This document shows positions 1 to 64,000 of a DNA stretch of 64,000 nt, one piece after another (positions within the stretch are counted from its first letter, which is position 1; each line of letters begins with the position of its first letter). The DNA lies in assembly GCA_964016885.1 (NCBI GenBank), contig OZ024745.1:58466001-58530000 (forward strand), read 5' to 3'. The DNA is from Eledone cirrhosa (taxonomy: Eukaryota). The notes under the pieces were generated by a model. That model saw only the letters and a list, made by a program, of their open reading frames with translations, ran no database searches and was not told the DNA's origin. The translations under genes and the position numbers were made by a program.

Positions 1-3000
1 AAGGCGTATAGGTGTGTGGTACTGGTGAAGGTGTGTAGGTGTGTAGTACTGGTGAAGGTGTGTAGGTGTGTGGTACTGGTGAAGGTGTGTAGGTGTGTGG
101 TACTGGTGAAGGTGTGTAGGTGTGTGGTACTGGTGAAGGTGTGTAGGTGTGTGGTACTGGTGAAGGTGTGTAGGTGTGTGGTACTGGAGAAGGTGTGTAG
201 GTGTGTGGTACTGGAGAAGGTGTGTAGGTGTGTAGTACTGGTGAAGGTGTGTAGGTGTGTGGTACTGGAGAAGGTGTGTAGGTGTGTGGTACTGGAGAAG
301 GTGTGTAGGTGTGTGGTACTGGTGAAGGTGTGTAGGTGTGTGGTACTGGAGAAGGTGTGTAGGTGTGTGGTACTGGTGAAGATGTGTAGGTGTGTGGTAC
401 TGGTGAAGGTGTGTAGGTGTGTGGTACTGGGGAAGGTGTGTAGGTGTGTGGTACTGGTGAAGGTGTGTAGGTGTGTGGTACTGGTGAAGGTGTGTAGGTG
501 TGTGGTACTGGTGAAGGTGTGTAGGTGTGTGGTACTGGAGAAGGTGTGTAGGTGTGTGGTACTGGAGAAGGTGTGTAGGTGTGTAGTACTGGTGAAGGTG
601 TGTAGGTGTGTGGTACTGGAGAAGGTGTGTAGGTGTGTGGTACTGGAGAAGGTGTGTAGGTGTGTGGTACTGGTGAAGGTGTGTAGGTGTGTGGTACTGG
701 AGAAGGTGTGTAGGTGTGTGGTACTGGTGAAGGTGTGTAGGTGTGTGGTACTGGTGAAGGTGTGTAGGTGTGTGGTACTGGTGAAGGTGTGTAGGTGTGT
801 GGTACTGGTGAAGGTGTGTAGGTGTGTGTTAATGGTTGAGATGTGGAGGTGTGTGGTACTGGTGAAGGTGTGTAGGTGTGGTACTGGTGAAGGTGTGTAA
901 GTGTGTGGTACTGGTGAAGGTGTGTAGATGTGTGGTACTGGTGAAGGTGTGTAGGTGTGTGGTACTGGTGAAGGTGTGTAGGTGTGTGGTATTGGTGAAG
1001 GTGTGTAGGTGTGTGGTATTGGTGTGTAGGTGTGTGGTACTGGTGAAGGTGTGTAGGTGTGTGGTACTGGAGAAGGTGTGTAGGTGTGTGGTACTGGTGA
1101 AGGTGTGTAGGTGTGTGGTACTGGAGAAGGTGTGTAGGTGTGTGGTACTGGTGAAGGTGTGTAGGTGTGTGGTACTGGTGTAGGTGTGGTGTGTGGTACT
1201 GGTGAAGGTGTGTAGGTGTGTGGTACTGGTGAAGGTGTGTAGGTATGTGGTACTGGTGTAGGTGTGGTGTGTGGTACTGGTGAAGGTGTGTAGGTGTGTG
1301 GTACTGGTGAAGGTGTGTAGGTGTGTGGTACTGGAGAAGGTGTGTAGGTGTGTGGTACTGGTGTAGGTGTGTAGGTGTGTGGTACTGGTGTAGGTGTGTG
1401 GTACTGGTGAAGGTGTGTAGATGTGTGGTACTGGTGAAGGTGTGTAGCTGTGTGGTACTGGTGAAGGTGTGTAGGTGTGTGGTACTGGTGAAGGTGTGTA
1501 GGTGTGTGGTACTGGTGAAGGTGTGTAGGTGTGTGGTACTGGTGAAGGTGTGTAGGTGTGTGGTACTGGTGAAGGTGTGTAGGTGTGTGGTACTGGTGAA
1601 GGTGTGTAGGTGTGTGGTACTGGTGTAGGTGTGGTGTGGTGTGTGGTACTGGTGAAGGCGTATAGGTGTGTGGTACTGGAGAAGGTGTGTAGGTGTGTGG
1701 TATTGGTGAAGGTGTGTAGGTGTGTGGTACTGGTGTAGGTGTGGTGTGGTGTGTGGTACTGGTGAAGGCGTATAGGTGTGTGGTACTGGAGAAGGTGTGT
1801 AGGTGTGTGGTACTGGAGAAGGTGTGTAGGTGTGTGGTACTGGTGAAGGTGTGTAGGTGTGTAGTACTGGAGAAGGTGTGTAGGTGTGTGGTATTGGTGA
1901 AGGTGTGTAGGTGTGTGGTACTGGTGAAGGCGTATAGGTGTGTGGTACTGGTGAAGGTGTGTAGGTGTGTAGTACTGGAGAAGGTGTGTAGATGTGTGGT
2001 ACTGGTGAAGGCGTATAGGTGTGTGGTACTGGTGAAGGTGTGTAGGTGTGTAGTACTGGTGAAGGTGTGTAGGTGTGTGGTACTGGTGAAGGCGTATAGG
2101 TGTGTGGTATTGGTGAAGGCGTGTAGGTGTGTGGTACTGGCGAAGGTGTGTAGCTGTGTGGTACTGGTGAAGGTGTGTAGGTGTGTGGTACTGGTGAAGG
2201 TGTGTAGGTGTGTGGTACTGGTGAAGGTGTGTAGGTGTGTGGTACTGGTGAAGGTGTGTAGGTGTGTGGTACTGGAGAAGGTGTGTAGGTGTGTGGTACT
2301 GGAGAAGGTGTGTAGGTGTGTAGTACTGGTGAAGGTGCGTAGGTGTGTGGTACTGGAGAAGGTGTGTAGGTGTGTGGTACTGGAGAAGGTGTGTAGGTGT
2401 GTGGTACTGGTGAAGGTGTGTAGGTGTGTGGTACTGGAGAAGGTGTGTAGGTGTGTGGTACTGGTGAAGGTGTGTAGGTGTGTGGTACTGGTGAAGGTGT
2501 GTAGGTGTGTGGTACTGGTGTAGGTGTGTGGTACTGGTGAAGGTGTGTAGGTGTGTGGTACTGGTGAAGGTGTGTAGGTGTGTGGTACTGGTGAAGGTGT
2601 GTAGGTGTGTGGTACTGGAGAAGGTGTGTAGGTGTGTGGTACTGGAGAAGGTGTGTAGGTGTGTAGTACTGGTGAAGGTGTGTAGGTGTGTGGTACTGGA
2701 TAAGGTGTGTAGGTGTGTGGTACTGGAGAAGGTGTGTAGGTGTGTGGTACTGGTGAAGGTGTGTAGGTGTGTGGTACTGGAGAAGGTGTGTAGGTGTGTG
2801 GTACTGGTGAAGGTGTGTAGGTGTGTGGTACTGGTGAAGGTGTGTAGGTGTGTGGTACTGGTGAAGGTGTGTAGGTGTGTGGTACTGGTGAAGGTGTGTA
2901 GGTGTGTGTTACTGGTTGAGATGTGGAGGTGTGTGGTACTGGTGAAGGTGTGTAGGTGTGGTACTGGTGAAGGTGTGTAAGTGTGTGGTACTGGTGAAGG

Positions 3001-5995
3001 TGTGTAGATGTGTGGTACTGGTGAAGGTGTGTAGGTGTGTGGTACTGGTGAAGGTGTGTAGGTGTGTGGTACTGGTGAAGGTGTGTAGGTGTGTGGTATT
3101 AGTGTGTAGGTGTGTGGTACTGGTGAAGGTGTGTAGGTGTGTGGTACTGGAGAAGGTGTGTAGGTGTGTGGTACTGGTGAAGGTGTGTAGGTGTGTGTTA
3201 CTGGTTGAGATGTGGAGGTGTGTGGTACTGGTGAAGGTGTGTAGGTGTGGTACTGGTGAAGGTGTGTAAGTGTGTGGTACTGGTGAAGGTGTGTAGATGT
3301 GTGGTACTGGTGAAGGTGTGTAGGTGTGTGGTACTGGTGAAGGTGTGTAGATGTGTGGTATTGGTGAAGGTGTGTAGGTGTGTGGTATTGGTGTGTAGGT
3401 GTGTGGTACTGGTGAAGGTGTGTAGGTGTGTGGTACTGGAGAAGGTGTGTAGGTGTGTGGTACTGGTGAAGGTGTGTAGGTGTGTGTTACTGGTTGAGAT
3501 GTGGAGGTGTGTGGTACTGGTGAAGGTGTGTAGGTGTGGTACTGGTGAAGGTGTGTAAGTGTGTGGTACTGGTGAAGGTGTGTAGGTGTGTGGTACTGGT
3601 GAAGGTGTGTAGGTGTGTGGTACTGGTGAAGGTGTGTAGGTGTGTGGTATTGGTGAAGGTGTGTAGGTGTGTGGTATTGGTGTGTAGGTGTGTGGTACTG
3701 GTGAAGGTGTGTAGGTGTGTGGTACTGGAGAAGGTGTGTAGGTGTGTGGTACTGGTGAAGGTGTGTAGGTGTGTGTTACTGGTTGAGATGTGGAGGTGTG
3801 TGGTACTGGTGAAGGTGTGTAGGTGTGGTACTGGTGAAGGTGTGTAAGTGTGTGGTACTGGTGAAGGTGTGTAGATGTGTGGTACTGGTGAAGGTGCGTA
3901 GGTGTGTGGTACTGGTGAAGGTGTGTAGATGTGTGGTATTGGTGAAGGTGTGTAGGTGTGTGGTATTGGTGTGTAGGTGTGTGGTACTGGTGAAGGTGTG
4001 TAGGTGTGTGGTACTGGAGAAGGTGTGTAGGTGTGTGGTACTGGTGAAGGTGTGTAGGTGTGTGTTACTGGTTGAGATGTGGAGGTGTGTGGTACTGGTG
4101 AAGGTGTGTAGGTGTGGTACTGGTGAAGGTGTGTAAGTGTGTGGTACTGGTGAAGGTGTGTAGATGTGTGGTACTGGTGAAGGTGTGTAGGTGTGTGGTA
4201 CTGGTGAAGGTGTGTAGGTGTGTGGTACTGGTGAAGGTGTGTAAGTGTGTGTTACTGGTTGAGATGTGTAGCTGTGTGGTACTGGTGAATGTGTGTAGAT
4301 GTGTGGTACTGGTGAAGGTGTGTAGATGTGTGGTATTGGTGAAGGTGTGTAGGTGTGTGGTATTGGTGTGTAGGTGTGTGGTACTGGTGAAGGTGTGTAG
4401 GTGTGTGGTACTGGTGAAGGTGTGTAGGTGTGTGGTACTGGTGAAGGTGTGTAGGTGTGTGGTATTGGTGAAGGAGTGTAGGTGTGTGGTACTGGCGAAG
4501 GTGTGTAGCTGTGTGGTACTGGTGAAGGTGTGTAGCTGTGTGGTACTGGTGAAGGTGTGTAGGTGTGTGGTATTGGTGAAGGAGTGTAGGTGTGTGGTAC
4601 TGGCGAAGGTGTGTAGCTGTGTGGTACTGGTGAAGGTGTGTATCTGTGTGGTACTGGTGAAGGTGTGTGGCACTGGTGAAGGTTTGTAGGTGTGGTAGTG
4701 GTGAAGGTGTGTAGGTGTGTGGTATTGGCGAAGGTGTGTAGCTGTGTGGTACTGGTGAAGGTGTGTAGCTGTGTGGTACTGGTGAAGGTGTGTAGGTGTG
4801 TGGTACTGGTGAAGGTGTGTAGGTGTGTGGTACTGGTGAAGGTGTGTAGGTGTGTGGTATTGGTGAAGGTGTGTAGGTGTGTGGTACTGGTGAAGGTGTG
4901 TAGGTGTGTGGTACTGGTGAAGGTGTGTAGGTGTGTGGTACTGGTGAAGGTGTGTAGGTGTGTGGTACTGGTGAAGGTGTGTATGTGTGGTACTGGTGAA
5001 GGTGTGTAGGTGTGTGGTACTGGTGAAGGTGTGTAGGTGTGTGGTACTGGTGAAGGTGTGTAGGTGTGTGGTACTGGTGAAGGTGTGTAGGTGTGTGGTA
5101 CTGGTGAAGGTGTGTAGCTGTGTGGTACTGGTGAAGGTGTGTAGCTGTGTGGTACTGGTGAAGGTGTGTAGGTGTGTGGTATTGGTGAAGGTGTGTAGGT
5201 GTGTGGTACTGGTGAAGGTGTGTAGGTGTGTGGTACTGGTGAAGGTGTGTAGGTGTGTTGTACTGGTGAAGGTGTGTATGTGTGGTACTGGTGAAGGTGT
5301 GTAGGTGTGTGCTACTGGTGAAGGTGTGTAGGTGTGTGGTACTGGTGAAGGTGTGAAGGTGTGGTACTGGAGAAGGTGTGTAGGTGTGTGGTACTGGCGA
5401 AGGTGTGTAGGTGTGTGGTACTGGTGAAGGTGTGTATGTGTGGTACTAGTGAAGGTGTGTAGGTGTGTGGTACTGGTGAAGGTGTGTAGGTGTGTGGTAC
5501 TGGTGAAGGTGTGTAGGTGTGTGGTACTGGTGAAGGTGTGTAGGTGTGTGGTACTGGTGAAGGTGTGTATGTGTGGTACTGGTGAAGGTGTGTAGGTGTG
5601 TGTTACTGGTTGAGATGTGGAGGTGTGTGGTATTGGTGAAGGTGTGTAGGTGTGTGGTACTGGTGAAGGTGTGTAGGTGTGTGGTACTGGTGAAGGTGTG
5701 TAGGTGTGGTACTGGTGAAGGTGTGTAGGTGTGTGGTACTGGTGAAGGTGTGTAGGTGTGTGGTATTGGTGAAGGTGTGTATCTGTGTGGTACTGGTGAA
5801 GGTGTGTATGTGTGGTACTGGTGAAGGTGTGTAGGTGTGTGTTACTGGTGAAGGTGTGTAGCTGTGTGGTACTGGTGAAGGTGTGTAGGTGTGTGGTATT
5901 GGTGAAGGTGTGTAGGTGTGTGGTACTGGTGAAGGTGTGTAGGTGTGTGGTACTGGTGAAGGTGTGTATGTGTGGTACTGGTGAATGTGTGTAGA
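1..5995. repeat. 27-bp G/T-rich minisatellite (GTACTGGTGAAGGTGTGTAGGTGTGTG)n with a local 289-bp higher-order period; lies in the PIG-S intron downstream of exon 13
   Basis: Unit read directly. The variant unit TTACTGGTTGAGATGTGGAG recurs at 289-bp spacing (ORF starts 2958, 3247, 3536, 3825, 4114). The array runs off the window start. Confidence 0.97.
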
Positions 5996-6004
5996 TGTGT
6001 GCAA

Positions 6005-6443
6005 TTGTGTTATGTACAAAGAAGAAGAGCTTCTTATGCTATGTACAGGAGAAATGAGCTTCAGCCATTCTCCCTCTAGGCAAGAACCATAGTTACAAAT
6101 TCTTCTGAGTGGGTAGCAGTGACAGTATATATGGTGGAGGCGTACTAATAATGGCAACTAGATGGATAAAGTGAATGAGGTGTGAGAATGTGCAATATGA
6201 CAATTAGGCTTGAACTAATGTTTCAGCTTTTATCTCTGCATATGCAACACAAGCTGTGTTTGTAGACAAACACAAGGACCACTTTTATGAAATTCTCTTG
6301 CAGATTACCTCAATGAAGAACTGATAATGACACCAGTACAGTATTTCAGTTGCAGACCTAATAGGCAACACCAAGACAAACTTCATTGTGCCTAGAGGTT
6401 TCAGCTTTGACATGAGAAATGAGCAAGTATCAAGTCTCCTGGA
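6005..6443 (+). mobile_element. Highly degenerate RTE LINE endonuclease (APE) remnant
   Basis: Broken translations such as YA.Q...HKDHFYE and GFSF.MRNEQ..LLE parallel the APE region of the RTE copy at 18120-19960. Confidence 0.55.
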
Positions 6444-6510
6444 AAATTATAATCTTGTGGGGAACAGAATTAACCTTTATTTAATAATGTTTTGCTTATT
6501 TTCTCTACAG

Positions 6511-6600
6511 GTTTTCAAGCTTCCAACAATCCCAATCTAAATATCATTGTTTATGTGCCAACACGAGACCAAAGTCCAATGTACATCAGAAACAATAAAG
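6511..6600 (+). pseudogene. Inverted duplicate of PIG-S exon 10; the duplicated block with intron flanks spans about 6443-6825
   Basis: 89/90 nt identical to the reverse complement of 16363-16452. AG at 6509-6510 and GT at 6601-6602 are retained. Flanks align to about 16180-16520. Confidence 0.93.
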
Positions 6601-7455
6601 GTACATAACTCTGTTTACTTTTGTAGCTGTAGTTTACTAGTTATTCTATTTCATATCAATACGGATGCATTGCTTCTAAATAATCAATCACCATCATCAT
6701 TATTTTATGTCTGCTTTAATATGCATATATTGTAATATTATTTTACTGTTTTCATATTATTTTGGTTATGATTTTTCCCATTTAAAATTGAAATCATAAT
6801 CCAACTTAGTTTATACTAAACTAGAAGCAGAAGGTTACAGAATATATACTCTGTATACCTGCATGCCAAGGATGAACATGCACTGGTACATTGATAAAAC
6901 AGACCCTGTACATTCTGTAAAGTGGTAGTGCCAGTGCCATTTAAAAACACACCCAGTACACTCTGTAAAGTGGTTGGCATTAGAATGTGCATCCAGCCAT
7001 AGAATACATGCAAATATGCAATGTATGAGCAAGATCAAGTCATTCTGACTCATCTGATCTCAGACTGTATCAACCTGTCCAACCCATACCAGAGTGAAAA
7101 GCAGACATAAAATGATGATAATGATACCCACTGTGAAGTGGTTTGCGTTAGGAAGGGCATACAGCAGTAGAAACTAGGCCAATATCAGAATGTATGAGGA
7201 AGATGTGGTAACAAGCCATCTAACATATGCAAGTATGGAAAATAGACATCATATGATAATAATGGTTCTTCTGATGTAGTTTTAATTTCATTTAACTGAT
7301 AATAGTATTTCATGTGGTGTTTTTAGCTAGTTTAGGCTTGTTATATGTTTTTGTTGGCTTGTATAAGGAAAAATTATATATAATGTATCACACCTCAGAT
7401 ATTGTGTGGACTATAAGGTCTTTGGTATGAAGAGTTTTCCTGTTGATAGAATTAA

Positions 7456-7675
7456 CTTTTAGTATTTAAACCAGCCATATCTGGCCAGAATTCTCTCACT
7501 TAATTCTGTTCAAACTGGCTTTAACCAGCCCCTCATACTGACATTAAGGTATTGTTCTCAAAATAAATAATATCAAAATCTCATAGATTCGATATTATGT
7601 GAAATAATTATGTGAGATAAAGTGTTTACCAAGAAAATACAATAGTAAATACAGAGTAATATAAATGTTAAAGGG
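7456..7675. mobile_element. TTAA-flanked MITE, piggyBac-type (diverged copy)
   Basis: TTAA C..TTTAG...TAAAGGG TTAA ends; body similar to 61417-61620. Confidence 0.7.
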
Positions 7676-8082
7676 TTAAGTATTTAGTCCACTACAGGGT
7701 ATATGGTACTAATTTATCTGGTAGACACAACTCAACAGAAACCAGATACTGTGGGTGAATGTGACATGATGAAGTTTGTCTTCTTAGTACCAGGATAGTG
7801 GGTGAGTTTTAATTTTAATTGTATTTAACTGTGCAATTGTATTTTGTGTGGTGTGTTTTGGCTGGATTAGGTTTGCTGTATTTAGTTGTTGAGTAGGATT
7901 GTGCAAGGACTGAATACGCATGTGTATCTTTTTTTCTCCCCAACTTTTTTCTTATTTTTCTTAACGAAACAGTAAGACTCTCTTCCTGCTATTTCAAGCA
8001 TTAAACTAATATATTTCTTCCATGAACTGTGCCGTTTGTTTTGTTATTTTTGTTATAACTTTTACATACATACATACATGTG

Positions 8083-8124
<42 letters not shown>

Positions 8125-8199
8125 CACACACACAAAGCACAAAGCTCCAAAGAGTTTCTGTCCATCATAGAAAGAAAAATATAAGAAACAACAACACAC

Positions 8200-8328
8200 C
8201 TCTTCTCCAATGGCGTCCTTGATCACAATATTACTGATCTCACCAAGCAGTTTGGCCAGTGACTGTAGAGTTGATGTAGAACTGACAATATTTTCAACAG
8301 CTCGAGATCGTAACCAGCCAGCAAGCTC
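8200..8328 (-). CDS. PIGS: PIG-S exon 13: ELAGWLRSRAVENIVSSTSTLQSLAKLLGEISNIVIKDAIGEE; the gene continues left of the window
   Basis: tag|GAG...GAG|gtgtgt, 129 nt, phase 0-0. Matches the conserved PIG-S segment EL..L...R.VEN......TL.SLA.LLG.ISNIVIKD (recalled from human PIGS). Confidence 0.96.
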
Positions 8329-9162
8329 CTACAAAAACAAAATAAACAAAATAATGACATTGTTTCTGGAAACATTGCATGTAAAATTAATCATGTCTGT
8401 TTGACCAGCTCTCTTTAACTCTTTCTCTCTCTCTTTCTTTCTTGTTCTCATCTACCAGTTTATCTACTTCGCTATAAACCTGTTTATCTATCAATCTGTC
8501 TAAATTTTACTTGTTCCTCTGTCTCTGCTCCTCAGATTTACCTTCTATCCTTGTTTTCCTCTCATTAGCTACACATCTCCCCCCCCCCCCCTCCCCCTCT
8601 CTCTATCAAGCGCACATAAAATCTGCTCTTTCTTCACCATCTAGCTTTTTTTTTTCTTTGATAATCTATTCTAACCCATGCTAGCGTGGAAAAATGATGA
8701 TGATGATGATGATGATTAAAACCCAGTTGTTTTATTTCTCATAGAAGCATATAGCTTGAAGCACATGCCTCTTCTTCCTTCAATTTCTGCTTTGTTCTTG
8801 TGTTTAATTGGCTTATATACAAAGAAATTCACATGAACAATTAATTTCCTATCATAATTAGACGTGGAATGTGTTTTTGCGAGAAAGAGATGGCATGATA
8901 AGCAACTGCAGGGAGGTGAATACATAATTCAGGGACAGACACTGCTGCCAACACAGAAAAAAAATGAGAAAGGAAAGAAAGATGCTGTTACTGAAAGAAA
9001 AGAATAAAAATATACATTAAGCAAATAACAGTGTATCATATGTCTAAGTAGCTGACAACATGTATTTCAGTTCAACAGAGAAGAAAACAGAGCGTTAATT
9101 TGTTTGTCTGCCACTTATAATTTTGTAACATGTTATTGTTGTAATTGGTGTTAGTTACAGTT

Positions 9163-9447
9163 GTGGAGGTGTGTGGCCTAATGGTAAGGGTGTTAGACTT
9201 GCGATCATGATGTCATGGGTTCGATTCCTGGGTTGGGTCGCATGTTGTGATCTTGAGCAAAACACTTCATTTCACGTTGCTCCAATATACTCAGCTGAAA
9301 TAAGTACCAGCTATAGCTGGGGGTTGAACCCTGCAATGGATTGGCATCCTGTCCAGTGGGGTGTCTTGTACTCTCAGTCACTTCACACAATGAAACCAGG
9401 ATAAGCCCCAGCCTAATCAACCTTAAATGGCTTAAGACAGACTTTAG
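9163..9447 (+). mobile_element. tRNA-headed CORE-type SINE; relatives at about 21845-22125 (-), 52775-53050 (+), 58955-59200 (+)
   Basis: A-box TGGCCTAATGG, B-box GGTTCGATTCC, then CORE-like TGTGATCTTGAGCAAAACACTT; several dispersed copies in the window. Confidence 0.8.
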
Positions 9448-10243
9448 TTAGTTACAGGCTCAGAGTGGTTGTAACTAACAACAAACTGCTAAATTAGCCA
9501 GTCAATAAATAGAGATTGGTAAACTAAGTACTAGACTGAAATAAGTACTGGATCAATATGACTGACTAAATCTTTGAAAGTAATGACCTAGCATTGCTGC
9601 AGTCCAATGACTAATATAAGTAAGAGAGTAAGTGTACACATTATACAAATTTTAAGAAAACTATTGACAAAGAAAAATAAAATAAAGTTGAACCACACAT
9701 CTAATATAATATAATGTGCATTTATTGATTTCTTTATTTAGAGAAAGGGTTGCGGATGGAAGAATTGATAGAATGTTAAACAAATGCTTGAGTTACATCT
9801 TTGTCTGTTTTGTGTTTAAACCACACATAGACTCATTGTCTTTCCTACTTCCAGGGTCAATAAAATAAGTACCAGATATATTTAATCTTCTATATACTGC
9901 CTCTAAATGGATGGCCTTGAGCATGCATTAGAAATCATAAATTTTATGATGAGAACAAGAGAGAAACTGTCTGTCTATTGTTGCTGTTGGCAGAGATGCT
10001 GGTGGTGTTTAGTCTCAGGTTAGTCTCAATCAAGTAAACATATATGTTCAAAAGCATTCCAGCTGTGATCATCCCATCTATTTCCCAGGTATACTACACT
10101 AAGGGCCTCATTATTTAATGTATCCTTCTTTGGTAGTGTGTAATTTGAGTAAAATTCCACTACTATTTCTAACAGGTTGAATGACCATGTAAATTCACCC
10201 CTCAGTGTCTTGTATATGTATGACTGAAAAACATGTCAGTTAA

Positions 10244-10428
10244 CCCTTTAGCATTCACATTACTCTATATATACTATTATATAACATAATATCGAATCTA
10301 TGAGATTTTGAAAGTATTTATTTTGAGAACAATACCTTAACATCAGTTTGAGTGACCAGTTACAGCCAGTTTCAACAGGAAAAAGTAGAGAATTCTGGCC
10401 GGTTTTGGTTAGTTTGAACATTAAAGGG
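10244..10428. mobile_element. TTAA-flanked MITE, piggyBac-type
   Basis: TTAA|CCCTTTAGCATT...TTAAAGGG|TTAA. Confidence 0.78.
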
Positions 10429-10650
10429 TTAAGAAAGGTATTTTGTGCTGTGTTGTCCATTAAGAAAAAAAATTATAGGTGCAATAATACGGTCTGATCA
10501 AACCTATATATGAAGTTTGATAGTATACAGTTATATAACTGCTATAGATCAGACAATATGTCAATATGATCAACCCTCCGAAACAATCATAAAACAATGA
10601 TATGAATAGGTAAAATAACTCAACTTTGTTGTTATTATTTTCATTGTTAA

Positions 10651-10834
10651 AGGCGGTGGATTGGCAGTATCGGTAGAGGGTCGGACACCATGCTTTCCAG
10701 CATAGTTACGTCCCTTTACGATCTGAGTTCAAATCCGAGGTTGACTTTGCCTTTCATCCTTATGGGATCGATAAAATAAAGTACCAGTAATGCACTGGGT
10801 AATTGCTGGCCTTGTGCCTAACGTAGAAACAATT
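10651..10834 (+). mobile_element. tRNA-derived SINE, family A, with an 18-bp TSD
   Basis: GGCGGTGGATTGGCAGTATCGGTAG head, GAGTTCAAATCC B-box, 3' end ...GTAGAAACAATT. ATTATTTTCATTGTTAAA is duplicated on both sides. Confidence 0.88.
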
Positions 10835-10944
10835 ATTTTCATTGTTAAATTAATACCTAATGTATATATATATATATATATATCATTATCATCATTGTTT
10901 AACGTCCATCTTCCACACGCTAGCATGGGTAGGACAGAATTATA

Positions 10945-11565
10945 TACTCGAGAGAAGGCTACGCTGGTATGGTCACGTGATGCGCATGAAAGACGACAGC
11001 TGTATAACAAAGTGCAGGGCAATAAAGATAGACGGTAGCTACGGAGTAGGCAGACCCAGAAAAACCTGGGACGAGCTGATAAATTCCGACCTCACACACT
11101 TACACCTCTCCAAGACAATGTCACTGGACCGAGACCTTTGGCGGTACTCAGTAATAGAGAAGACCCGCCTTACCTAAATACAAAGTAAAACCTACTACAG
11201 TCAGTAGGCATCTCTAACAAAATACACCCATGTCCCACCACCCCCACCCCATCCACATCGCCCCTTTCAATGTAAAGTTATGTTGGTGCCACAACATCCA
11301 GGTCAAAACAAATGAGATCGTGTAGGTGTCACGACAAAAAAACACACAGTCCACGCTGTAATGTGGCCGTGTAGGCAACACGGTAAAAACCTCCCAGCCC
11401 CACACTGTAAATGTGGTTGGTGTTAGGAAGGGCATCCAGCTGTAGAAAACCCGCCAGACAGTCCTATGCGAGCAAGACAATCACTCTTGCCTCAAGTGGG
11501 AAAACCCCCGTCCAAACCCATGCAAGCATGGAACACGGACGTTAAACGATGATGATGATGATGAT
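10945..11565 (+). mobile_element. 5'-truncated RTE LINE 3' end with (GAT)n tail
   Basis: LERRLRWYGHVMRM...GRPRKTW motif; near-identical to 43565-44166. Confidence 0.92.
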
Positions 11566-11575
11566 ATATATATAT

Positions 11576-12070
11576 CAAGTAAGTATGTTTTGAAACAGTG
11601 AGCAAGTTTGAAATTAGAAATAGAAGCTTTCACCGTATTTTTTTACTAAAGAAATTTTAGCCTGATAGTGGGGTTTATAACCCTCAGAGATAACCAAAGA
11701 TGTGGGTTCGACTCCCATGTACGTCAATACTCATCTTTTTCCATTTCTCTGAGGGTTATAAACCCCACTATCAGGCTAAAATTTCTTTAGTAAAAAAATA
11801 CGGTGAAAGCTTCTATTTCTAATTTCAAACTTGCTCCCTGTTTCAAAACATACTTACTTGTCATCATACTTACTAATAATATAGCTTCTAATTTGAATGG
11901 AAGGAGATGGGTGATGTGTTGGTAACACAGTGGTCTGGATAACCAAAGATGTGGGTTCGACTCCCATGTACGTCAATACTCATCTTTTTCCCTTTCTCTG
12001 AGGATTATAAACCCCACTATCAGGCTAAAATTTCTTTAGTCAAAAAATACGGTGAAAGCTTCTATTTCTA

Positions 12071-12076
<6 letters not shown>
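11576..12076 (+). mobile_element. Non-coding 249-bp-period element with a tRNA-like core, a 115-bp inverted arm and a partial tandem copy, embedded in (TA)n; Penelope-like architecture
   Basis: 11576-11690 is the reverse complement of 11746-11860 (1 mismatch). 11689-11827 is repeated directly at 11938-12076. B-box GGTTCGACTCC in a T-arm-like hairpin is followed by TTTTT. Confidence 0.7.
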
Positions 12077-12101
<25 letters not shown>

Positions 12102-12553
12102 TCTTTCACTGGTATCAGTTATACAACTGCAGCCATATTATGGCATCAACTTCAACGTTCTTAGTCAATCATGTTGACTCCAGTAATTATTTCAGTCTGA
12201 CTATTTTATTGATCTCTATTTATGGAAACACCAAGTAACCATCAACGTCATTTAATATTTTCCCTGCTAGCAAGGGTTAAACCATATCATATATAATAGA
12301 CTACATTATAAACACAGATACAAACACATATATGCAACAAGCTCTTACAAAGTCTCCATTTACCAATTTGTTTCTCACAAGGCATTGGTTAACCTCAGGC
12401 TACAGTAGAGGACACAAGCACAAGGTACTGAGCAATGGAACTGAACCTCGAATCACATGGTTGTGAAGTGAACTTCTTAGCCATCAAATAAACGAGATGT
12501 ACATGTACCTCAGATATAAAATTGTATACACTTAAGCAAAAGATTTTACTTAC

Positions 12554-12610
12554 CCATTCAGTGACCCCGGCAGAACCAATAGGAGAAAAAGTAACATTTG
12601 AACTCCGAAC
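12554..12610 (-). CDS. PIGS: PIG-S exon 12: VRSSNVTFSPIGSAGVTEW
   Basis: tag|GTT...TGG|gtaagt, 57 nt, phase 0-0; joins the G.T.W|EL motif. Confidence 0.92.
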
Positions 12611-13246
12611 CTACATGTAATGAACAAGAAAAATATAACTTTATATTTTTTTAATACAGACAATTTTTTTTAGTCATTTCAAAGAAACATTTGACCAAAT
12701 GCGCAAATTGCACCTATTCACAACTAATTTGATTATACTGATAAATTTTATCAACCCCAGTAGTTGACTGGTAATTATAAGAATGAAAGGAGATCACATT
12801 GACAAGGTTTGAACAAAGAAAGCAAAGAACTGGAACAAATAGCAGATGCTCTGGCAATTCTGCCAATCTACCAGTCAAATAGATATTTTCACACAACAAA
12901 CGTTTTAAGGCCATTTTCCTTGCTAAAGCTGTAGATAGACTTATGGGCCCAATGACAGGCTCCATACTCATCATGGGGTCTTTTTTGTGGCAATGTTATA
13001 GAGTAGGATGCTCTTTCTGGTGCCAATGCTTTTAGTCGCCACTTACAACACACAGAGACACAGTGTACTTATTCTAAACCAGATACACACAATAATATTT
13101 TTCAAAAAAAAAAGAAAAAAATATATTTTAGCAGATTATGAAAAACTGGGCCCCAAAACTCACTTATTTCAGTAACATCAAATCAAAAAGACCCTATAAG
13201 AGGCATTTCTAAATTGAGGTCACTTAAAAACACATAAAATTAATAT

Positions 13247-13468
13247 CCAATGGTCCCTCAACAACCCTCTTCTGAGTTTTCCATCTTCATAATGATGCAA
13301 TATTGATTTGGACATGAGGCCATAAATTTCTGGAGAAAAGTCATCATCATCATCAACATTTATGATGATGATGACATTATTCTAGAAATTTGTGACCACA
13401 TGCTCAAATCAATATTACTTTATTATCAAGATGGAAAATTCTGAAGAGGGTTGTTGATCAGTCATTGG
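13247..13468. repeat. Imperfect long palindrome (arms about 105 bp) centred on (TCA)n/(TGA)n
   Basis: TCAACAACCCTCTTC/GAAGAGGGTTGTTGA, AATATTGATTTG/CAAATCAATATT and GTCATCATCATCA/TGATGATGATGAC pair symmetrically. Confidence 0.85.
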
Positions 13469-13644
13469 AAATCAGCATATTAAATGAAACTCAGTATTTG
13501 ATTGGTACTTTATTTTATCAACCCTAGAAAGATGAAAAACAAGGTTAAACTTAGTGAGATTTCAAAATATTTTTGTTCAATACTCTACCAATTCTGCAAT
13601 CTAATATCACAACAGCAAAATATTAACAATAATAAATTTCTCAC

Positions 13645-13814
13645 CTGGAGATTAAGAAGCATTCGAATTTGGGTAAGAAATATTTGCATTACTTGATGCA
13701 AATCAATATTCACTCTCATAGGGAGAGTATCATTTGGGCCAGGAGAAGGAGTGTTGTAAATATGGATGCCGCCCCAACGTGGGCTTAAGAAGGAATTGCT
13801 TCGTTCTCGCTGCC
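13645..13814 (-). CDS. PIGS: PIG-S exon 11: (G)QRERSNSFLSPRWGGIHIYN...VMQIFLTQIRMLLNLQ
   Basis: tag|GG...CAG|gtgaga, 170 nt, phase 1-0; carries the hallmark N.F.SPRWGGI..YN motif. Confidence 0.97.
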
Positions 13815-13902
13815 CTAAAAATGAAAAATAAACAATCCAAAATAAAGGTGAAATGTAGAAAAATTCAGAATTCAACTTACTATCATTATATAGTTTGATA
13901 CA

Positions 13903-14050
13903 CGGTGGATTGGCAGTATCGGTAGAGGATCGGACACCATGCTTTGACGCATAGAGTTACGGCCCTTGCCATTCTGAGTTCAAATCCCACCGAGGTTAAC
14001 TTTGCCTTTCATCCTTACGGGGTCGATAAAATAAAGTACCAGTAATGCTG
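13903..14050 (+). mobile_element. Family A SINE, 3'-truncated
   Basis: Same head and body as 10651-10834. Confidence 0.82.
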
Positions 14051-14086
14051 ATAAATGATGATATATATATACACATATATATATAT

Positions 14087-14745
14087 AACTAAGGGAGAAA
14101 TTAGGAATAAGAGGAATCAGATGTTGTTTACTCGAGAGAAGACTACGTTGGTATGGTCACGTGATGCGCATGAAAGACGACAGCTGTATAAAAAAGTGCA
14201 GGGTGATAAAAATAGACGGTAGCCACGGAGTAGGCAGACCCAGAAAAACCTGAGACGACTTGATAAATTCCGACCTCACATACTTACACCTCTCCAAGAC
14301 AATGTCACTGGACCAAGATCTTTGGCGCTACACAGTAATACAGAAGACCCGCCTTGCCTAAGTACAAAGCGAAACCTAGTCAGTAGGCACCTCTAACAAA
14401 AATACACCTCCGTCCCACCACCCCCACACCATCCACACCACTCCTTTCGATGTAAAGTTATGTTGGTACCACAACATCCAGTCCGAAATAAATGAGGTCG
14501 TGTAGGTGTCATGACAAAAAAAAACACAGTCTACGCTGTAATGTGGCCGTGTAGGTAACATGGTAAAAACCTCCCAGTTCCACACTGTAAACGTGGTTGG
14601 TGTTAGGAAGGGCATCCAGCCGTAGAAAACCCACCAGACAGTCCTATACGAGCAAGACAACCAATCTTGCCTCAAGTGGGGAAAACTCCCGTCCAAACCC
14701 ATGCAAGCGTGGAAGATGGACGTTAAACGATGATGATGATGATGA
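14087..14745 (+). mobile_element. 5'-truncated RTE LINE 3' end with (GAT)n tail
   Basis: Aligns to 43522-44166. Confidence 0.9.
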
Positions 14746-14759
14746 ATATACAAATATGA

Positions 14760-15560
14760 AGCAGCTGCAGATTCCTTTAACTTCCCTATTCTTCTCATCC
14801 AGGTTGTCCTCTGTTGTTGAGTTCATCTAGCCCTAACTATATGATCACTAACTACTAGATTATGTTGGGAGGTGCATTCTTCACCAGGGAGGGACTTTGT
14901 GTTTACAACTGTCACTCTAACTCATCTTCTGGAGAGGATAAAATCTATCTTGCTGGCATGCTCACTTGATCTATAGGTGATCAAGTGATTGCCTGTTTTT
15001 TTTTAAGTTTGTGTTACAGATAGAAAGATTTTTGGCATCACAGAATTCCAGAAGCCTGGAACTTTCTACATTTCTAGCACCGAATCCATAACCTCCACAA
15101 ATCCCTTCAAAGCCATCGCAGAATTGCCCAACATGCCCATTAAAGTTGCCCACAATTATTATGAAGTCACCATTGCTTATTTGGGAAGTCGTGTGCATTA
15201 GGGATCTGTCTTTTAGTCCATCTGACAGTCTTGATTGAGGTGCATATGCAGATATAATTCTATTTAGTACTAGTCAAGTTTGATGATTCTGTCATTCACT
15301 CTATTTACAGCAAATACCTTGTCTACCCCTTTTTCTGCTACCATAATCCATACTGTTGTCTTTTCCCGCCCAGAAAAAAATGTAGCATCCTTTTTTGGCC
15401 CACAGACTCCATTTAGTCTCTCGTACACACAGCACAAATCAATTTTCTTTCATCTCTATAATCTCTTCTGATCTCCCTGTCATCATGCCTACGTTGATGG
15501 TGCCAGCTCTGAAGTTAAGAAGTTCATCAGAAGGGTGAGAGGAAGAAGATGAAAACTTGG
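14760..15560 (-). mobile_element. Degenerate RTE 5' and APE endonuclease fragment
   Basis: GTINVGMMTGRSEEIIE and GNFNGHVG...GYGFGARN.E..RLLEFC motifs, with stops. Confidence 0.8.
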
Positions 15561-15869
15561 GAGAGGGAGTGGATGATAGACTGGTGTTCATGTTCCATGT
15601 CTGAAATAGAGAAGAGCATTCACATGGTTGTCCAGAGATAGATGGTGGATTCATATTCATTTTTAGGAATGCTCCAGTTTCGTATTCCATTTGCCATACA
15701 GAACAACGGTAGTAGAAGTAGTAGTAGTTATTGCGATAGATATTCAGTTAACAGTTACAAGATATTTGTGCTGCTGTGCTTTGATTGGGCTAGGTGACTA
15801 TGGTGGCTCCTTTAAATGCCCAGAGGGTTCAGTAGCAGTAGTTGATAATTTCTGTTACCTGGGTCACTA

Positions 15870-16067
15870 AATTTGTAGTGGAGGTGGGTGTTCCGAAAGT
15901 ACAGTAGCCAGAGTGAGAACAGAATGGAGAAAGTTCAGGAAGTTACTAATGCTACTTGCTATAAAAGGTTTTTCCCTCAAATTAAAAAGCAGATTATATG
16001 ATACTTGTATACGAACAGCTACGTTGCATGGTAGTGAGACCTGGGCACTGTATGCAGAGGACCTGAG
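15870..16067 (+). mobile_element. RTE fragment (post-RT region)
   Basis: W.KFR.L..LLA.KGFSLK.K.RLY..CIRTA.LHGSETWAL, as in the 42402 ORF. Confidence 0.85.
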
Positions 16068-16362
16068 TAGCTCCCACTTATACAACACCTTCCATGTTCC
16101 CTCACCATTGAGAAAACTACAGAAGTGGCAGTATTTCATTTTTTTCTAAATTCCAAATGGGACCCCATCTTTTTTTTTTTCCAGTCCAGTTTAAACTAAG
16201 TTAGGATATGGTTTCATTTTAAACTGAGAAAATCAAAACCAAAATACAAGAACAAAGCAAAATAATGTTACAAGGTTGATTGGATGAAAGCAATGCATTA
16301 GTATTGATATAAAATGGAATAACTAGTAAACTACAGCTACAATAGTAAACAGAGTTATGTAC

Positions 16363-16452
16363 CTTTATTGTTTCTGATGTACATTGGACTTTGGTCTCGT
16401 GTTGGCACATAAACAATGAAATTTAGATTGGGATTGTTGGAAGCTTGAAAAC
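16363..16452 (-). CDS. PIGS: PIG-S exon 10: (G)FQASNNPNLNFIVYVPTRDQSPMYIRNNK
   Basis: cag|GT...AAAG|gtacat, 90 nt, phase 1-1; matches the P.LNF..YVP....SP.YI motif. Confidence 0.96.
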
Positions 16453-18119
16453 CTGTAGAGAAAATAAGCAAAAATTTATTAAATTACGGTTAATTCGTTT
16501 TTGCTAAGATTATAATTTTCTGAGTTATTTGCATTTGCATGATACACTATGATTTCCTTTGTTTATAGAATTTTTTTTTTTTTTACACATTTTATTGAGT
16601 GAATATTAAAAAAAAAAATTTAATATTTTCCAAATGATAACCTCATTTTTAGAGATGAAAATCTATTTTAATATTTATATCCAAACAACACCAGATGTCT
16701 TTTCTTGGATGTGTTCAGAATACTTGACTGAGTTTAGATATGTACTTGTGTTAGAAGCTGAGGAAGAAAGTCGAAATTGAGCAACAAGCTAGAAAATCAC
16801 ATATTGGTTTTTGAGTATTAGAAACATAGGATCATTTTATAACTGAGAGTTAACTGTGATGGTGTTTTTATCATCAGTTAGTCAAAAGAAAGGAGAGAAA
16901 TAGAGAAGCAGTTATCCTCAAAAAGGAAGCTTGGCCATAATAAATAGGACTCAGTTAAAGTCATCCAAAAGCCAAGTGGTGGATTAAATCTACCACATAA
17001 GTAGGCTCTGGCAAGATTTGAACTCAGAACACAAAGAACCGGAACAAATTCCAAAAGGTATTCCTCTGACATTAACAATTCTGCCAGTTCATCACCCTAG
17101 ACTGGTTATATTTATCAACCCCAGAAGAAAGAAGACAGGCAAAGTTGACTTCCATAGAATTGGAACTCGGTACATGAAGAACCTAAACATAATACTACAA
17201 GGCACTTCATCTACCGCTCTAAGATGTCTGTCAATGCAAATGTTTTGTGGGATGGCATATGCTGTATGACAAAAAAAAAACAAATATACCAAAAGAAGTA
17301 AAGCTAAAAGTAATTTATGCCAAGACAAGTAGAGGTTGAAAAACTTCAAATAAATCAAATATGCTGAAAAAATGCTATTATTATCAGACAGATGAGATAC
17401 AGCAAGAGTGATAGATATAAGATGTCCTTGTAAATAATAGTTATAATTTTCTTCTATATTTGCAACAAGAACAGATGATGATAATAATGTAATAATAATG
17501 ATGGTTGTGGTGGTGAGGGTTGTGACAATTTGGCTTAAATGACATCATCTTCCCACTGACTGGCTGACAACAATTAAGGAAAAGAAAATATATTTGGGCT
17601 GAGCTATTTTGAGAGTAATTTTGCCCTACATATAACCACTGATGTTGCCATCTGCTCTCGATATGAAATGAAACAAATGCTTTGCCTTTCATCATTTCTG
17701 GGTTGGCAAAATAATGTACCAGTCAAGTACACTTTCCTCCCCCAAAACCGCTCATCTTGTTCCTAAATTAGAAGCCATTATTTAACATAATCATCATTTT
17801 ATGTCCACCTGCTATTATTATTATTATAAGTCTTATTTTTATTGCATGTCATCACTGCATTACTGAGCACGGCTCTCTGCAGCTTGGGTGTGTGCAGTGT
17901 GGTTTTTTATGGTGTTGTTTCTATTGTATTGAGAGTATTCTTCTTATGTGTGCAGTGCTTAGTAGTGCGATTTTTTATATATGTTATATAAAAATCTGTA
18001 AGGCATGGAATTTTGGTTACATGTTTGTGTTTTTTTACCATTCCATGAGCACCTATTATTATCACTAAACAGACATGCAGTCACCAGCACAGGAAAAGAG
18101 AAACACACTCATGCAACCC

Positions 18120-19960
18120 CCTTTCTGTAAAGTGGGGAATCACAGATTTACCACTATATATGTTGGAACAATGAAAGGTAAGTGTGGTGAGATTGTGGAG
18201 AGGTTAGAGAGGAGACCAGAAGTGAGCTGTGTAAAAGAAGTGAAGTGGAGAGGAGGGGTCCTTTAGCCAGATTCAGCAGAGACAAGGAACACTGGTACAA
18301 ATTCTTCTGGGTGTGTAGCAATAATGGGGTAGGTGGGGAAGGTATACTCCTAACTGAGAGATGCACAGATCAAGTAATTGAGGTAGTTAGAGTTTGAGAT
18401 AGAATATTTAAGCTTAGACTAGCCTTGGGCAAAACAACAGCCACTATACTATCCATATATGCTCCACAAGCTGGACTTGCAGACAAGCAGAAAGATCACT
18501 TCTATTAGGTCCTTCTGCAGACTGCCTCAATAACAAATGACAATGATTTCATTATTGCAGCTTGTTACTTCAATGGACATTTTGGGAAAACCATGAAGGA
18601 TTTGCTGATGCACATGGAGGCTATGCTTATGGTACAAGAAATGAGAAGGGATCTTGATTTCTGGAGTTCTACAATGCTCTCGACCTAACCATCTGCAAGA
18701 CAAACTTCAGGAAACCAATCAGCCACCTGATCACTTACAAATCAAGAATGCAAGCCAAATAGACATCATTCTCATCAGGAAATGAGATAAGTAAATTAGT
18801 TGTCAGTGACTTTAGAGTAAGGGCTAGATGGACTAAGAGACAAAAGCCAGTCTGGAGAAGGAAGACATGGAAGTTGAGAGAACCCTCTGTAGATAACAAA
18901 TTCAGAGAAATATTACTTAATGCCTATGACAGGAAGGAAGAGGAGTTGAAATTTGAAATTTCTATGGGACAACCTGCTGATAGCTATGAACCAGGTGTGC
19001 GGCTGAAGCAAGGCCCCAACAAGATGGAGAGTGATGTGGTGGTGGAATAAGGTAGACAGAGCCATTAAAACAAAAAGACAAGGCTGGAGAGACTGGAGGA
19101 GACAGAAAGCAATACCAGATAGCTAGAAGAGAGGACAGACACCAAGTATATTTAGCGAGGGGAGAGGCAAAAAAGAAGTTTGCACATGTTCGCTATCGTG
19201 AAGGAAAGAGGACAGACAGTTGATACCATCAGGGAAGTGGCCTTGTTTGATATATCAGAAAGGGATGGGCAGGAATTACATAAGGTACACACAGTGTAAT
19301 TTATGGATGCACAAGATATGTAGTGGGATTGCAGGCAGGGTAACAGCAAAGGCAGACATTGTATGCAGCAGATGCACAGGAGAAGTAAGCAATAAGAAAT
19401 AGATTCCCTCAGCTGCCGGGGGAGCTCCTTAGAAGTAGTTGACAGCTTTTGTTACCTAGGCAACAAAATTAGCAGTTGGAGAGGATGTGCTGAAAGTATA
19501 ATAGTCAGAATCAGAACAGGCTAGAAGTTTACAGAACTAATACCTCTACTGACAACAAAGATCTTCTCTCTCAAAGTGAAGAGTAGACTGTTTGATGCTT
19601 GCATGCAAACTGCAATGTTACATAGCAGTGAAATATGGGCCTTGACTGCAGAACACCTGCACAGGTTAGACAGAAATGAATCAAGTATACTTTGATGCAT
19701 ATGAAATATTTGAGTGCTTGAGTGACATAGCATAAGCAAACTGAGGAGAAAACTTGGCATAAGAAGAATTGTAAGTAGTGTGTCAAAAAGAAGACTGCAT
19801 TGATATGGACATGTGATGAATATGGAAGATAGCAGCTATATAAAAAAATGCAGAGAAACCCCAGTGGCTGAGACCCAGAGGTGGACCCAGAAAGACTTGG
19901 GATGAGGTTGTGAAGACCAACCTTAAAAAACTAACCTCACAACAGAGATGATGAGGGTTA
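18120..19960 (+). mobile_element. Old RTE LINE: APE domain plus C-terminal region, RT core apparently deleted near 19215
   Basis: VGTMKG..GEIVE.LERR and YAPQAG motifs, then a jump to the SGKWPC Cys-cluster and the C-terminal region; many stops. Confidence 0.8.
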
Positions 19961-19989
19961 GTGTCATGCTGTGTTGGTAAAGATCCCTG

Positions 19990-21830
19990 GTCTTTGGTTA
20001 TAATATCTTGTTGATTGGCTTTTATCTCCCTGTCTGTGTGTATGGGCATATTTCAAAGTATGGTTTCTTTGTCAATCTCTGACATCTCTTCTGCTATGTG
20101 TCTGTACCATCTTTCTCCCGTTGGTATTTCATAGTGTTGCCATAATTTCAAGTGTATGCAAATCCGTCTGTGGATATATTTCTTTTTGGCTAAAATATGG
20201 CAGTCAAAGATAATGGGGTTGTTTCTTCCCCACCTTCCCCTATTCTGCAATAACTTCCTGTGTTCTGTTTCTTGGCAGTATCGATAGAGCGTCAGACACC
20301 ATGCTTTGCAGCATAGAGTTATGGCCCTTTATGTTCTGGGTTCAAATCCCACCGAGGTTAACTTTGCTTTTCATCCTTACGGGGTCGATAACATAAAGCA
20401 CCAGTAATGCACTAGAGTAATTGCTGGCCTTGTGCCAAAAGTAAAACCAATTATGTACTTCTGGTGGGGGAAGCTTTGATTTTATGCTGTGATTAGAAAT
20501 CTTTCAGTCTTGATTTCTAGTCCAGTGCTTTGTGACCAGCTTTGTGAGTTTTGCTTTCTTGGGTAATGACCATGTAAGGGGGTTTCCTACCATCATTTTA
20601 GCATGGTATTCAGGTGATCTGTTTTCAATTTAGATTTTATGTTTTTTACAATTTCTGTTGTTTTTACTGTTTGCATTTTCTTCACAATTATTCATCAATC
20701 CAGCTTTTATTTTCAATTTGTTGGCTCCGCTGAAGACAAGAGAACAATTTTTGTTTTGTTCATGTTTTGTGGATATTTCTATTAACTTCCCTTTGTTCAT
20801 CATTAGATATTTTTCTATTCCTACAATGGTTATTTTATAATAGTTTTCTAGTTGCATAAGACCCCTTCTTCTTTGGATTCATGGTAGACATGATCTTTCT
20901 ACATCTGATTTTGTATGATGTATTCTAAAATCAGCTATCATTTTTCATGTTTTTCTATCTATTCCTGCTACTTCTTTTAGTGTTCAGTTCAGAATATTAA
21001 AACTGTAGCTTATTACTGGGATTGCTTGAATATTGATGCCAATTACCTTATTCTTTACATTTAGTTCTATCTTAAATAGCAATACAATCTGTCTATATTA
21101 TTCCTTTATAATCTTTTCTTTAATCTGTGTGTGTTGAACCCTATCTAGTTTGATGATTCCTAAGTATTTGTATGACTTTGTTTGATCTAATTTTCTTATC
21201 TCAGTTTCATTATCTAGCATGATATTAATGTTTATATTAGTTTTCCTCCCTTCAGAGTTGCTTTGGCACATTTTTCTAGTCCAAATTTCATGCCTATTTC
21301 ATTTGTGAATCCATGTAGCAGTGTATCAAGTTGTCTCTCGTCTGAAGCATACAGCTTTAAATTGTCCATACACAGTAGATAGTTGATTTTCTTGCCATAA
21401 CATTTATATCCAAGTCCAATTCTGTTTAGTGTCTCAGATAAAGATGTCAATGCCAGACAGAAGCAGTGGTGGTAAGGAGTCCCCTTGAAATAGCACTCTG
21501 TTGATTGCGATGACATCAGTTTTTATAGTTCTATCCTTTGTTTGTATCTGCAGAACTGTTTGCCACTTACTCATGGCATGCTCGATAAATGTTTATGGCT
21601 AGTGTATTTAGTATCCATGTATGGGGAACACTGTCAAATGCTTTTTGGTAGTCAATCCATGCCATGGTGAGGGTTTTTTATTTTTTATTTGCTTTTTCTG
21701 CAGTTTTCGGTTATGGCTTTATTTATTAGCAACTGGTCTTTACAGTCATATGAGTCATAGCAGCATCCTTTCTCTTCTTCTGGAAAGAGGTTGTTTTTTC
21801 CAGGTGTTTGGTTAGTTTCTGCAATACTAT
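19990..21830 (-). mobile_element. Degenerate non-LTR element, probably R4/Dong clade, interrupted by a family A SINE at about 20274-20455
   Basis: MDNLKLYA...IGMKFGLEKCAK...GKL (RT 5-6 region), YKYLGI, and a C..LAKKKYI.R..C.HL zinc-knuckle-like remnant. Confidence 0.68.
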
Positions 21831-22684
21831 TTCAGTTAAAGTTATGTATATAGTCTTGTCTTAAGCCAGAAGGCTTGTTAGGTCGGTGCTTGTCTTGGTT
21901 TCATGGCGTGAAGCGACTGAGAGTACAAGACTTCCCCCGCTGGACAGGATACCAGTCCATCACAGGGTTAAACACCGAGCTATTGCTGGTACTCGTTTTC
22001 AGCTTAGTATAGTGGAGCAACGTGAAATGAAGTGTTTTGCTCAAGAACACAATTTGCAACCCAGCTGAGGAATCGAACCCACGGCATTCTGATCATAAGT
22101 CCAACACCCTAACCACTAGGCCACTTTGTATGTAGTAGGAAGGCATATTATGGGTCTGTAGTTTTTGGAGTTTGCTGTGTCATTAATCTAGGGGAAGAGG
22201 GTGATTTTCACCTTAGTGAGCTAGTCAATTGTTTTTTATGGTCCTGTCAGCATAATTGGTTGAAAGATGGGTGCGAGAGGCGCGCATGACCCGAGTAAAT
22301 GGGCCTCCTCTGAGTATGCACCTGTAAATTGAAGGTGAAAAACTGGGAAAGGGCACTTGTGCTGGTGGTCAGAGTCACCATGGCTTTTTTTAATGGGCTT
22401 TCTTCATGAGTGCCCCTCGGAGGTCAACCCCCTATTAGGGAATTTTCTTTTGTTTCATTTTTTTGTTATATCCTTTGTTTTTATTTTATGTATTTGTTTT
22501 TACATGCAGAAACATCCATTTCTACTGTGCTGCCCATGTGGTTAATAAAGAAAACATTAGCAGTAGTAGTAGTAGTAGCAGCAGCAGCAGTAGTAGTAGT
22601 AATAGTAGTAATGGTGGCAGTGGTGTTGGTAATAGTTGCTGTTGTAGAAGCAGCTGTAGCAATAATTGTTGTTTTCATTAATAA

Positions 22685-23020
22685 TCATCATCATTTCATT
22701 TTACGTCCACTTTTCCCTGTTTGCAAGGGTGGAACGGAAACTGATTCTGGCTTGATTTCTACAGCTGGATGCCCTTCCTAACACCAACCTCATTTACAGT
22801 GAGTGCTGGGTGCTTTTTGCCGTGGCGCCTCCACGACCACTTTGCAGTGGAATGATAGGGACCCCAGTCCCTATCATCTCATTTCTATAGCTGAGTAAAC
22901 TGGAGCCATGTGAAATAAAGTGTCTTGCTCAAGGAAACAACACATCACCTGGTCTGAGAATTGAACTCACAACCTTTTGATTGCAAGGCCAATGCTCTAA
23001 CCACTAAGCCATGTGCCTCC
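22685..23020 (-). mobile_element. CORE-type SINE with an RTE-like 3' end and (GAT)n tail; near-identical copy at 32485-32822
   Basis: Minus strand reads GGAGGCACATGGCTTAGTGGTTAGAGC head, CTTGAGCAAGACACTT core, then GTTGGTGTTAGGAAGGGCATCCAGCTGTAG shared with the RTE 3' UTR. Confidence 0.82.
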
Positions 23021-23631
23021 TATATATATAAAACTGAGGATGTCTGTGTGTGTGTGCGTATGTGTGTGTCTGTGAGTTTGAATCCCTTTTCAAACTTTAC
23101 ATGTGTATTACTTATGTTTCAGGGAGTGTTATGCACATTAAAAAATTCCACTTTTTGATCCCCTAGGGCCCGCATTAGGTGAAAAACTGCGTTTTTCAGC
23201 TTTTTAGGGTTTTTTTTAGGCGTTATGTCAGACCGATTTCCTTGAAATTGTAACTATGTATTAGTCAGTCTTTTCTTCATAATATGAGCAAAGAAAATCC
23301 AACTTTTTTATGGCCTAGGGCCAGCATTAGGTGAAAACCTTCATTTTTTCAGCTTTTTAGGGGTTTTTTGAGGCGTTACGTCTAGCCAATTTTCCCGAAA
23401 TTTCAAGGCATATTATGCACATTAAAAAAATTCATTTTCTTGATCCCCTAGGTGAAAACCTGCATTTTTCCTGCTTCATCGAGGAAAATCATAAAGATTA
23501 TCCAGCCATCAGAGTATTCGGTTTATTTTCTTTACATATTGTACAGGCATGCAATTTTTCCACGATTAGGTCTGTTGGCGGCCCGCGTTCCAAAATACCT
23601 TATCCCGTGCAACGCCGGGTACCACTCCTAG
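23018..23631 (+). mobile_element. Non-autonomous Helitron with internal repeats of about 150 bp
   Basis: 5' TC(C)TATATATATAAAA followed by a GT/GTCT microsatellite; 3' GC-rich hairpin CCCGTGCAACGCCGGG (23604-23619), then CTAG|T; no TSD seen. Confidence 0.8.
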
Positions 23632-23654
23632 TATAAAATAAAATGAATATTTAC

Positions 23655-23769
23655 CAAGTTTAGTTTCCAATGGATTTATCATGTGTGGAAGGTTCTGGAG
23701 ATCAAGAAAGTTTTCTCCGGTGTCGTAATCTTTGTGAGGTCTTATGTAAAATCCAGGATAGAATAATGT
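23655..23769 (-). CDS. PIGS: PIG-S exon 9: TLFYPGFYIRPHKDYDTGENFLDLQNLPHMINPLETKL(G)
   Basis: tag|ACA...CTTG|gtaaat, 115 nt, phase 0-1; LPH.INP.E..LG motif. Confidence 0.96.
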
Positions 23770-23887
23770 CTAAAGTAAGAAAAAAGTATATATTTTTAAA
23801 AGATATCACTTAAAAGGCAATATCATGAAAGCATGGAAAAACGGATGTAAAAGATGATGATGATGATGATATATATATATATACACA

Positions 23888-23965
23888 CACAGTGTCCCCC
23901 GAAAATGTATACACATATTTATTAGAATGCTGTTGAAGTGTGTATACATTTTGGGGGAAACCCAG
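23888..23965. mobile_element. Tiny TA-target MITE, Tc1/mariner-type; sister of 38298-38375
   Basis: GTGTCCCCCGAAAATGTATACAC ... GTGTATACATTTTGGGGGAAAC inverted termini next to TA repeats. Confidence 0.65.
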
Positions 23966-23997
<32 letters not shown>

Positions 23998-24459
23998 GTG
24001 ATTCAGTAGATTTGTGGTTTACTGAGGAATATACCAATATCAGCAATCTATTCTATAGCAGAGTGTATATATCAAGAAGAACAAATCAAGGTTTCAGATA
24101 GAGGTTTTTATCGATTAGGCTCAGTTATGAACATTCATAACTGAGCCTGATCAATAAAGACCCTAATACGAAACCTCAATTTGTTCTTTTTAATATATGT
24201 GTCAGATCATCAGTTTTCATTTGGAGTTACTGCCCTCCTAGAGATATCGTATTACATCAATCTTGTATGCTCTCATTTTGGCCTGGTTTCTACAGCTGGA
24301 TCCCCTTCTAAACACCAACCATTTACAGAGTGTACAGGCTGCATCTTTTGTGGCACCAGCACTGAACAGGTTTTCATATCCTCAAAAAAAATAAAGAAAG
24401 AATCCTCTATCCCCTAGATTGTATCTATCCAATCATTAAATACTTTACTAAGTACTAAG

Positions 24460-24646
24460 GGCGGTGGATTGGCAGTATCGGTAGAGGGTCGGACGCCATG
24501 CTTTCCAGCATAGTTACGTCCCTTTACGATCTGAGTTCAAATCCCGCCGAGGTTTGACTTTGCCTTTCATCCTTACGGGGTCGATAAAATAAAGTACTAG
24601 TAATGCACTTGGTAATTGCTGGCCTTGTGCCTAAAGTAGAAACAAT
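24460..24646 (+). mobile_element. Family A SINE with a TSD of about 21 bp
   Basis: ATTAAATACTTTACTAAGTAC occurs on both sides. Confidence 0.88.
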
Positions 24647-25124
24647 TAAATACTTTACTAAGTACATTTTATCATGGCACCAATGTGAAAGACATCTTGT
24701 CTACTGCAAAACTAACAAGACCTCTCCACATCATGTGGTTTCTGTTTTTTTCACAGCAGACATGACTGGAGAGGGAGTAATGACCATAAGTTGAAAGGAG
24801 AGATAGTATAATTTGAGTGTGAAGTAAAAGAGAAAATAATAGTATGGCAGAGAAGGGAGAGTGACAGTGATGGGAAGAAGGTTGAGCAAGAAAGCAGCAT
24901 GAGCAACATGACAGAATACCCATAAGCACGTGTCATGCTTATGGGTAGAAAAGAGTGGATGATGAGTACCACAGGGAAGTGAGAGTGGTAGATGTCAGCT
25001 AAAAGTCTTATATGTGTGTGTGTGCGTAGTGAGAGAGAGAGAGAGAAAGAGAGGGTGATGATAATGAATATAGACACGAGTCATGGATATCATCCAATAT
25101 GGCTGATGGTAAATAGGAATTATA

Positions 25125-25710
25125 TAATAATAATGAAATTATTGTGTACAGTGCTCAGGTGCATTACAACTCATCAAAGGTGCATGTATTGTAAATAGAA
25201 TAATGTACAAATATCAGGAGAGTGAACAGTGCATGAATCTTGATATATACACAGGTGTGTGTGTGTGTACGGAGGCGGAATATCACGTGTAGTGTTGGAG
25301 AATTTTAGAAAGCAATATATATGCTGGGGTTCCATAATGAAATTATTGTGTACAGTGCTCAGGTGCATTACAGCACATCAAAGGTGCATGTATAGTACAT
25401 AGAATAATTGTTTCTACTTTTGGCACAAGGCCAGTAATTACCCAGTGCATTACTGGTACTTTATTTTATCGACCCTGTAAGGATGAAAGGTAAAGTTAAC
25501 CCTGCCGGGATTTGAACTCAGAATGGCAAGGGCCGTAACTCTATGCGCCAAAGCATGGCACCCGACCCTCTAACGATACTGCCAATCCATCGCCCTTATA
25601 GTACATAGAATAATGTACAAATGTCAGGAGAGTGAACAGTGCAGGAATCTTGATATATACACAGGTGCAGTGTTGGAGAATTTCGGAAAGCAATATATAT
25701 GCTGGGGTTC
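25125..25710 (-). mobile_element. Tandem CR1 3'-UTR fragments with a nested family A SINE (about 25406-25597, TSD AGTACATAGAATAAT)
   Basis: Reverse complement of the 41085-41375 3' UTR; the SINE is flanked by a 15-bp duplication. Confidence 0.8.
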
Positions 25711-26154
25711 CACTTGCCCTCCCCACCAGACAAAGGTCTGATGGTGAAGTGGGTTTAGTTACTCACCACAAGACTATAAAGCAGGTTGTACTGAGTTACA
25801 TGGTACCAGTAGCAGGCAGGAGCCTGACTCTACATATCCATATCACGATTGATATTCAGTCATACTGTCCTTTTAGATGGGTGACAGGTTGACCCTGCAT
25901 GTTCTAATTTTTGGCATGTTTCCAGTGGCTGATTAAACTATGGGTGGGTCGTGGATGGTATGGTAGGTAGGGTTGGTGTGACCAAGGTAGGTTAAAAGGA
26001 CCAGAGTAGGTTGGTGTTGGGTGGAGGGGGGAGGGGGGGGGGGGGGGTATATAGCAGGCTAATGATAGGCTGGTGGTGAGGTTTAGCTGTAGTGATTGTT
26101 GTAGGTTGTGGTGGGCATTGTGGCAGGTTATTGTGGTGGGTTGTAATGATTATG

Positions 26155-29100
26155 GTAGGTTGGTGATGGCTGGGGTAGCAGTGTGATGGTAGGTTGGTGA
26201 TGGCTGGGGTAGCAGTGTGATGGCAAGGGTAGCAGTGTGATGGTAGGTTGGTGATGGCAGGGGTAGCAGTGTGATGGTAGGTTGATGATGGCTGGGGTAG
26301 CAGTGTGATGGTAGGTTGATGATGGCAGGGGTAGCAGTGTGATGGTAGGTTGGTGATGGCTGAGGTAGCAGTGTGATGGTAGGTTGGTGATGGCAGGGGT
26401 AGTAGTGTGATGGTAGGTTGGTGATGGCTGAGGTAGCAGTGTGATGGTAGGTTGGTGATGGCAGGGGTAGTAGTGTGATGGTAGGTTGGTGATGGCAGGG
26501 GTAGCAGTGTGATGGTAGGTTGGTGATGGCTGAGGTAGCAGTGTGATGGTAGGTTGGTGATGGCAGGGGTAGTAGTGTGATGGTAGGTTGGTGATGGCAG
26601 GGGTAGTAGTGTGATGGTAGGTTGGTGATGGCAGGGGTAGCAGTGTGATGGTAGGTTGGTGATGGCTGAGGTAGCAGTGTGATGGTAGGTTGGTGATGGC
26701 AGGGGTAGTAGTGTGATGGCAGGGGTAGCAGTGTGATGGTAGGTTGATGATGGCTGGGGTAGCAGTGTGATGGTAGGATGGTGATGGCTGGGGTAGCAGT
26801 GTGATGGTAGGTTGGTGATGGCTGAGGTAGCAGTGTGATGGTAGGTTGGTGATGGCTGGGGTAGCAGTGTGATGGTAGGTTGGTGATGGCTGAGGTAGCA
26901 GTGTGATGGTAGGTTGGTGATGGCAGGGGTAGCAGTGTGATGGTAGGTTGGTGATGGCTGAGGTAGCAGTGTGATGGTAGGTTGGTGATGGCAGGGGTAG
27001 TAGTGTGATGGCAGGGGTAGCAGTGTGATGGTAGGTTGATGATGGCTGGGGTAGCAGTGTGATGGTAGGATGGTGATGGCAGGGGTAGCAGTGTGATGGT
27101 AGGTTGGTGATGGCAGGGGTAGCAGTGTGATGGCAGGGGTAGCAGTGTGATGGTAGGTTGATGATGGCTGGGGTAGCAGTGTGATGGTAGGATGGTGATG
27201 GCAGGGGTAGCAGTGTGATGGTAGGTTGGTGATGGCAGGGGTAGCAGTGTGATGGTAGGTTGATGATGGCTGGGGTAGCAGTGTGATGGTAGGATGGTGA
27301 TGGCAGGGGTAGCAGTGTGATGGTAGGATGGTGATGGCAGGGGTAGCAGTGTGATGGTAGGTTGGTGATGGCAGGGGTAGCAGTGTGATGGCAGGGGTAG
27401 CAGTGTGATGGTAGGTTGATGATGGCTGGGGTAGCAGTGTGATGGTAGGATGGTGATGGCAGGGGTAGCAGTGTGATGGTAGGTTGGTGATGGCAGGGGT
27501 AGCAGTGTGATGGCAAGGGTAGCAGTGTGATGGTAGGTTGGTGATGGCAGGGGTAGCAGTGTGATGGTAGGTTGATGATGGCTGGGGTAGCAGTGTGATG
27601 GTAGGTTGATGATGGCAGGGGTAGCAGTGTGATGGTAGGTTGGTGATGGCTGAGGTAGCAGTGTGATGGTAGGTTGGTGATGGCAGGGGTAGTAGTGTGA
27701 TGGTAGGTTGGTGATGGCTGAGGTAGCAGTGTGATGGTAGGTTGGTGATGGCAGGGGTAGTAGTGTGATGGTAGGTTGGTGATGGCAGGGGTAGCAGTGT
27801 GATGGTAGGTTGGTGATGGCTGAGGTAGCAGTGTGATGGTAGGTTGGTGATGGCAGGGGTAGTAGTGTGATGGTAGGTTGGTGATGGCAGGGGTAGTAGT
27901 GTGATGGTAGGTTGGTGATGGCAGGGGTAGCAGTGTGATGGTAGGTTGGTGATGGCTGAGGTAGCAGTGTGATGGTAGGTTGGTGATGGCAGGGGTAGTA
28001 GTGTGATGGCAGGGGTAGCAGTGTGATGGTAGGTTGATGATGGCTGGGGTAGCAGTGTGATGGTAGGATGGTGATGGCTGGGGTAGCAGTGTGATGGTAG
28101 GTTGGTGATGGCTGAGGTAGCAGTGTGATGGTAGGTTGGTGATGGCTGGGGTAGCAGTGTGATGGTAGGTTGGTGATGGCTGAGGTAGCAGTGTGATGGT
28201 AGGTTGGTGATGGCAGGGGTAGCAGTGTGATGGTAGGTTGGTGATGGCTGAGGTAGCAGTGTGATGGTAGGTTGGTGATGGCAGGGGTAGTAGTGTGATG
28301 GCAGGGGTAGCAGTGTGATGGTAGGTTGATGATGGCTGGGGTAGCAGTGTGATGGTAGGATGGTGATGGCAGGGGTAGCAGTGTGATGGTAGGTTGGTGA
28401 TGGCAGGGGTAGCAGTGTGATGGCAGGGGTAGCAGTGTGATGGTAGGTTGATGATGGCTGGGGTAGCAGTGTGATGGTAGGATGGTGATGGCAGGGGTAG
28501 CAGTGTGATGGTAGGTTGGTGATGGCAGGGGTAGCAGTGTGATGGTAGGTTGATGATGGCTGGGGTAGCAGTGTGATGGTAGGATGGTGATGGCAGGGGT
28601 AGCAGTGTGATGGTAGGATGGTGATGGCAGGGGTAGCAGTGTGATGGTAGGTTGGTGATGGCAGGGGTAGCAGTGTGATGGCAGGGGTAGCAGTGTGATG
28701 GTAGGTTGATGATGGCTGGGGTAGCAGTGTGATGGTAGGATGGTGATGGCAGGGGTAGCAGTGTGATGGTAGGTTGGTGATGGCAGGGGTAGCAGTGTGA
28801 TGGCAGGGGTAGCAGTGTGATGGTAGGTTGATGATGGCTGGGGTAGCAGTGTGATGGTAGGATGGTGATGGCAGGGGTAGCAGTGTGATGGTAGGTTGGT
28901 GATGGCAGGGGTAGCAGTGTGATGGTAGGTTGGTGATGGCAGGGGTAGCAGTGTGATGGTAGGTTGATGATGGCTGGGGTAGCAGTGTGATGGTAGGTTG
29001 GTGATGGCAGGGGTAGCAGTGTGATGGTAGGTTGGTGATGGCTGGGGTAGCAGTGTGATGGTAGGTTGGTGATGGCAGGGGTAGCAGTGTGATGGTAGGT

Positions 29101-29441
29101 TGGTGATGGCAGGGGTAGCAGTGTGATGGTAGGTTGGTGATGGCTGGGGTAGCAGTGTGATGGTAGGTTGGTGATGGCAGGGGTAGCAGTGTGATGGTAG
29201 GTTGGTGATGGCAGGGGTAGCAGTGTGATGGTAGGTTGATGATGGCTGGGGTAGCAGTGTGATGGTAGGTTGGTGATGGCAGGGGTAGCAGTGTGATGGT
29301 AGGTTGGTGATGGCAGGGGTAGCAGTGTGATGGTAGGTTGGTGATGGCAGGGGTAGCAGTGTGATGGTAGGTTGATGATGGCAGGGGTAGCAGTGTGATG
29401 GTAGGTTGGTGATGGCTGAGGTAGCAGTGTGATGGTAGGTT
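26155..29441. repeat. 34-bp minisatellite (GGTAGGTTGGTGATGGCAGGGGTAGCAGTGTGAT)n with 20-bp deletion units and a 1290-bp block duplication
   Basis: Unit read directly. The rare variant GGCAAGGGTAG occurs at 26222 and 27512, with the same variant order following each. Confidence 0.96.
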
Positions 29442-29941
29442 ATTGGTGAACAAGAAGTCTCATGGAGAAAGAGAATAAGGTGAATGTGATCAGATCTGAT
29501 ATCAAAGTAATGGATGATGGTAAGAGAGTTAGAGAGAGTGTTAGTGTTAATGAGAGTGATAAAAATAATAATTCCTAGTATAGGCACAAGGCTAGTAATT
29601 TGGGGGGAGAGGAAAGTCGATTAAATCGACCTCAGTATATTACTGGTGCTTTATATTTTATTGACCCCGTAAGGATGAAAGGCAAAGCTAACCTAAAACT
29701 AACCTCAACGAGATTTGAACTCAGAATGTAAAAATAATAATATAAGGGTGAAGTGGGTGAATATGGGCCAATCAAATGCCCTACCTCCTCTGTTACTCAG
29801 TCAGGATGGCACAGTGAGTACCATAATGGAGTCATAAAAGAGATGGTTAAGAATAAATCCCTTTTCCATCACCTTTAACTTTAGCAGCCATGTTGCTGTA
29901 CTTGTAATATTACCAGTCATCATGATCTTGAGTAAACTCTT

Positions 29942-30263
29942 TCATGCTTCCCGAAATACGCCAAAACTACACCTGATGTACCCCTTCCATACACATGCAC
30001 ACATGTGTGTATCATGACTCGTGCACTGTTCATTTTACTGATGTTTGTGCATTGCCCTATGTACTGTACATGCACTTTTTTGATGAGTTGTGGTGCACCT
30101 GGGCACTGTACACAATATTTCATTATTGTTATTGTTATTATATCATGACTCATACACTGTTCATTTTCCTGACATTTGTACATTATTCTATGTACTATAC
30201 ATGCACCTTTGATGAGTTGTAGTGCACCTGAGCACTGTACACAATAATTTCATTATTATTATT
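29942..30263 (+). mobile_element. CR1 LINE 3' end with (ATT)n tail
   Basis: Near-identical to 41050-41365. Confidence 0.9.
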
Positions 30264-30549
30264 ATGAGGTCAGTCGTCACCACGTTATCCTATGTTTCCT
30301 TAGGCTTCCATCACCCACAGATCTTTCCATTTCAATTACTTGACACTTCCTTATACAACTCATTTTCCATATGTATTACATGTCCATACCAGTTCAGTCA
30401 TCTCTCTTGTACACTTCATCTGTTTCCTTTTATATTCAAGTTTTCTCTCAGCTAACATGTGTTCTGTAGTTTAAGCACACTCACAGTAGAAGTCAGCAAA
30501 GTATGCATACTTCATTTCTTTCTAGCTGTCACAAATCCTTTACATTTAA

Positions 30550-30770
30550 CCCTTTAGCATTTACATTACTCTATATTTACTATTATATTTTCATGGTAAA
30601 AGCTCTACCTCACATAATTATCTCACATAATATCAAATCTATGAGATTTTGATATTATTTACTTTTGAAACCATACCTTAACATCAGTATGAGCGGCTGG
30701 TTACAGCAGGTTTCAACAGAAAGAGGTGAGAGAATTCTGGCTGGATACGGCTAGTTTAAATGCTAAAGAG
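30550..30770. mobile_element. TTAA-flanked MITE, piggyBac-type
   Basis: TTAA|CCCTTTAGCATTT...AAATGCTAAAGAG|TTAA. Confidence 0.8.
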
Positions 30771-31149
30771 TTAAGGCCCATAACTCACTCTCATGCAGTA
30801 TAACAATTCAGACACAAGCATCCTCCAATATAAGAGAAAATTTGAAATGAGACAGGTACCACCTTCCAAAGTAGTTTGAAATGATAAGCTGAGACATGAT
30901 TGAAACAGCTCAGCACATTTTTGATGAGATATGAATTGGTACTGACTTTCAAATAAAATAATTTTTTACTGATTCATGATTTTCATTAGAGGAAGGTGGT
31001 TGTAAGGAAACACTTATATTAAAAAGACAAAACTATATTCTTGATACAAAATTAACATATTTGATTTTTCAGTTTAATTAATTTAATGCTTAAATGCAAT
31101 AAATCTATTACCATTACTGACGCCATGGATACATAATAAATATAGAGAG

Positions 31150-31910
31150 GGGTCAAACTGATGGATCGAGTTATGAAAGTAACAGAAAAAGTCTTAGCAC
31201 AACTGATTAGTAAGAAAATTAGCTTAGATGAGATGCAGCTTAGATTTGAGCCAGGATAGGGTACTACTGATGCTATCTTTATAGTAAGACAAGAGTAACA
31301 GTTACTAAGTAAAAGAAAGTCACTCTATTTAAGCCAGGATAGGGTACTACTGATGCTATCTTCATAGTAAGACAACAGCAACAGTTACTAAGTAAGAGAA
31401 AGTCACTCTATTTAGCATTCATTAATTTGGAGAGGGCCTTTAATAGTGTACCATGTTTTTAAAAATAGATATAGATGAATGGCCTGTGAAAGTGGTGCAA
31501 TCCATGTAAAAAGATGCTGTTAATAAAGTAGTAGTTGGCAAGGAATACAATAAAGAATTTAGAATGCAGACAAGTGTTCGCCAAAGCTCAGCCCTCTCTT
31601 GTGTACTATAGGTCTCCGGGCCATTACAGAGGAATATAAAGTCAGCTATCCATGCAAACTCCACACAGGAGTTGATAATCTATTTCTTATAGCTAAATCT
31701 GAGAAAGATCTAGAAAAGAAATTCCAAGCATGGAAACAAAATCTATAATTAAAAGGACTCAATAAATTTAACAAAAACTAAATTTCTAGTTAGTGTGATA
31801 GAAGACAGCAGCTAGTATATATTATATGTACACAAGATGTGTAATGGGATCACAGGCAAGCTAACAAAGAAGGTAGATTTTATATGTGGCTTATGTACAG
31901 GAGAAGTCAA
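31150..31910 (+). mobile_element. Degenerate RTE RT fragment with an internal tandem duplication of about 83 bp
   Basis: MKVTEKVLAQLI...LDEMQ...TTDAIFIVRQ. AGCCAGGATAGGGTACTACTGATGC occurs at about 31249 and 31332. Confidence 0.78.
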
Positions 31911-32484
31911 CAGTTAGAGCACCACTTAATGGATTTATCTCCCTACATATGTGAGAGACCACTATTCTATAACCATCATTTAAAATCCATTTATATATAT
32001 CATCATCATTATTTAGCATCCATTTTTCCATACTTGCATGGGTTAGACAGGTTGTCGACATTGGGAGGCCAGTCTGGCCAGAGTCAGCCATGCCGCACCT
32101 AGCTCCGAAGACTATAAATTTGTCCAGGTATTTTACAGCTGGATGTCCTTCTAACACCAACCACATTTACAGTGTGGATGCATATATATATATTCTTAGA
32201 AAATGTAGAAAAAAATTGTGGACACAGAAAATATCTGTAAACACAGTCTATTACTATAAATAATAACTTAGAAAATCGGGTAAAATACCCCTATAGACAG
32301 AAAAAAGTGGCCAGCCACTGCTACATTGAAACAAACTCTATCTATCTTATATCATATTTTATATGTAGGCTTGTCTGAAAATGTGTTAAGCATGTGCATA
32401 CAGAAATTAGTTAATCATAATAACAATGAAATGCAAAATATTGAATAGGGACCAATATATAGAGCCAATGAAAACTAAATTATA

Positions 32485-32822
32485 TCATCATTTCATTTTA
32501 CGTCCGCTTTTTTCCCTGCTTGCAAGGGTGGACGGGAACTGATTCTGGCTTGATATCTACAGCTGGATGCCCTTCCTAACACCAACCTCATTTACAGTGA
32601 GTGCTGGGTGCTTTTTTTTTCCCGTGGCACCTACATGTCCACTTTACAGTGGAATGATAGGGACCCCAGTCCCTATCATCTCATTTCTACAGCCGAGTAA
32701 ACTGGAGCAATGTGAAATAAAGTGTCTTGCTCAAGGAAACAACACATCACTCGGTCTGAGAATTGAACTCACAACCTTTCGATTGCAAGGCCAATGCTCT
32801 AACCACTAAGCCATGTGCCTCC
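32485..32822 (-). mobile_element. CORE-type SINE with RTE-like tail
   Basis: Near-identical to 22685-23020. Confidence 0.82.
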
Positions 32823-32850
32823 ATATATGTAAAAACAAAAAGCTTTTTAC

Positions 32851-32912
32851 CTGAGATTTCACTTTGATATCCACATATTTCTTTAATTTGTCCAATAGAG
32901 GTTGCAGGTACA
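32851..32912 (-). CDS. PIGS: PIG-S exon 8: (L)YLQPLLDKLKKYVDIKVKSQ
   Basis: cag|TG...CAG|gtaaaa, 62 nt, phase 1-0; Y.QP.L..L.......V.SQ motif. Confidence 0.94.
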
Positions 32913-35342
32913 CTGGCAATGAAATGAAGCAAAAATATTACTATTCCCAATTTTAGATATATAAATAGATATGAATATATGAATGAATTAATGGATTTTT
33001 GTCAGTTTCACTAATGAGTGTTCCAGTTGTTTGATTAACTGAAATACCAACTCTTTAAATTATAGTGTCAGTGGTTGAATATAGTCTACAGATACTAGTA
33101 CCTTCTACAGAGCTCAGCAAAATTTAAGCTAAACATAGTAAACTTAGCAAAAACCAAAGTTTTTGTAAGTAAAAAAGAAGACAGGACTCTGGTTCCATCA
33201 GGGAAGTGGCTATGCTTGATATGCAGAAAAAAAAGTAGGTAAAAACTCTAGACAATGCACACAATATAAACATGGGCACACAAGTGGAAGTGGGATTATA
33301 GGCAGATTAATAGAAATGTGAGAGATGCACAGAATAAGACCCATCCCACCAGTGAAATAAACTTTTTTCAACCCCAAGAAGACACCATAGAAATGGTTGA
33401 TAGATTCTGTTTGCTAGATGATCTAATTAGTAGTGGAGGAGGTTGCTTTGAAAGCATAGTAGCTAGAATAAAAATAAAATGGAACATGTTCAGGGAGCTA
33501 CTACCACAGTTCACACAAAACGTTTCTCTCTATGAGTGAAAGGCATTGACTATGTGACGACTGAAGAGAAATGAAGCAAACATTATATATAATAATGAAA
33601 TGATGATTTAAATTGAAACAATGTAGTGACTTAGTAGGTGAGTAAGCTATATAATAATAATAATGAAATTATTGTGTAGTGTTCAGGTGCACTACAACTC
33701 ATCAAAGGTATATGTATAGTACATAGAATAATGTACAAATGTCAGGAAAATGAACAGTGTATGAGTAATGATATACATGTGTGCGTATGTATGGAGGAGG
33801 AGTATAAACAGAATCTACCAGAAGTATGTATATTGCTGGTATGATTGACATCATCATTTAATGTCCATTTTCCTTGCTAGTAATGGTTGAATGGAGTGTC
33901 ATAGAACATGTTAATATTCAAGCAGAGCTACTGACCTCTCCAATGAGCCAAGGTCCCACATCTTGCATACAGTCCACATTCCCACACTCTATCGAGTGCT
34001 CAGATTGGATGGGTGCCCACATCCCACTTACATACATTCAGCACTCAACCTTGCAGAAATCTGAACTTAGAATATAAAAGAGTTGAATTGAACATTACAG
34101 GGTTCCTAACTACTTCACCTACTCAAATAACAATGGTTTCTTGCAATGTGGCATACAGCCACATATTTATAGGAGAGGAGGAGGATAGTAGTGTGGTATC
34201 AATTCCCAGACACCAAATAAATGAAAAGCAAAATAAATCCTGGTAGAATTTGCATTAAGAATTTAAAGAGACTGGTTTGTTTATTTAGCCACAAATGTAA
34301 CAGATGAGGGGAAATTTCAAAGATAAGTTAAAATTTAATAAGACTTACATTGAGAATGTGAAACAGGCATGAAAAACTATAGATATAACATAACATGAAA
34401 ATGTCCCAATGGGAGTACAGCAGCCTGGAATCAATTAGGGAACTCTACAGAACTAATACTTGTTTCTAAAATAGGCATAAGGCCAAATTTTTTTTTTTTA
34501 ACTGAACCCACTACTTGACTGGTACTACATTTTGGCAAGGCCAGGAGGGATGAAAGACAAAGTTAATAATAGCAGGACTTATATTCAGAATGTAAAGAGC
34601 TGAGAGAAATGCAGTAAGCTATTTCGTCTCATGCACTAATAATTCTGTGAATACACAATTTGCATTATATAGCCACATTGTCCACATAAAGTGGTGGATC
34701 GGAACAATCCAGAATCTGTAGGGTGATGGCCAAAATACCTTAAGTGATTTAATTACATCCCTTTACATTATGAGTTCAAATTCTGATGAGCTCAATTTTG
34801 CCTTTCATCCTTCCAGGGGACAATAAAATAAGTACCAATCAAGTATGCTAAGTTGTTGAATCAGCCACAATCCACTAAACCTTGTGGCCTTGTTTCTGTG
34901 TAAAAATTCATTATATGTCCAGACCAATACAGGACTGCTCCTACTCATATTTTTATAGGTTATATAAATTGGAAGTTTATATCATTTTTTTCTTCTTAAA
35001 TATCCACTATAACCTTTCCTTTGATGTTTCCACTAGCTAACAAATAAAGAGCTCTGTTGTTAAAAACAGGTTTTTAGAGGGTCCTTGGATTCATTACATA
35101 CAAATTACATACAAATGTTATATTTGCAGCAGACATTACTAAAATGGCTGCAGACCATTTTAGGTAGAAGAGGGAACAGCTGGGAGGAGGAGGAGATGGG
35201 AGTTGGAGTTCTCTGTTTTGTACCTCTTCCTGGTCTCAAACACTGTCTGTCTAAACAGAGCTAATATGAAATGAACACTTATAAGAAGCATATTAGCAAC
35301 AGAAACTGAATATGAATGTGCAAATAAAATGTAGGGCCTTAC

Positions 35343-35463
35343 AGCGTACACCTTCTTCCATGTCCCATCGAGCATCTATAATATCTGGCTGCCGACTAAA
35401 CAGTGTGAATGTGATGTCATAGTTTGTGTGGAACCGCAGTGATCGCATGCTTTCTTTGTCCGG
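35343..35463 (-). CDS. PIGS: PIG-S exon 7: PDKESMRSLRFHTNYDITFTLFSRQPDIIDARWDMEEGVR
   Basis: cag|CCG...CGCT|gtaagg, 121 nt, phase 0-1; Y.ITF.L....P......WD.E..VR motif. Confidence 0.94.
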
Positions 35464-36478
35464 CTGAAATTAGAACAAAAGTAACCAATATTTTTTGTGG
35501 TATTGACTTAAAACTAGGAAGGCTCAACCATTGAGACTATTTAGGTAACAAATACAACACAGTGCCACGATATTAACTGCTTACATTATGGAAGGTTATC
35601 CAGCAGACTTTTAACTTAACCATCAGACTTTAGTTTTTCTTATATATATAAATATAAGTTTAAAAATTTATCATAAACCACATAAGGACCACAGACAGTA
35701 CATGTGAGAACATTCTAGTATTATACAAACCACATTTACATTACTTGTTCCATGTTGTAATTTAACTCAAAACAGCAGAATGGCTTCAACTGAAATGGAC
35801 AATTTGGGGGGAGGGGAACTCGATTAAACAGACCCCAGTGCATTATTCGTACTTTAATTTATTGACTCCCATAGGGATGAAAGGCAAAAGTTAAACTTGG
35901 CAAGATTTGAAATCAGAACATAAAGGGTTATACTCTATGCTGCAAAGCATGGTGTCCAACACTCTACTTGATACTGTCAATTCACTGCACTTAACCTGGC
36001 CTATAATAACTCAGCTTCTTGCTACACCTACACTGCTTTGCACTCCAAACCCAGCACCATACATGTGCAGAGACAATGTGATGAAGATAGAAAGAGAGGA
36101 ATTACCTCAAATGATAGACTTTCCAGTTCCCATGTGTTTCCACATTCAAATAACCTCCAACTTAACTAAACTAATATTATCCATATCCTACCATCTCTCT
36201 GATCTGAGATACCTAAAACAGGAATAAATAAATGATTTCAGATTTAGGCCAACAATTTTGGGGGAGGAGAAAGTTGATTGAATCGACCCTGGTGTGTTAC
36301 TGGTACTTTGTTTTATCAACCCTGTAAGGATGAAAGGCAAAGCTAACCTTTGCAGGATTTGAACTCAAAATGTAAAAGGCCGTAACTATATGCCACAAAG
36401 CATGTCCAATGCTCTACTGATACTGTCAATCCACTCAACTAAAACAGGAATAAATAATGATAAAAGAACATAGTTTAC

Positions 36479-36588
36479 CTTAAGTTGCTTTAGACCAGCA
36501 CTAGCTTCATAGAGTCTTTCAAGTGGATGATGGCGACTCAGGACATTGTGAAACAATCTGGCAATTTTCACACTTGCTCCCACAACAT
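36479..36588 (-). CDS. PIGS: PIG-S exon 6: (D)VVGASVKIARLFHNVLSRHHPLERLYEASAGLKQLK
   Basis: tag|AT...AAG|gtaaac, 110 nt, phase 1-0, open frame, phase-compatible with both neighbours; poorly conserved region. Confidence 0.85.
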
Positions 36589-37785
36589 CTAAAAATGAAG
36601 ACCAGAACAGTTTTACTTCTTTCTCCATCTATTAATCCAAATTTACTAACATAGATTGGATGAATTCAAATCTTTAAAGTCAAAATGTTTTTCTTTTGAG
36701 TAAAGAGAATTGTAGGAAAATCTACTTTAACCCTTTCATTATCATATTTCTTAATGAAAGACACTACTTATAATTTTCAAAATAAATTATAATAGAAGGT
36801 TTAAATTTAAATATGAACAATTTAGAAAAAAAAACTTTGCATCAAAGAACCAATTGCAGTTTCAGGCAGTTTAGTACCAATCTGGCATTAATTAAAGCTA
36901 TTGTTCATTAGTTTGAGGTCTGGCTTCATCAAGGCATCTGATCAAAGATACTCCTGTTGTGACTATGCTGTTTGATAGCAGGTATTATCATCATCATTTT
37001 TATATCTGCTTTTCCATGCTTGCATAGGTTAAAATTGTCTCATGTATCATTACCTATTTCTTTAAAGATAGTCAAAAGGCCATGTAAAGTCACCCTCATT
37101 TCACTGATGATTCCAACTGTTGTAAAAGATAGTCTCACAGAACATTGTGTAACTAAATAAATTAAAGTAATTTTGTCTCCCAATAGATAATAAACAATTA
37201 GTCTGAATTTGAATTAAACTAAAATTTAATTTTGTGAAGGCAAATGGCTTGGTAGTTAGAGAATTGGATTTGCAATTATGAAGTTGCCAGTTTGATTCCA
37301 AGACCAAGCAATGCGTTATGTCCTTGAGCAAGACACTTTATTTCACAATGCTCTTTCTGCCAGGCATTGTGACCGGAAGTTAGTATCAGCAATGGAAACA
37401 TTGTTTCCTTGGTCTGATTTGACGAGTTCCACTCCACTCGGTAAGCAAATGAGGTCTGGGATCTTGTTGATTGTCTAGAAGAAAAAAGAAAATCTAATTT
37501 CAGGTTAATATAAACAACTTATTCTTTTTTGTTTAGCCACCAGGGCAGCACTGATCAGGTGGGCTTATGGTGATCAAAGGTGTTCCAGCCATGACCATCT
37601 CATCGTTTTATATATCTATAACAACATTATCCAATGTGTCCTTCCTTCTTTAAGATGGCAAAGTATGAGTTAAGGGTAATTTACCTATTTTCAATAGACC
37701 AAGCAACCATGTAGATGCTCCCTCATTAACTAAGTATAAACAATATATAATTACATAGGTGGGCAATTTACCAAGACCCACAAAA

Positions 37786-37845
<60 letters not shown>

Positions 37846-37873
37846 TTGCTGTTTACTGTGCAGCACCTACTTG

Positions 37874-37905
<32 letters not shown>

Positions 37906-37945
37906 AATTTAAGCAAAAAGAAAAAAATGAAAGAACCTAAGTTAC

Positions 37946-38089
37946 CTTCAGGTATTGAACATACAAAGATAACTTTAAACTGCCCCAGATAAGGTGTATT
38001 TTCTTTTAATGGATGGTCAGCTGGTAACAAAACTACATGATATTCTGATGATTGTGTAAATAGAATATGTCCTAACTTGTGGTCAGCAT
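37946..38089 (-). CDS. PIGS: PIG-S exon 5: (D)ADHKLGHILFTQSSEYHVVLLPADHPLKENTPYLGQFKVIFVCSIPE
   Basis: cag|AT...GAAG|gtaact, 144 nt, phase 1-1, open frame. Confidence 0.85.
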
Positions 38090-38297
38090 CTGAAAATAAG
38101 GTCAAATATATTTAATAGCAAATATTTACGTAACCTAAGATTAGAAACTTAAATGGAATAACATGCCTATTGGGTTAAGTTCACTTAGGAATAATGTGGT
38201 TTCAAGTTGAGTCTCACTACATGGCACACTGAAATACCTTGTGAGAGAATTTGGTAGATAGAAACTGTACAGTAAGGAAACCCATTGTATGCATATA

Positions 38298-38375
38298 CAA
38301 TGTGTCCCCCCAAAATGTATACACACTTTGATTACCTGTACAGGCAAGTGTATAAATATTTTGGGGGACACCCTG
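38298..38375. mobile_element. 78-bp TA-flanked MITE, Tc1/mariner-type
   Basis: TA|CAATGTGTCCCCCCAAAAT...ATTTTGGGGGACACCCTG|TA. Confidence 0.68.
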
Positions 38376-39400
38376 TATATTAACAGTTGCATTAACATGG
38401 TGTGGTTCAGAATAGAGGTGTATATGGAAACATATACAATATGTTTATGTATAACAATCATATATAGTCTGGCCATGAGTATTTTATGTTATGACCATAT
38501 CATAGTAACTGTGAGGAAACGATATACCTGTATTTCAGGATTAATCTTCAACAATGCTTACTCATTGGATCAATCCTGTTCAAAGGCATTCCAGCTTATA
38601 TTATTAACTTTGCCTTTCATCCTTACGGGGTCGATAAAATAAAGTACCAGTAATGCACTGGGCAATTGCTGGCCTTGTGCCAAACGTAGAAACAATTATT
38701 GTCTTTTTACGAGTATTTAATCAGGACTATATTATCTGATATGGTATTATTTGAGGATGATTTGACTGCTATCTTCAGCAATAATGAAAATATTGTTTTT
38801 GATACAGATAGATCCCTGGGTAATTCCATCATTTATCATGTATTTAATATACTAATTTTCACACATACTCATACATACTATTGTGTTTTTCAGCTCACTA
38901 GTTTGTCAAGTATGAAGAAGTCTAAACTTCACTTATGAAACCTACCAAGATCTTACAAAAATGGAATATATCCAAAGATTCTATGGTTTCTTTTACTGTT
39001 AACTTAAGACAGGAACAGTAGTACCTAGGATCCTTTTCAGAACCTCTAAAACTGGTGAAAGAGAGTGAAGGTATTCTCAAACTAAAGACTTGATTTGAAT
39101 TCTTGCAACACAGTAGATTCTATTAAATTTTCATAAATATTATTGATGTCTAACATGACACAATATTTGGAGAGAGAGTGTATAATGGGTGATAACATTG
39201 ACCAAAATACTAGACTAATACTTATTTATCAATCCTTGAAAAATGGTAGACAAAGTTGACCAATCAAGAATGCAATTCAGAGCATAAAGGGATGTAATTA
39301 AATGTTGCAAAGTATTTAAACTGATGTTCTATCAATATTCCAATCCAGCGAAAATAAATATTCTTATGATTTCTTAACAGGTATAATTGAAGAACAATAC

Positions 39401-39502
39401 CTCTGACAGTCTGTGCTGATTCCAACAGGGCCTTTTGATCTTCTGTGGCTTGTTGCAGGGAAATAATATATTCAGATAATATAGCACCAGCATTGTTGAT
39501 AT
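39401..39502 (-). CDS. PIGS: PIG-S exon 4: (N)INNAGAILSEYIISLQQATEDQKALLESAQTVR
   Basis: cag|AT...AGAG|gtattg, 102 nt, phase 1-1, open frame. Confidence 0.85.
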
Positions 39503-40461
39503 CTGAAAATAACATTTGGTTTTCAACAGTCAAGCTTATAACATAAGATTTTAACACATTAGTCTATGTAAACATATTTAGTATTAACAATATAAGTATA
39601 TATTTATTATATGGATATTAATTACATCATATGCAGTGTGACTTATATTGAACATTGTATTTTGATTAATTTTGTATAGGTGCAGGTATAGCTATATGGT
39701 TAAGATAAGCATAGGAAAATTAAGAAGTTCACTTCAGAACCACATGGTTTCAGATTCTGTTCCATTGTGGAGCACTTTGAGCAAGTGTCTACTCCAATAA
39801 CCCTCAGCTGAACTAACACTAAATGAATTTGGTTGACAAAATCAGTGTGAAAGACTGTCAGGTGTATATGTGAGTGAGAATTGTCACAAACACAATATTG
39901 ACAGCATTTAAAAAATCAAGTGTTGAAGTTTGTTTATGTCCTCTATAAATAATAACTCCTGTAGTTCTACAAAAATCAGTGGTATGCATCATACTTAAAA
40001 TAAAGTATGGGTTGACATCAGGAATGGGGATCTGGCTATGAAAAAAATATTTATCCAACTAATGCAATCATGGAACAAGAGGATTTTAAAATGATGACAA
40101 AAATGATGTATGGAGAATGATTTAATCAATAAATTGCTGACAGGTCACACAAAATTTCTTGTAGAAGTTATTCTCCTTATGTTGTGCTGATACTCTCTTG
40201 GCACCCATGCTATCAGAAATGCATTAAGCCAGTGACTAACCCATTGAAAGCCCATAAAGGCCAGTGAGCACAGAAATACAAAAAAAATTAAAATATAACC
40301 AAAAAACGATATCCTAGATGAAGGACACAATGCACTGCTTGATCCAGTGATTGAACTCTCAACCTTGATCATGAGATAAACACACTCACCATTAGTGCAC
40401 ATGCTTTCAATAATGAATGCTACATTATATATTACAGATCACTGCTGATCACTACATTATG

Positions 40462-41375
40462 ACACTGATATCAAAAAGTCCTCTTGTGAACGTGACCTGG
40501 GCATTACTGTCAGCAACGATTTGCGTTGGACAAAGCATGTCTCTAAGATTGTCAAGAAGGCCGAGGGTGTCTTGGCATCACTCAGCAAGACCTTTGTTAG
40601 CCGCTCTCCAGCCATCTATTTAAAACTGTATACAGCTATGGTGCGACCACACTTGGAATTCGCATCATTAGTCTGGAACCCCTATCTTGCTCAGAACATT
40701 GACCTCCTGGAAACTGTTCAGAGACGTGCAACCAAGTGCATACCCTCCATCAGACACCTACCATACTCTGAACGCCTTGCTTCCCTGGGCATGGATTCAT
40801 TGAAGCTCCGACGTCTGGCAATGGTCTTAGTGAATACCCACAAAGTTTTTAACCATCTCGCCAATTGCAACCCTGAGCGCCTCTTTGATCTCCATGTGTC
40901 TAACACACGTGGACATGCCTACAAGATCAGAAAACAGTACAGCTCCCATGACTTTCGTAGACATTTTTTCACGCTCAGAGTTGCTGAAGCATGGAACAAA
41001 CTGCTTGCGTCAATTGTTAGCTGCCGAGACACTGCATCCTTTAAGACACTCATGCTTCCCGAAATACGCCAAAACTACACCTGATGTACCCCTTCCATAC
41101 ACATGCACACGTGTGTATCATGACTCGTGCACTGTTCATTTTACTGATGTTTGTGCATTGCCCTATGTACTGTACATGCACTTTTTTGATGAGTTGCGGT
41201 GCACCTGGGCACTGTACACAATATTTCATTATTGTTATTGTTATTATATCATGACTCATACACTGTTCATTTTCCTGACACTTTATTATTCTATGTACTA
41301 TACATGCACCTTTGATGAGTTGTAGTGCACCTGAGCACTGTACACAATAATTTCATTATTATTATTATTATTATT
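40462..41375 (+). mobile_element. 5'-truncated CR1-clade LINE (RT C-terminal region, 3' UTR, (ATT)n tail)
   Basis: DLGI.V..DL.W..H, LY..MVRPHLE, LE.VQRRATK, TRGH..K and FF..RV...WN.L motifs. TACAGATCACTGCTGAT is duplicated at about 40433 and 41382. Confidence 0.92.
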
Positions 41376-41478
41376 ATATACTACAGATCACTGCTGATAT
41401 TAACTGGTACTTACTTTTTGACCCTAGAAAGATGAAATACAAAAGCGACTCTAAAATGAAAAATCTAGGAATACTTAC

Positions 41479-41563
41479 TCAGCTGTTTACTTAAATGTTT
41501 AGGCAATTCTATTTGTTCATCTTGATCAAAATTTATTATGTTGATTTTCACAGTGTATTTCAC
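41479..41563 (-). CDS. PIGS: PIG-S exon 3: VKYTVKINIINFDQDEQIELPKHLSKQL
   Basis: tag|GTG...CTGA|gtaagt, 85 nt, phase 0-1; supplies the phase change required between exons 2 and 4. Confidence 0.87.
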
Positions 41564-42387
41564 CTACAGAAAGGAATTATAAAGTGTTTATAGAATAAAG
41601 CATGTTTAGAGTTAATCATGCATGCATTTTTATGGTTGTGTAAATGTTTGTTTGGATGCACATAAGTTGCTGTTGTGGTGGTTTAGAACCAGGTCAACCT
41701 TAAAATTTAAATATTTAAATATTTAAATTTAAAAATTTTATTAATTTTAAAAATTTAAATATTTAAATGAGTAACTCTAATGTAAGATGACATAGCTTAA
41801 GAAATGTCATACCTTGAACAATAACAATATATGTATATATAAACATATATGTATATATACATATATTATTATATATTATGGAATACTGTTGGCTTCTTGC
41901 TACAATACTTTCTATACCTTTCATTTATATATGTATATATACATATATATATGTGTGGGTGTGTGACCAGTTTAAAAGTGCCTCCTCCAATATACAGTGG
42001 TGGCCATAATTGAACCCTGAAACCAATGGTCACTCATACATGTTAAGTGTATGAAACTTTATTTATACTATATATATATAATTAGTATAAACATTTAACA
42101 TATATTTTCCTTGCTATCAGTATTACTGACCTGGCAAGACAGGGGCCCACTTCTTGCTTACATACATTTCTGCACTCTACGGAATGGACTGGGTGCATTT
42201 CATTTTGATATCACCACTCAATGTCTTTAACACAGCTAGAAGGTCCTCATGACCCTTTGTTTGGCCAGTTTTCTATGGATGGATGCTCTTCCAACTCTAT
42301 GTGGAGGGAATAGGAACTATGCCATGGGTAAGGGGCTGTGAGGAGGGAAGACATATATATATATATATATTTTAAATTAAATTAAAT

Positions 42388-44166
42388 TAATCGACCAGGT
42401 CATGAAGGTCACGGAAAAAGTAATAGCGCAACTAATCAGAGAGAGAATTGATCTAGATGAAATGCAGTTCGGGTTTGTGTCAGGCAAAAGCACCACAGAC
42501 GCTCTTTTCATAGTACGACAACTACAGGAGAAGTACCTAGCTAAAGGTAAACCCCTCTACTTAGCTTTTGTCGACCTGGAGAAAGCCTTCGACAGAGTCC
42601 CCCGCTCCATTATCTGGTGGGCTCTTAGAAAACTAGGCGTTGACGAATGGCTTGTGAGGGCTATACAAGCCATGTATAAAGAAACAGTCAGCAAGGTTAG
42701 AATTAACAACGAATATAGTGAAGAGTTTAGCGTAAAAGTTGGCGTCCATCAGGGCTCTGTTCTCAGCCCCCTACTATTTATTATTGCCCTTCAGGCTATA
42801 ACAGAGGAGTTCAAGACAGGCTGCCCATGGGAACTCCTATACGCAGACGACCTGACACTCATAGCGGAATCAATGGCCGAGCTAGAGAAGAAATTCCAAA
42901 CATGGAAGCACGGCCTAGAGTCAAAAGGACTTAAAATTAACCTGGCTAAGACCAAAGTTCTAGTTTGTAGGAAAGAAAACAAGGCGGCGGTCCCTTCTGG
43001 GAAATGGTCGTGCTCGGTATGTAGGAAAGGCGTAGGTAGAAACTCCATCTTATGTCCTAAATGCAAAGTATGGGTGCATAAAAGATGTAGTGGGATCACA
43101 GGTAAGCTAACTAAGAACATAGACTTTACATGTGGCCGATGTTCTGGTGCAATAAGTAGCAGCAAGTGCCCACAAAATACTAGCTCTTTCAATTGCGCAG
43201 AGGGTTCTATAGAAATAGTGGACAGCTTCCGTTACCTGGGCGATAAAATCAGCAGTGGGGGAGGGTGCTCTGAAAGTACTGTAGCTAGAGTCAGAACTGG
43301 TTGGAAAAAGTTCAGAGAGCTTATACCACTATTAGCTGCTAAAGGGTTCTCCCTAAAAATGAAAGGCAGGTTGTACAATGCCTGCATACGAACAGCAATG
43401 TTGCATGGTAGTGAGACCTGGGCATTGTGTGCAGAGGATATACGCAGACTAGAGAGGAACGAAGCTTGCATGCTCCGCTGGATGTGTAACAGTAATATAC
43501 GTGAACGGCAAAGCATAAACGAACTAAGGAAAAAATTAGAGATAAGAGGGATCAGATGTTGTTTACTCGAGAGAAGGCTGCGTTGGTATGGACACGTGAT
43601 GCGCATGAAAGTCGATAGCTGTATTACAAAGTGCAGGGCAATAAAGATAGACGGTAGCCACGGAATAGGCAGACCTAGAAAAACATGGGATGAGCTGATA
43701 AACTACAACCTCATACACTTACACCTCTCCAAGACAATGTCACTGGACCGTGACCTTTGGCGGTACTCAGTAACAGAGAAGACCCGCCTTGCCAGTAGGC
43801 ATCTCTAACAAACTACACCCCATCCCGCCACCACCCCCACCCCATCCACACCACCCCGTTCCATGTAAAGTTATGTTGGTGCCGCGCCATCCAGGCCGAA
43901 ACAAACGAGATCGTGTAGGTGTCACGACAAAAAAACACACAGTCCACGCTGTAATGTGGCCGTGTAGGCAACACGGTAAAAACCTCCCAGACCCACACTG
44001 TAAATGTGGTTGGTGTTAGGAAGGGCATCCAACTGTAGAAAACCTGCCAGACAGTCCTATGCGAGCAAGACAATCACTCTTGCCTCAAGTGGGACTACCC
44101 CCGTCCAAACCCATGCAAGCGTGGAACACGGACGTTAAACGTTGATGATGATGATGATGATGATGA
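42388..44166 (+). mobile_element. Young 5'-truncated RTE LINE, antisense to PIG-S, with (GAT)n tail
   Basis: Uninterrupted 468-aa ORF, a 3' UTR shared with other copies, and a tail ending at 44166. Confidence 0.95.
42402..43808 (+). CDS. RTE reverse transcriptase (N-truncated) with an embedded PHD-like Cys/His finger
   Basis: QFGF, FVDLEKAFDRV, GVHQGSVLSPLLF, LLYADDL, FRYLG and RRLRWYGHV motifs. C..C...C..C...H..C...C..C lies between INLAKTK and FRYLG. Confidence 0.93.
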   Translation: MKVTEKVIAQLIRERIDLDEMQFGFVSGKSTTDALFIVRQLQEKYLAKGKPLYLAFVDLEKAFDRVPRSIIWWALRKLGVDEWLVRAIQAMYKETVSKVRINNEYSEEFSVKVGVHQGSVLSPLLFIIALQAITEEFKTGCPWELLYADDLTLIAESMAELEKKFQTWKHGLESKGLKINLAKTKVLVCRKENKAAVPSGKWSCSVCRKGVGRNSILCPKCKVWVHKRCSGITGKLTKNIDFTCGRCSGAISSSKCPQNTSSFNCAEGSIEIVDSFRYLGDKISSGGGCSESTVARVRTGWKKFRELIPLLAAKGFSLKMKGRLYNACIRTAMLHGSETWALCAEDIRRLERNEACMLRWMCNSNIRERQSINELRKKLEIRGIRCCLLERRLRWYGHVMRMKVDSCITKCRAIKIDGSHGIGRPRKTWDELINYNLIHLHLSKTMSLDRDLWRYSVTEKTRLASRHL

Positions 44167-44176
44167 TTTTGCATAC

Positions 44177-44316
44177 CTTAGTATCAGTCAGTGCTTCAAT
44201 TTCATCATAAGGTAAATGTACTCTGTAAACTTCAGTTGTTTTCCACCAAAGTGGAAGACCCAGGAATACACAGATCAAGCCAATTCCAAGTGCTGCGTAA
44301 GCCTGGGTGGCTTTCT
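44177..44316 (-). CDS. PIGS: PIG-S exon 2: (E)KATQAYAALGIGLICVFLGLPLWWKTTEVYRVHLPYDEIEALTDTK (N-terminal TM helix)
   Basis: cag|AG...AAG|gtatgc, 140 nt, phase 1-0; hallmark GLPLWWKTTE.YR..LPY..I motif. Confidence 0.97.
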
Positions 44317-44914
44317 CTGTATAAAAGAAAAGATAATTACTTCTTTTAATTAAGCATATGACAAATGTTAGAAAGGAATGTTATATAATTTATTTAATCA
44401 CTAATGAAATAGTTAATAAGGAAGTCTTAATGGCGTCCTTCAAAATCTCCCTCATATCACACAGGAATGTCTTCAACAAAAAGGAAGGGCACATTGAATA
44501 GAGTAGTGCTAGGTGCACTATACTAGAAAACAAAAAATGGAATGGCTTTCATTATAGGTTTGATCAATCAGGACAGATCTGGAGCTAAACAACACTAACC
44601 TTAAAGGGATAAAAAGCAAAGAAAACCGGAATTGTGCGAGAATGTAATTGGTTGCTCTTATTTCTACAACTTAAAAGCAGTGAATATTCACAAAACAACT
44701 TCATGGGTTTAGGTTTAACTTCAAGTTTCTTACATACAAAAAAGAAACTGAACTGAAGAAATTGCAATATTCTTTTTGTTTTGTTTTTCTTACACAAAGA
44801 TTAAATTTTTAGACTGATCCCAACTATAAACTTGACTATTTGGTCTTCTGTTGAACCTTACTACAATTAAATCTCACGTATCTGAACATTAATTATCCCA
44901 AAATTATTTCAATA

Positions 44915-45140
44915 TACCAATATCAAAAAGTCTTCTTGTGAACGTAAGCTGGGCATTATTGTCAACAGTGATTTGCGTTGGACAAAGCACATTGCTAAAA
45001 TTGTCAAGAAGGCCAAGGGCATCTTAGCATCATTCAGTAAGACCTTTGTCAGCCACTCTCCAGCTATCTACTTAAAGCTGTATATAGCTATGGTGCATCC
45101 ACACTTAGAATTTGCATCACCAATTTGCTCAGAATATTGA
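44915..45140 (+). mobile_element. CR1 fragment
   Basis: Aligns to about 40467-40700. Confidence 0.82.
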
Positions 45141-45493
45141 TATATAGCCAATACACTTTTATCATTTGTTTTTATCACTGGTGAGGCCAGCAGCTTCACT
45201 GAATCTAACATTGCATCTGCTTAGATGCTCGTTAAATTGTAAAATGCATATTTTTCACAAAGCTTTATCTTCCAACATTATAAAACTCTGTTGAGACAAG
45301 TTTGTAAATACTCTCATTCCATACACCATTTTGTCAGCTTGTTATAATAATATATACTCATTATGAGGTCCTTTTTGAGTATATTGGATACTGTGATAAG
45401 TGAAAAAAAATGGAATGAGATATTTGGTGATGTGTTAAGGAAGGATGAAAATGAATGTGGAAAGAGGAAGAGGAAGATCAAGAAACACATTAA

Positions 45494-45895
45494 CCCTTTA
45501 GCATTTAAACCAGCTGTATCCAACCAGAATTTTCTCAACTCTTTCTGATCAAATCGGCTGTAACTGGCCACTCATATGATGTTAAGGTACTGTTCTCAAA
45601 ATAAATAACATCAAAATTTCATAGATTCGATATTATGTGAGATAAAGCCTTTACCGCAAGAATACAATAGTATATATAATTGTTTCTACTTTTGGCACAA
45701 GGCCAGCAACTACCCAGTGCATTACTGGTACTTTATTTTATCGACCCCGTAAGGATGAAAGGCAAAGTTAACCTCGGCGGTATTTGAACTCAGAATGGCA
45801 AGGGTCGTAACACTATGCGTCAAAGCATGGCGTCCGACCCTCTACCGATACTGCCAATCCACCACCCTAGTATATATAATGTAAATGGTAAAGGG
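45494..45895. mobile_element. TTAA MITE with a nested family A SINE (about 45681-45867, minus strand, TSD TAGTATATATAAT)
   Basis: TTAA|CCCTTTAGC...AAAGGG|TTAA; the 13-bp duplication flanks the SINE. Confidence 0.83.
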
Positions 45896-47099
45896 TTAAA
45901 AATGTTGAAGGAGAAAATGAAAACCAGAAGATTGGTGAGAGCACATACAAAGGATAAGGCAAAATAGAGAAGTTTGTCATGGGACCCCAACATAGCTTTG
46001 ACAGGGAAATTACCTTAAAATGCTTGTTGCCTATGACAGTATACAACATGTTATTTAGCCATTGGTCAGCTCTGATTGAACATACATAGGATCAAAAGCA
46101 TTTCAGCCATGACCATCCAGTCCTTCTTTGCATGCACGCTGTATCAAATACTATATTATCCACTGTAGCATTAGACGTCGCTTTTAAAACAGTTGAGTGT
46201 GGTTTAAGAGATATTTGGCTGTTATTTCTAACATGGCGGGCGACATCCCATTGCATAAATGCATTTAAGAGATATTTTAGAAATAGAACACAGCATATTA
46301 TTCTTCTTTTAGTATAGGAAATGATACGAAAAATACTAATACTGCTTATCAAATATATATATTGTTTGAAACCAGGTCAGTCCTGATCGAACAAGCATAT
46401 GGACATATCAAAAAAGCTTCAGCTATGACCATCTCGAAAAAAATTATAAAAGCTGGTGTTGCTTAGCTCCATGTCAGCCCTGACCGATTAGAGATATAAT
46501 GATGATGATCAAAGGTGTTCCAGTCGTGAAAATATTGACCAGGAAGAGAGAACTTAAAAGTATGCCAAAAAAGCACAGAGCTGAATGTGACAGGACGGTG
46601 TCATGGTATCCAAAGTAAATATTAGATATACAACAAAACGTCCCTCTGAACAACCGTCAGGCAAATTATTAGAGAGGGTTTCCAGTGCTCCTCGCGATAC
46701 TGTTATTTTTTGCTCTGATAGCGGTTCGTTTGCCCAACCCTTTCATCTTTTGTTGTATGTGGTCCTAGATGCATTATTACCTGCTTTGTATATATTATAT
46801 GAGTTTGTGTTTTCGTTCTGTAACCATCATATTATTATATTTTTCATACAACTGTGAATAAAAGATTTTTCATCTCTATTATTTTATATATATCCAGATA
46901 TTTTCATTCGCGATTACATTATTTTACTTTACATGATATAACGAATATAAATATACTCAATACATCTAATTTCAGATTTATTTTCATAGGCTTTTACAAT
47001 TTCAGAAATTAAAAAAAGTGTAGAAACACATAAAAATAGAGGCGATCATTTTTTTTTTTAAATCATAAATTGTAAATAAATGAAATTAAAATATTTTAC

Positions 47100-47127
47100 C
47101 ATTCTCAATACGTTTATTTTTATCCAT
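47100..47127 (-). CDS. PIGS: Probable PIG-S exon 1 coding part: MDKNKRIEN
   Basis: gctATGG start context; ends G|gtaaaa in phase 1, which fits exon 2; short N-terminus as expected; locally CpG-richer. Not supported by homology. Confidence 0.7.
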
Positions 47128-47139
47128 AGCTGCTTGTTA

Positions 47140-47260
47140 TTACCGGTGTATGAATAAGACGGTGTACAATATAAATAAGTATCCGCAGATTACGTCATCC
47201 GCTATGATTTTGAAACATTTTTGCTTCTTATGAGAATAGCGTAATTAATAAAGTATTCAA
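47140..47260 (-). promoter_or_regulatory. Putative PIG-S promoter/5' UTR with an ATF/CRE-like TGACGTAA (47190-47197)
   Basis: Position just upstream of the proposed ATG, several CpGs, and a motif match only. Confidence 0.35.
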
Positions 47261-47391
47261 AAGTAGCAAAGATATCAGCAATTTCTTTTCTACTCTTGAC
47301 CCTGTAAATATGTATTGATTAAAATACGATTAGGATGTATTTTTATTTCTTCGATATATTGATTTTATATTTGTGGATAATTACATCAACA

Positions 47392-49539
47392 AAATCTCCG
47401 TACAAGGCGATTTCATCCTTCCCCGCTGGGTCAGGCGCGGAAATTGACGGCCTTCGTCCTCAACACCTGAAGGGTGGTATCTCCTTATCGGCCGGTGACG
47501 CCGGACTCGAGCTCTTGGAGAGTCTAACTCAGTTTGGGAATCAGTTCTCTTCAGTGAACGTTCTCCCGTTCATCCGCCCACTGTTCTTCGGTGCGAAGAT
47601 ATTTGGTCTCACCAAGCCCAACGGGGACCTGCGCCCCATTGCGGTTGGCTGCACACTTCGCCGCCTCACTGCAAAGGCGTGTTTGCTGTTGGTCTCCGAC
47701 TCACTGGAATTTTCCCCCATCCAGCTGGTGGGGGGGGGGGGTACCAAGTTGGGATGTGAGGCTGCTGTCCACGCTACCAGCGCATCTACCAACTTGCCCT
47801 CCTCGTCCCCAAGGTCATCCTCAAACTTGACCTCAAGAATGCATTTAACTCCGTCAGCCGCGACATCGTTCTCGGCTCAGTAAGAGAGAGGGTCCCACAA
47901 CTCTACCACTTTGCTTGGCAGGCGCTATCGGGAGCCCTCCTACCCCTCTTTCGGTGACCAAATCATCACCTCTGCCTCAGGAGTCCAACAGGGTGACCCA
48001 CTCGGGCCCGCTCTGTTTGCACTGGGCATTGATGACGTCACCAAGATGGGGGTTGAGTTGGACCTCAATGTCTGGTACCTCGACGACGCCTGTTTGGGGG
48101 GAACTCCGGATATGGTTCTCGCCACTGCCAACAAGATGGTTGAGGGGCTCCAAATGTGAGCTCTGGATCCTCAACCACCCGGCTTCTCAACAGCAACAGC
48201 TAATCGACATGTTTGCAGAGTCCTTCCCTTCCATCGCGGTCCCTCCCCCGTCGGCTTGGTGCTCCTTAGGAGCCCCAATCACAGACATGGCCTTCGAGTC
48301 AATCTTCCAATCGAAGATGGTTGGCCTTGAGCAGCTATTGAGGAATATTGAAGTTATCGAACCTCATCAAGGTTTCTTCATACTCAAGAACTACATGTCT
48401 ATTCCTAAGCTTATGTATCTGCTCAGGGTCAGCCCCTCTCATAGATTTCCGTCCTGCCTCCAACGCTTCGACGACCTAATCTTCGAGAGACTCGAGTGCC
48501 TGGTCAATTTTAGACTCTCTCCAGAGTCCCTGCGTTGCCCAAGCAATTTTGGGGTCTTGGTTTTCATAAGTGTTCGTCCCTCTCTCTCCCCTGCTTCCTT
48601 TCCTCCACCCACGCTTGCTCCACACTGGTGAGCAGCATCGTCTCCTCTCCAACATGGACTAGTTCCAACAGGAAGTTGGGTAAAGCTCTCCAGCAATGGA
48701 GTGAGTTGGGCTTGTCTCTTCCTGAGAAGGTGGAGGACAGTCGAAGTCAGAGAACTTGGGACAGCATAAGTTCGAAGGTCACCTTCGACTCCCTCTTCGT
48801 CCAGTCAGATCAGTTTGCAAGGTGCCGCTTACTATCTGCCAGCGCCAAATACTCAGGCGACTGGGTTGATGCCCTACCCGTGGCCAGCGTTGGTGGCTTA
48901 CTCAGCCTGGACGAACTTCGTGTCTCCATCGCCCTCAGAGTGGGAGCTAACATCTGCATGGGTTTGAGGTGCCGATGCGGCAAACTCCTCGACTCCACAG
49001 GCCTCCACGGTCTTTCTTGCCGCCTGAATGCCAGCCGCTTCGCGCGTCACACAGAGCTAAACCTCATTCTGAAGAGAGCTTTGGCCCGGGCGAATATTCC
49101 CTCAGTCTTGGAACCATCTGGGTTGTCCAGAAGTGACGGCAAAAGAGCTGACGGCCTTACCCTGTGCCCCTGGTCGAGAGGCAGGTGCCTTGTCTGGGAC
49201 GTCACTGTTAGTGACTCTTTTGCTCTTTCCCACATCCTGGATGCAGCGGTTAGGACGAGGGCCACAGCTTCCGCAGCCGAGCGGAATAAGACCCTCAAAT
49301 ACTCTGATCTGTCGGCTAGCTACATTTTTCAGCCTGTGGCTTTCGAGACATTTGGGGGAGTCTGGCCGCCGACTGCGTGATTCCTCTCTTCACTGGAGGC
49401 TCGCCTAATAGAGGTAATTGGTGAATCTCGCGAGGGCACTTGGCTATTTCAGCGCACCACCGAGGCAACGCTGCGAGTGTGCTGGCTTGCTTCAAAAATC
49501 ATTAGAGAGGTTGCCCAGTACCCCTCGCGACGTTGCTGT
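47392..49539 (+). mobile_element. CRE-clade non-LTR retrotransposon (RT plus restriction-like endonuclease), 5'-truncated and frameshifted; its 3' UTR probably resumes at 51620 to about 51885
   Basis: LRPIAVG.TLRRL, GCEAAVHA, KLDLKNAFNSVSR, GVQQGDPLGPALF, WYLDD; CRC...H..SC knuckle, R.ARH, RADG, WDVTV, AAE..K..KY, FETFG. Confidence 0.88.
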
Positions 49540-51615
49540 TGTAGCGGTTGTCTCCCTTGTTTTGATTGGGATCTAGACGGGAAGTGGAACCCTTTCTGCA
49601 ACTTCCGGTCAGAGCCCTATAAAACTAACAACTTTAAGCTTCCTTTCTCTCTTTGCCTTTTCGGCACCTGGTCAAGAGCCTCTCATTTGGCTCTGCCATT
49701 AATTTGGCCAACAGGCGCCTGGCCTTAGCCAGGCGCCCTCTGCCAGCCGCGTTTGCCTGGCAATCAAAACGGTAACTACTAACTTTGTTTCATTCTAACA
49801 TCTATCTTTGACATGTCAAGTATTCTATCTACCGTTAATTAAATATTATATACACAAACATTGTCTCGTTTTGTTACATTCATACAACCAGTAATTTCGC
49901 TAAATTGGTGACCCCGACGTGATACGAACACGCAGTCGTTCATCGCTATAAGTGGTCACCCCCAAAAAAAGAAAAAAATAGCACATCTGGTTTTGTGAGT
50001 AACATTACGAATACACAGCAAATTTAGCGACAAACTATGAAAATACTCAAGGACACGCACACACGCACATGTGGAATTCGCACAGACATACTTTTTCTCT
50101 CACGCATCAATTAACTGTCGCATTTCACCAATATATATATATATGTTTCTCGTTTCTTACAACGAACACTTTCAAAACAAAAAAAACATTTCACGATATA
50201 TATATATATGTTTCTCGTTTCTTACAACGAACTCTTTCAAAACACACAAAAAAAAAAAAAGAAATTTGATATTCTTTAAAAAACATTTCAACAGGAACAT
50301 TTATTTTCGATGAACCATTGCCTTTTGTTCTTCGTTTTCTTCATCGTTCAAGTTTTTTGTTTTTTTCCAAAGTTCACACCTATAATTATGCTGATTGAAG
50401 CCTTTCTTTTTCATCATTGTCACTTTCAAAATTGCACTATCATTTTCTCGCGCGTTAGAAATATTTTTTTTTCAACCTTGTATTGGCACGTGTAGGCAGC
50501 ATAAATTCTCGATTCACTGAGATGTCTCTACTCACAGACAGCCGCACGCCATTTATCACCAGGGATTCTTCAGCCTTAAGCTATATTCTTCTATTTGCCG
50601 GTTTATAAATTTACAATGTAAATTTACCGTTGATAACCGCGCATTTATTAAGAATGCTTATTTCTCTGGTCGCTGGCCTCTTGACCCTTCCAGGTCAACG
50701 CATTCTCAACATCGACCATCAACTTCGGCTGCTATTTCTAGCACTTTGCGCAACTCATTTTTTTCTAAAAAAAAATTTTTTTACTGTGAATTTAAACACC
50801 GAATACGCTCACTCAGCGAGACAACAGCAGCAGCAACAGCAACAGCAATACATCAATACAGCCAGAGAATTTATTTTTGCAGCACTCTTCCTGTGAGAAA
50901 ATCCATTCGGAGGTTGGAAATTTCACGATATACCACAGAACAGAAACCACCTGCATTCATTCTCTGGAACACACTTTCTTTCCTGCTGTCATGTGATTGC
51001 ACACCTGTGAACTATATTTTGAACTTTGAGCTCTTCTATTACTTTTACTTTATTACATTGTATCTTTGGGTGATGGATAGATGGATGTCCAGTCGTTCTC
51101 TGGCCAAGAGCGGTTGGCTACCTTGATATCTATCATTGATTTTTCCAAACATTCTTTTGTCGTAATTTTCATGCCTGTTACAACATTCTCGCCAACTTGC
51201 TACATATTTTCATTTCGATTTTTATACACTAAAATTCTGGCGGGAGGTTATGTAGCGGTTGTCTCCCTTGTTTTGATTGGGATCTAGACGGGAAGTGGAA
51301 CCCTTTCTGCAACTTCCGGTCAGAGCCCTATAAAACTAACAACTTTAAGCTTCCTTTCTCTCTTTGCCTTTTCGGCACCTGGTCAAGAGCCTCTCATTTG
51401 GCTCTGCCATTAATTTGGCCAACAGGCGCCTGGCCTTAGCCAGGCGCCCTCTGCCAGCCGCGTTTGCCTGGCAATCAAAACGGTAACTACTAACTTTGTT
51501 TCATTCTAACATCTATCTTTGACATGTCAAGTATTCTATCTACCGTTAATTAAATATTATATACACAAACATTGTCTCGTTTTGTTACATTCATACAACC
51601 AGTAATTTCGCTAAA
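49540..51615 (+). mobile_element. Non-autonomous LTR retrotransposon (TRIM-like, 2076 bp): 365-bp LTRs at 49540-49904 and 51251-51615, TSD CTGT
   Basis: LTRs appear identical by eye. CTGT at 49536-49539 and 51616-51619. PBS at 49906, purine-rich GGCGGGAGG before the 3' LTR, AT-rich interior with no gag or pol. Confidence 0.95.
49906..49923 (+). other. Primer-binding site complementary to the tRNA-Trp 3' end
   Basis: TGGTGACCCCGACGTGAT is the reverse complement of ATCACGTCGGGGTCACCA, the metazoan tRNA-Trp(CCA) 3' 18 nt as I recall it. Confidence 0.9.
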
Positions 51616-52004
51616 CTGTCTTTTGTTCTGGTGTTGGCTAGGTTGTTCACCCCTTCCTTTACATTTTCTTTAATATTGTAACATTAAAAGAATATATCTT
51701 TCTGAATGAATCGGGAACTATTTATAATGTTACCGAAGGGTTTGTAATGTTATTTATGTATATATTTAAAACATATTTGTTATGTTATTCTACTGTAAAT
51801 TAATTTTTATGCTCTGTTTATATTTTGATTCTGAAAGAATTGCCAACGATTTGTAATGTTATTTATACAACTATGAATAAATTTACTAGTATGTTAGAAT
51901 ATTTACAACCGCAAAAAAACAAAAAAAAAAGTTTCAATACAAAGCAAGTCTTTGATTTCCGAATGGTTAAACGTCAGCAGAAGGACACCCAGGTAGAAGA
52001 GGAT

Positions 52005-52355
52005 TAAAGAGAGGGAAAGAATGGAAATATGACGAAAGAGAGAGAAAATGGGGAAGTGGGAGAAGAAAGGGAGAAGAGGCAAAGGGGGTAGAGGAATGTA
52101 GTGGAAAGGGGGAAAGAGGGAGAAAGAGTGGGAAAAAAAGGAAATGGAGGAAAGAGATTGAAAGGAGAAAGAGGGGAAAAGAAGGGGAAAGAGAGCTAAA
52201 GAGGAAGAGGGAAGGGGGAAGGTACAGAAAGAGCAGAATAGAGGGTGAAAGGGGTAAAGGAAAGGGAAAGAGCAGGGAGAAAGGGTCAAAGAGACGGAAA
52301 GAAGGGGGGGAAAGGGGGTAGGGGGAAAGGGGGGATGGAAGGATAGGAAAATGAG
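52005..52355. repeat. Polypurine (G/A) low-complexity tract
   Basis: About 350 bp almost free of pyrimidines on the + strand. Confidence 0.9.
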
Positions 52356-53317
52356 GAACAACAACGACAATAATAAATATGCATCTATCCATCTGCAACC
52401 ACAGACCATATATATAAGCTATCTGATCATTCAAGATAAGTTAGAACTAAAATATTTAATACATAACATATTAAAAAGCTAACTAGAACTAATTATAGAA
52501 TAAGGAAAACTGACAATCATTATCATCATCCTCATTTAACATTTGTTTTTCCATGATAGCATGGGCTGGACGAATTCTTACAGACCAAATCAGTATTTAA
52601 TTAGAGTTACTGTCCTCCCAGATTGGCTGGTATGGGATGGAGAACACATTTCACTTACATGTGTTCTGGTTTTGCCAGTATTTTTATGGCTGTATGTTAT
52701 TCCTATCACCAACCACATTTGAGGGTGTAGTAAGTGCATTTTTTTTTTTTTTTACGCCACACTAGAGAAGTTAAGGCATGTGGCCTAGTGGTAAGGGTGT
52801 TGGACTTAAGATCATAATGTTGTGGGTTCGATTCCTGGGATGGGTTGCATGTTGTGTGATTGAGCAAAACACTTCATTTCATATTACTCCAGAATACTCA
52901 GCAGAAAATGAGCATCAGAAATAGCTGGGGGTTGAACCCTGCAATGGGCTGGCTTCCTGTCCAGGAGGAAGTCCTGAACTCTCAGTCACTTCACGCTATG
53001 AAACTGGGATAAACATTGGCCTAACGAGCCTTCTGGCTTACAGACTAGAGACTAAAGAAGTTGCTGTGTTGTGTATGGGGAGCCCTCTCAAGTCTATTAG
53101 GTACTGCTTCTGTGGATGGAATCCCTTCCTAATACAAACCACTTTACAGAATGTGTTGGATACGTTTTATCATGGTCTCAGCACCAGGTTGTCAGTCATA
53201 GGCTCAACTGAAGGTCTTTCTCTACTCTATGAGGAAGGTAAGAATGACAATAAGCAAAACATGGGCAGGAGAGTGACAAGTAATGTAATGAGTTTATGAC
53301 AAGAGTCAGGTTTTAAA

Positions 53318-54600
53318 TCATCATCATCATCATCATCACCATCATCATCATTTTTATTTTTTACATCCTTTCTTCCACGATTGCATGGGTTGGATGGGTA
53401 CTTTTCAGCACAGCATCTCTCCACTCACTGCGTTTCTTTGTCATCTCCTCAGTGAGTCTCAGCAACTTGAGGTCAGCTCTCACCACCTCTGCCCAGGTCT
53501 TTCTTGGTCTACTTTTTCTGTGGCTTTCCATCCACTAGTACTTCATCACCCATTGATCATCATTCATGCACATCACAATGCAGTCTTCTCTCCTGCACAC
53601 CACCTCAGATTCCTCTTAAACCCAGCTTCTCCCTCAGTTCATCCAAGCTCTGCCTGTCTCTCACATTTATGTTGCACATCCAACAAAGCAAGGCTGCTTC
53701 ATTTCTCTCCAGTCTACGCTTGTCTTCTGTCCATGTTTCATCACACTTCACACACAGACATCATACAGTCAACCTGTTGTACATAGGCAGAAACCTTTTG
53801 TTGTCATCAGTGGGAGTAGCTCTCTAAACTACTTTCTATCCTTATTCTAGTTATCATGCTCTCAGAGCACCCTCCTCCACTGCTGATCAAATCACCTAGA
53901 TAGCAGAAGCTGTTAACTACTTCTATTGACCCTTCCTGTGACTTGAAGAGATTTATATCACTGTCAATCTTCCTTTTGATTACTCCTGTGCATCTACATC
54001 CAAAGTTTCCCTTTCCTTTTAGTCTACCCGTTATGCTACTACATCTCTTGTGTACCCATGATGTGGGTGAGAATATATGTCATGGGTGTAAGACAGGTGT
54101 GGTGGAATTTGACAGGGCGATGAGAGTGGAGGTGATCCTGGCAATAGTGGGAGGGTGTACATTGCCTGTGAGAGTAGTTTCTAAGGAACAACAGTAGTGG
54201 AAGAGGGGTCAAGTCACATTTTTATGCTGGCTAACAAGTCTTCTTCAGCACCTGGTCCTCATGGATCTTTATCATTTGTCATGAGATCTAACTTTTTAAG
54301 CTCTGGCCATCATTAATTCCTCTCATGTCTTCCTGTCTGTCTCTTCTGTGAGTCCCATCTACTGAGATTTCTCTGCATTTCTTTATATAGATGTAATTTT
54401 CCATACACATCAGTCTTTTCTCTTGCACACTACATTGGATTCTTCTTAGGTCTAGTATTATTCTCAGCTCATATATACTGCCATGCACACTAATGTTAAA
54501 CATCCATTGGAGCATACTTACTTCATTTCTTTCTAGCCATTGCAAGTTTTTTTGCAATCAAGGCCTATTTCTCACCACGATGTAGCATTGCAGTTCACAT
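53318..54600 (-). mobile_element. Degenerate RTE C-terminal pieces and (GAT)n tail
   Basis: LERNE.SML.WM...R.I.C.VQEKRL on the minus strand; (ATC)n at about 53318-53350. Confidence 0.72.
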
Positions 54601-54629
54601 GCAGGCATCCACTCACCCATACACACACA

Positions 54630-55010
54630 GGCATGCGACCAAGTGAATACCCTACATCAGGCATCTATCATACTCTGAATGCCTTGCTTCCCTGGGAATA
54701 GACACATTGAAGCTCCGATGTTTGTACATTATTCTATATACTATACATACATCTTTGATGAGTTGTAGTGCAGCTGAGCACTGTACACAATTTCATTATT
54801 ATTATTATAAACCTCTTTTATGGTGGATTGGCAGTATTGGTAGAAGGTCGGACGCCATGCTTTGACACATAGAGTTACGGCCCTTGCCATTCTGAGTTCA
54901 AATCCCGCCGAGGTTAACTTTGCCTTTCATCCTTACGGGGTCGATAAAATAAAGTACCAGTAATACACTGAGTAATTGCTGGCCTTGTGCCTAACGTAGA
55001 AACAATTATT
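54630..55010 (+). mobile_element. Deleted CR1 3' fragment followed by a family A SINE (54821-55005, TSD ATTATTATAAACCTCT)
   Basis: Similarity to 40725-41365 and to 10651-10834. Confidence 0.8.
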
Positions 55011-55721
55011 ATAAACCTCTAAATGAATATTTCTACATACACCTTTTTCAATAGCAACTCCTTCTCATCAAACAGCATGAGTTTCACCAGGCTAAATGTT
55101 ATGATCCCAAGCTAGCCTCATTAACATATCTAGCACATGCTGTAACACAGTAAATTGACCATATTAATGTGTATGTCTTACACTGTGGATTGGTTGCCTC
55201 TTATCAAACCACCAGCACAGGAGAGGTTATCCAATGTGGGATGACTAAAGTCCTCTCTTACCTACTTCCTTTCTTATTAACAATGTCCCCTGAGACAAAT
55301 AGCCTTTATTATGACTTAATAAATTCCCCTTTTCCTCATATACATGAGGAAATGTATCCACTGCACACTGTTGGCGATAGGAAGGGCATTCATCCTTAGT
55401 CTACCTGCCTAGGGGAACAGTTACTCTGAATAAGACCTAATGCAAGATAATGAGGAATGTTGAGTTTTCCTTAATTGAACCTCTCTAGTGCTGATGACAT
55501 GATAAAATACATCCCATACACTGTTATGCATCAAACCATAGAAACCAAGAAAGGGTTGACTATATACATTTTTCTCAATGACTGACAAAAATGGAAATAA
55601 GAAAACTCAGAGAAGCAATAAAGGAAAGCCTCAGCTTTGAATAAATCTCTACATCGGTTGAATATGTTTTTTTCTCCACATTCACAATTAAAATACATTT
55701 ATCATCATTTTCTATATTGAA

Positions 55722-55753
<32 letters not shown>

Positions 55754-58700
55754 TTATAATATATTATAAAGAAAAAGAAGTATAAAAGCAAATTTTAGTA
55801 GAGATTTTAATAATCTTTGAGAACATGGTTACAAACATATTAGGCAAGAAACCCAAATTATTGGAAACAGTCAGGTGTTTGTTTTCCTTTTTCGTGGATT
55901 TTTTTTTTAATACTTTTTCCTGCAATTTTTATGTTTAACCAGAAGAAAATATATTTTGGAAATTTGAAAGCCTAACATAGGTTTATATAACAGTATCATT
56001 AACAATGAAGCAAAAGTTGAAGAAAAACAAAAGTTTATTGATTTGTAATGAAGAAATGAGGAGTTACAACTAATTTTGTTAAGATGTTAAAATAGTGGAC
56101 CAAGGTGAAGAGTTGGAAGTTCATATTAAGTTACTAAAGTTGAATCTGTTACAACTAAGATACTTAAACCTTCTTGGTTTTTCTTAGGTAAACCAGGCCA
56201 GACCATGCTATCAGTAAACAGGTGTTGTTTAGCCCCGAGTCAACTTTTCATTGAGTAGATATAATCAAAAATATTCCAGCTAAGGCCATTCCATTTGTTT
56301 AGGGCCATCTAAGACTACATTATTTAGTGTGCCCTTTGCTTTTTTCAAGATGGTGGGGTGGATTATAGGAGATTTAGCTGCTATTTCTAGCAGATCGAGT
56401 GATCATTTATAGTTTTCCAAACAGTAGTACTACCGATGTGGAGAGTTTATTATTGCAAAAACAGGAAGCACATTGTAATTAATGGATGTTTTATTGGTTT
56501 GCTGTACTGCGGTATGTACACATCTTCATATATACTCATAATAGCTCTTTTTCAACACAACACATCACCTCCATGCTCAAAATGTAGCACAATATGAATG
56601 AAGAAAGAAGTAACAAAGTGAATTTATTACTATAGGAGAATAAAAGAATCAATTAGGTTTGTTTGAAAAGAGCAAGGGGTTGTTGTAATCTCCAAGTCAT
56701 GCCTGATTGAGTAAAATTATGCTCAAAAGCATTCTAAACATGACATTCTTGTCTATTTTCTTTAATACAGAAGTTTTTACTCCAGATTACATCAACTAAT
56801 GTGTCCTTTGTTAGAAATGTTAACAAAGAAAGAGTGATTTGAGGGAGAATTGGCTGCTATATCTAGCGGAATGAATGACCATGTAGAGACTCCTTCAATC
56901 ATTAAAAGAGCAAGAGATAAAAGGTCACTGTTACAGGAAACAAATTCATATACAAGAAGGATAACATTGGAAAATTCAGTCTTAACAAAAAGAAAATATC
57001 AATGTCACTGTATAATGTCTCTTTTTCACTTTCCTTTGGCCATAACCTTCATTCTTTGTCAAACATACATTTCTAAGGGCCTTTATTTATGTATGTGTAT
57101 TCTATTTATATAGGGTTTTCTAAGATGTTAGGTATATTTGAAATAAGAATTATTACTTAGATAGGCAGAATCTTTAGATACTCAGACAAAATGCCTTGAG
57201 GTATTTAATCATTATCATTTATGTACTGAGTTCAAATCCCAAAGTTAGCTTTGCTTTTCATCCTTCTTGTGTCAATAAAATAAAGTACTAGTCAAGTAGT
57301 GGGGCTTAATTTGATCAATTCACCTCCTTCTCACAAATGTATGACCATATATTATTATTATTAGTGATAGTAGTAACAGTAACACTGTTGCATCCCTGAA
57401 GAAATAATTTACTGAATCAAATGAAGTACATTCCTGGAAATTACTTTATCAATCCAAGAGAGATGAAAGGAAAATTCATTTCATACTTCCTTTAATCTCA
57501 TAAAAAAAAAAAGCAGAGATTTCCCTGATCCAATATACAAAAAAGACATGTTAACAGCTCACTATTAGAATGATAATCTTTTAAAGGCGATTTCTGATTG
57601 AGGAAATATTCCAAATATGAGAGATCCAAAATTTCAAAATTGTATTTGTCATTATTTTTAAAGAATAAGATTTAGTCTCACAACCAGGTGATCTTTCTGC
57701 AGAAAGTTTCCAGGCTCAGTGTGATTAAGAGAAAGAAGGAATGGCAGAAGAGGAAGATAGATATCCAAAGAGAGTAAGAAAAATTTGTTTTTTGATAAAG
57801 TATTAATTATAACAATAATCAACAGCTTCTGTGAAGCTTATCTATTAAAATCTTTTTTATACACTGGTACTTTTCTGTGTGCAACATGTGAAACATCTAG
57901 CTACAAGCATGGCTATATTATTAAAAATTTCACTTCACAATCAAGAGGTCCTAAATTTCTTGGGCAAATATATTTATCATAGCTCAAGGTTGACCAAAGC
58001 CTTGCCAGTGAAATTGGGTAGAAAATCTACGAACGCCTCTTAGATGGACTGTTGTATATTGTGTCATTGAAATTTGGCTTGGAAATTTATTTTAAGGGTA
58101 CATGTGTCTGTAGTATACTCAGCCAGTTACATGTTAATTTAATGAGTCAGATGTTCAGCTGATCAAATAATTATATACCCTTGCCAAAAGAAACAGAGGA
58201 TCCATCATATAAGCTGTATAATTTCATTTTTTTCACCAACTTTCTTTTTTCAATGAATTTCAACAATAATCCTTTAAAAGAAAATTTTAAATATAAATGA
58301 TTACAGTTAATCATTCTTAGATAAACATTTCTCTCTAGTGATGGACTGAGAAAAATACTACACACTCTTATCATTTTAGTCAAATAAATATAAAATGTAT
58401 ATAAAATTAAGTGTACAATCCAGGCAAACAACAATGATTTCAGTGGATTTGAACTCAAGACTCATAGGCTGATAATTCACAATACTTTATCAACTTATCC
58501 AAATTGCCTCTTCACAAAGGTTATTCTTCCTTATAGATGTCTGAAAAGTATGTTTTATTGTAGTATCTTCCAAAATAGAACATAAATCACTGAAAAATTA
58601 CTATGAAAAATAACAGACAGAAGAATCTACAAAATTATATAAAATATAATAAATATTATTTTGACTAAGGATTGCTGATTTCTTTGTTTGATTTGTCTAA

Positions 58701-61416
58701 GTTTTAATGTTTAGTCTCACATCATTTGTATTATTACTGGTCATGTTTCATATTTGGTTGGGCACACATATTTCATAGAAAGCTAAAGTTGAAATGTCAT
58801 AAATTACCATATCATTTAAACATTGCTCAAGATAGCTTATATTGTACAATCATCCAGTGGCAAGCACACACACAAAAAGAATTTACATTAGACTATGTAT
58901 GAGTATAGAATCTTACTTATATACATGACATATCTTTCAATGACTATTTAATACCTAATGGTAAGGTGTTGGACTTATGATCATAATGTGGGTTCAATTC
59001 CTAGACTGAGTTGTGTGTTGTGTTCTTGAACAAAACACTTAATTTCACATTGCTCCAGTATACTCAGCTGAAAATGAATACTAGCAATAGCTGGAGGGTT
59101 GACTCTGCGATGGACTGGCAGCTTGTCAAGGGGGAGACTTGTACTCCCGTCGCTTCATGCCTCAGAAACAGGGATAAGTACCAGCCTCAAGACAGACTTT
59201 AACTTTTAACATAAACCCTCAGCTTTAGAGGATTGCTATTTTTTTCTTTTTGTTATAATAAATAAAATCCTGATTTTTAACAAGGGAGTTCTATATTTTT
59301 TAGAATTCTATATAATTGATTTCTAACTGTGGCACAAGGCCACCCATTAAAATAGATTAGTCAATTATATTTAGCTCAGTACTTCACTGGTATTTGTATT
59401 ATCAGCACCATCAAGATTTAAATTAGTATGTAAAAATATGAGACTAAATACCACAAAATATCATGGCTACCATGCTACCAGTTCTTGGAATATTATCAAT
59501 ATGAATAAGGCAGTGAACACAGTTAAGATAATAATAGGCCCTCCCTTTGGTCATAGCTGACCTTGGGTTGGTACCTGAACCCGGAAGGTTCGTATCTACG
59601 GTGCAGGATTAGGCAAGGTTTTCCATTTGTAGAAAACCATCAGTGGCCAATGCATGACAATCTTTCCTATCCATGCTACTGTTTTCCAAGAGAAAGTCAA
59701 GATGCCAATATAACTTGACTCCAGTGACATTTCAGAACTCAGAATGCAAAGGTCTATAAAAGATACTACTAGGCATCATGTTTGATGCTCTAACAATTCT
59801 GCCAAACCATTGCCTTGTACTGGGACTTCATTGACCCTGAAAGGTACAGTTAGCTGTAGCTGTATTCTAACTCAGTGCAGAGAACCACTTAATCTAATGC
59901 TCTAAAGACTGCAAAATTGATGAGCTAATAGAGCATAATATTAATTAAAAATAATTATAATCACATGTTCCTTCTTTAAATTTGACTTTTTAACATTACA
60001 TTTCTATAGAATGAGACTAAATTTCTGGGATGTTTTTGTAATTTATCTCTCACTGCTAATCTTAGAACAGAAATGAGGTTAGATACCTTGCACAGGGGGA
60101 TACTAGAACAGTAGTAAGATTTGAATTATTTATTACTAAAGCCCAATACCTAAACCTCACAACCATTGAGTCTCATATCATAAATGAATAATATTCAAAT
60201 TTAGTAAAAGTTCATTTTTAAGTACAAATCTTGCTGGTGTCAACATTGCCATTTTCACCCTATCATAATCTGATACAAGTCCCAATAATACACTTCAGTC
60301 AATTCGATATATTATCCCCACCTGCAACACTTACTAAAAATCATCAGAGTGACTAAGAAATCAATAACTGTGAAATATTTCAGGAATAATATCACCCGTC
60401 AAAAATGATCAAGAATTGCAAGGAAGGTTCTTGATTAAATATCCTTATATTCTTCCTAGCCACAAAACAATTTTAAAAAGACACTTATTCTTTACCTTAA
60501 CTCTATATTCTTTAAAATACTATCAACAATAGTTTTGTTTTTACATCTGCTTTTCCATATTGGTATGGGCTGGATGAGACATTTTGGGGTATTTGCTGGG
60601 ATATCCTTCTTGAGGCCAATGCTTACATATCGTTTAAAGTATAGTACTTATTACACAGACCTTCACCAGTCAAACTTCTAAGCGATGAGACATAAACAAA
60701 TGGCACTAGTATTTCTAAGCAATTCCAATATGAAGACAGAGGTGGAGACAAACATATATTTATCATATATAGTTATGTAAAGTCCCCGTACCACCCATGT
60801 TGGGATTTTTTAATTAATTCATGTAAAAGTTGACTAGTCCTTCACAGACAACAGATCAACATTTGTGAATTAAGGTATTATACTGAACATTTATGATGAG
60901 GAAATCAATTTTACTACACTATTATGTAAAAATATTTTGACTTTTCTGTGAGCAAGACATGGTTACCTGACCTGGCATTGCTCACAACAGGATAACTCAT
61001 CTAACCTATGCCAGCGTGGAAACATGGACGTTAAACAGTGATGATGATGATGATGATATATATATGTATATATATGATGGATTTCAGTATTTTCTATCAA
61101 TGACATTTCACTTAGTAGGCATTGAATAGTTTGAGGCTATTATAGATGACATTTCACAAAGGTATATAAAGTGAGACCAAACCCTACACCACATACATGG
61201 TTGCAAAACAAACCTCTTAACTACACAACCACACCTGAATTTGTTTTATGTTTACCCCAACCTGTCACAGTAATATAAGGTAAAGTTGATCTAAACCCCA
61301 GCAAAATTTAACAAAATACAAAAAACATAATTTTTTTTCTTAAATACTGTCTCAGCTGATTCCATTGCAATGAGAATTTTAATAGTAAGATATGATTCAT
61401 AAGATTTGTTTGTTAA

Positions 61417-61620
61417 CCCTTTAGCATTTGCATTACTCTATATTTAGTATTGTATTTTTGCGATAAAGACTTTATCTCACAATATCGAAGCTATGAGATT
61501 GATATTATTCATTTAGAGAACAATACCTTAACATCAGAATGAGTAGCCAGTTATGGCCAGTTTGAACAGGAAAAGGTGAGAGAATTCTGGCTGGATACAG
61601 CCAGTTTAAATGCTAAAGGG
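61417..61620. mobile_element. 204-bp piggyBac-type MITE
   Basis: TTAA|CCCTTTAGCATTT...AAATGCTAAAGGG|TTAA: perfect 13-bp TIR and TTAA TSD; at least five copies in the window. Confidence 0.85.
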
Positions 61621-61919
61621 TTAATGTAAAGCAAATGGAAAGCTGTAGCATTGACAGAAATAGTTTTAAATTGGTTCCAGAACAAAGTTGCTTATTTGGT
61701 TTCCTAAGTACTACTATCACAACAGCCACACACACACACTAATTAATCTAATAATAATTATTATTATTATTGCACATAATATTTGTTGAAATAAACAACA
61801 GTTTAATACATTCTTAATTTTGATGCATTAATAATCGATTATTTTACAGATACATCACACACACACACAAACAGATACAGACACACATTTGTTTGAAGCT
61901 AATTGTTCACTGTCACTAC

Positions 61920-62710
61920 TGTAGCAAGAGTTGCCTCCCTTGTGACCATCACATCAACAATAAAGTAACCCTCTCTAGACAGGAAGTAGCTGGAGTTGCT
62001 TCCCGTTGGGGTGGCAGAGTCCTTTTTGTCACTTCCGCCCCAGGACCTATAAAGGGAATAAATTCCAGCTCTCTCTCTCTCATTTGCATTTCGGCTCCTG
62101 GCCATTCGCGTTCGTCTGGCAACCCTAAAATGGCCTCTTCCGAGCTAACTTCAAAACGGTAACAAATAACTTTACTTCATTCTTTCATCTACTACTCATT
62201 GACTTGTCAACTATACTATTCTACATAACTGCAAATTATTAATTAAACTTTATAAACACAAACCACGTCTCTTGTTATATTCATACAATCCAGTATTTTG
62301 TTATAAGTATCACGTCGGGGTCACCACTTATAACAAAATACTGGATTGTATGAATATAACAAGAGACGTGGTTTGTGTTTATAAAGTTTAATTAATAATT
62401 TGCAGTTATGTAGAATAGTATAGTTGACAAGTCAATGAGTAGTAGATGAAAGAATGAAGTAAAGTTATTTGTTACCGTTTTGAAGTTAGCTCGGAAGAGG
62501 CCATGTTAGGGTTGCCAGACGAACGCGCCTGGCCGAAATGCAAATGAGAGAGAGAGAGCTGGAATTTATTCCCTTTATAGGTCCTGGGGCGGAAGTGACA
62601 AAAAGGATTCTGCCACCCCAATGGGAAGCAACTCCAGCTACTTCCTGTCTAGAGAGCGTTACTCTATTGGTGATGTGATGGTCACAACAAGGGAGGCAAC
62701 TCTTGCTACA
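61920..62710. mobile_element. Inverted (tail-to-tail) LTR pair joined by an 18-nt tRNA-Trp PBS, TSD CTAC
   Basis: LTR-A 61920-62305 (+), AGT, ATCACGTCGGGGTCACCA at 62309-62326, CT, LTR-B 62329-62710 (-). CTAC at 61916-61919 and 62711-62714. The LTR is related to 49540-49904. Confidence 0.92.
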
Positions 62711-63101
62711 CTACTCAAAGATTTTCATCACCTGCCACATATCAACAAAAAGATGTCATCTCAATGTTTCAACATGAAAATAAACTGTAATACTGTAGTG
62801 AATCAACAGCTTGGAACAAACAAATAAACTCTACTATATGTATTGAGTACTTTTACTCCAGTTTGTTAACTCAAATGTGTGTGTAGGAGAGTATATATAT
62901 ATATATATATAATATATATATGTGTATAATTTGAAATGAAAACAAAACAAAGTATTATATAATAAATGAAAAAATATAAATCTGACTAGAATCATTCTAG
63001 TATGGAAGAATATTTAATATAAAAAGAAATGTAGTCATGGATAGAGGGAGGAATAACATTGCATTCTTTTGAGTAAATGTAAGAGACATTACTGACGGGG
63101 C

Positions 63102-63137
<36 letters not shown>

Positions 63138-64000
63138 GTAGTAAACAAGGGAAAGCAACACGAGAGAACAATACAGTACAACAATGGTATATAGTTTATA
63201 TAGTTGGAGCTTTAACATTCCAGATACGAGTACTTTATCAAAAGATGGAAAAAGAGAGAAGAAAGGATGTTTGGGAAACAGAAGCAACAGGTGGAGAGGA
63301 GAAAAAGCATGTCGTAGTTAGACAGCCATCTTAGAAAAGGAAAACCGAATTCAGAACAAAGGTAGATTGTATGTGTGTGTGTGTATATATATATACACAA
63401 ACGTGTGTTTTATGTATGATCATACATAAAGTTCAACCATTTATCGAAAAGTACTCAATACGTATATATAAAGTATAACATTATTTTTTAAACAAAAGAT
63501 TGACAGTAACGTATTCACGGATGGACACACACATAGACATAACTAAAGAAATGATACGGAAGGGCGGGGAGATAACTCTGCAATTTTAAATAAAATAAAG
63601 TTACTCTTGAATGCTTTGAAGATGTGTGCGTGTTTGTGTATGTTTATTTATCTGTATGTTTATGTTTGAATTCTGTTGAGTAGCTGCACGCCAGTCCTGA
63701 CTGAGCAAGCCTATAAGCAAAGGGGTTCCATCCATGACCTCCCTTCTTTATCTTAGGCACAATGCACCGAAAAGCACATTATCGAATGTGTTCATTTTTT
63801 TTTCACAGTTAATGCGTAATTTTAGGGATATCTGGTTGCTATCTCTAGCAGGCCCAGCAACTGCTAAGAGCTTTTGTTTTGTTCTAAGTCTGTTTTATAC
63901 AGTTCCATTTGGTTTTTGTTGTGTTTATTTTTTCCTTTTATCATTTCGTCTTTATAAATATCACATATAGCTCCAAGGTGTTTCACAAAGTCGTCCGAGT

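Follow-up and report, generated by a model that had tools for sequence, protein, structure and literature searches.

Inside intron 13 of its PIG-S gene, Eledone cirrhosa carries an inverted duplicate of exon 10 of that same gene, and this duplicate is both real and non-random. Its core, which covers the exon together with its two splice sites, is nearly identical to the source, while the flanks of the duplicate have diverged. We give a probability of roughly 0.6 to the reading that it is a leftover duplicate not under selection, the core of which gene conversion from the exon has overwritten in this lineage. Conversion and lineage-specific selection would predict an identical three-way pattern, and the conversion event proposed here is reconstructed from sequence comparison.

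The PIG-S gene and its inverted exon

Positions refer to the window, the whole stretch of 64,000 nucleotides analysed, and the features discussed are collected in the table. The PIG-S model, built from the window and 30 kb of neighbouring assembly with tblastn and splice-site checks, comprises 16 coding exons with AG/GT at 15 of 15 introns and encodes 546 residues with no internal stop. The encoded protein is 89-93% identical to three octopod proteins, its exon 11 peptide is 98% identical to PIG-S of Octopus vulgaris and O. bimaculoides, and the O. sinensis protein matches the human GPI transamidase subunit PIG-S (7wld_S) with an E value of 1e-98; the gene is the orthologue of this human subunit. 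Exon 14 begins 8.8 kb outside the window start and exons 14-16 all lie outside it, so that the copy sits inside intron 13, antisense to exon 10 and in the same primary transcript. An earlier note on this DNA had reasoned that the C-terminus of PIG-S lies beyond exon 13 and that the copy should therefore belong to the same pre-mRNA in complementary orientation, and the gene model bears this out, as it does the length and phase given there for exon 10 and the 356 nt of exons 11-13, which the two arms of the duplicate enclose. A transcript ending before the copy, which that note had considered, does not apply, because exons 14-16 follow.

A search for the PIG-S family found one locus with seven matches, one of them being the copy. 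No other PIG-S exon has a duplicate in 94 kb. Among 27 homologous proteins, which are clustered and mostly genome-derived, none has lost exon 10 (0/27), and across the same 27 no recoding-type change in exon 10 was seen among octopods. One of the protein models examined (P0001, from Octopus vulgaris) joins exon 13 out of frame to exon 15, omitting exon 14 and acquiring an unrelated C-terminus as a result; this omission is probably an annotation error.

Table. Features of the PIG-S locus and of the inverted duplicate, with mismatches between copy and source by interval (MAFFT)
Feature	Position	Strand	Remarks
PIG-S exons 1-8	between 47127 and 32851	-	start codon at 47127
PIG-S exon 9	23655..23769	-	115 nt
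PIG-S coding exon 10	16363..16452	-	90 nt, phase 1-1, AG/GT, 34 adenosines
PIG-S exon 11	13645..13814	-	170 nt, within loop
PIG-S exon 12	12554..12610	-	57 nt, within loop
PIG-S exon 13	8200..8328	-	129 nt
PIG-S intron 13	from 8199, past window start, to exon 14 at G000:C5:58457214	-	16,985 nt
Source segment (intron 9 end, exon 10, intron 10 start)	16179..16520	-	homology stops at 11-A run
Unique left flank of copy	6360..6441	+	joined to copy in organism B also
Inverted duplicate of PIG-S exon 10 and flanking intron	6442..6826	+	antisense on PIG-S pre-mRNA, inside intron 13
Near-identical tract of copy	6490..6619	+	polypyrimidine tract, AG, exon copy, GT donor and 19 nt; 1 mismatch/130
Copy of 90-nt exon	6511..6600	+	one change, at 6543 (Phe314 to Ile)
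40-nt insertion in copy	6690..6729	+	high-copy repeat fragment
Mismatches, outer interval	6442..6489		10/47 aligned columns and 1 gap
Mismatches, acceptor side	6490..6510		0/21
Mismatches, exon copy	6511..6600		1/90 (at 6543)
Mismatches, donor side	6601..6646		1/46 (at 6620)
Mismatches	6647..6675		4/29
Mismatches	6676..6826		25/109 and 3 indels, one being the 40-nt insertion

Self-BLAST aligned 6442-6826 (+) with 16520-16179 as an inverted duplicate in two segments, the first pairing 6442-6675 with 16520-16288 (234 nt, 92.7% identity, E 4e-94) and the second 6730-6826 with 16273-16179 (78%). The earlier note had given 6443-6825 against about 16180-16520, with two mismatches in the 157 nt of a core at 6490-6646, diverged flanks and an insertion of about 40 nt, and our alignments agree on each of these points: the core has 2/157 mismatches, and 6490-6619 has 1/130 against 39/185 in the outer columns. 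When the 41 mismatches were shuffled over 342 columns, a 130-column window with one mismatch or fewer appeared in 0 of 100,000 runs, and a 157-column window with two or fewer likewise in 0 of 100,000. The non-random identity seen by that note is thus upheld, but not the gradient it described, since the upstream edge of identity is a sharp step at 6489/6490. The interval 6490-6619 is likely the conversion tract, with a possible extension to 6646. Its single exonic change puts Ile at residue 314, which is Phe in 26 of 27 homologues.

In a genome search the duplicated segment matched at these two places only, which is not proof of rarity, and each of the two junctions of the copy matched once. 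Contigs of run X1 (organism A), possibly the source sample of the assembly itself, carry the copy with both flanks, with no difference over 6100-6519 and one over 6590-6937, and at 6490-6619 have copy and exon merged in a single contig of 130 nt. The summed contig depth in X1 reaches 10,798 in the bin 6689-6719 of the insertion, against about 7-8 in the unique flanks. The RAD run X6 had zero depth across 6348-6657, the core included. No target-site duplication is evident at the ends of the copy, and no poly(A) tail was seen at the copy. On the pre-mRNA strand, the homology between source and copy stops at a run of 11 A (16170-16180), which would fit an RNA-templated origin; apart from this run at the 3' end of the source, a retro-insertion is not supported.

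The locus holds several other repeats. Most of intron 13 consists of a 27-nt minisatellite with about 469 copies (12.4 kb), which occupies 1-6001 and a further 6.4 kb before the window start, and intron 8 contains a G-rich 34/102-nt minisatellite of 3.2 kb (26208-29441). Just upstream of the PIG-S start codon lies a direct duplicate of 368 nt (49540-49907 and 51251-51618, 99.7% identical, 1.3 kb between), and upstream of the gene an 800-nt palindrome with arms 94% identical (61917-62713). The loop between exon 10 and the copy has two intronic hairpins, at 11576-11860 (285 nt) and 13258-13457 (200 nt); the only Rfam match over 6000-17000 is an unrelated, tRNA-like one (11913-11975) beside the first of these hairpins.

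A second species and the case for gene conversion

Of eight runs listed for the segment, none as a holder of RNA (which says nothing about expression), four (X1, X4, X5 and X6) were compared over 6100-7000. The public contigs of run X4 provided the data on organism B; these are separate contigs, none of which spans the whole copy of B. Three of them are relevant. Record 9 extends from 6360 to 6563, taking in 82 nt of the unique flank to the left of the copy, and departs from the window by 22 letters and 2 gaps. Record 10 (6534-6704) departs from it by 17 letters and 11 gap positions, and record 11 (6534-6675) by 6 letters, without gaps. We read records 9 and 10 as the copy of B and record 11 as its true exon locus, because six is also the number of differences between exon and copy of this species over that interval and the three that are listed match. 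The orientation of the copy in B was taken from the common left flank. Since B has the copy joined to the same unique left flank, the copy is older than the split of the two species, and the possibility raised by the earlier note of a species-private copy does not apply.

That note had also proposed to compare the divergence profile of the copy between species, and here the copy is present in B but its core has decayed. Within 6490-6619 the copy of B has at least nine substitutions (6495, 6507, 6508, 6515, 6527, 6530, 6564, 6592 and 6593) and a 9-nt deletion at 6608, next to the donor. At 6564, 6592 and 6593 it is directly unlike B's own exon contig. None of the nine substitutions listed for the core is G-U-compatible (0/9); the six exonic ones hit five codons, all five non-synonymously, and one of these alters Asn309, which is Asn in 27 of 27 homologues. 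Within the tract, the copy of this species shows one difference to its own exon and at least ten, plus the 9-nt deletion, to the copy of B. The changes at 6620 and 6664 look common to the copies of both species, as judged for these two species from absence among the listed rows. With its core decayed in this one other species, the copy is not a conserved pairing element. On the source side, the first 75 nt of intron 10 (16288-16362) appear unchanged or nearly so between the species, judging from the count of six differences, with P of 0.002-0.016 for zero changes at 5.5-8.5% divergence; this stretch may contain an element for splicing or pairing that predates the copy.

Copy and exon thus compared over the tract differ at 1 of 130 positions here, and at no fewer than 9 of 121 plus the 9-nt deletion in B (Fisher p 0.008). 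Copy-specific changes of this lineage number about 6 in 80 nt of flank against 1 in 130 nt of core (p 0.013), where the figure of about six is our own reading of contig rows and four of the six are clustered, maybe as one event. These flank changes are specific to this copy, which argues that the lineage is not simply slow-mutating. For a neutral copy of a frozen source, 11-16 changes would be expected over the 130 nt (P 2.6e-4 to 1.8e-6); set against the one found here and the nine or more in B, this indicates that the core was reset or protected in one lineage. The copy bears two marks of a non-allelic conversion tract, namely a short near-identical tract in an older, diverged duplicate, and a closer likeness to its paralogue than to its orthologue.

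The scenario we favour has three steps. A local duplication of about 345 nt, placed 10 kb away, would have occurred before the species split; the copy would then have decayed neutrally, as is visible in B and in the flanks of this species; and after the split a non-allelic conversion of 130-157 nt, from exon to copy, would have reset the core in this lineage. Conversion would initiate most easily where the constrained exon holds identity highest, and the fit of the tract to the exon and both splice sites is explained by conversion only in this indirect way. Conversion from copy to exon, or a crossover inverting exons 11-13, would presumably be purged because of the damage to PIG-S, such that tracts running from exon to copy alone would survive. 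As a by-product, the nascent RNA would be able to form a long duplex with exon 10, for which a function is unnecessary. Detectable incidental editing of exon 10 would be compatible with this neutral reading, and we regard it as possible, with the odds somewhat against it.

The distance between the arms, 9,352 nt in DNA, falls within the range of about 10 kb for which gene conversion between Alus is reported (PMC8230782). In 894 kb around the window, a clean 100-nt tract was found in 17 of 835 diverged repeat pairs. Leaving the present pair aside, such tracts occur in 4 of 44 pairs spaced by 2-15 kb and in 11 of 694 spaced by more than 50 kb (p 0.009); when only permutation-significant tracts are counted, the figures are 2 of 44 and 5 of 694 (p 0.06). 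The excess comes from direct pairs, the other inverted pairs at 2-15 kb having none (0/14); the bins at 0-2 kb (0/13) and 15-50 kb (1/83) were outside the test. As the pairs of this background are non-independent, its dependence on distance supports conversion weakly. Within 50 kb, the same 894 kb contain 20 loose low-copy pairs, 11 of them inverted, including the exon 10 pair. An argument that host DNA in this region is often duplicated locally in inverted orientation was dropped: the six other inverted pairs that were checked are bordered by (TA)n or other simple repeats and resemble hairpins or the ends of transposons.

Pairing with exon 10 and other explanations

The earlier note had proposed selection for pairing or gene conversion as the source of the core's identity; conversion is the half that we retain. 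According to the other half, the copy pairs with exon 10 in nascent RNA and was kept by selection in this lineage, its role having been lost in B, with ADAR editing, masking of splice sites, a circle of exons 11-13 or small-RNA dampening of PIG-S as candidate outcomes. The clean tract does coincide with the exon and both splice sites, and the duplex predicted for the isolated arms of the 157-nt core (-266 kcal/mol) is far more stable than their self-folds (-19 and -28 kcal/mol). Moreover, this is the sole exon-touching pair among 73 inverted pairs of at least 80 nt in the primary transcript. The arms are 9.4-9.8 kb apart while the transcript is unspliced, but prior splicing of introns 10-12 would shorten the loop from 9,762 to 1,955 nt, at a time when 15,227 nt of intron 13 are still untranscribed, and editing is reported for Alu pairs up to 2,000 nt apart (PMC2533698). 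This shortening of the loop makes an accidental pairing plausible under either reading. Against selection stand the decay of the core in B with no G-U-compatible change, and the fact that editing complementary sequences are recognised by conservation across species (PMC5705066). In this species, too, G-U-compatible mismatches are not enriched (10 against 13 of A-C type, p 0.68). Single A-to-G changes in exon 10 would alter the residue at 25 of 34 adenosines and the exon is kept in 27 of 27 homologues, so that hyper-editing or skipping is more likely to be harmful. Taken with the unedited contig described below, these observations make selection for pairing unlikely.

The contig in question, 1,876 nt long and from run X5 (organism A), matches only 6510-6601 within the compared 6100-7000, at record positions 932-1023. 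Its one difference to the copy is the exon's letter at 6543, and it runs unbroken through the exon. The first base of exon 10 being base 908 of the CDS, the contig would correspond to a complete mRNA whose leader is 25 nt long, and we read it as mRNA, X5 not being recorded as RNA. It contains no A-to-G change in exon 10, which concerns one contig of a kind that drops minor variants. It shows that a form with exon 10 included and unedited exists and dominates the X5 sample, whereas minor editing, skipping and circles are invisible in contigs. As a contig of unstated tissue it says little on editing itself, because editing of Alu-type hairpins is generally of low efficiency (PMC9479739) and robust recoding in squid is mostly neural (PMC9068888). 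The terms PIGS, PIG-S and GPI transamidase had no match in the supplements of PMC8382921, PMC4384741, PMC9989829, PMC7703385 and PMC9068888, an uninformative result, as these files (seven for PMC9989829 and one for each of the others, that of PMC9068888 having 3,805 characters) concern other species and perhaps lack the full editing tables.

A stronger proposition is that the exon copy, kept matched by gene conversion, pairs with exon 10 after splicing of introns 10-12 and drives substantial ADAR recoding or skipping here and not in the relative; we hold this to be improbable. Elsewhere in the gene, intron 14 contains a 450-nt hairpin (G000:C5:58454422-58454871), 97.8% perfect, with 440 nt paired and -383 kcal/mol, which ends 92 nt before the acceptor of exon 15 and would present ADAR with a stronger local target than the duplex at exon 10 does.

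Neither conversion nor selection would be needed if the source were constrained around the exon and the copy had escaped mutation there by luck. Over 6534-6675 the exon contig of B is unlike this copy at six sites, the same count as for the exon of this species, which implies that the exon loci of the two species are near-identical, including 75 nt of intron, and makes the source flank look constrained. Neutral divergence between the species is maybe only about 6% (word share 0.14), and the edges of the tract were chosen after the fact. However, the expectation of 11-16 changes already assumes a frozen source, a scan-corrected simulation at half the flank rate gave one change or fewer in 1 of 100,000 runs, and the copy of B did acquire its nine or more changes; chance escape thus appears to us an unlikely account as well.

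Two further explanations fare much worse. The copy retains an intact AG, GT and polypyrimidine tract and an open frame, as would an exon in use in a + strand transcript, a second PIG-S gene fragment or a trans-splicing donor. The + strand paralogue envisaged in the earlier note does not apply, given a single locus with no other exon copied in 94 kb; in addition, the sole exonic change of the copy hits the conserved Phe314, the five altered codons in B include Asn309, and the X5 contig has the exon letter at 6543 and is unbroken through the exon, all of which leave a coding role for the copy very unlikely. Least probable is an artefact of assembly or polishing in which exon reads overwrote the copy: the collapsed contig of X1 does show the exon letter at 6543, so that this difference is unconfirmed outside the assembly, but the X1 contigs, built separately, end precisely at 6490/6519 and 6590/6619, which is where they should end if the two loci have every 31-mer of that stretch in common, and the depth of the collapsed contig (11.3) is nearer to that of a popped one-base bubble (12.5) than to that of full identity (14.8).

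Related systems and significance

No published account of this arrangement was found in the titles and abstracts searched, a scope that leaves most subscription papers outside. Drosophila hpRNAs and plant inverted-repeat silencing alleles are cases where inverted gene-fragment duplicates yield silencing small RNAs. The PIG-S arrangement is like them in being an inverted gene-fragment duplicate transcribed in cis with its source, and differs in that its copy is intronic, spliced out and separated by a long loop.

The nearest likeness is to non-allelic conversion between Alu pairs (PMC8230782): homologous segments 9.4 kb apart, anciently diverged flanks, and a short homogenised tract in one lineage only. 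Here, in contrast, a single-copy coding exon is partnered with its own duplicate in an intron, with no transposons, and selection on the exon would leave the surviving conversion one-way. Editing complementary sequences of ADAR, for example that of insect Syt1 (PMC5705066 and PMC9479739), are similarly intronic antisense partners within the same primary transcript, and the PIG-S copy also lies in a clade with heavy recoding. Unlike them, it is not conserved between two related species, arose by duplication of the target itself, and is near-perfect over a whole exon 9.8 kb away. It would act in the manner of an editing complementary sequence if it pairs, but as it fails the test of conservation across species (PMC5705066), we do not class it as one. 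Inverted Alu pairs can undergo editing, cause exons to loop out or lie on either side of circular RNAs (PMC2533698 and PMC13019027), and the present arms likewise enclose exons within one pre-mRNA; the differences are that one arm is here the exon itself with its splice sites, and that the arms lie much farther apart than the 2 kb usual for edited Alu pairs, unless introns 10-12 have already been removed.

The PIG-S locus is likely a clear case, if a small one, of an inverted exon duplicate that lies in an intron and was homogenised in one lineage, and it cautions that an exon copy may show high identity without selection. It also constitutes a natural experiment, with a near-perfect antisense partner of 130-157 nt in one species and a decayed one in its relative. 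In coleoids, the structures behind most recoding sites have been inferred from conservation of their flanks (PMC5705066), and the contrast between the two species could test whether a long-range intronic duplex suffices for coleoid recoding. If the copy did act as a self-made editing guide, it would be a caught-in-the-act route to new lineage-specific recoding sites in coleoids, with a natural decayed control.

Follow-up and report, generated by a model that had tools for sequence, protein, structure and literature searches.

An LTR-primer site-LTR palindrome inside one 4-bp direct repeat: an aberrant LTR insertion and probable one-off by-product of reverse transcription

Here, we show that the window (i.e., the whole 64,000-nucleotide stretch of Eledone cirrhosa DNA that was analysed) holds a 791-bp palindrome composed of two Gypsy-type LTRs around a single tRNA-Trp primer site, lying inside 4-bp direct repeats. 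The palindromic LTR-primer site-LTR structure is confirmed as real. We regard it as an aberrant LTR insertion, probably a one-off by-product of reverse transcription, and put at about 65% the probability that two reverse-transcription ends became joined and that, after fill-in, integrase inserted the product by its two U3 ends.

Anatomy of the palindrome, support for the locus and the LTR family

The features of the palindrome are as follows.
61916-61919, plus strand: left copy of the direct repeat CTAC, a likely target-site duplication
61920-62305, plus strand: left LTR, 386 bp, TGT...ATA
62048-62053: TATAAA in the left LTR, a putative motif
62130-62504, no strand: perfect inner palindrome with 179-bp arms (62130-62308 with 62326-62504) and a 17-nt loop
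62242-62247: ATTAAA in the left LTR, a putative motif
62306-62308, plus strand: AGT, read as the 2-nt spacer AG between LTR and primer site followed by T, presumably base 1 of the primer site
62309-62326, minus strand: 18-nt primer-binding site, complementary to the 3' end of tRNA-Trp
62327-62328, minus strand: 2-nt spacer AG of the right arm (CT on the plus strand)
62329-62710, minus strand: right LTR, 382 bp, TGT...ATA on that strand
62574-62579: TATAAA in the right LTR
62711-62714, plus strand: right copy of the direct repeat CTAC

The primer-binding site ends at the m1A58 stop position, and 17 of its nucleotides make up the loop. The 8 differences between the arms, namely 6 substitutions, one 3-bp indel and one complex indel at 62095-62106, are confined to the outer 210 bp. 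A gap-free inner stretch of such length has a probability of 0.007 under uniform placement of the differences, and the concentration of 4 of the differences within 32 bp on the left arm was not significant (P = 0.09). At 62095-62106 and 62528-62537, each arm retains a different half of a small hairpin, the whole version of which is present in one contig of run X4, described below (joint 62103/62537); both arms seem to have lost sequence independently at this one spot.

A 4-bp direct repeat at the exact ends of the unit has a chance probability of 0.002-0.007. Neither an empty site nor a joint skipping the unit occurs among the joints listed for the contigs of runs X1-X4, so the 4-bp duplication rests on this probability. 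An ungapped comparison with a relative at 49540 would allow the left LTR to end one base later, at 62306; one contig of the family stops at 62305, which favours the boundary given above. The palindrome carries no polypurine tract, gag, pol or any coding sequence and is therefore predicted to be unable to retrotranspose again.

As independent data, we compared with the window the contigs of four of eight listed sequencing runs, of which X2 and X3 represent one sample, possibly the assembly's own source, X4 a different sample, and X1 another organism, with a small share. The left outer junction is matched by an X2 contig (61630-62000) with no other letters and is also covered by an X4 contig, that is, in a second sample. 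At the right outer junction, an X3 contig (62686-62880) likewise shows no other letters, only 25 of its letters lying inside the LTR. The palindrome centre is bridged by none of the contigs listed, X1 covers only simple repeats in the flanks, and X4 has no contig on the right flank; such gaps in coverage were given no weight. The window sequence contains no N.

Metagenome locus L050 contains a tRNA (Rfam tRNA, 41.1 bits) whose anticodon is CCA and whose 3' end is the primer-site 18-mer, and this 18-mer also stands 3' of the 5' LTR of the relative (49906-49923). This relative, at 49540-51615 on the plus strand and about 12 kb away, has two identical 365-bp LTRs in direct orientation that end in TGT...AAA, a CTGT/CTGT 4-bp duplication and a purine tract preceding the 3' LTR. 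Its interior has no Pfam or tblastx match and no coding remnants; it is a young non-coding LTR element of a related family. The arms of the palindrome are about 73% alike to its LTRs over the best local stretches, and this alignment shows that the arms are LTRs and gives their orientation. The original prediction, which had described two facing LTRs of about 385 bp, arms identical over the inner 170-180 bp, 18 nt of tRNA-Trp at the centre and a CTAC duplication, is borne out in each of these respects.

Beyond the primer site of the relative, complementarity to the L050 tRNA extends to 9 of 11 additional bases, the position opposite A58 being mismatched, and the leader pairs back with the primer site (z = -2.15). 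The relative sits at the 3' end of a decayed coding stretch without a Pfam match (47323-49535, plus strand), which we take to resemble a non-LTR retrotransposon with a restriction-like endonuclease.

The LTR family of the palindrome is multi-copy. At least 22 X2 contigs and at least 4 X4 contigs depart from the reference at 62710 and continue into different flanks, which marks the LTR start of the family. Summed contig depth, which is not a copy number, reaches thousands on the arms and about 9 on the flank. By contig comparison, the arms share letters that are in the minority in the family (e.g., at 62020, 62231, 62235 and 62238), indicating that both come from one subfamily.

The window holds other repeats. 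At 11576-11860 and 11913-12076 there is a near-perfect palindrome with 115-bp arms and one mismatch; the centre and right arm of the palindrome at 11576-11860 are a second copy of a segment that spans part of a tRNA-like sequence and the DNA 3' of it, no target duplication was seen there, and it looks like a host duplication-inversion. Three degenerate, MITE-like self-palindromes (78-83%) lie at 13258-13457, 23869-23984 and 24067-24198. A reverse transcriptase frame with a PHD-finger match inside occupies 42381-43808 on the plus strand, and strand-skewed tandem arrays occur at 1-6000 (a 27-bp unit) and 26000-29600. The short interspersed repeats of the window presumably resemble those of octopus.

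Junction and origin of the palindrome

Read on the minus strand, the right arm consists of LTR, AG and exactly 18 primer-site bases; the left arm consists of LTR, AG and one primer-site base, and the two ends abut with no base lost or added. Reverse transcription is described to stop after the 18th tRNA base, before m1A58 (PMC13191261; PMC11241228), and in HIV-1 RNase H removes the tRNA primer and leaves one riboA (PMC11241228). By analogy with these ends, the right arm is plus-strand strong-stop DNA that would have halted before m1A58, and we infer that the left arm ends where removal of the tRNA left it, with the last adenosine kept. The leftover-adenosine rule is a finding from HIV-1, transferred here to a Gypsy-type family. 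In Ty3, polypurine-tract re-priming is reported to give exactly two plus-strand species, the first being LTR plus tRNA copy, a dead end that is abundant in particles, and the second an LTR ending at U5; the account of Ty3 places the tRNA cut only 'at or near' the junction (PMC5371799).

The primer site of the right arm, at exactly 18 bases, agrees with the m1A58 stop that had been predicted. The further claim that both arms are strong-stop cDNAs holds for the right arm, which bears the primer site, and not for the left, which ends one base into it. Fusion at a microhomology of 1-2 nt, as first proposed, is not required if the left arm ends where the tRNA was removed; because the two bases after the primer site of the relative are AC, the join is equally readable as 2 bases of microhomology.

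We propose that plus-strand strong-stop DNA ended after 18 nt of tRNA (the right arm), and that its 3' end would then have missed the far primer site and been joined to a U5 end with one tRNA adenosine (the left arm). Either a single molecule may have closed into a hairpin, the loop of which was then copied by the re-primed plus strand, or two strong-stop DNAs may have met at their tips and primed each other. Fill-in would give a duplex with a U3 end on each side, and integrase would insert both U3 ends with a 4-bp stagger, producing the 4-bp duplication. Pol theta, Lig3 and XRCC1 are reported to act on the primer-site overhang of fly and mouse elements (bioRxiv 2022.09.25.509424), and first-strand transfer can join R-U5 of one RNA to the U3 of another (PMC6894440). 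By folding, the 3' tip of the strong-stop end has no stable spontaneous foldback on its own.

This origin is favoured by the outer ends of the palindrome, each of which lies exactly at the first base of an LTR and is bordered by the 4-bp direct repeat, and by the inner ends, each of which corresponds to a known terminus of reverse transcription. A 4-bp duplication is likewise present at the relative and in CsRn1-like elements (PMC2582038). That the unit was inserted as a whole by its two U3 ends, as in the original prediction, is retained as the most likely origin. Against it, the one-molecule version must ascribe the 8 arm differences to later change, and the two-molecule version must account for 179 identical inner bases. 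The family contains both of the letters by which the arms differ at 62005/62622 and at 62019, a hint that the arms had two templates; the same outcome would be expected if one arm had later corrected the other near the loop. Plain foldback into flanking DNA was rejected: the flanks are direct, whereas foldback would leave inverted flanks.

The main rival is host repair, an unlikely but workable source of such a palindrome. A full-length element inserted on the minus strand would have been broken just past its primer site, folded back and had its 5' LTR copied, after which a template switch at the short inverted repeat of the LTR ends would have replaced the interior and the 3' LTR and kept the old duplication. 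A landing site would be available, as 6 of 8 bases agree between the LTR end and the reverse-complemented LTR start, and the AC after the primer site of the relative would provide 2 bases for foldback. The subfamily letters shared by the arms are compatible with such a history, as is the second short-spacer palindrome at 11576-11860, whose 115-bp arms have no evident duplication beside them. With four further palindromes of at least 100 nt, the window shows that such structures also arise here through host or DNA-transposon processes. However, the break would have to land exactly at the 18-nt stop, a second switch would be needed at a mismatched 8-mer exactly at the terminus, and the foldback stem is not stable. 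In addition, at least one non-CpG arm difference (62019) is also family-variable, which suggests two templates.

Rather improbable, in our view, is that the palindrome is one copy of a non-autonomous family moving as DNA (MITE- or Ginger-like), whatever its first origin. Its long terminal inverted repeats, TGTNR ends and 4-bp duplication are like those of Ginger elements (PMC2836005), and the contig comparison would not reveal exact copies of the junction. Yet no variant-spacer joints at the centre are found among the joints listed, the family letters at 62345-62346 have no mirror at 62288-62289, and the palindrome has no known transposase. The target CTAC moreover lies outside the preferences given for Ginger1 (CCGG/CCGT) and Ginger2 (RTATAY) (PMC2836005).

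Two independent insertions in opposite orientation at one site, followed by deletion between them, would account for arms that differ at 8 places, and inverted LTR tandems formed by double insertion occur in Drosophila (PMC5932611). Such tandems keep a target motif at the junction, which here consists of spacer and primer site. The deletion would need to coincide, base for base, with two reverse-transcription ends, and a single minor subfamily would need to be the source of both arms. We consider this origin very improbable. We think just as little of an assembly artefact, that is, a foldback read or a collapsed longer inverted structure: the listed short-read contigs leave the centre unbridged, but both outer junctions are matched without other letters, the left one is covered in a second sample, the arms differ from each other, and the palindrome stops at the LTR termini with unique flanks. 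In autointegration, the opposite strand would have been attacked by the processed U5 end at a point 3 bases beyond the primer site, and excision and insertion of the inverted LTR pair would have followed. This origin has a parallel in inversion circles (PMC7197481) and fits a left LTR that ends exactly at ATA before AGT, but it is barely tenable: the first bases of the family interior would have to be complementary to the spacer by coincidence, and the U3/polypurine boundary would have to be cut as well, a step for which we found no precedent.

Hairpin RNA, recurrence and significance

Transcription through the palindrome would give a hairpin of about 380 bp. The predicted fold of the palindrome RNA has an energy of -695.7 kcal/mol, and none of 20 shuffled sequences was as stable. 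Editing could be considered in X4, a run of 88 million letters with low-depth contigs, whose library type is unrecorded and, by size, probably RNA. T>C changes make up 25 of the 50 listed changed places in X4, compared with 7/31 in X2 (Fisher P = 0.019) and 4/24 in X3 (P = 0.010), and by hand subtraction from the contig tallies, at least 18 of 21 further changed places in X4 are T>C. One X4 contig (62096-62293, depth 2.76) has 26 other letters and no gap, and keeps the letters of the locus at 62200, 62204, 62231, 62235, 62238 and 62255, at which the other X4 contig differs; the X4 contig with the unique left flank has 11 other letters. Hyper-editing is described as typical of long near-perfect hairpins (PMC5625713). 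The letter changes in X4, a library of unrecorded type, suggest that the palindrome hairpin RNA may be A-to-I hyper-edited on a minus-strand transcript, and the T>C excess lends indirect support to the hairpin RNA of about 380 bp in the original prediction.

No inverted arm longer than 11 nt was found at the Trp primer site in any of 119 outside loci (9 viral and 110 metagenomic), compared with 201 nt in the window. The metagenome count comes from 13 of 64 parts, for an estimated total of about 610 loci, and some loci have fewer than 30 nt on one side; the test is a weak one, since most of the 119 loci are unverified as LTR elements, viral locus L121 being an avian retrovirus. The LTR of the palindrome is matched by none of the outside loci with a Trp primer site. 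Metagenome loci L054, L092, L098 and L113 are tandem arrays of the Trp primer site and a few LTR-end bases. In the literature, within a search that left most subscription papers outside, no title or abstract matched an LTR-primer site-LTR palindrome.

We are sceptical that Gypsy reverse transcription recurrently yields such palindromes, inserted by integrase, remobilisable as DNA and a source of edited double-stranded RNA against the parent family. If this were true, LTR retrotransposons could turn into terminal-inverted-repeat elements in one step, supplying a missing step in the proposed Gypsy-to-Ginger transition. How an LTR element could become a DNA transposon is called unclear in the description of Ginger elements, which proposes two chance insertions giving inverted LTRs (PMC2836005); an inverted LTR pair inside one target duplication implies that a single replication accident may suffice. 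As far as shown, the palindrome is one non-coding copy, which limits its importance. It illustrates cleanly how LTRs can become terminal inverted repeats in a single step, its junction preserves both inner reverse-transcription ends to the base, and its transcript, if made, would contain about 380 bp of double-stranded RNA directed at a large repeat family.

Comparison with known systems

CsRn1-like Gypsy elements are characterised by a Trp primer site, 4-bp duplications and LTR ends TGT...AAA or TGT...ATA (PMC2582038). The palindrome resembles members of this group (CsRn1, PwRn1 and AgCR) in its tRNA-Trp primer site, in a 4-bp duplication without preference (CTAC/CTAC here, CTGT/CTGT at the relative), in its ends (TGT...ATA in the arms, TGT...AAA in the relative) and in an LTR length near 380 bp (PMC2582038). 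In contrast to these elements as described, its LTRs are inverted and enclose no interior, polypurine tract, gag or pol (PMC2582038). A Gag with a CHCC motif and a Gypsy-order Pol are further marks of the group, of which neither the non-coding palindrome nor, by Pfam and tblastx, the interior of the relative gives a trace. Direct LTRs with a polypurine tract before the 3' LTR are found in the relative at 49540-51615 and not in the palindrome, which is not a CsRn1 family member in the strict sense.

Ginger1, Ginger2 and MITEs share with the palindrome terminal inverted repeats, TGTNR ends and a 4-bp duplication (PMC2836005), whereas the repeats here are whole 380-bp LTRs around a primer site and no transposase is known for the unit. 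The inverted tandems made by double insertion (PMC5932611) and the inversion circles (PMC7197481) also have LTRs in opposite orientation, but the palindrome has no target motif at the junction, no interior and one duplication around the whole unit. As a self-folding repeat and putative editing substrate, it is comparable to the palindromic hyper-edited Harbinger repeats of Xenopus, which are DNA transposons of about 200 bp, whereas the hairpin here would be LTR-derived and its editing is suggested by letter changes (PMC5625713).

The strong-stop DNAs of Ty3 correspond to the junction itself, in that the two arms of the palindrome match both species described in yeast (PMC5371799). The yeast species are extrachromosomal intermediates, which that account does not describe as joined or integrated (PMC5371799), whereas the palindrome combines both ends within one insertion; if the preferred reading of joined reverse-transcription ends holds, the junction would provide evidence, from a genome, that both Ty3-type plus-strand species also arise from an animal Gypsy element.
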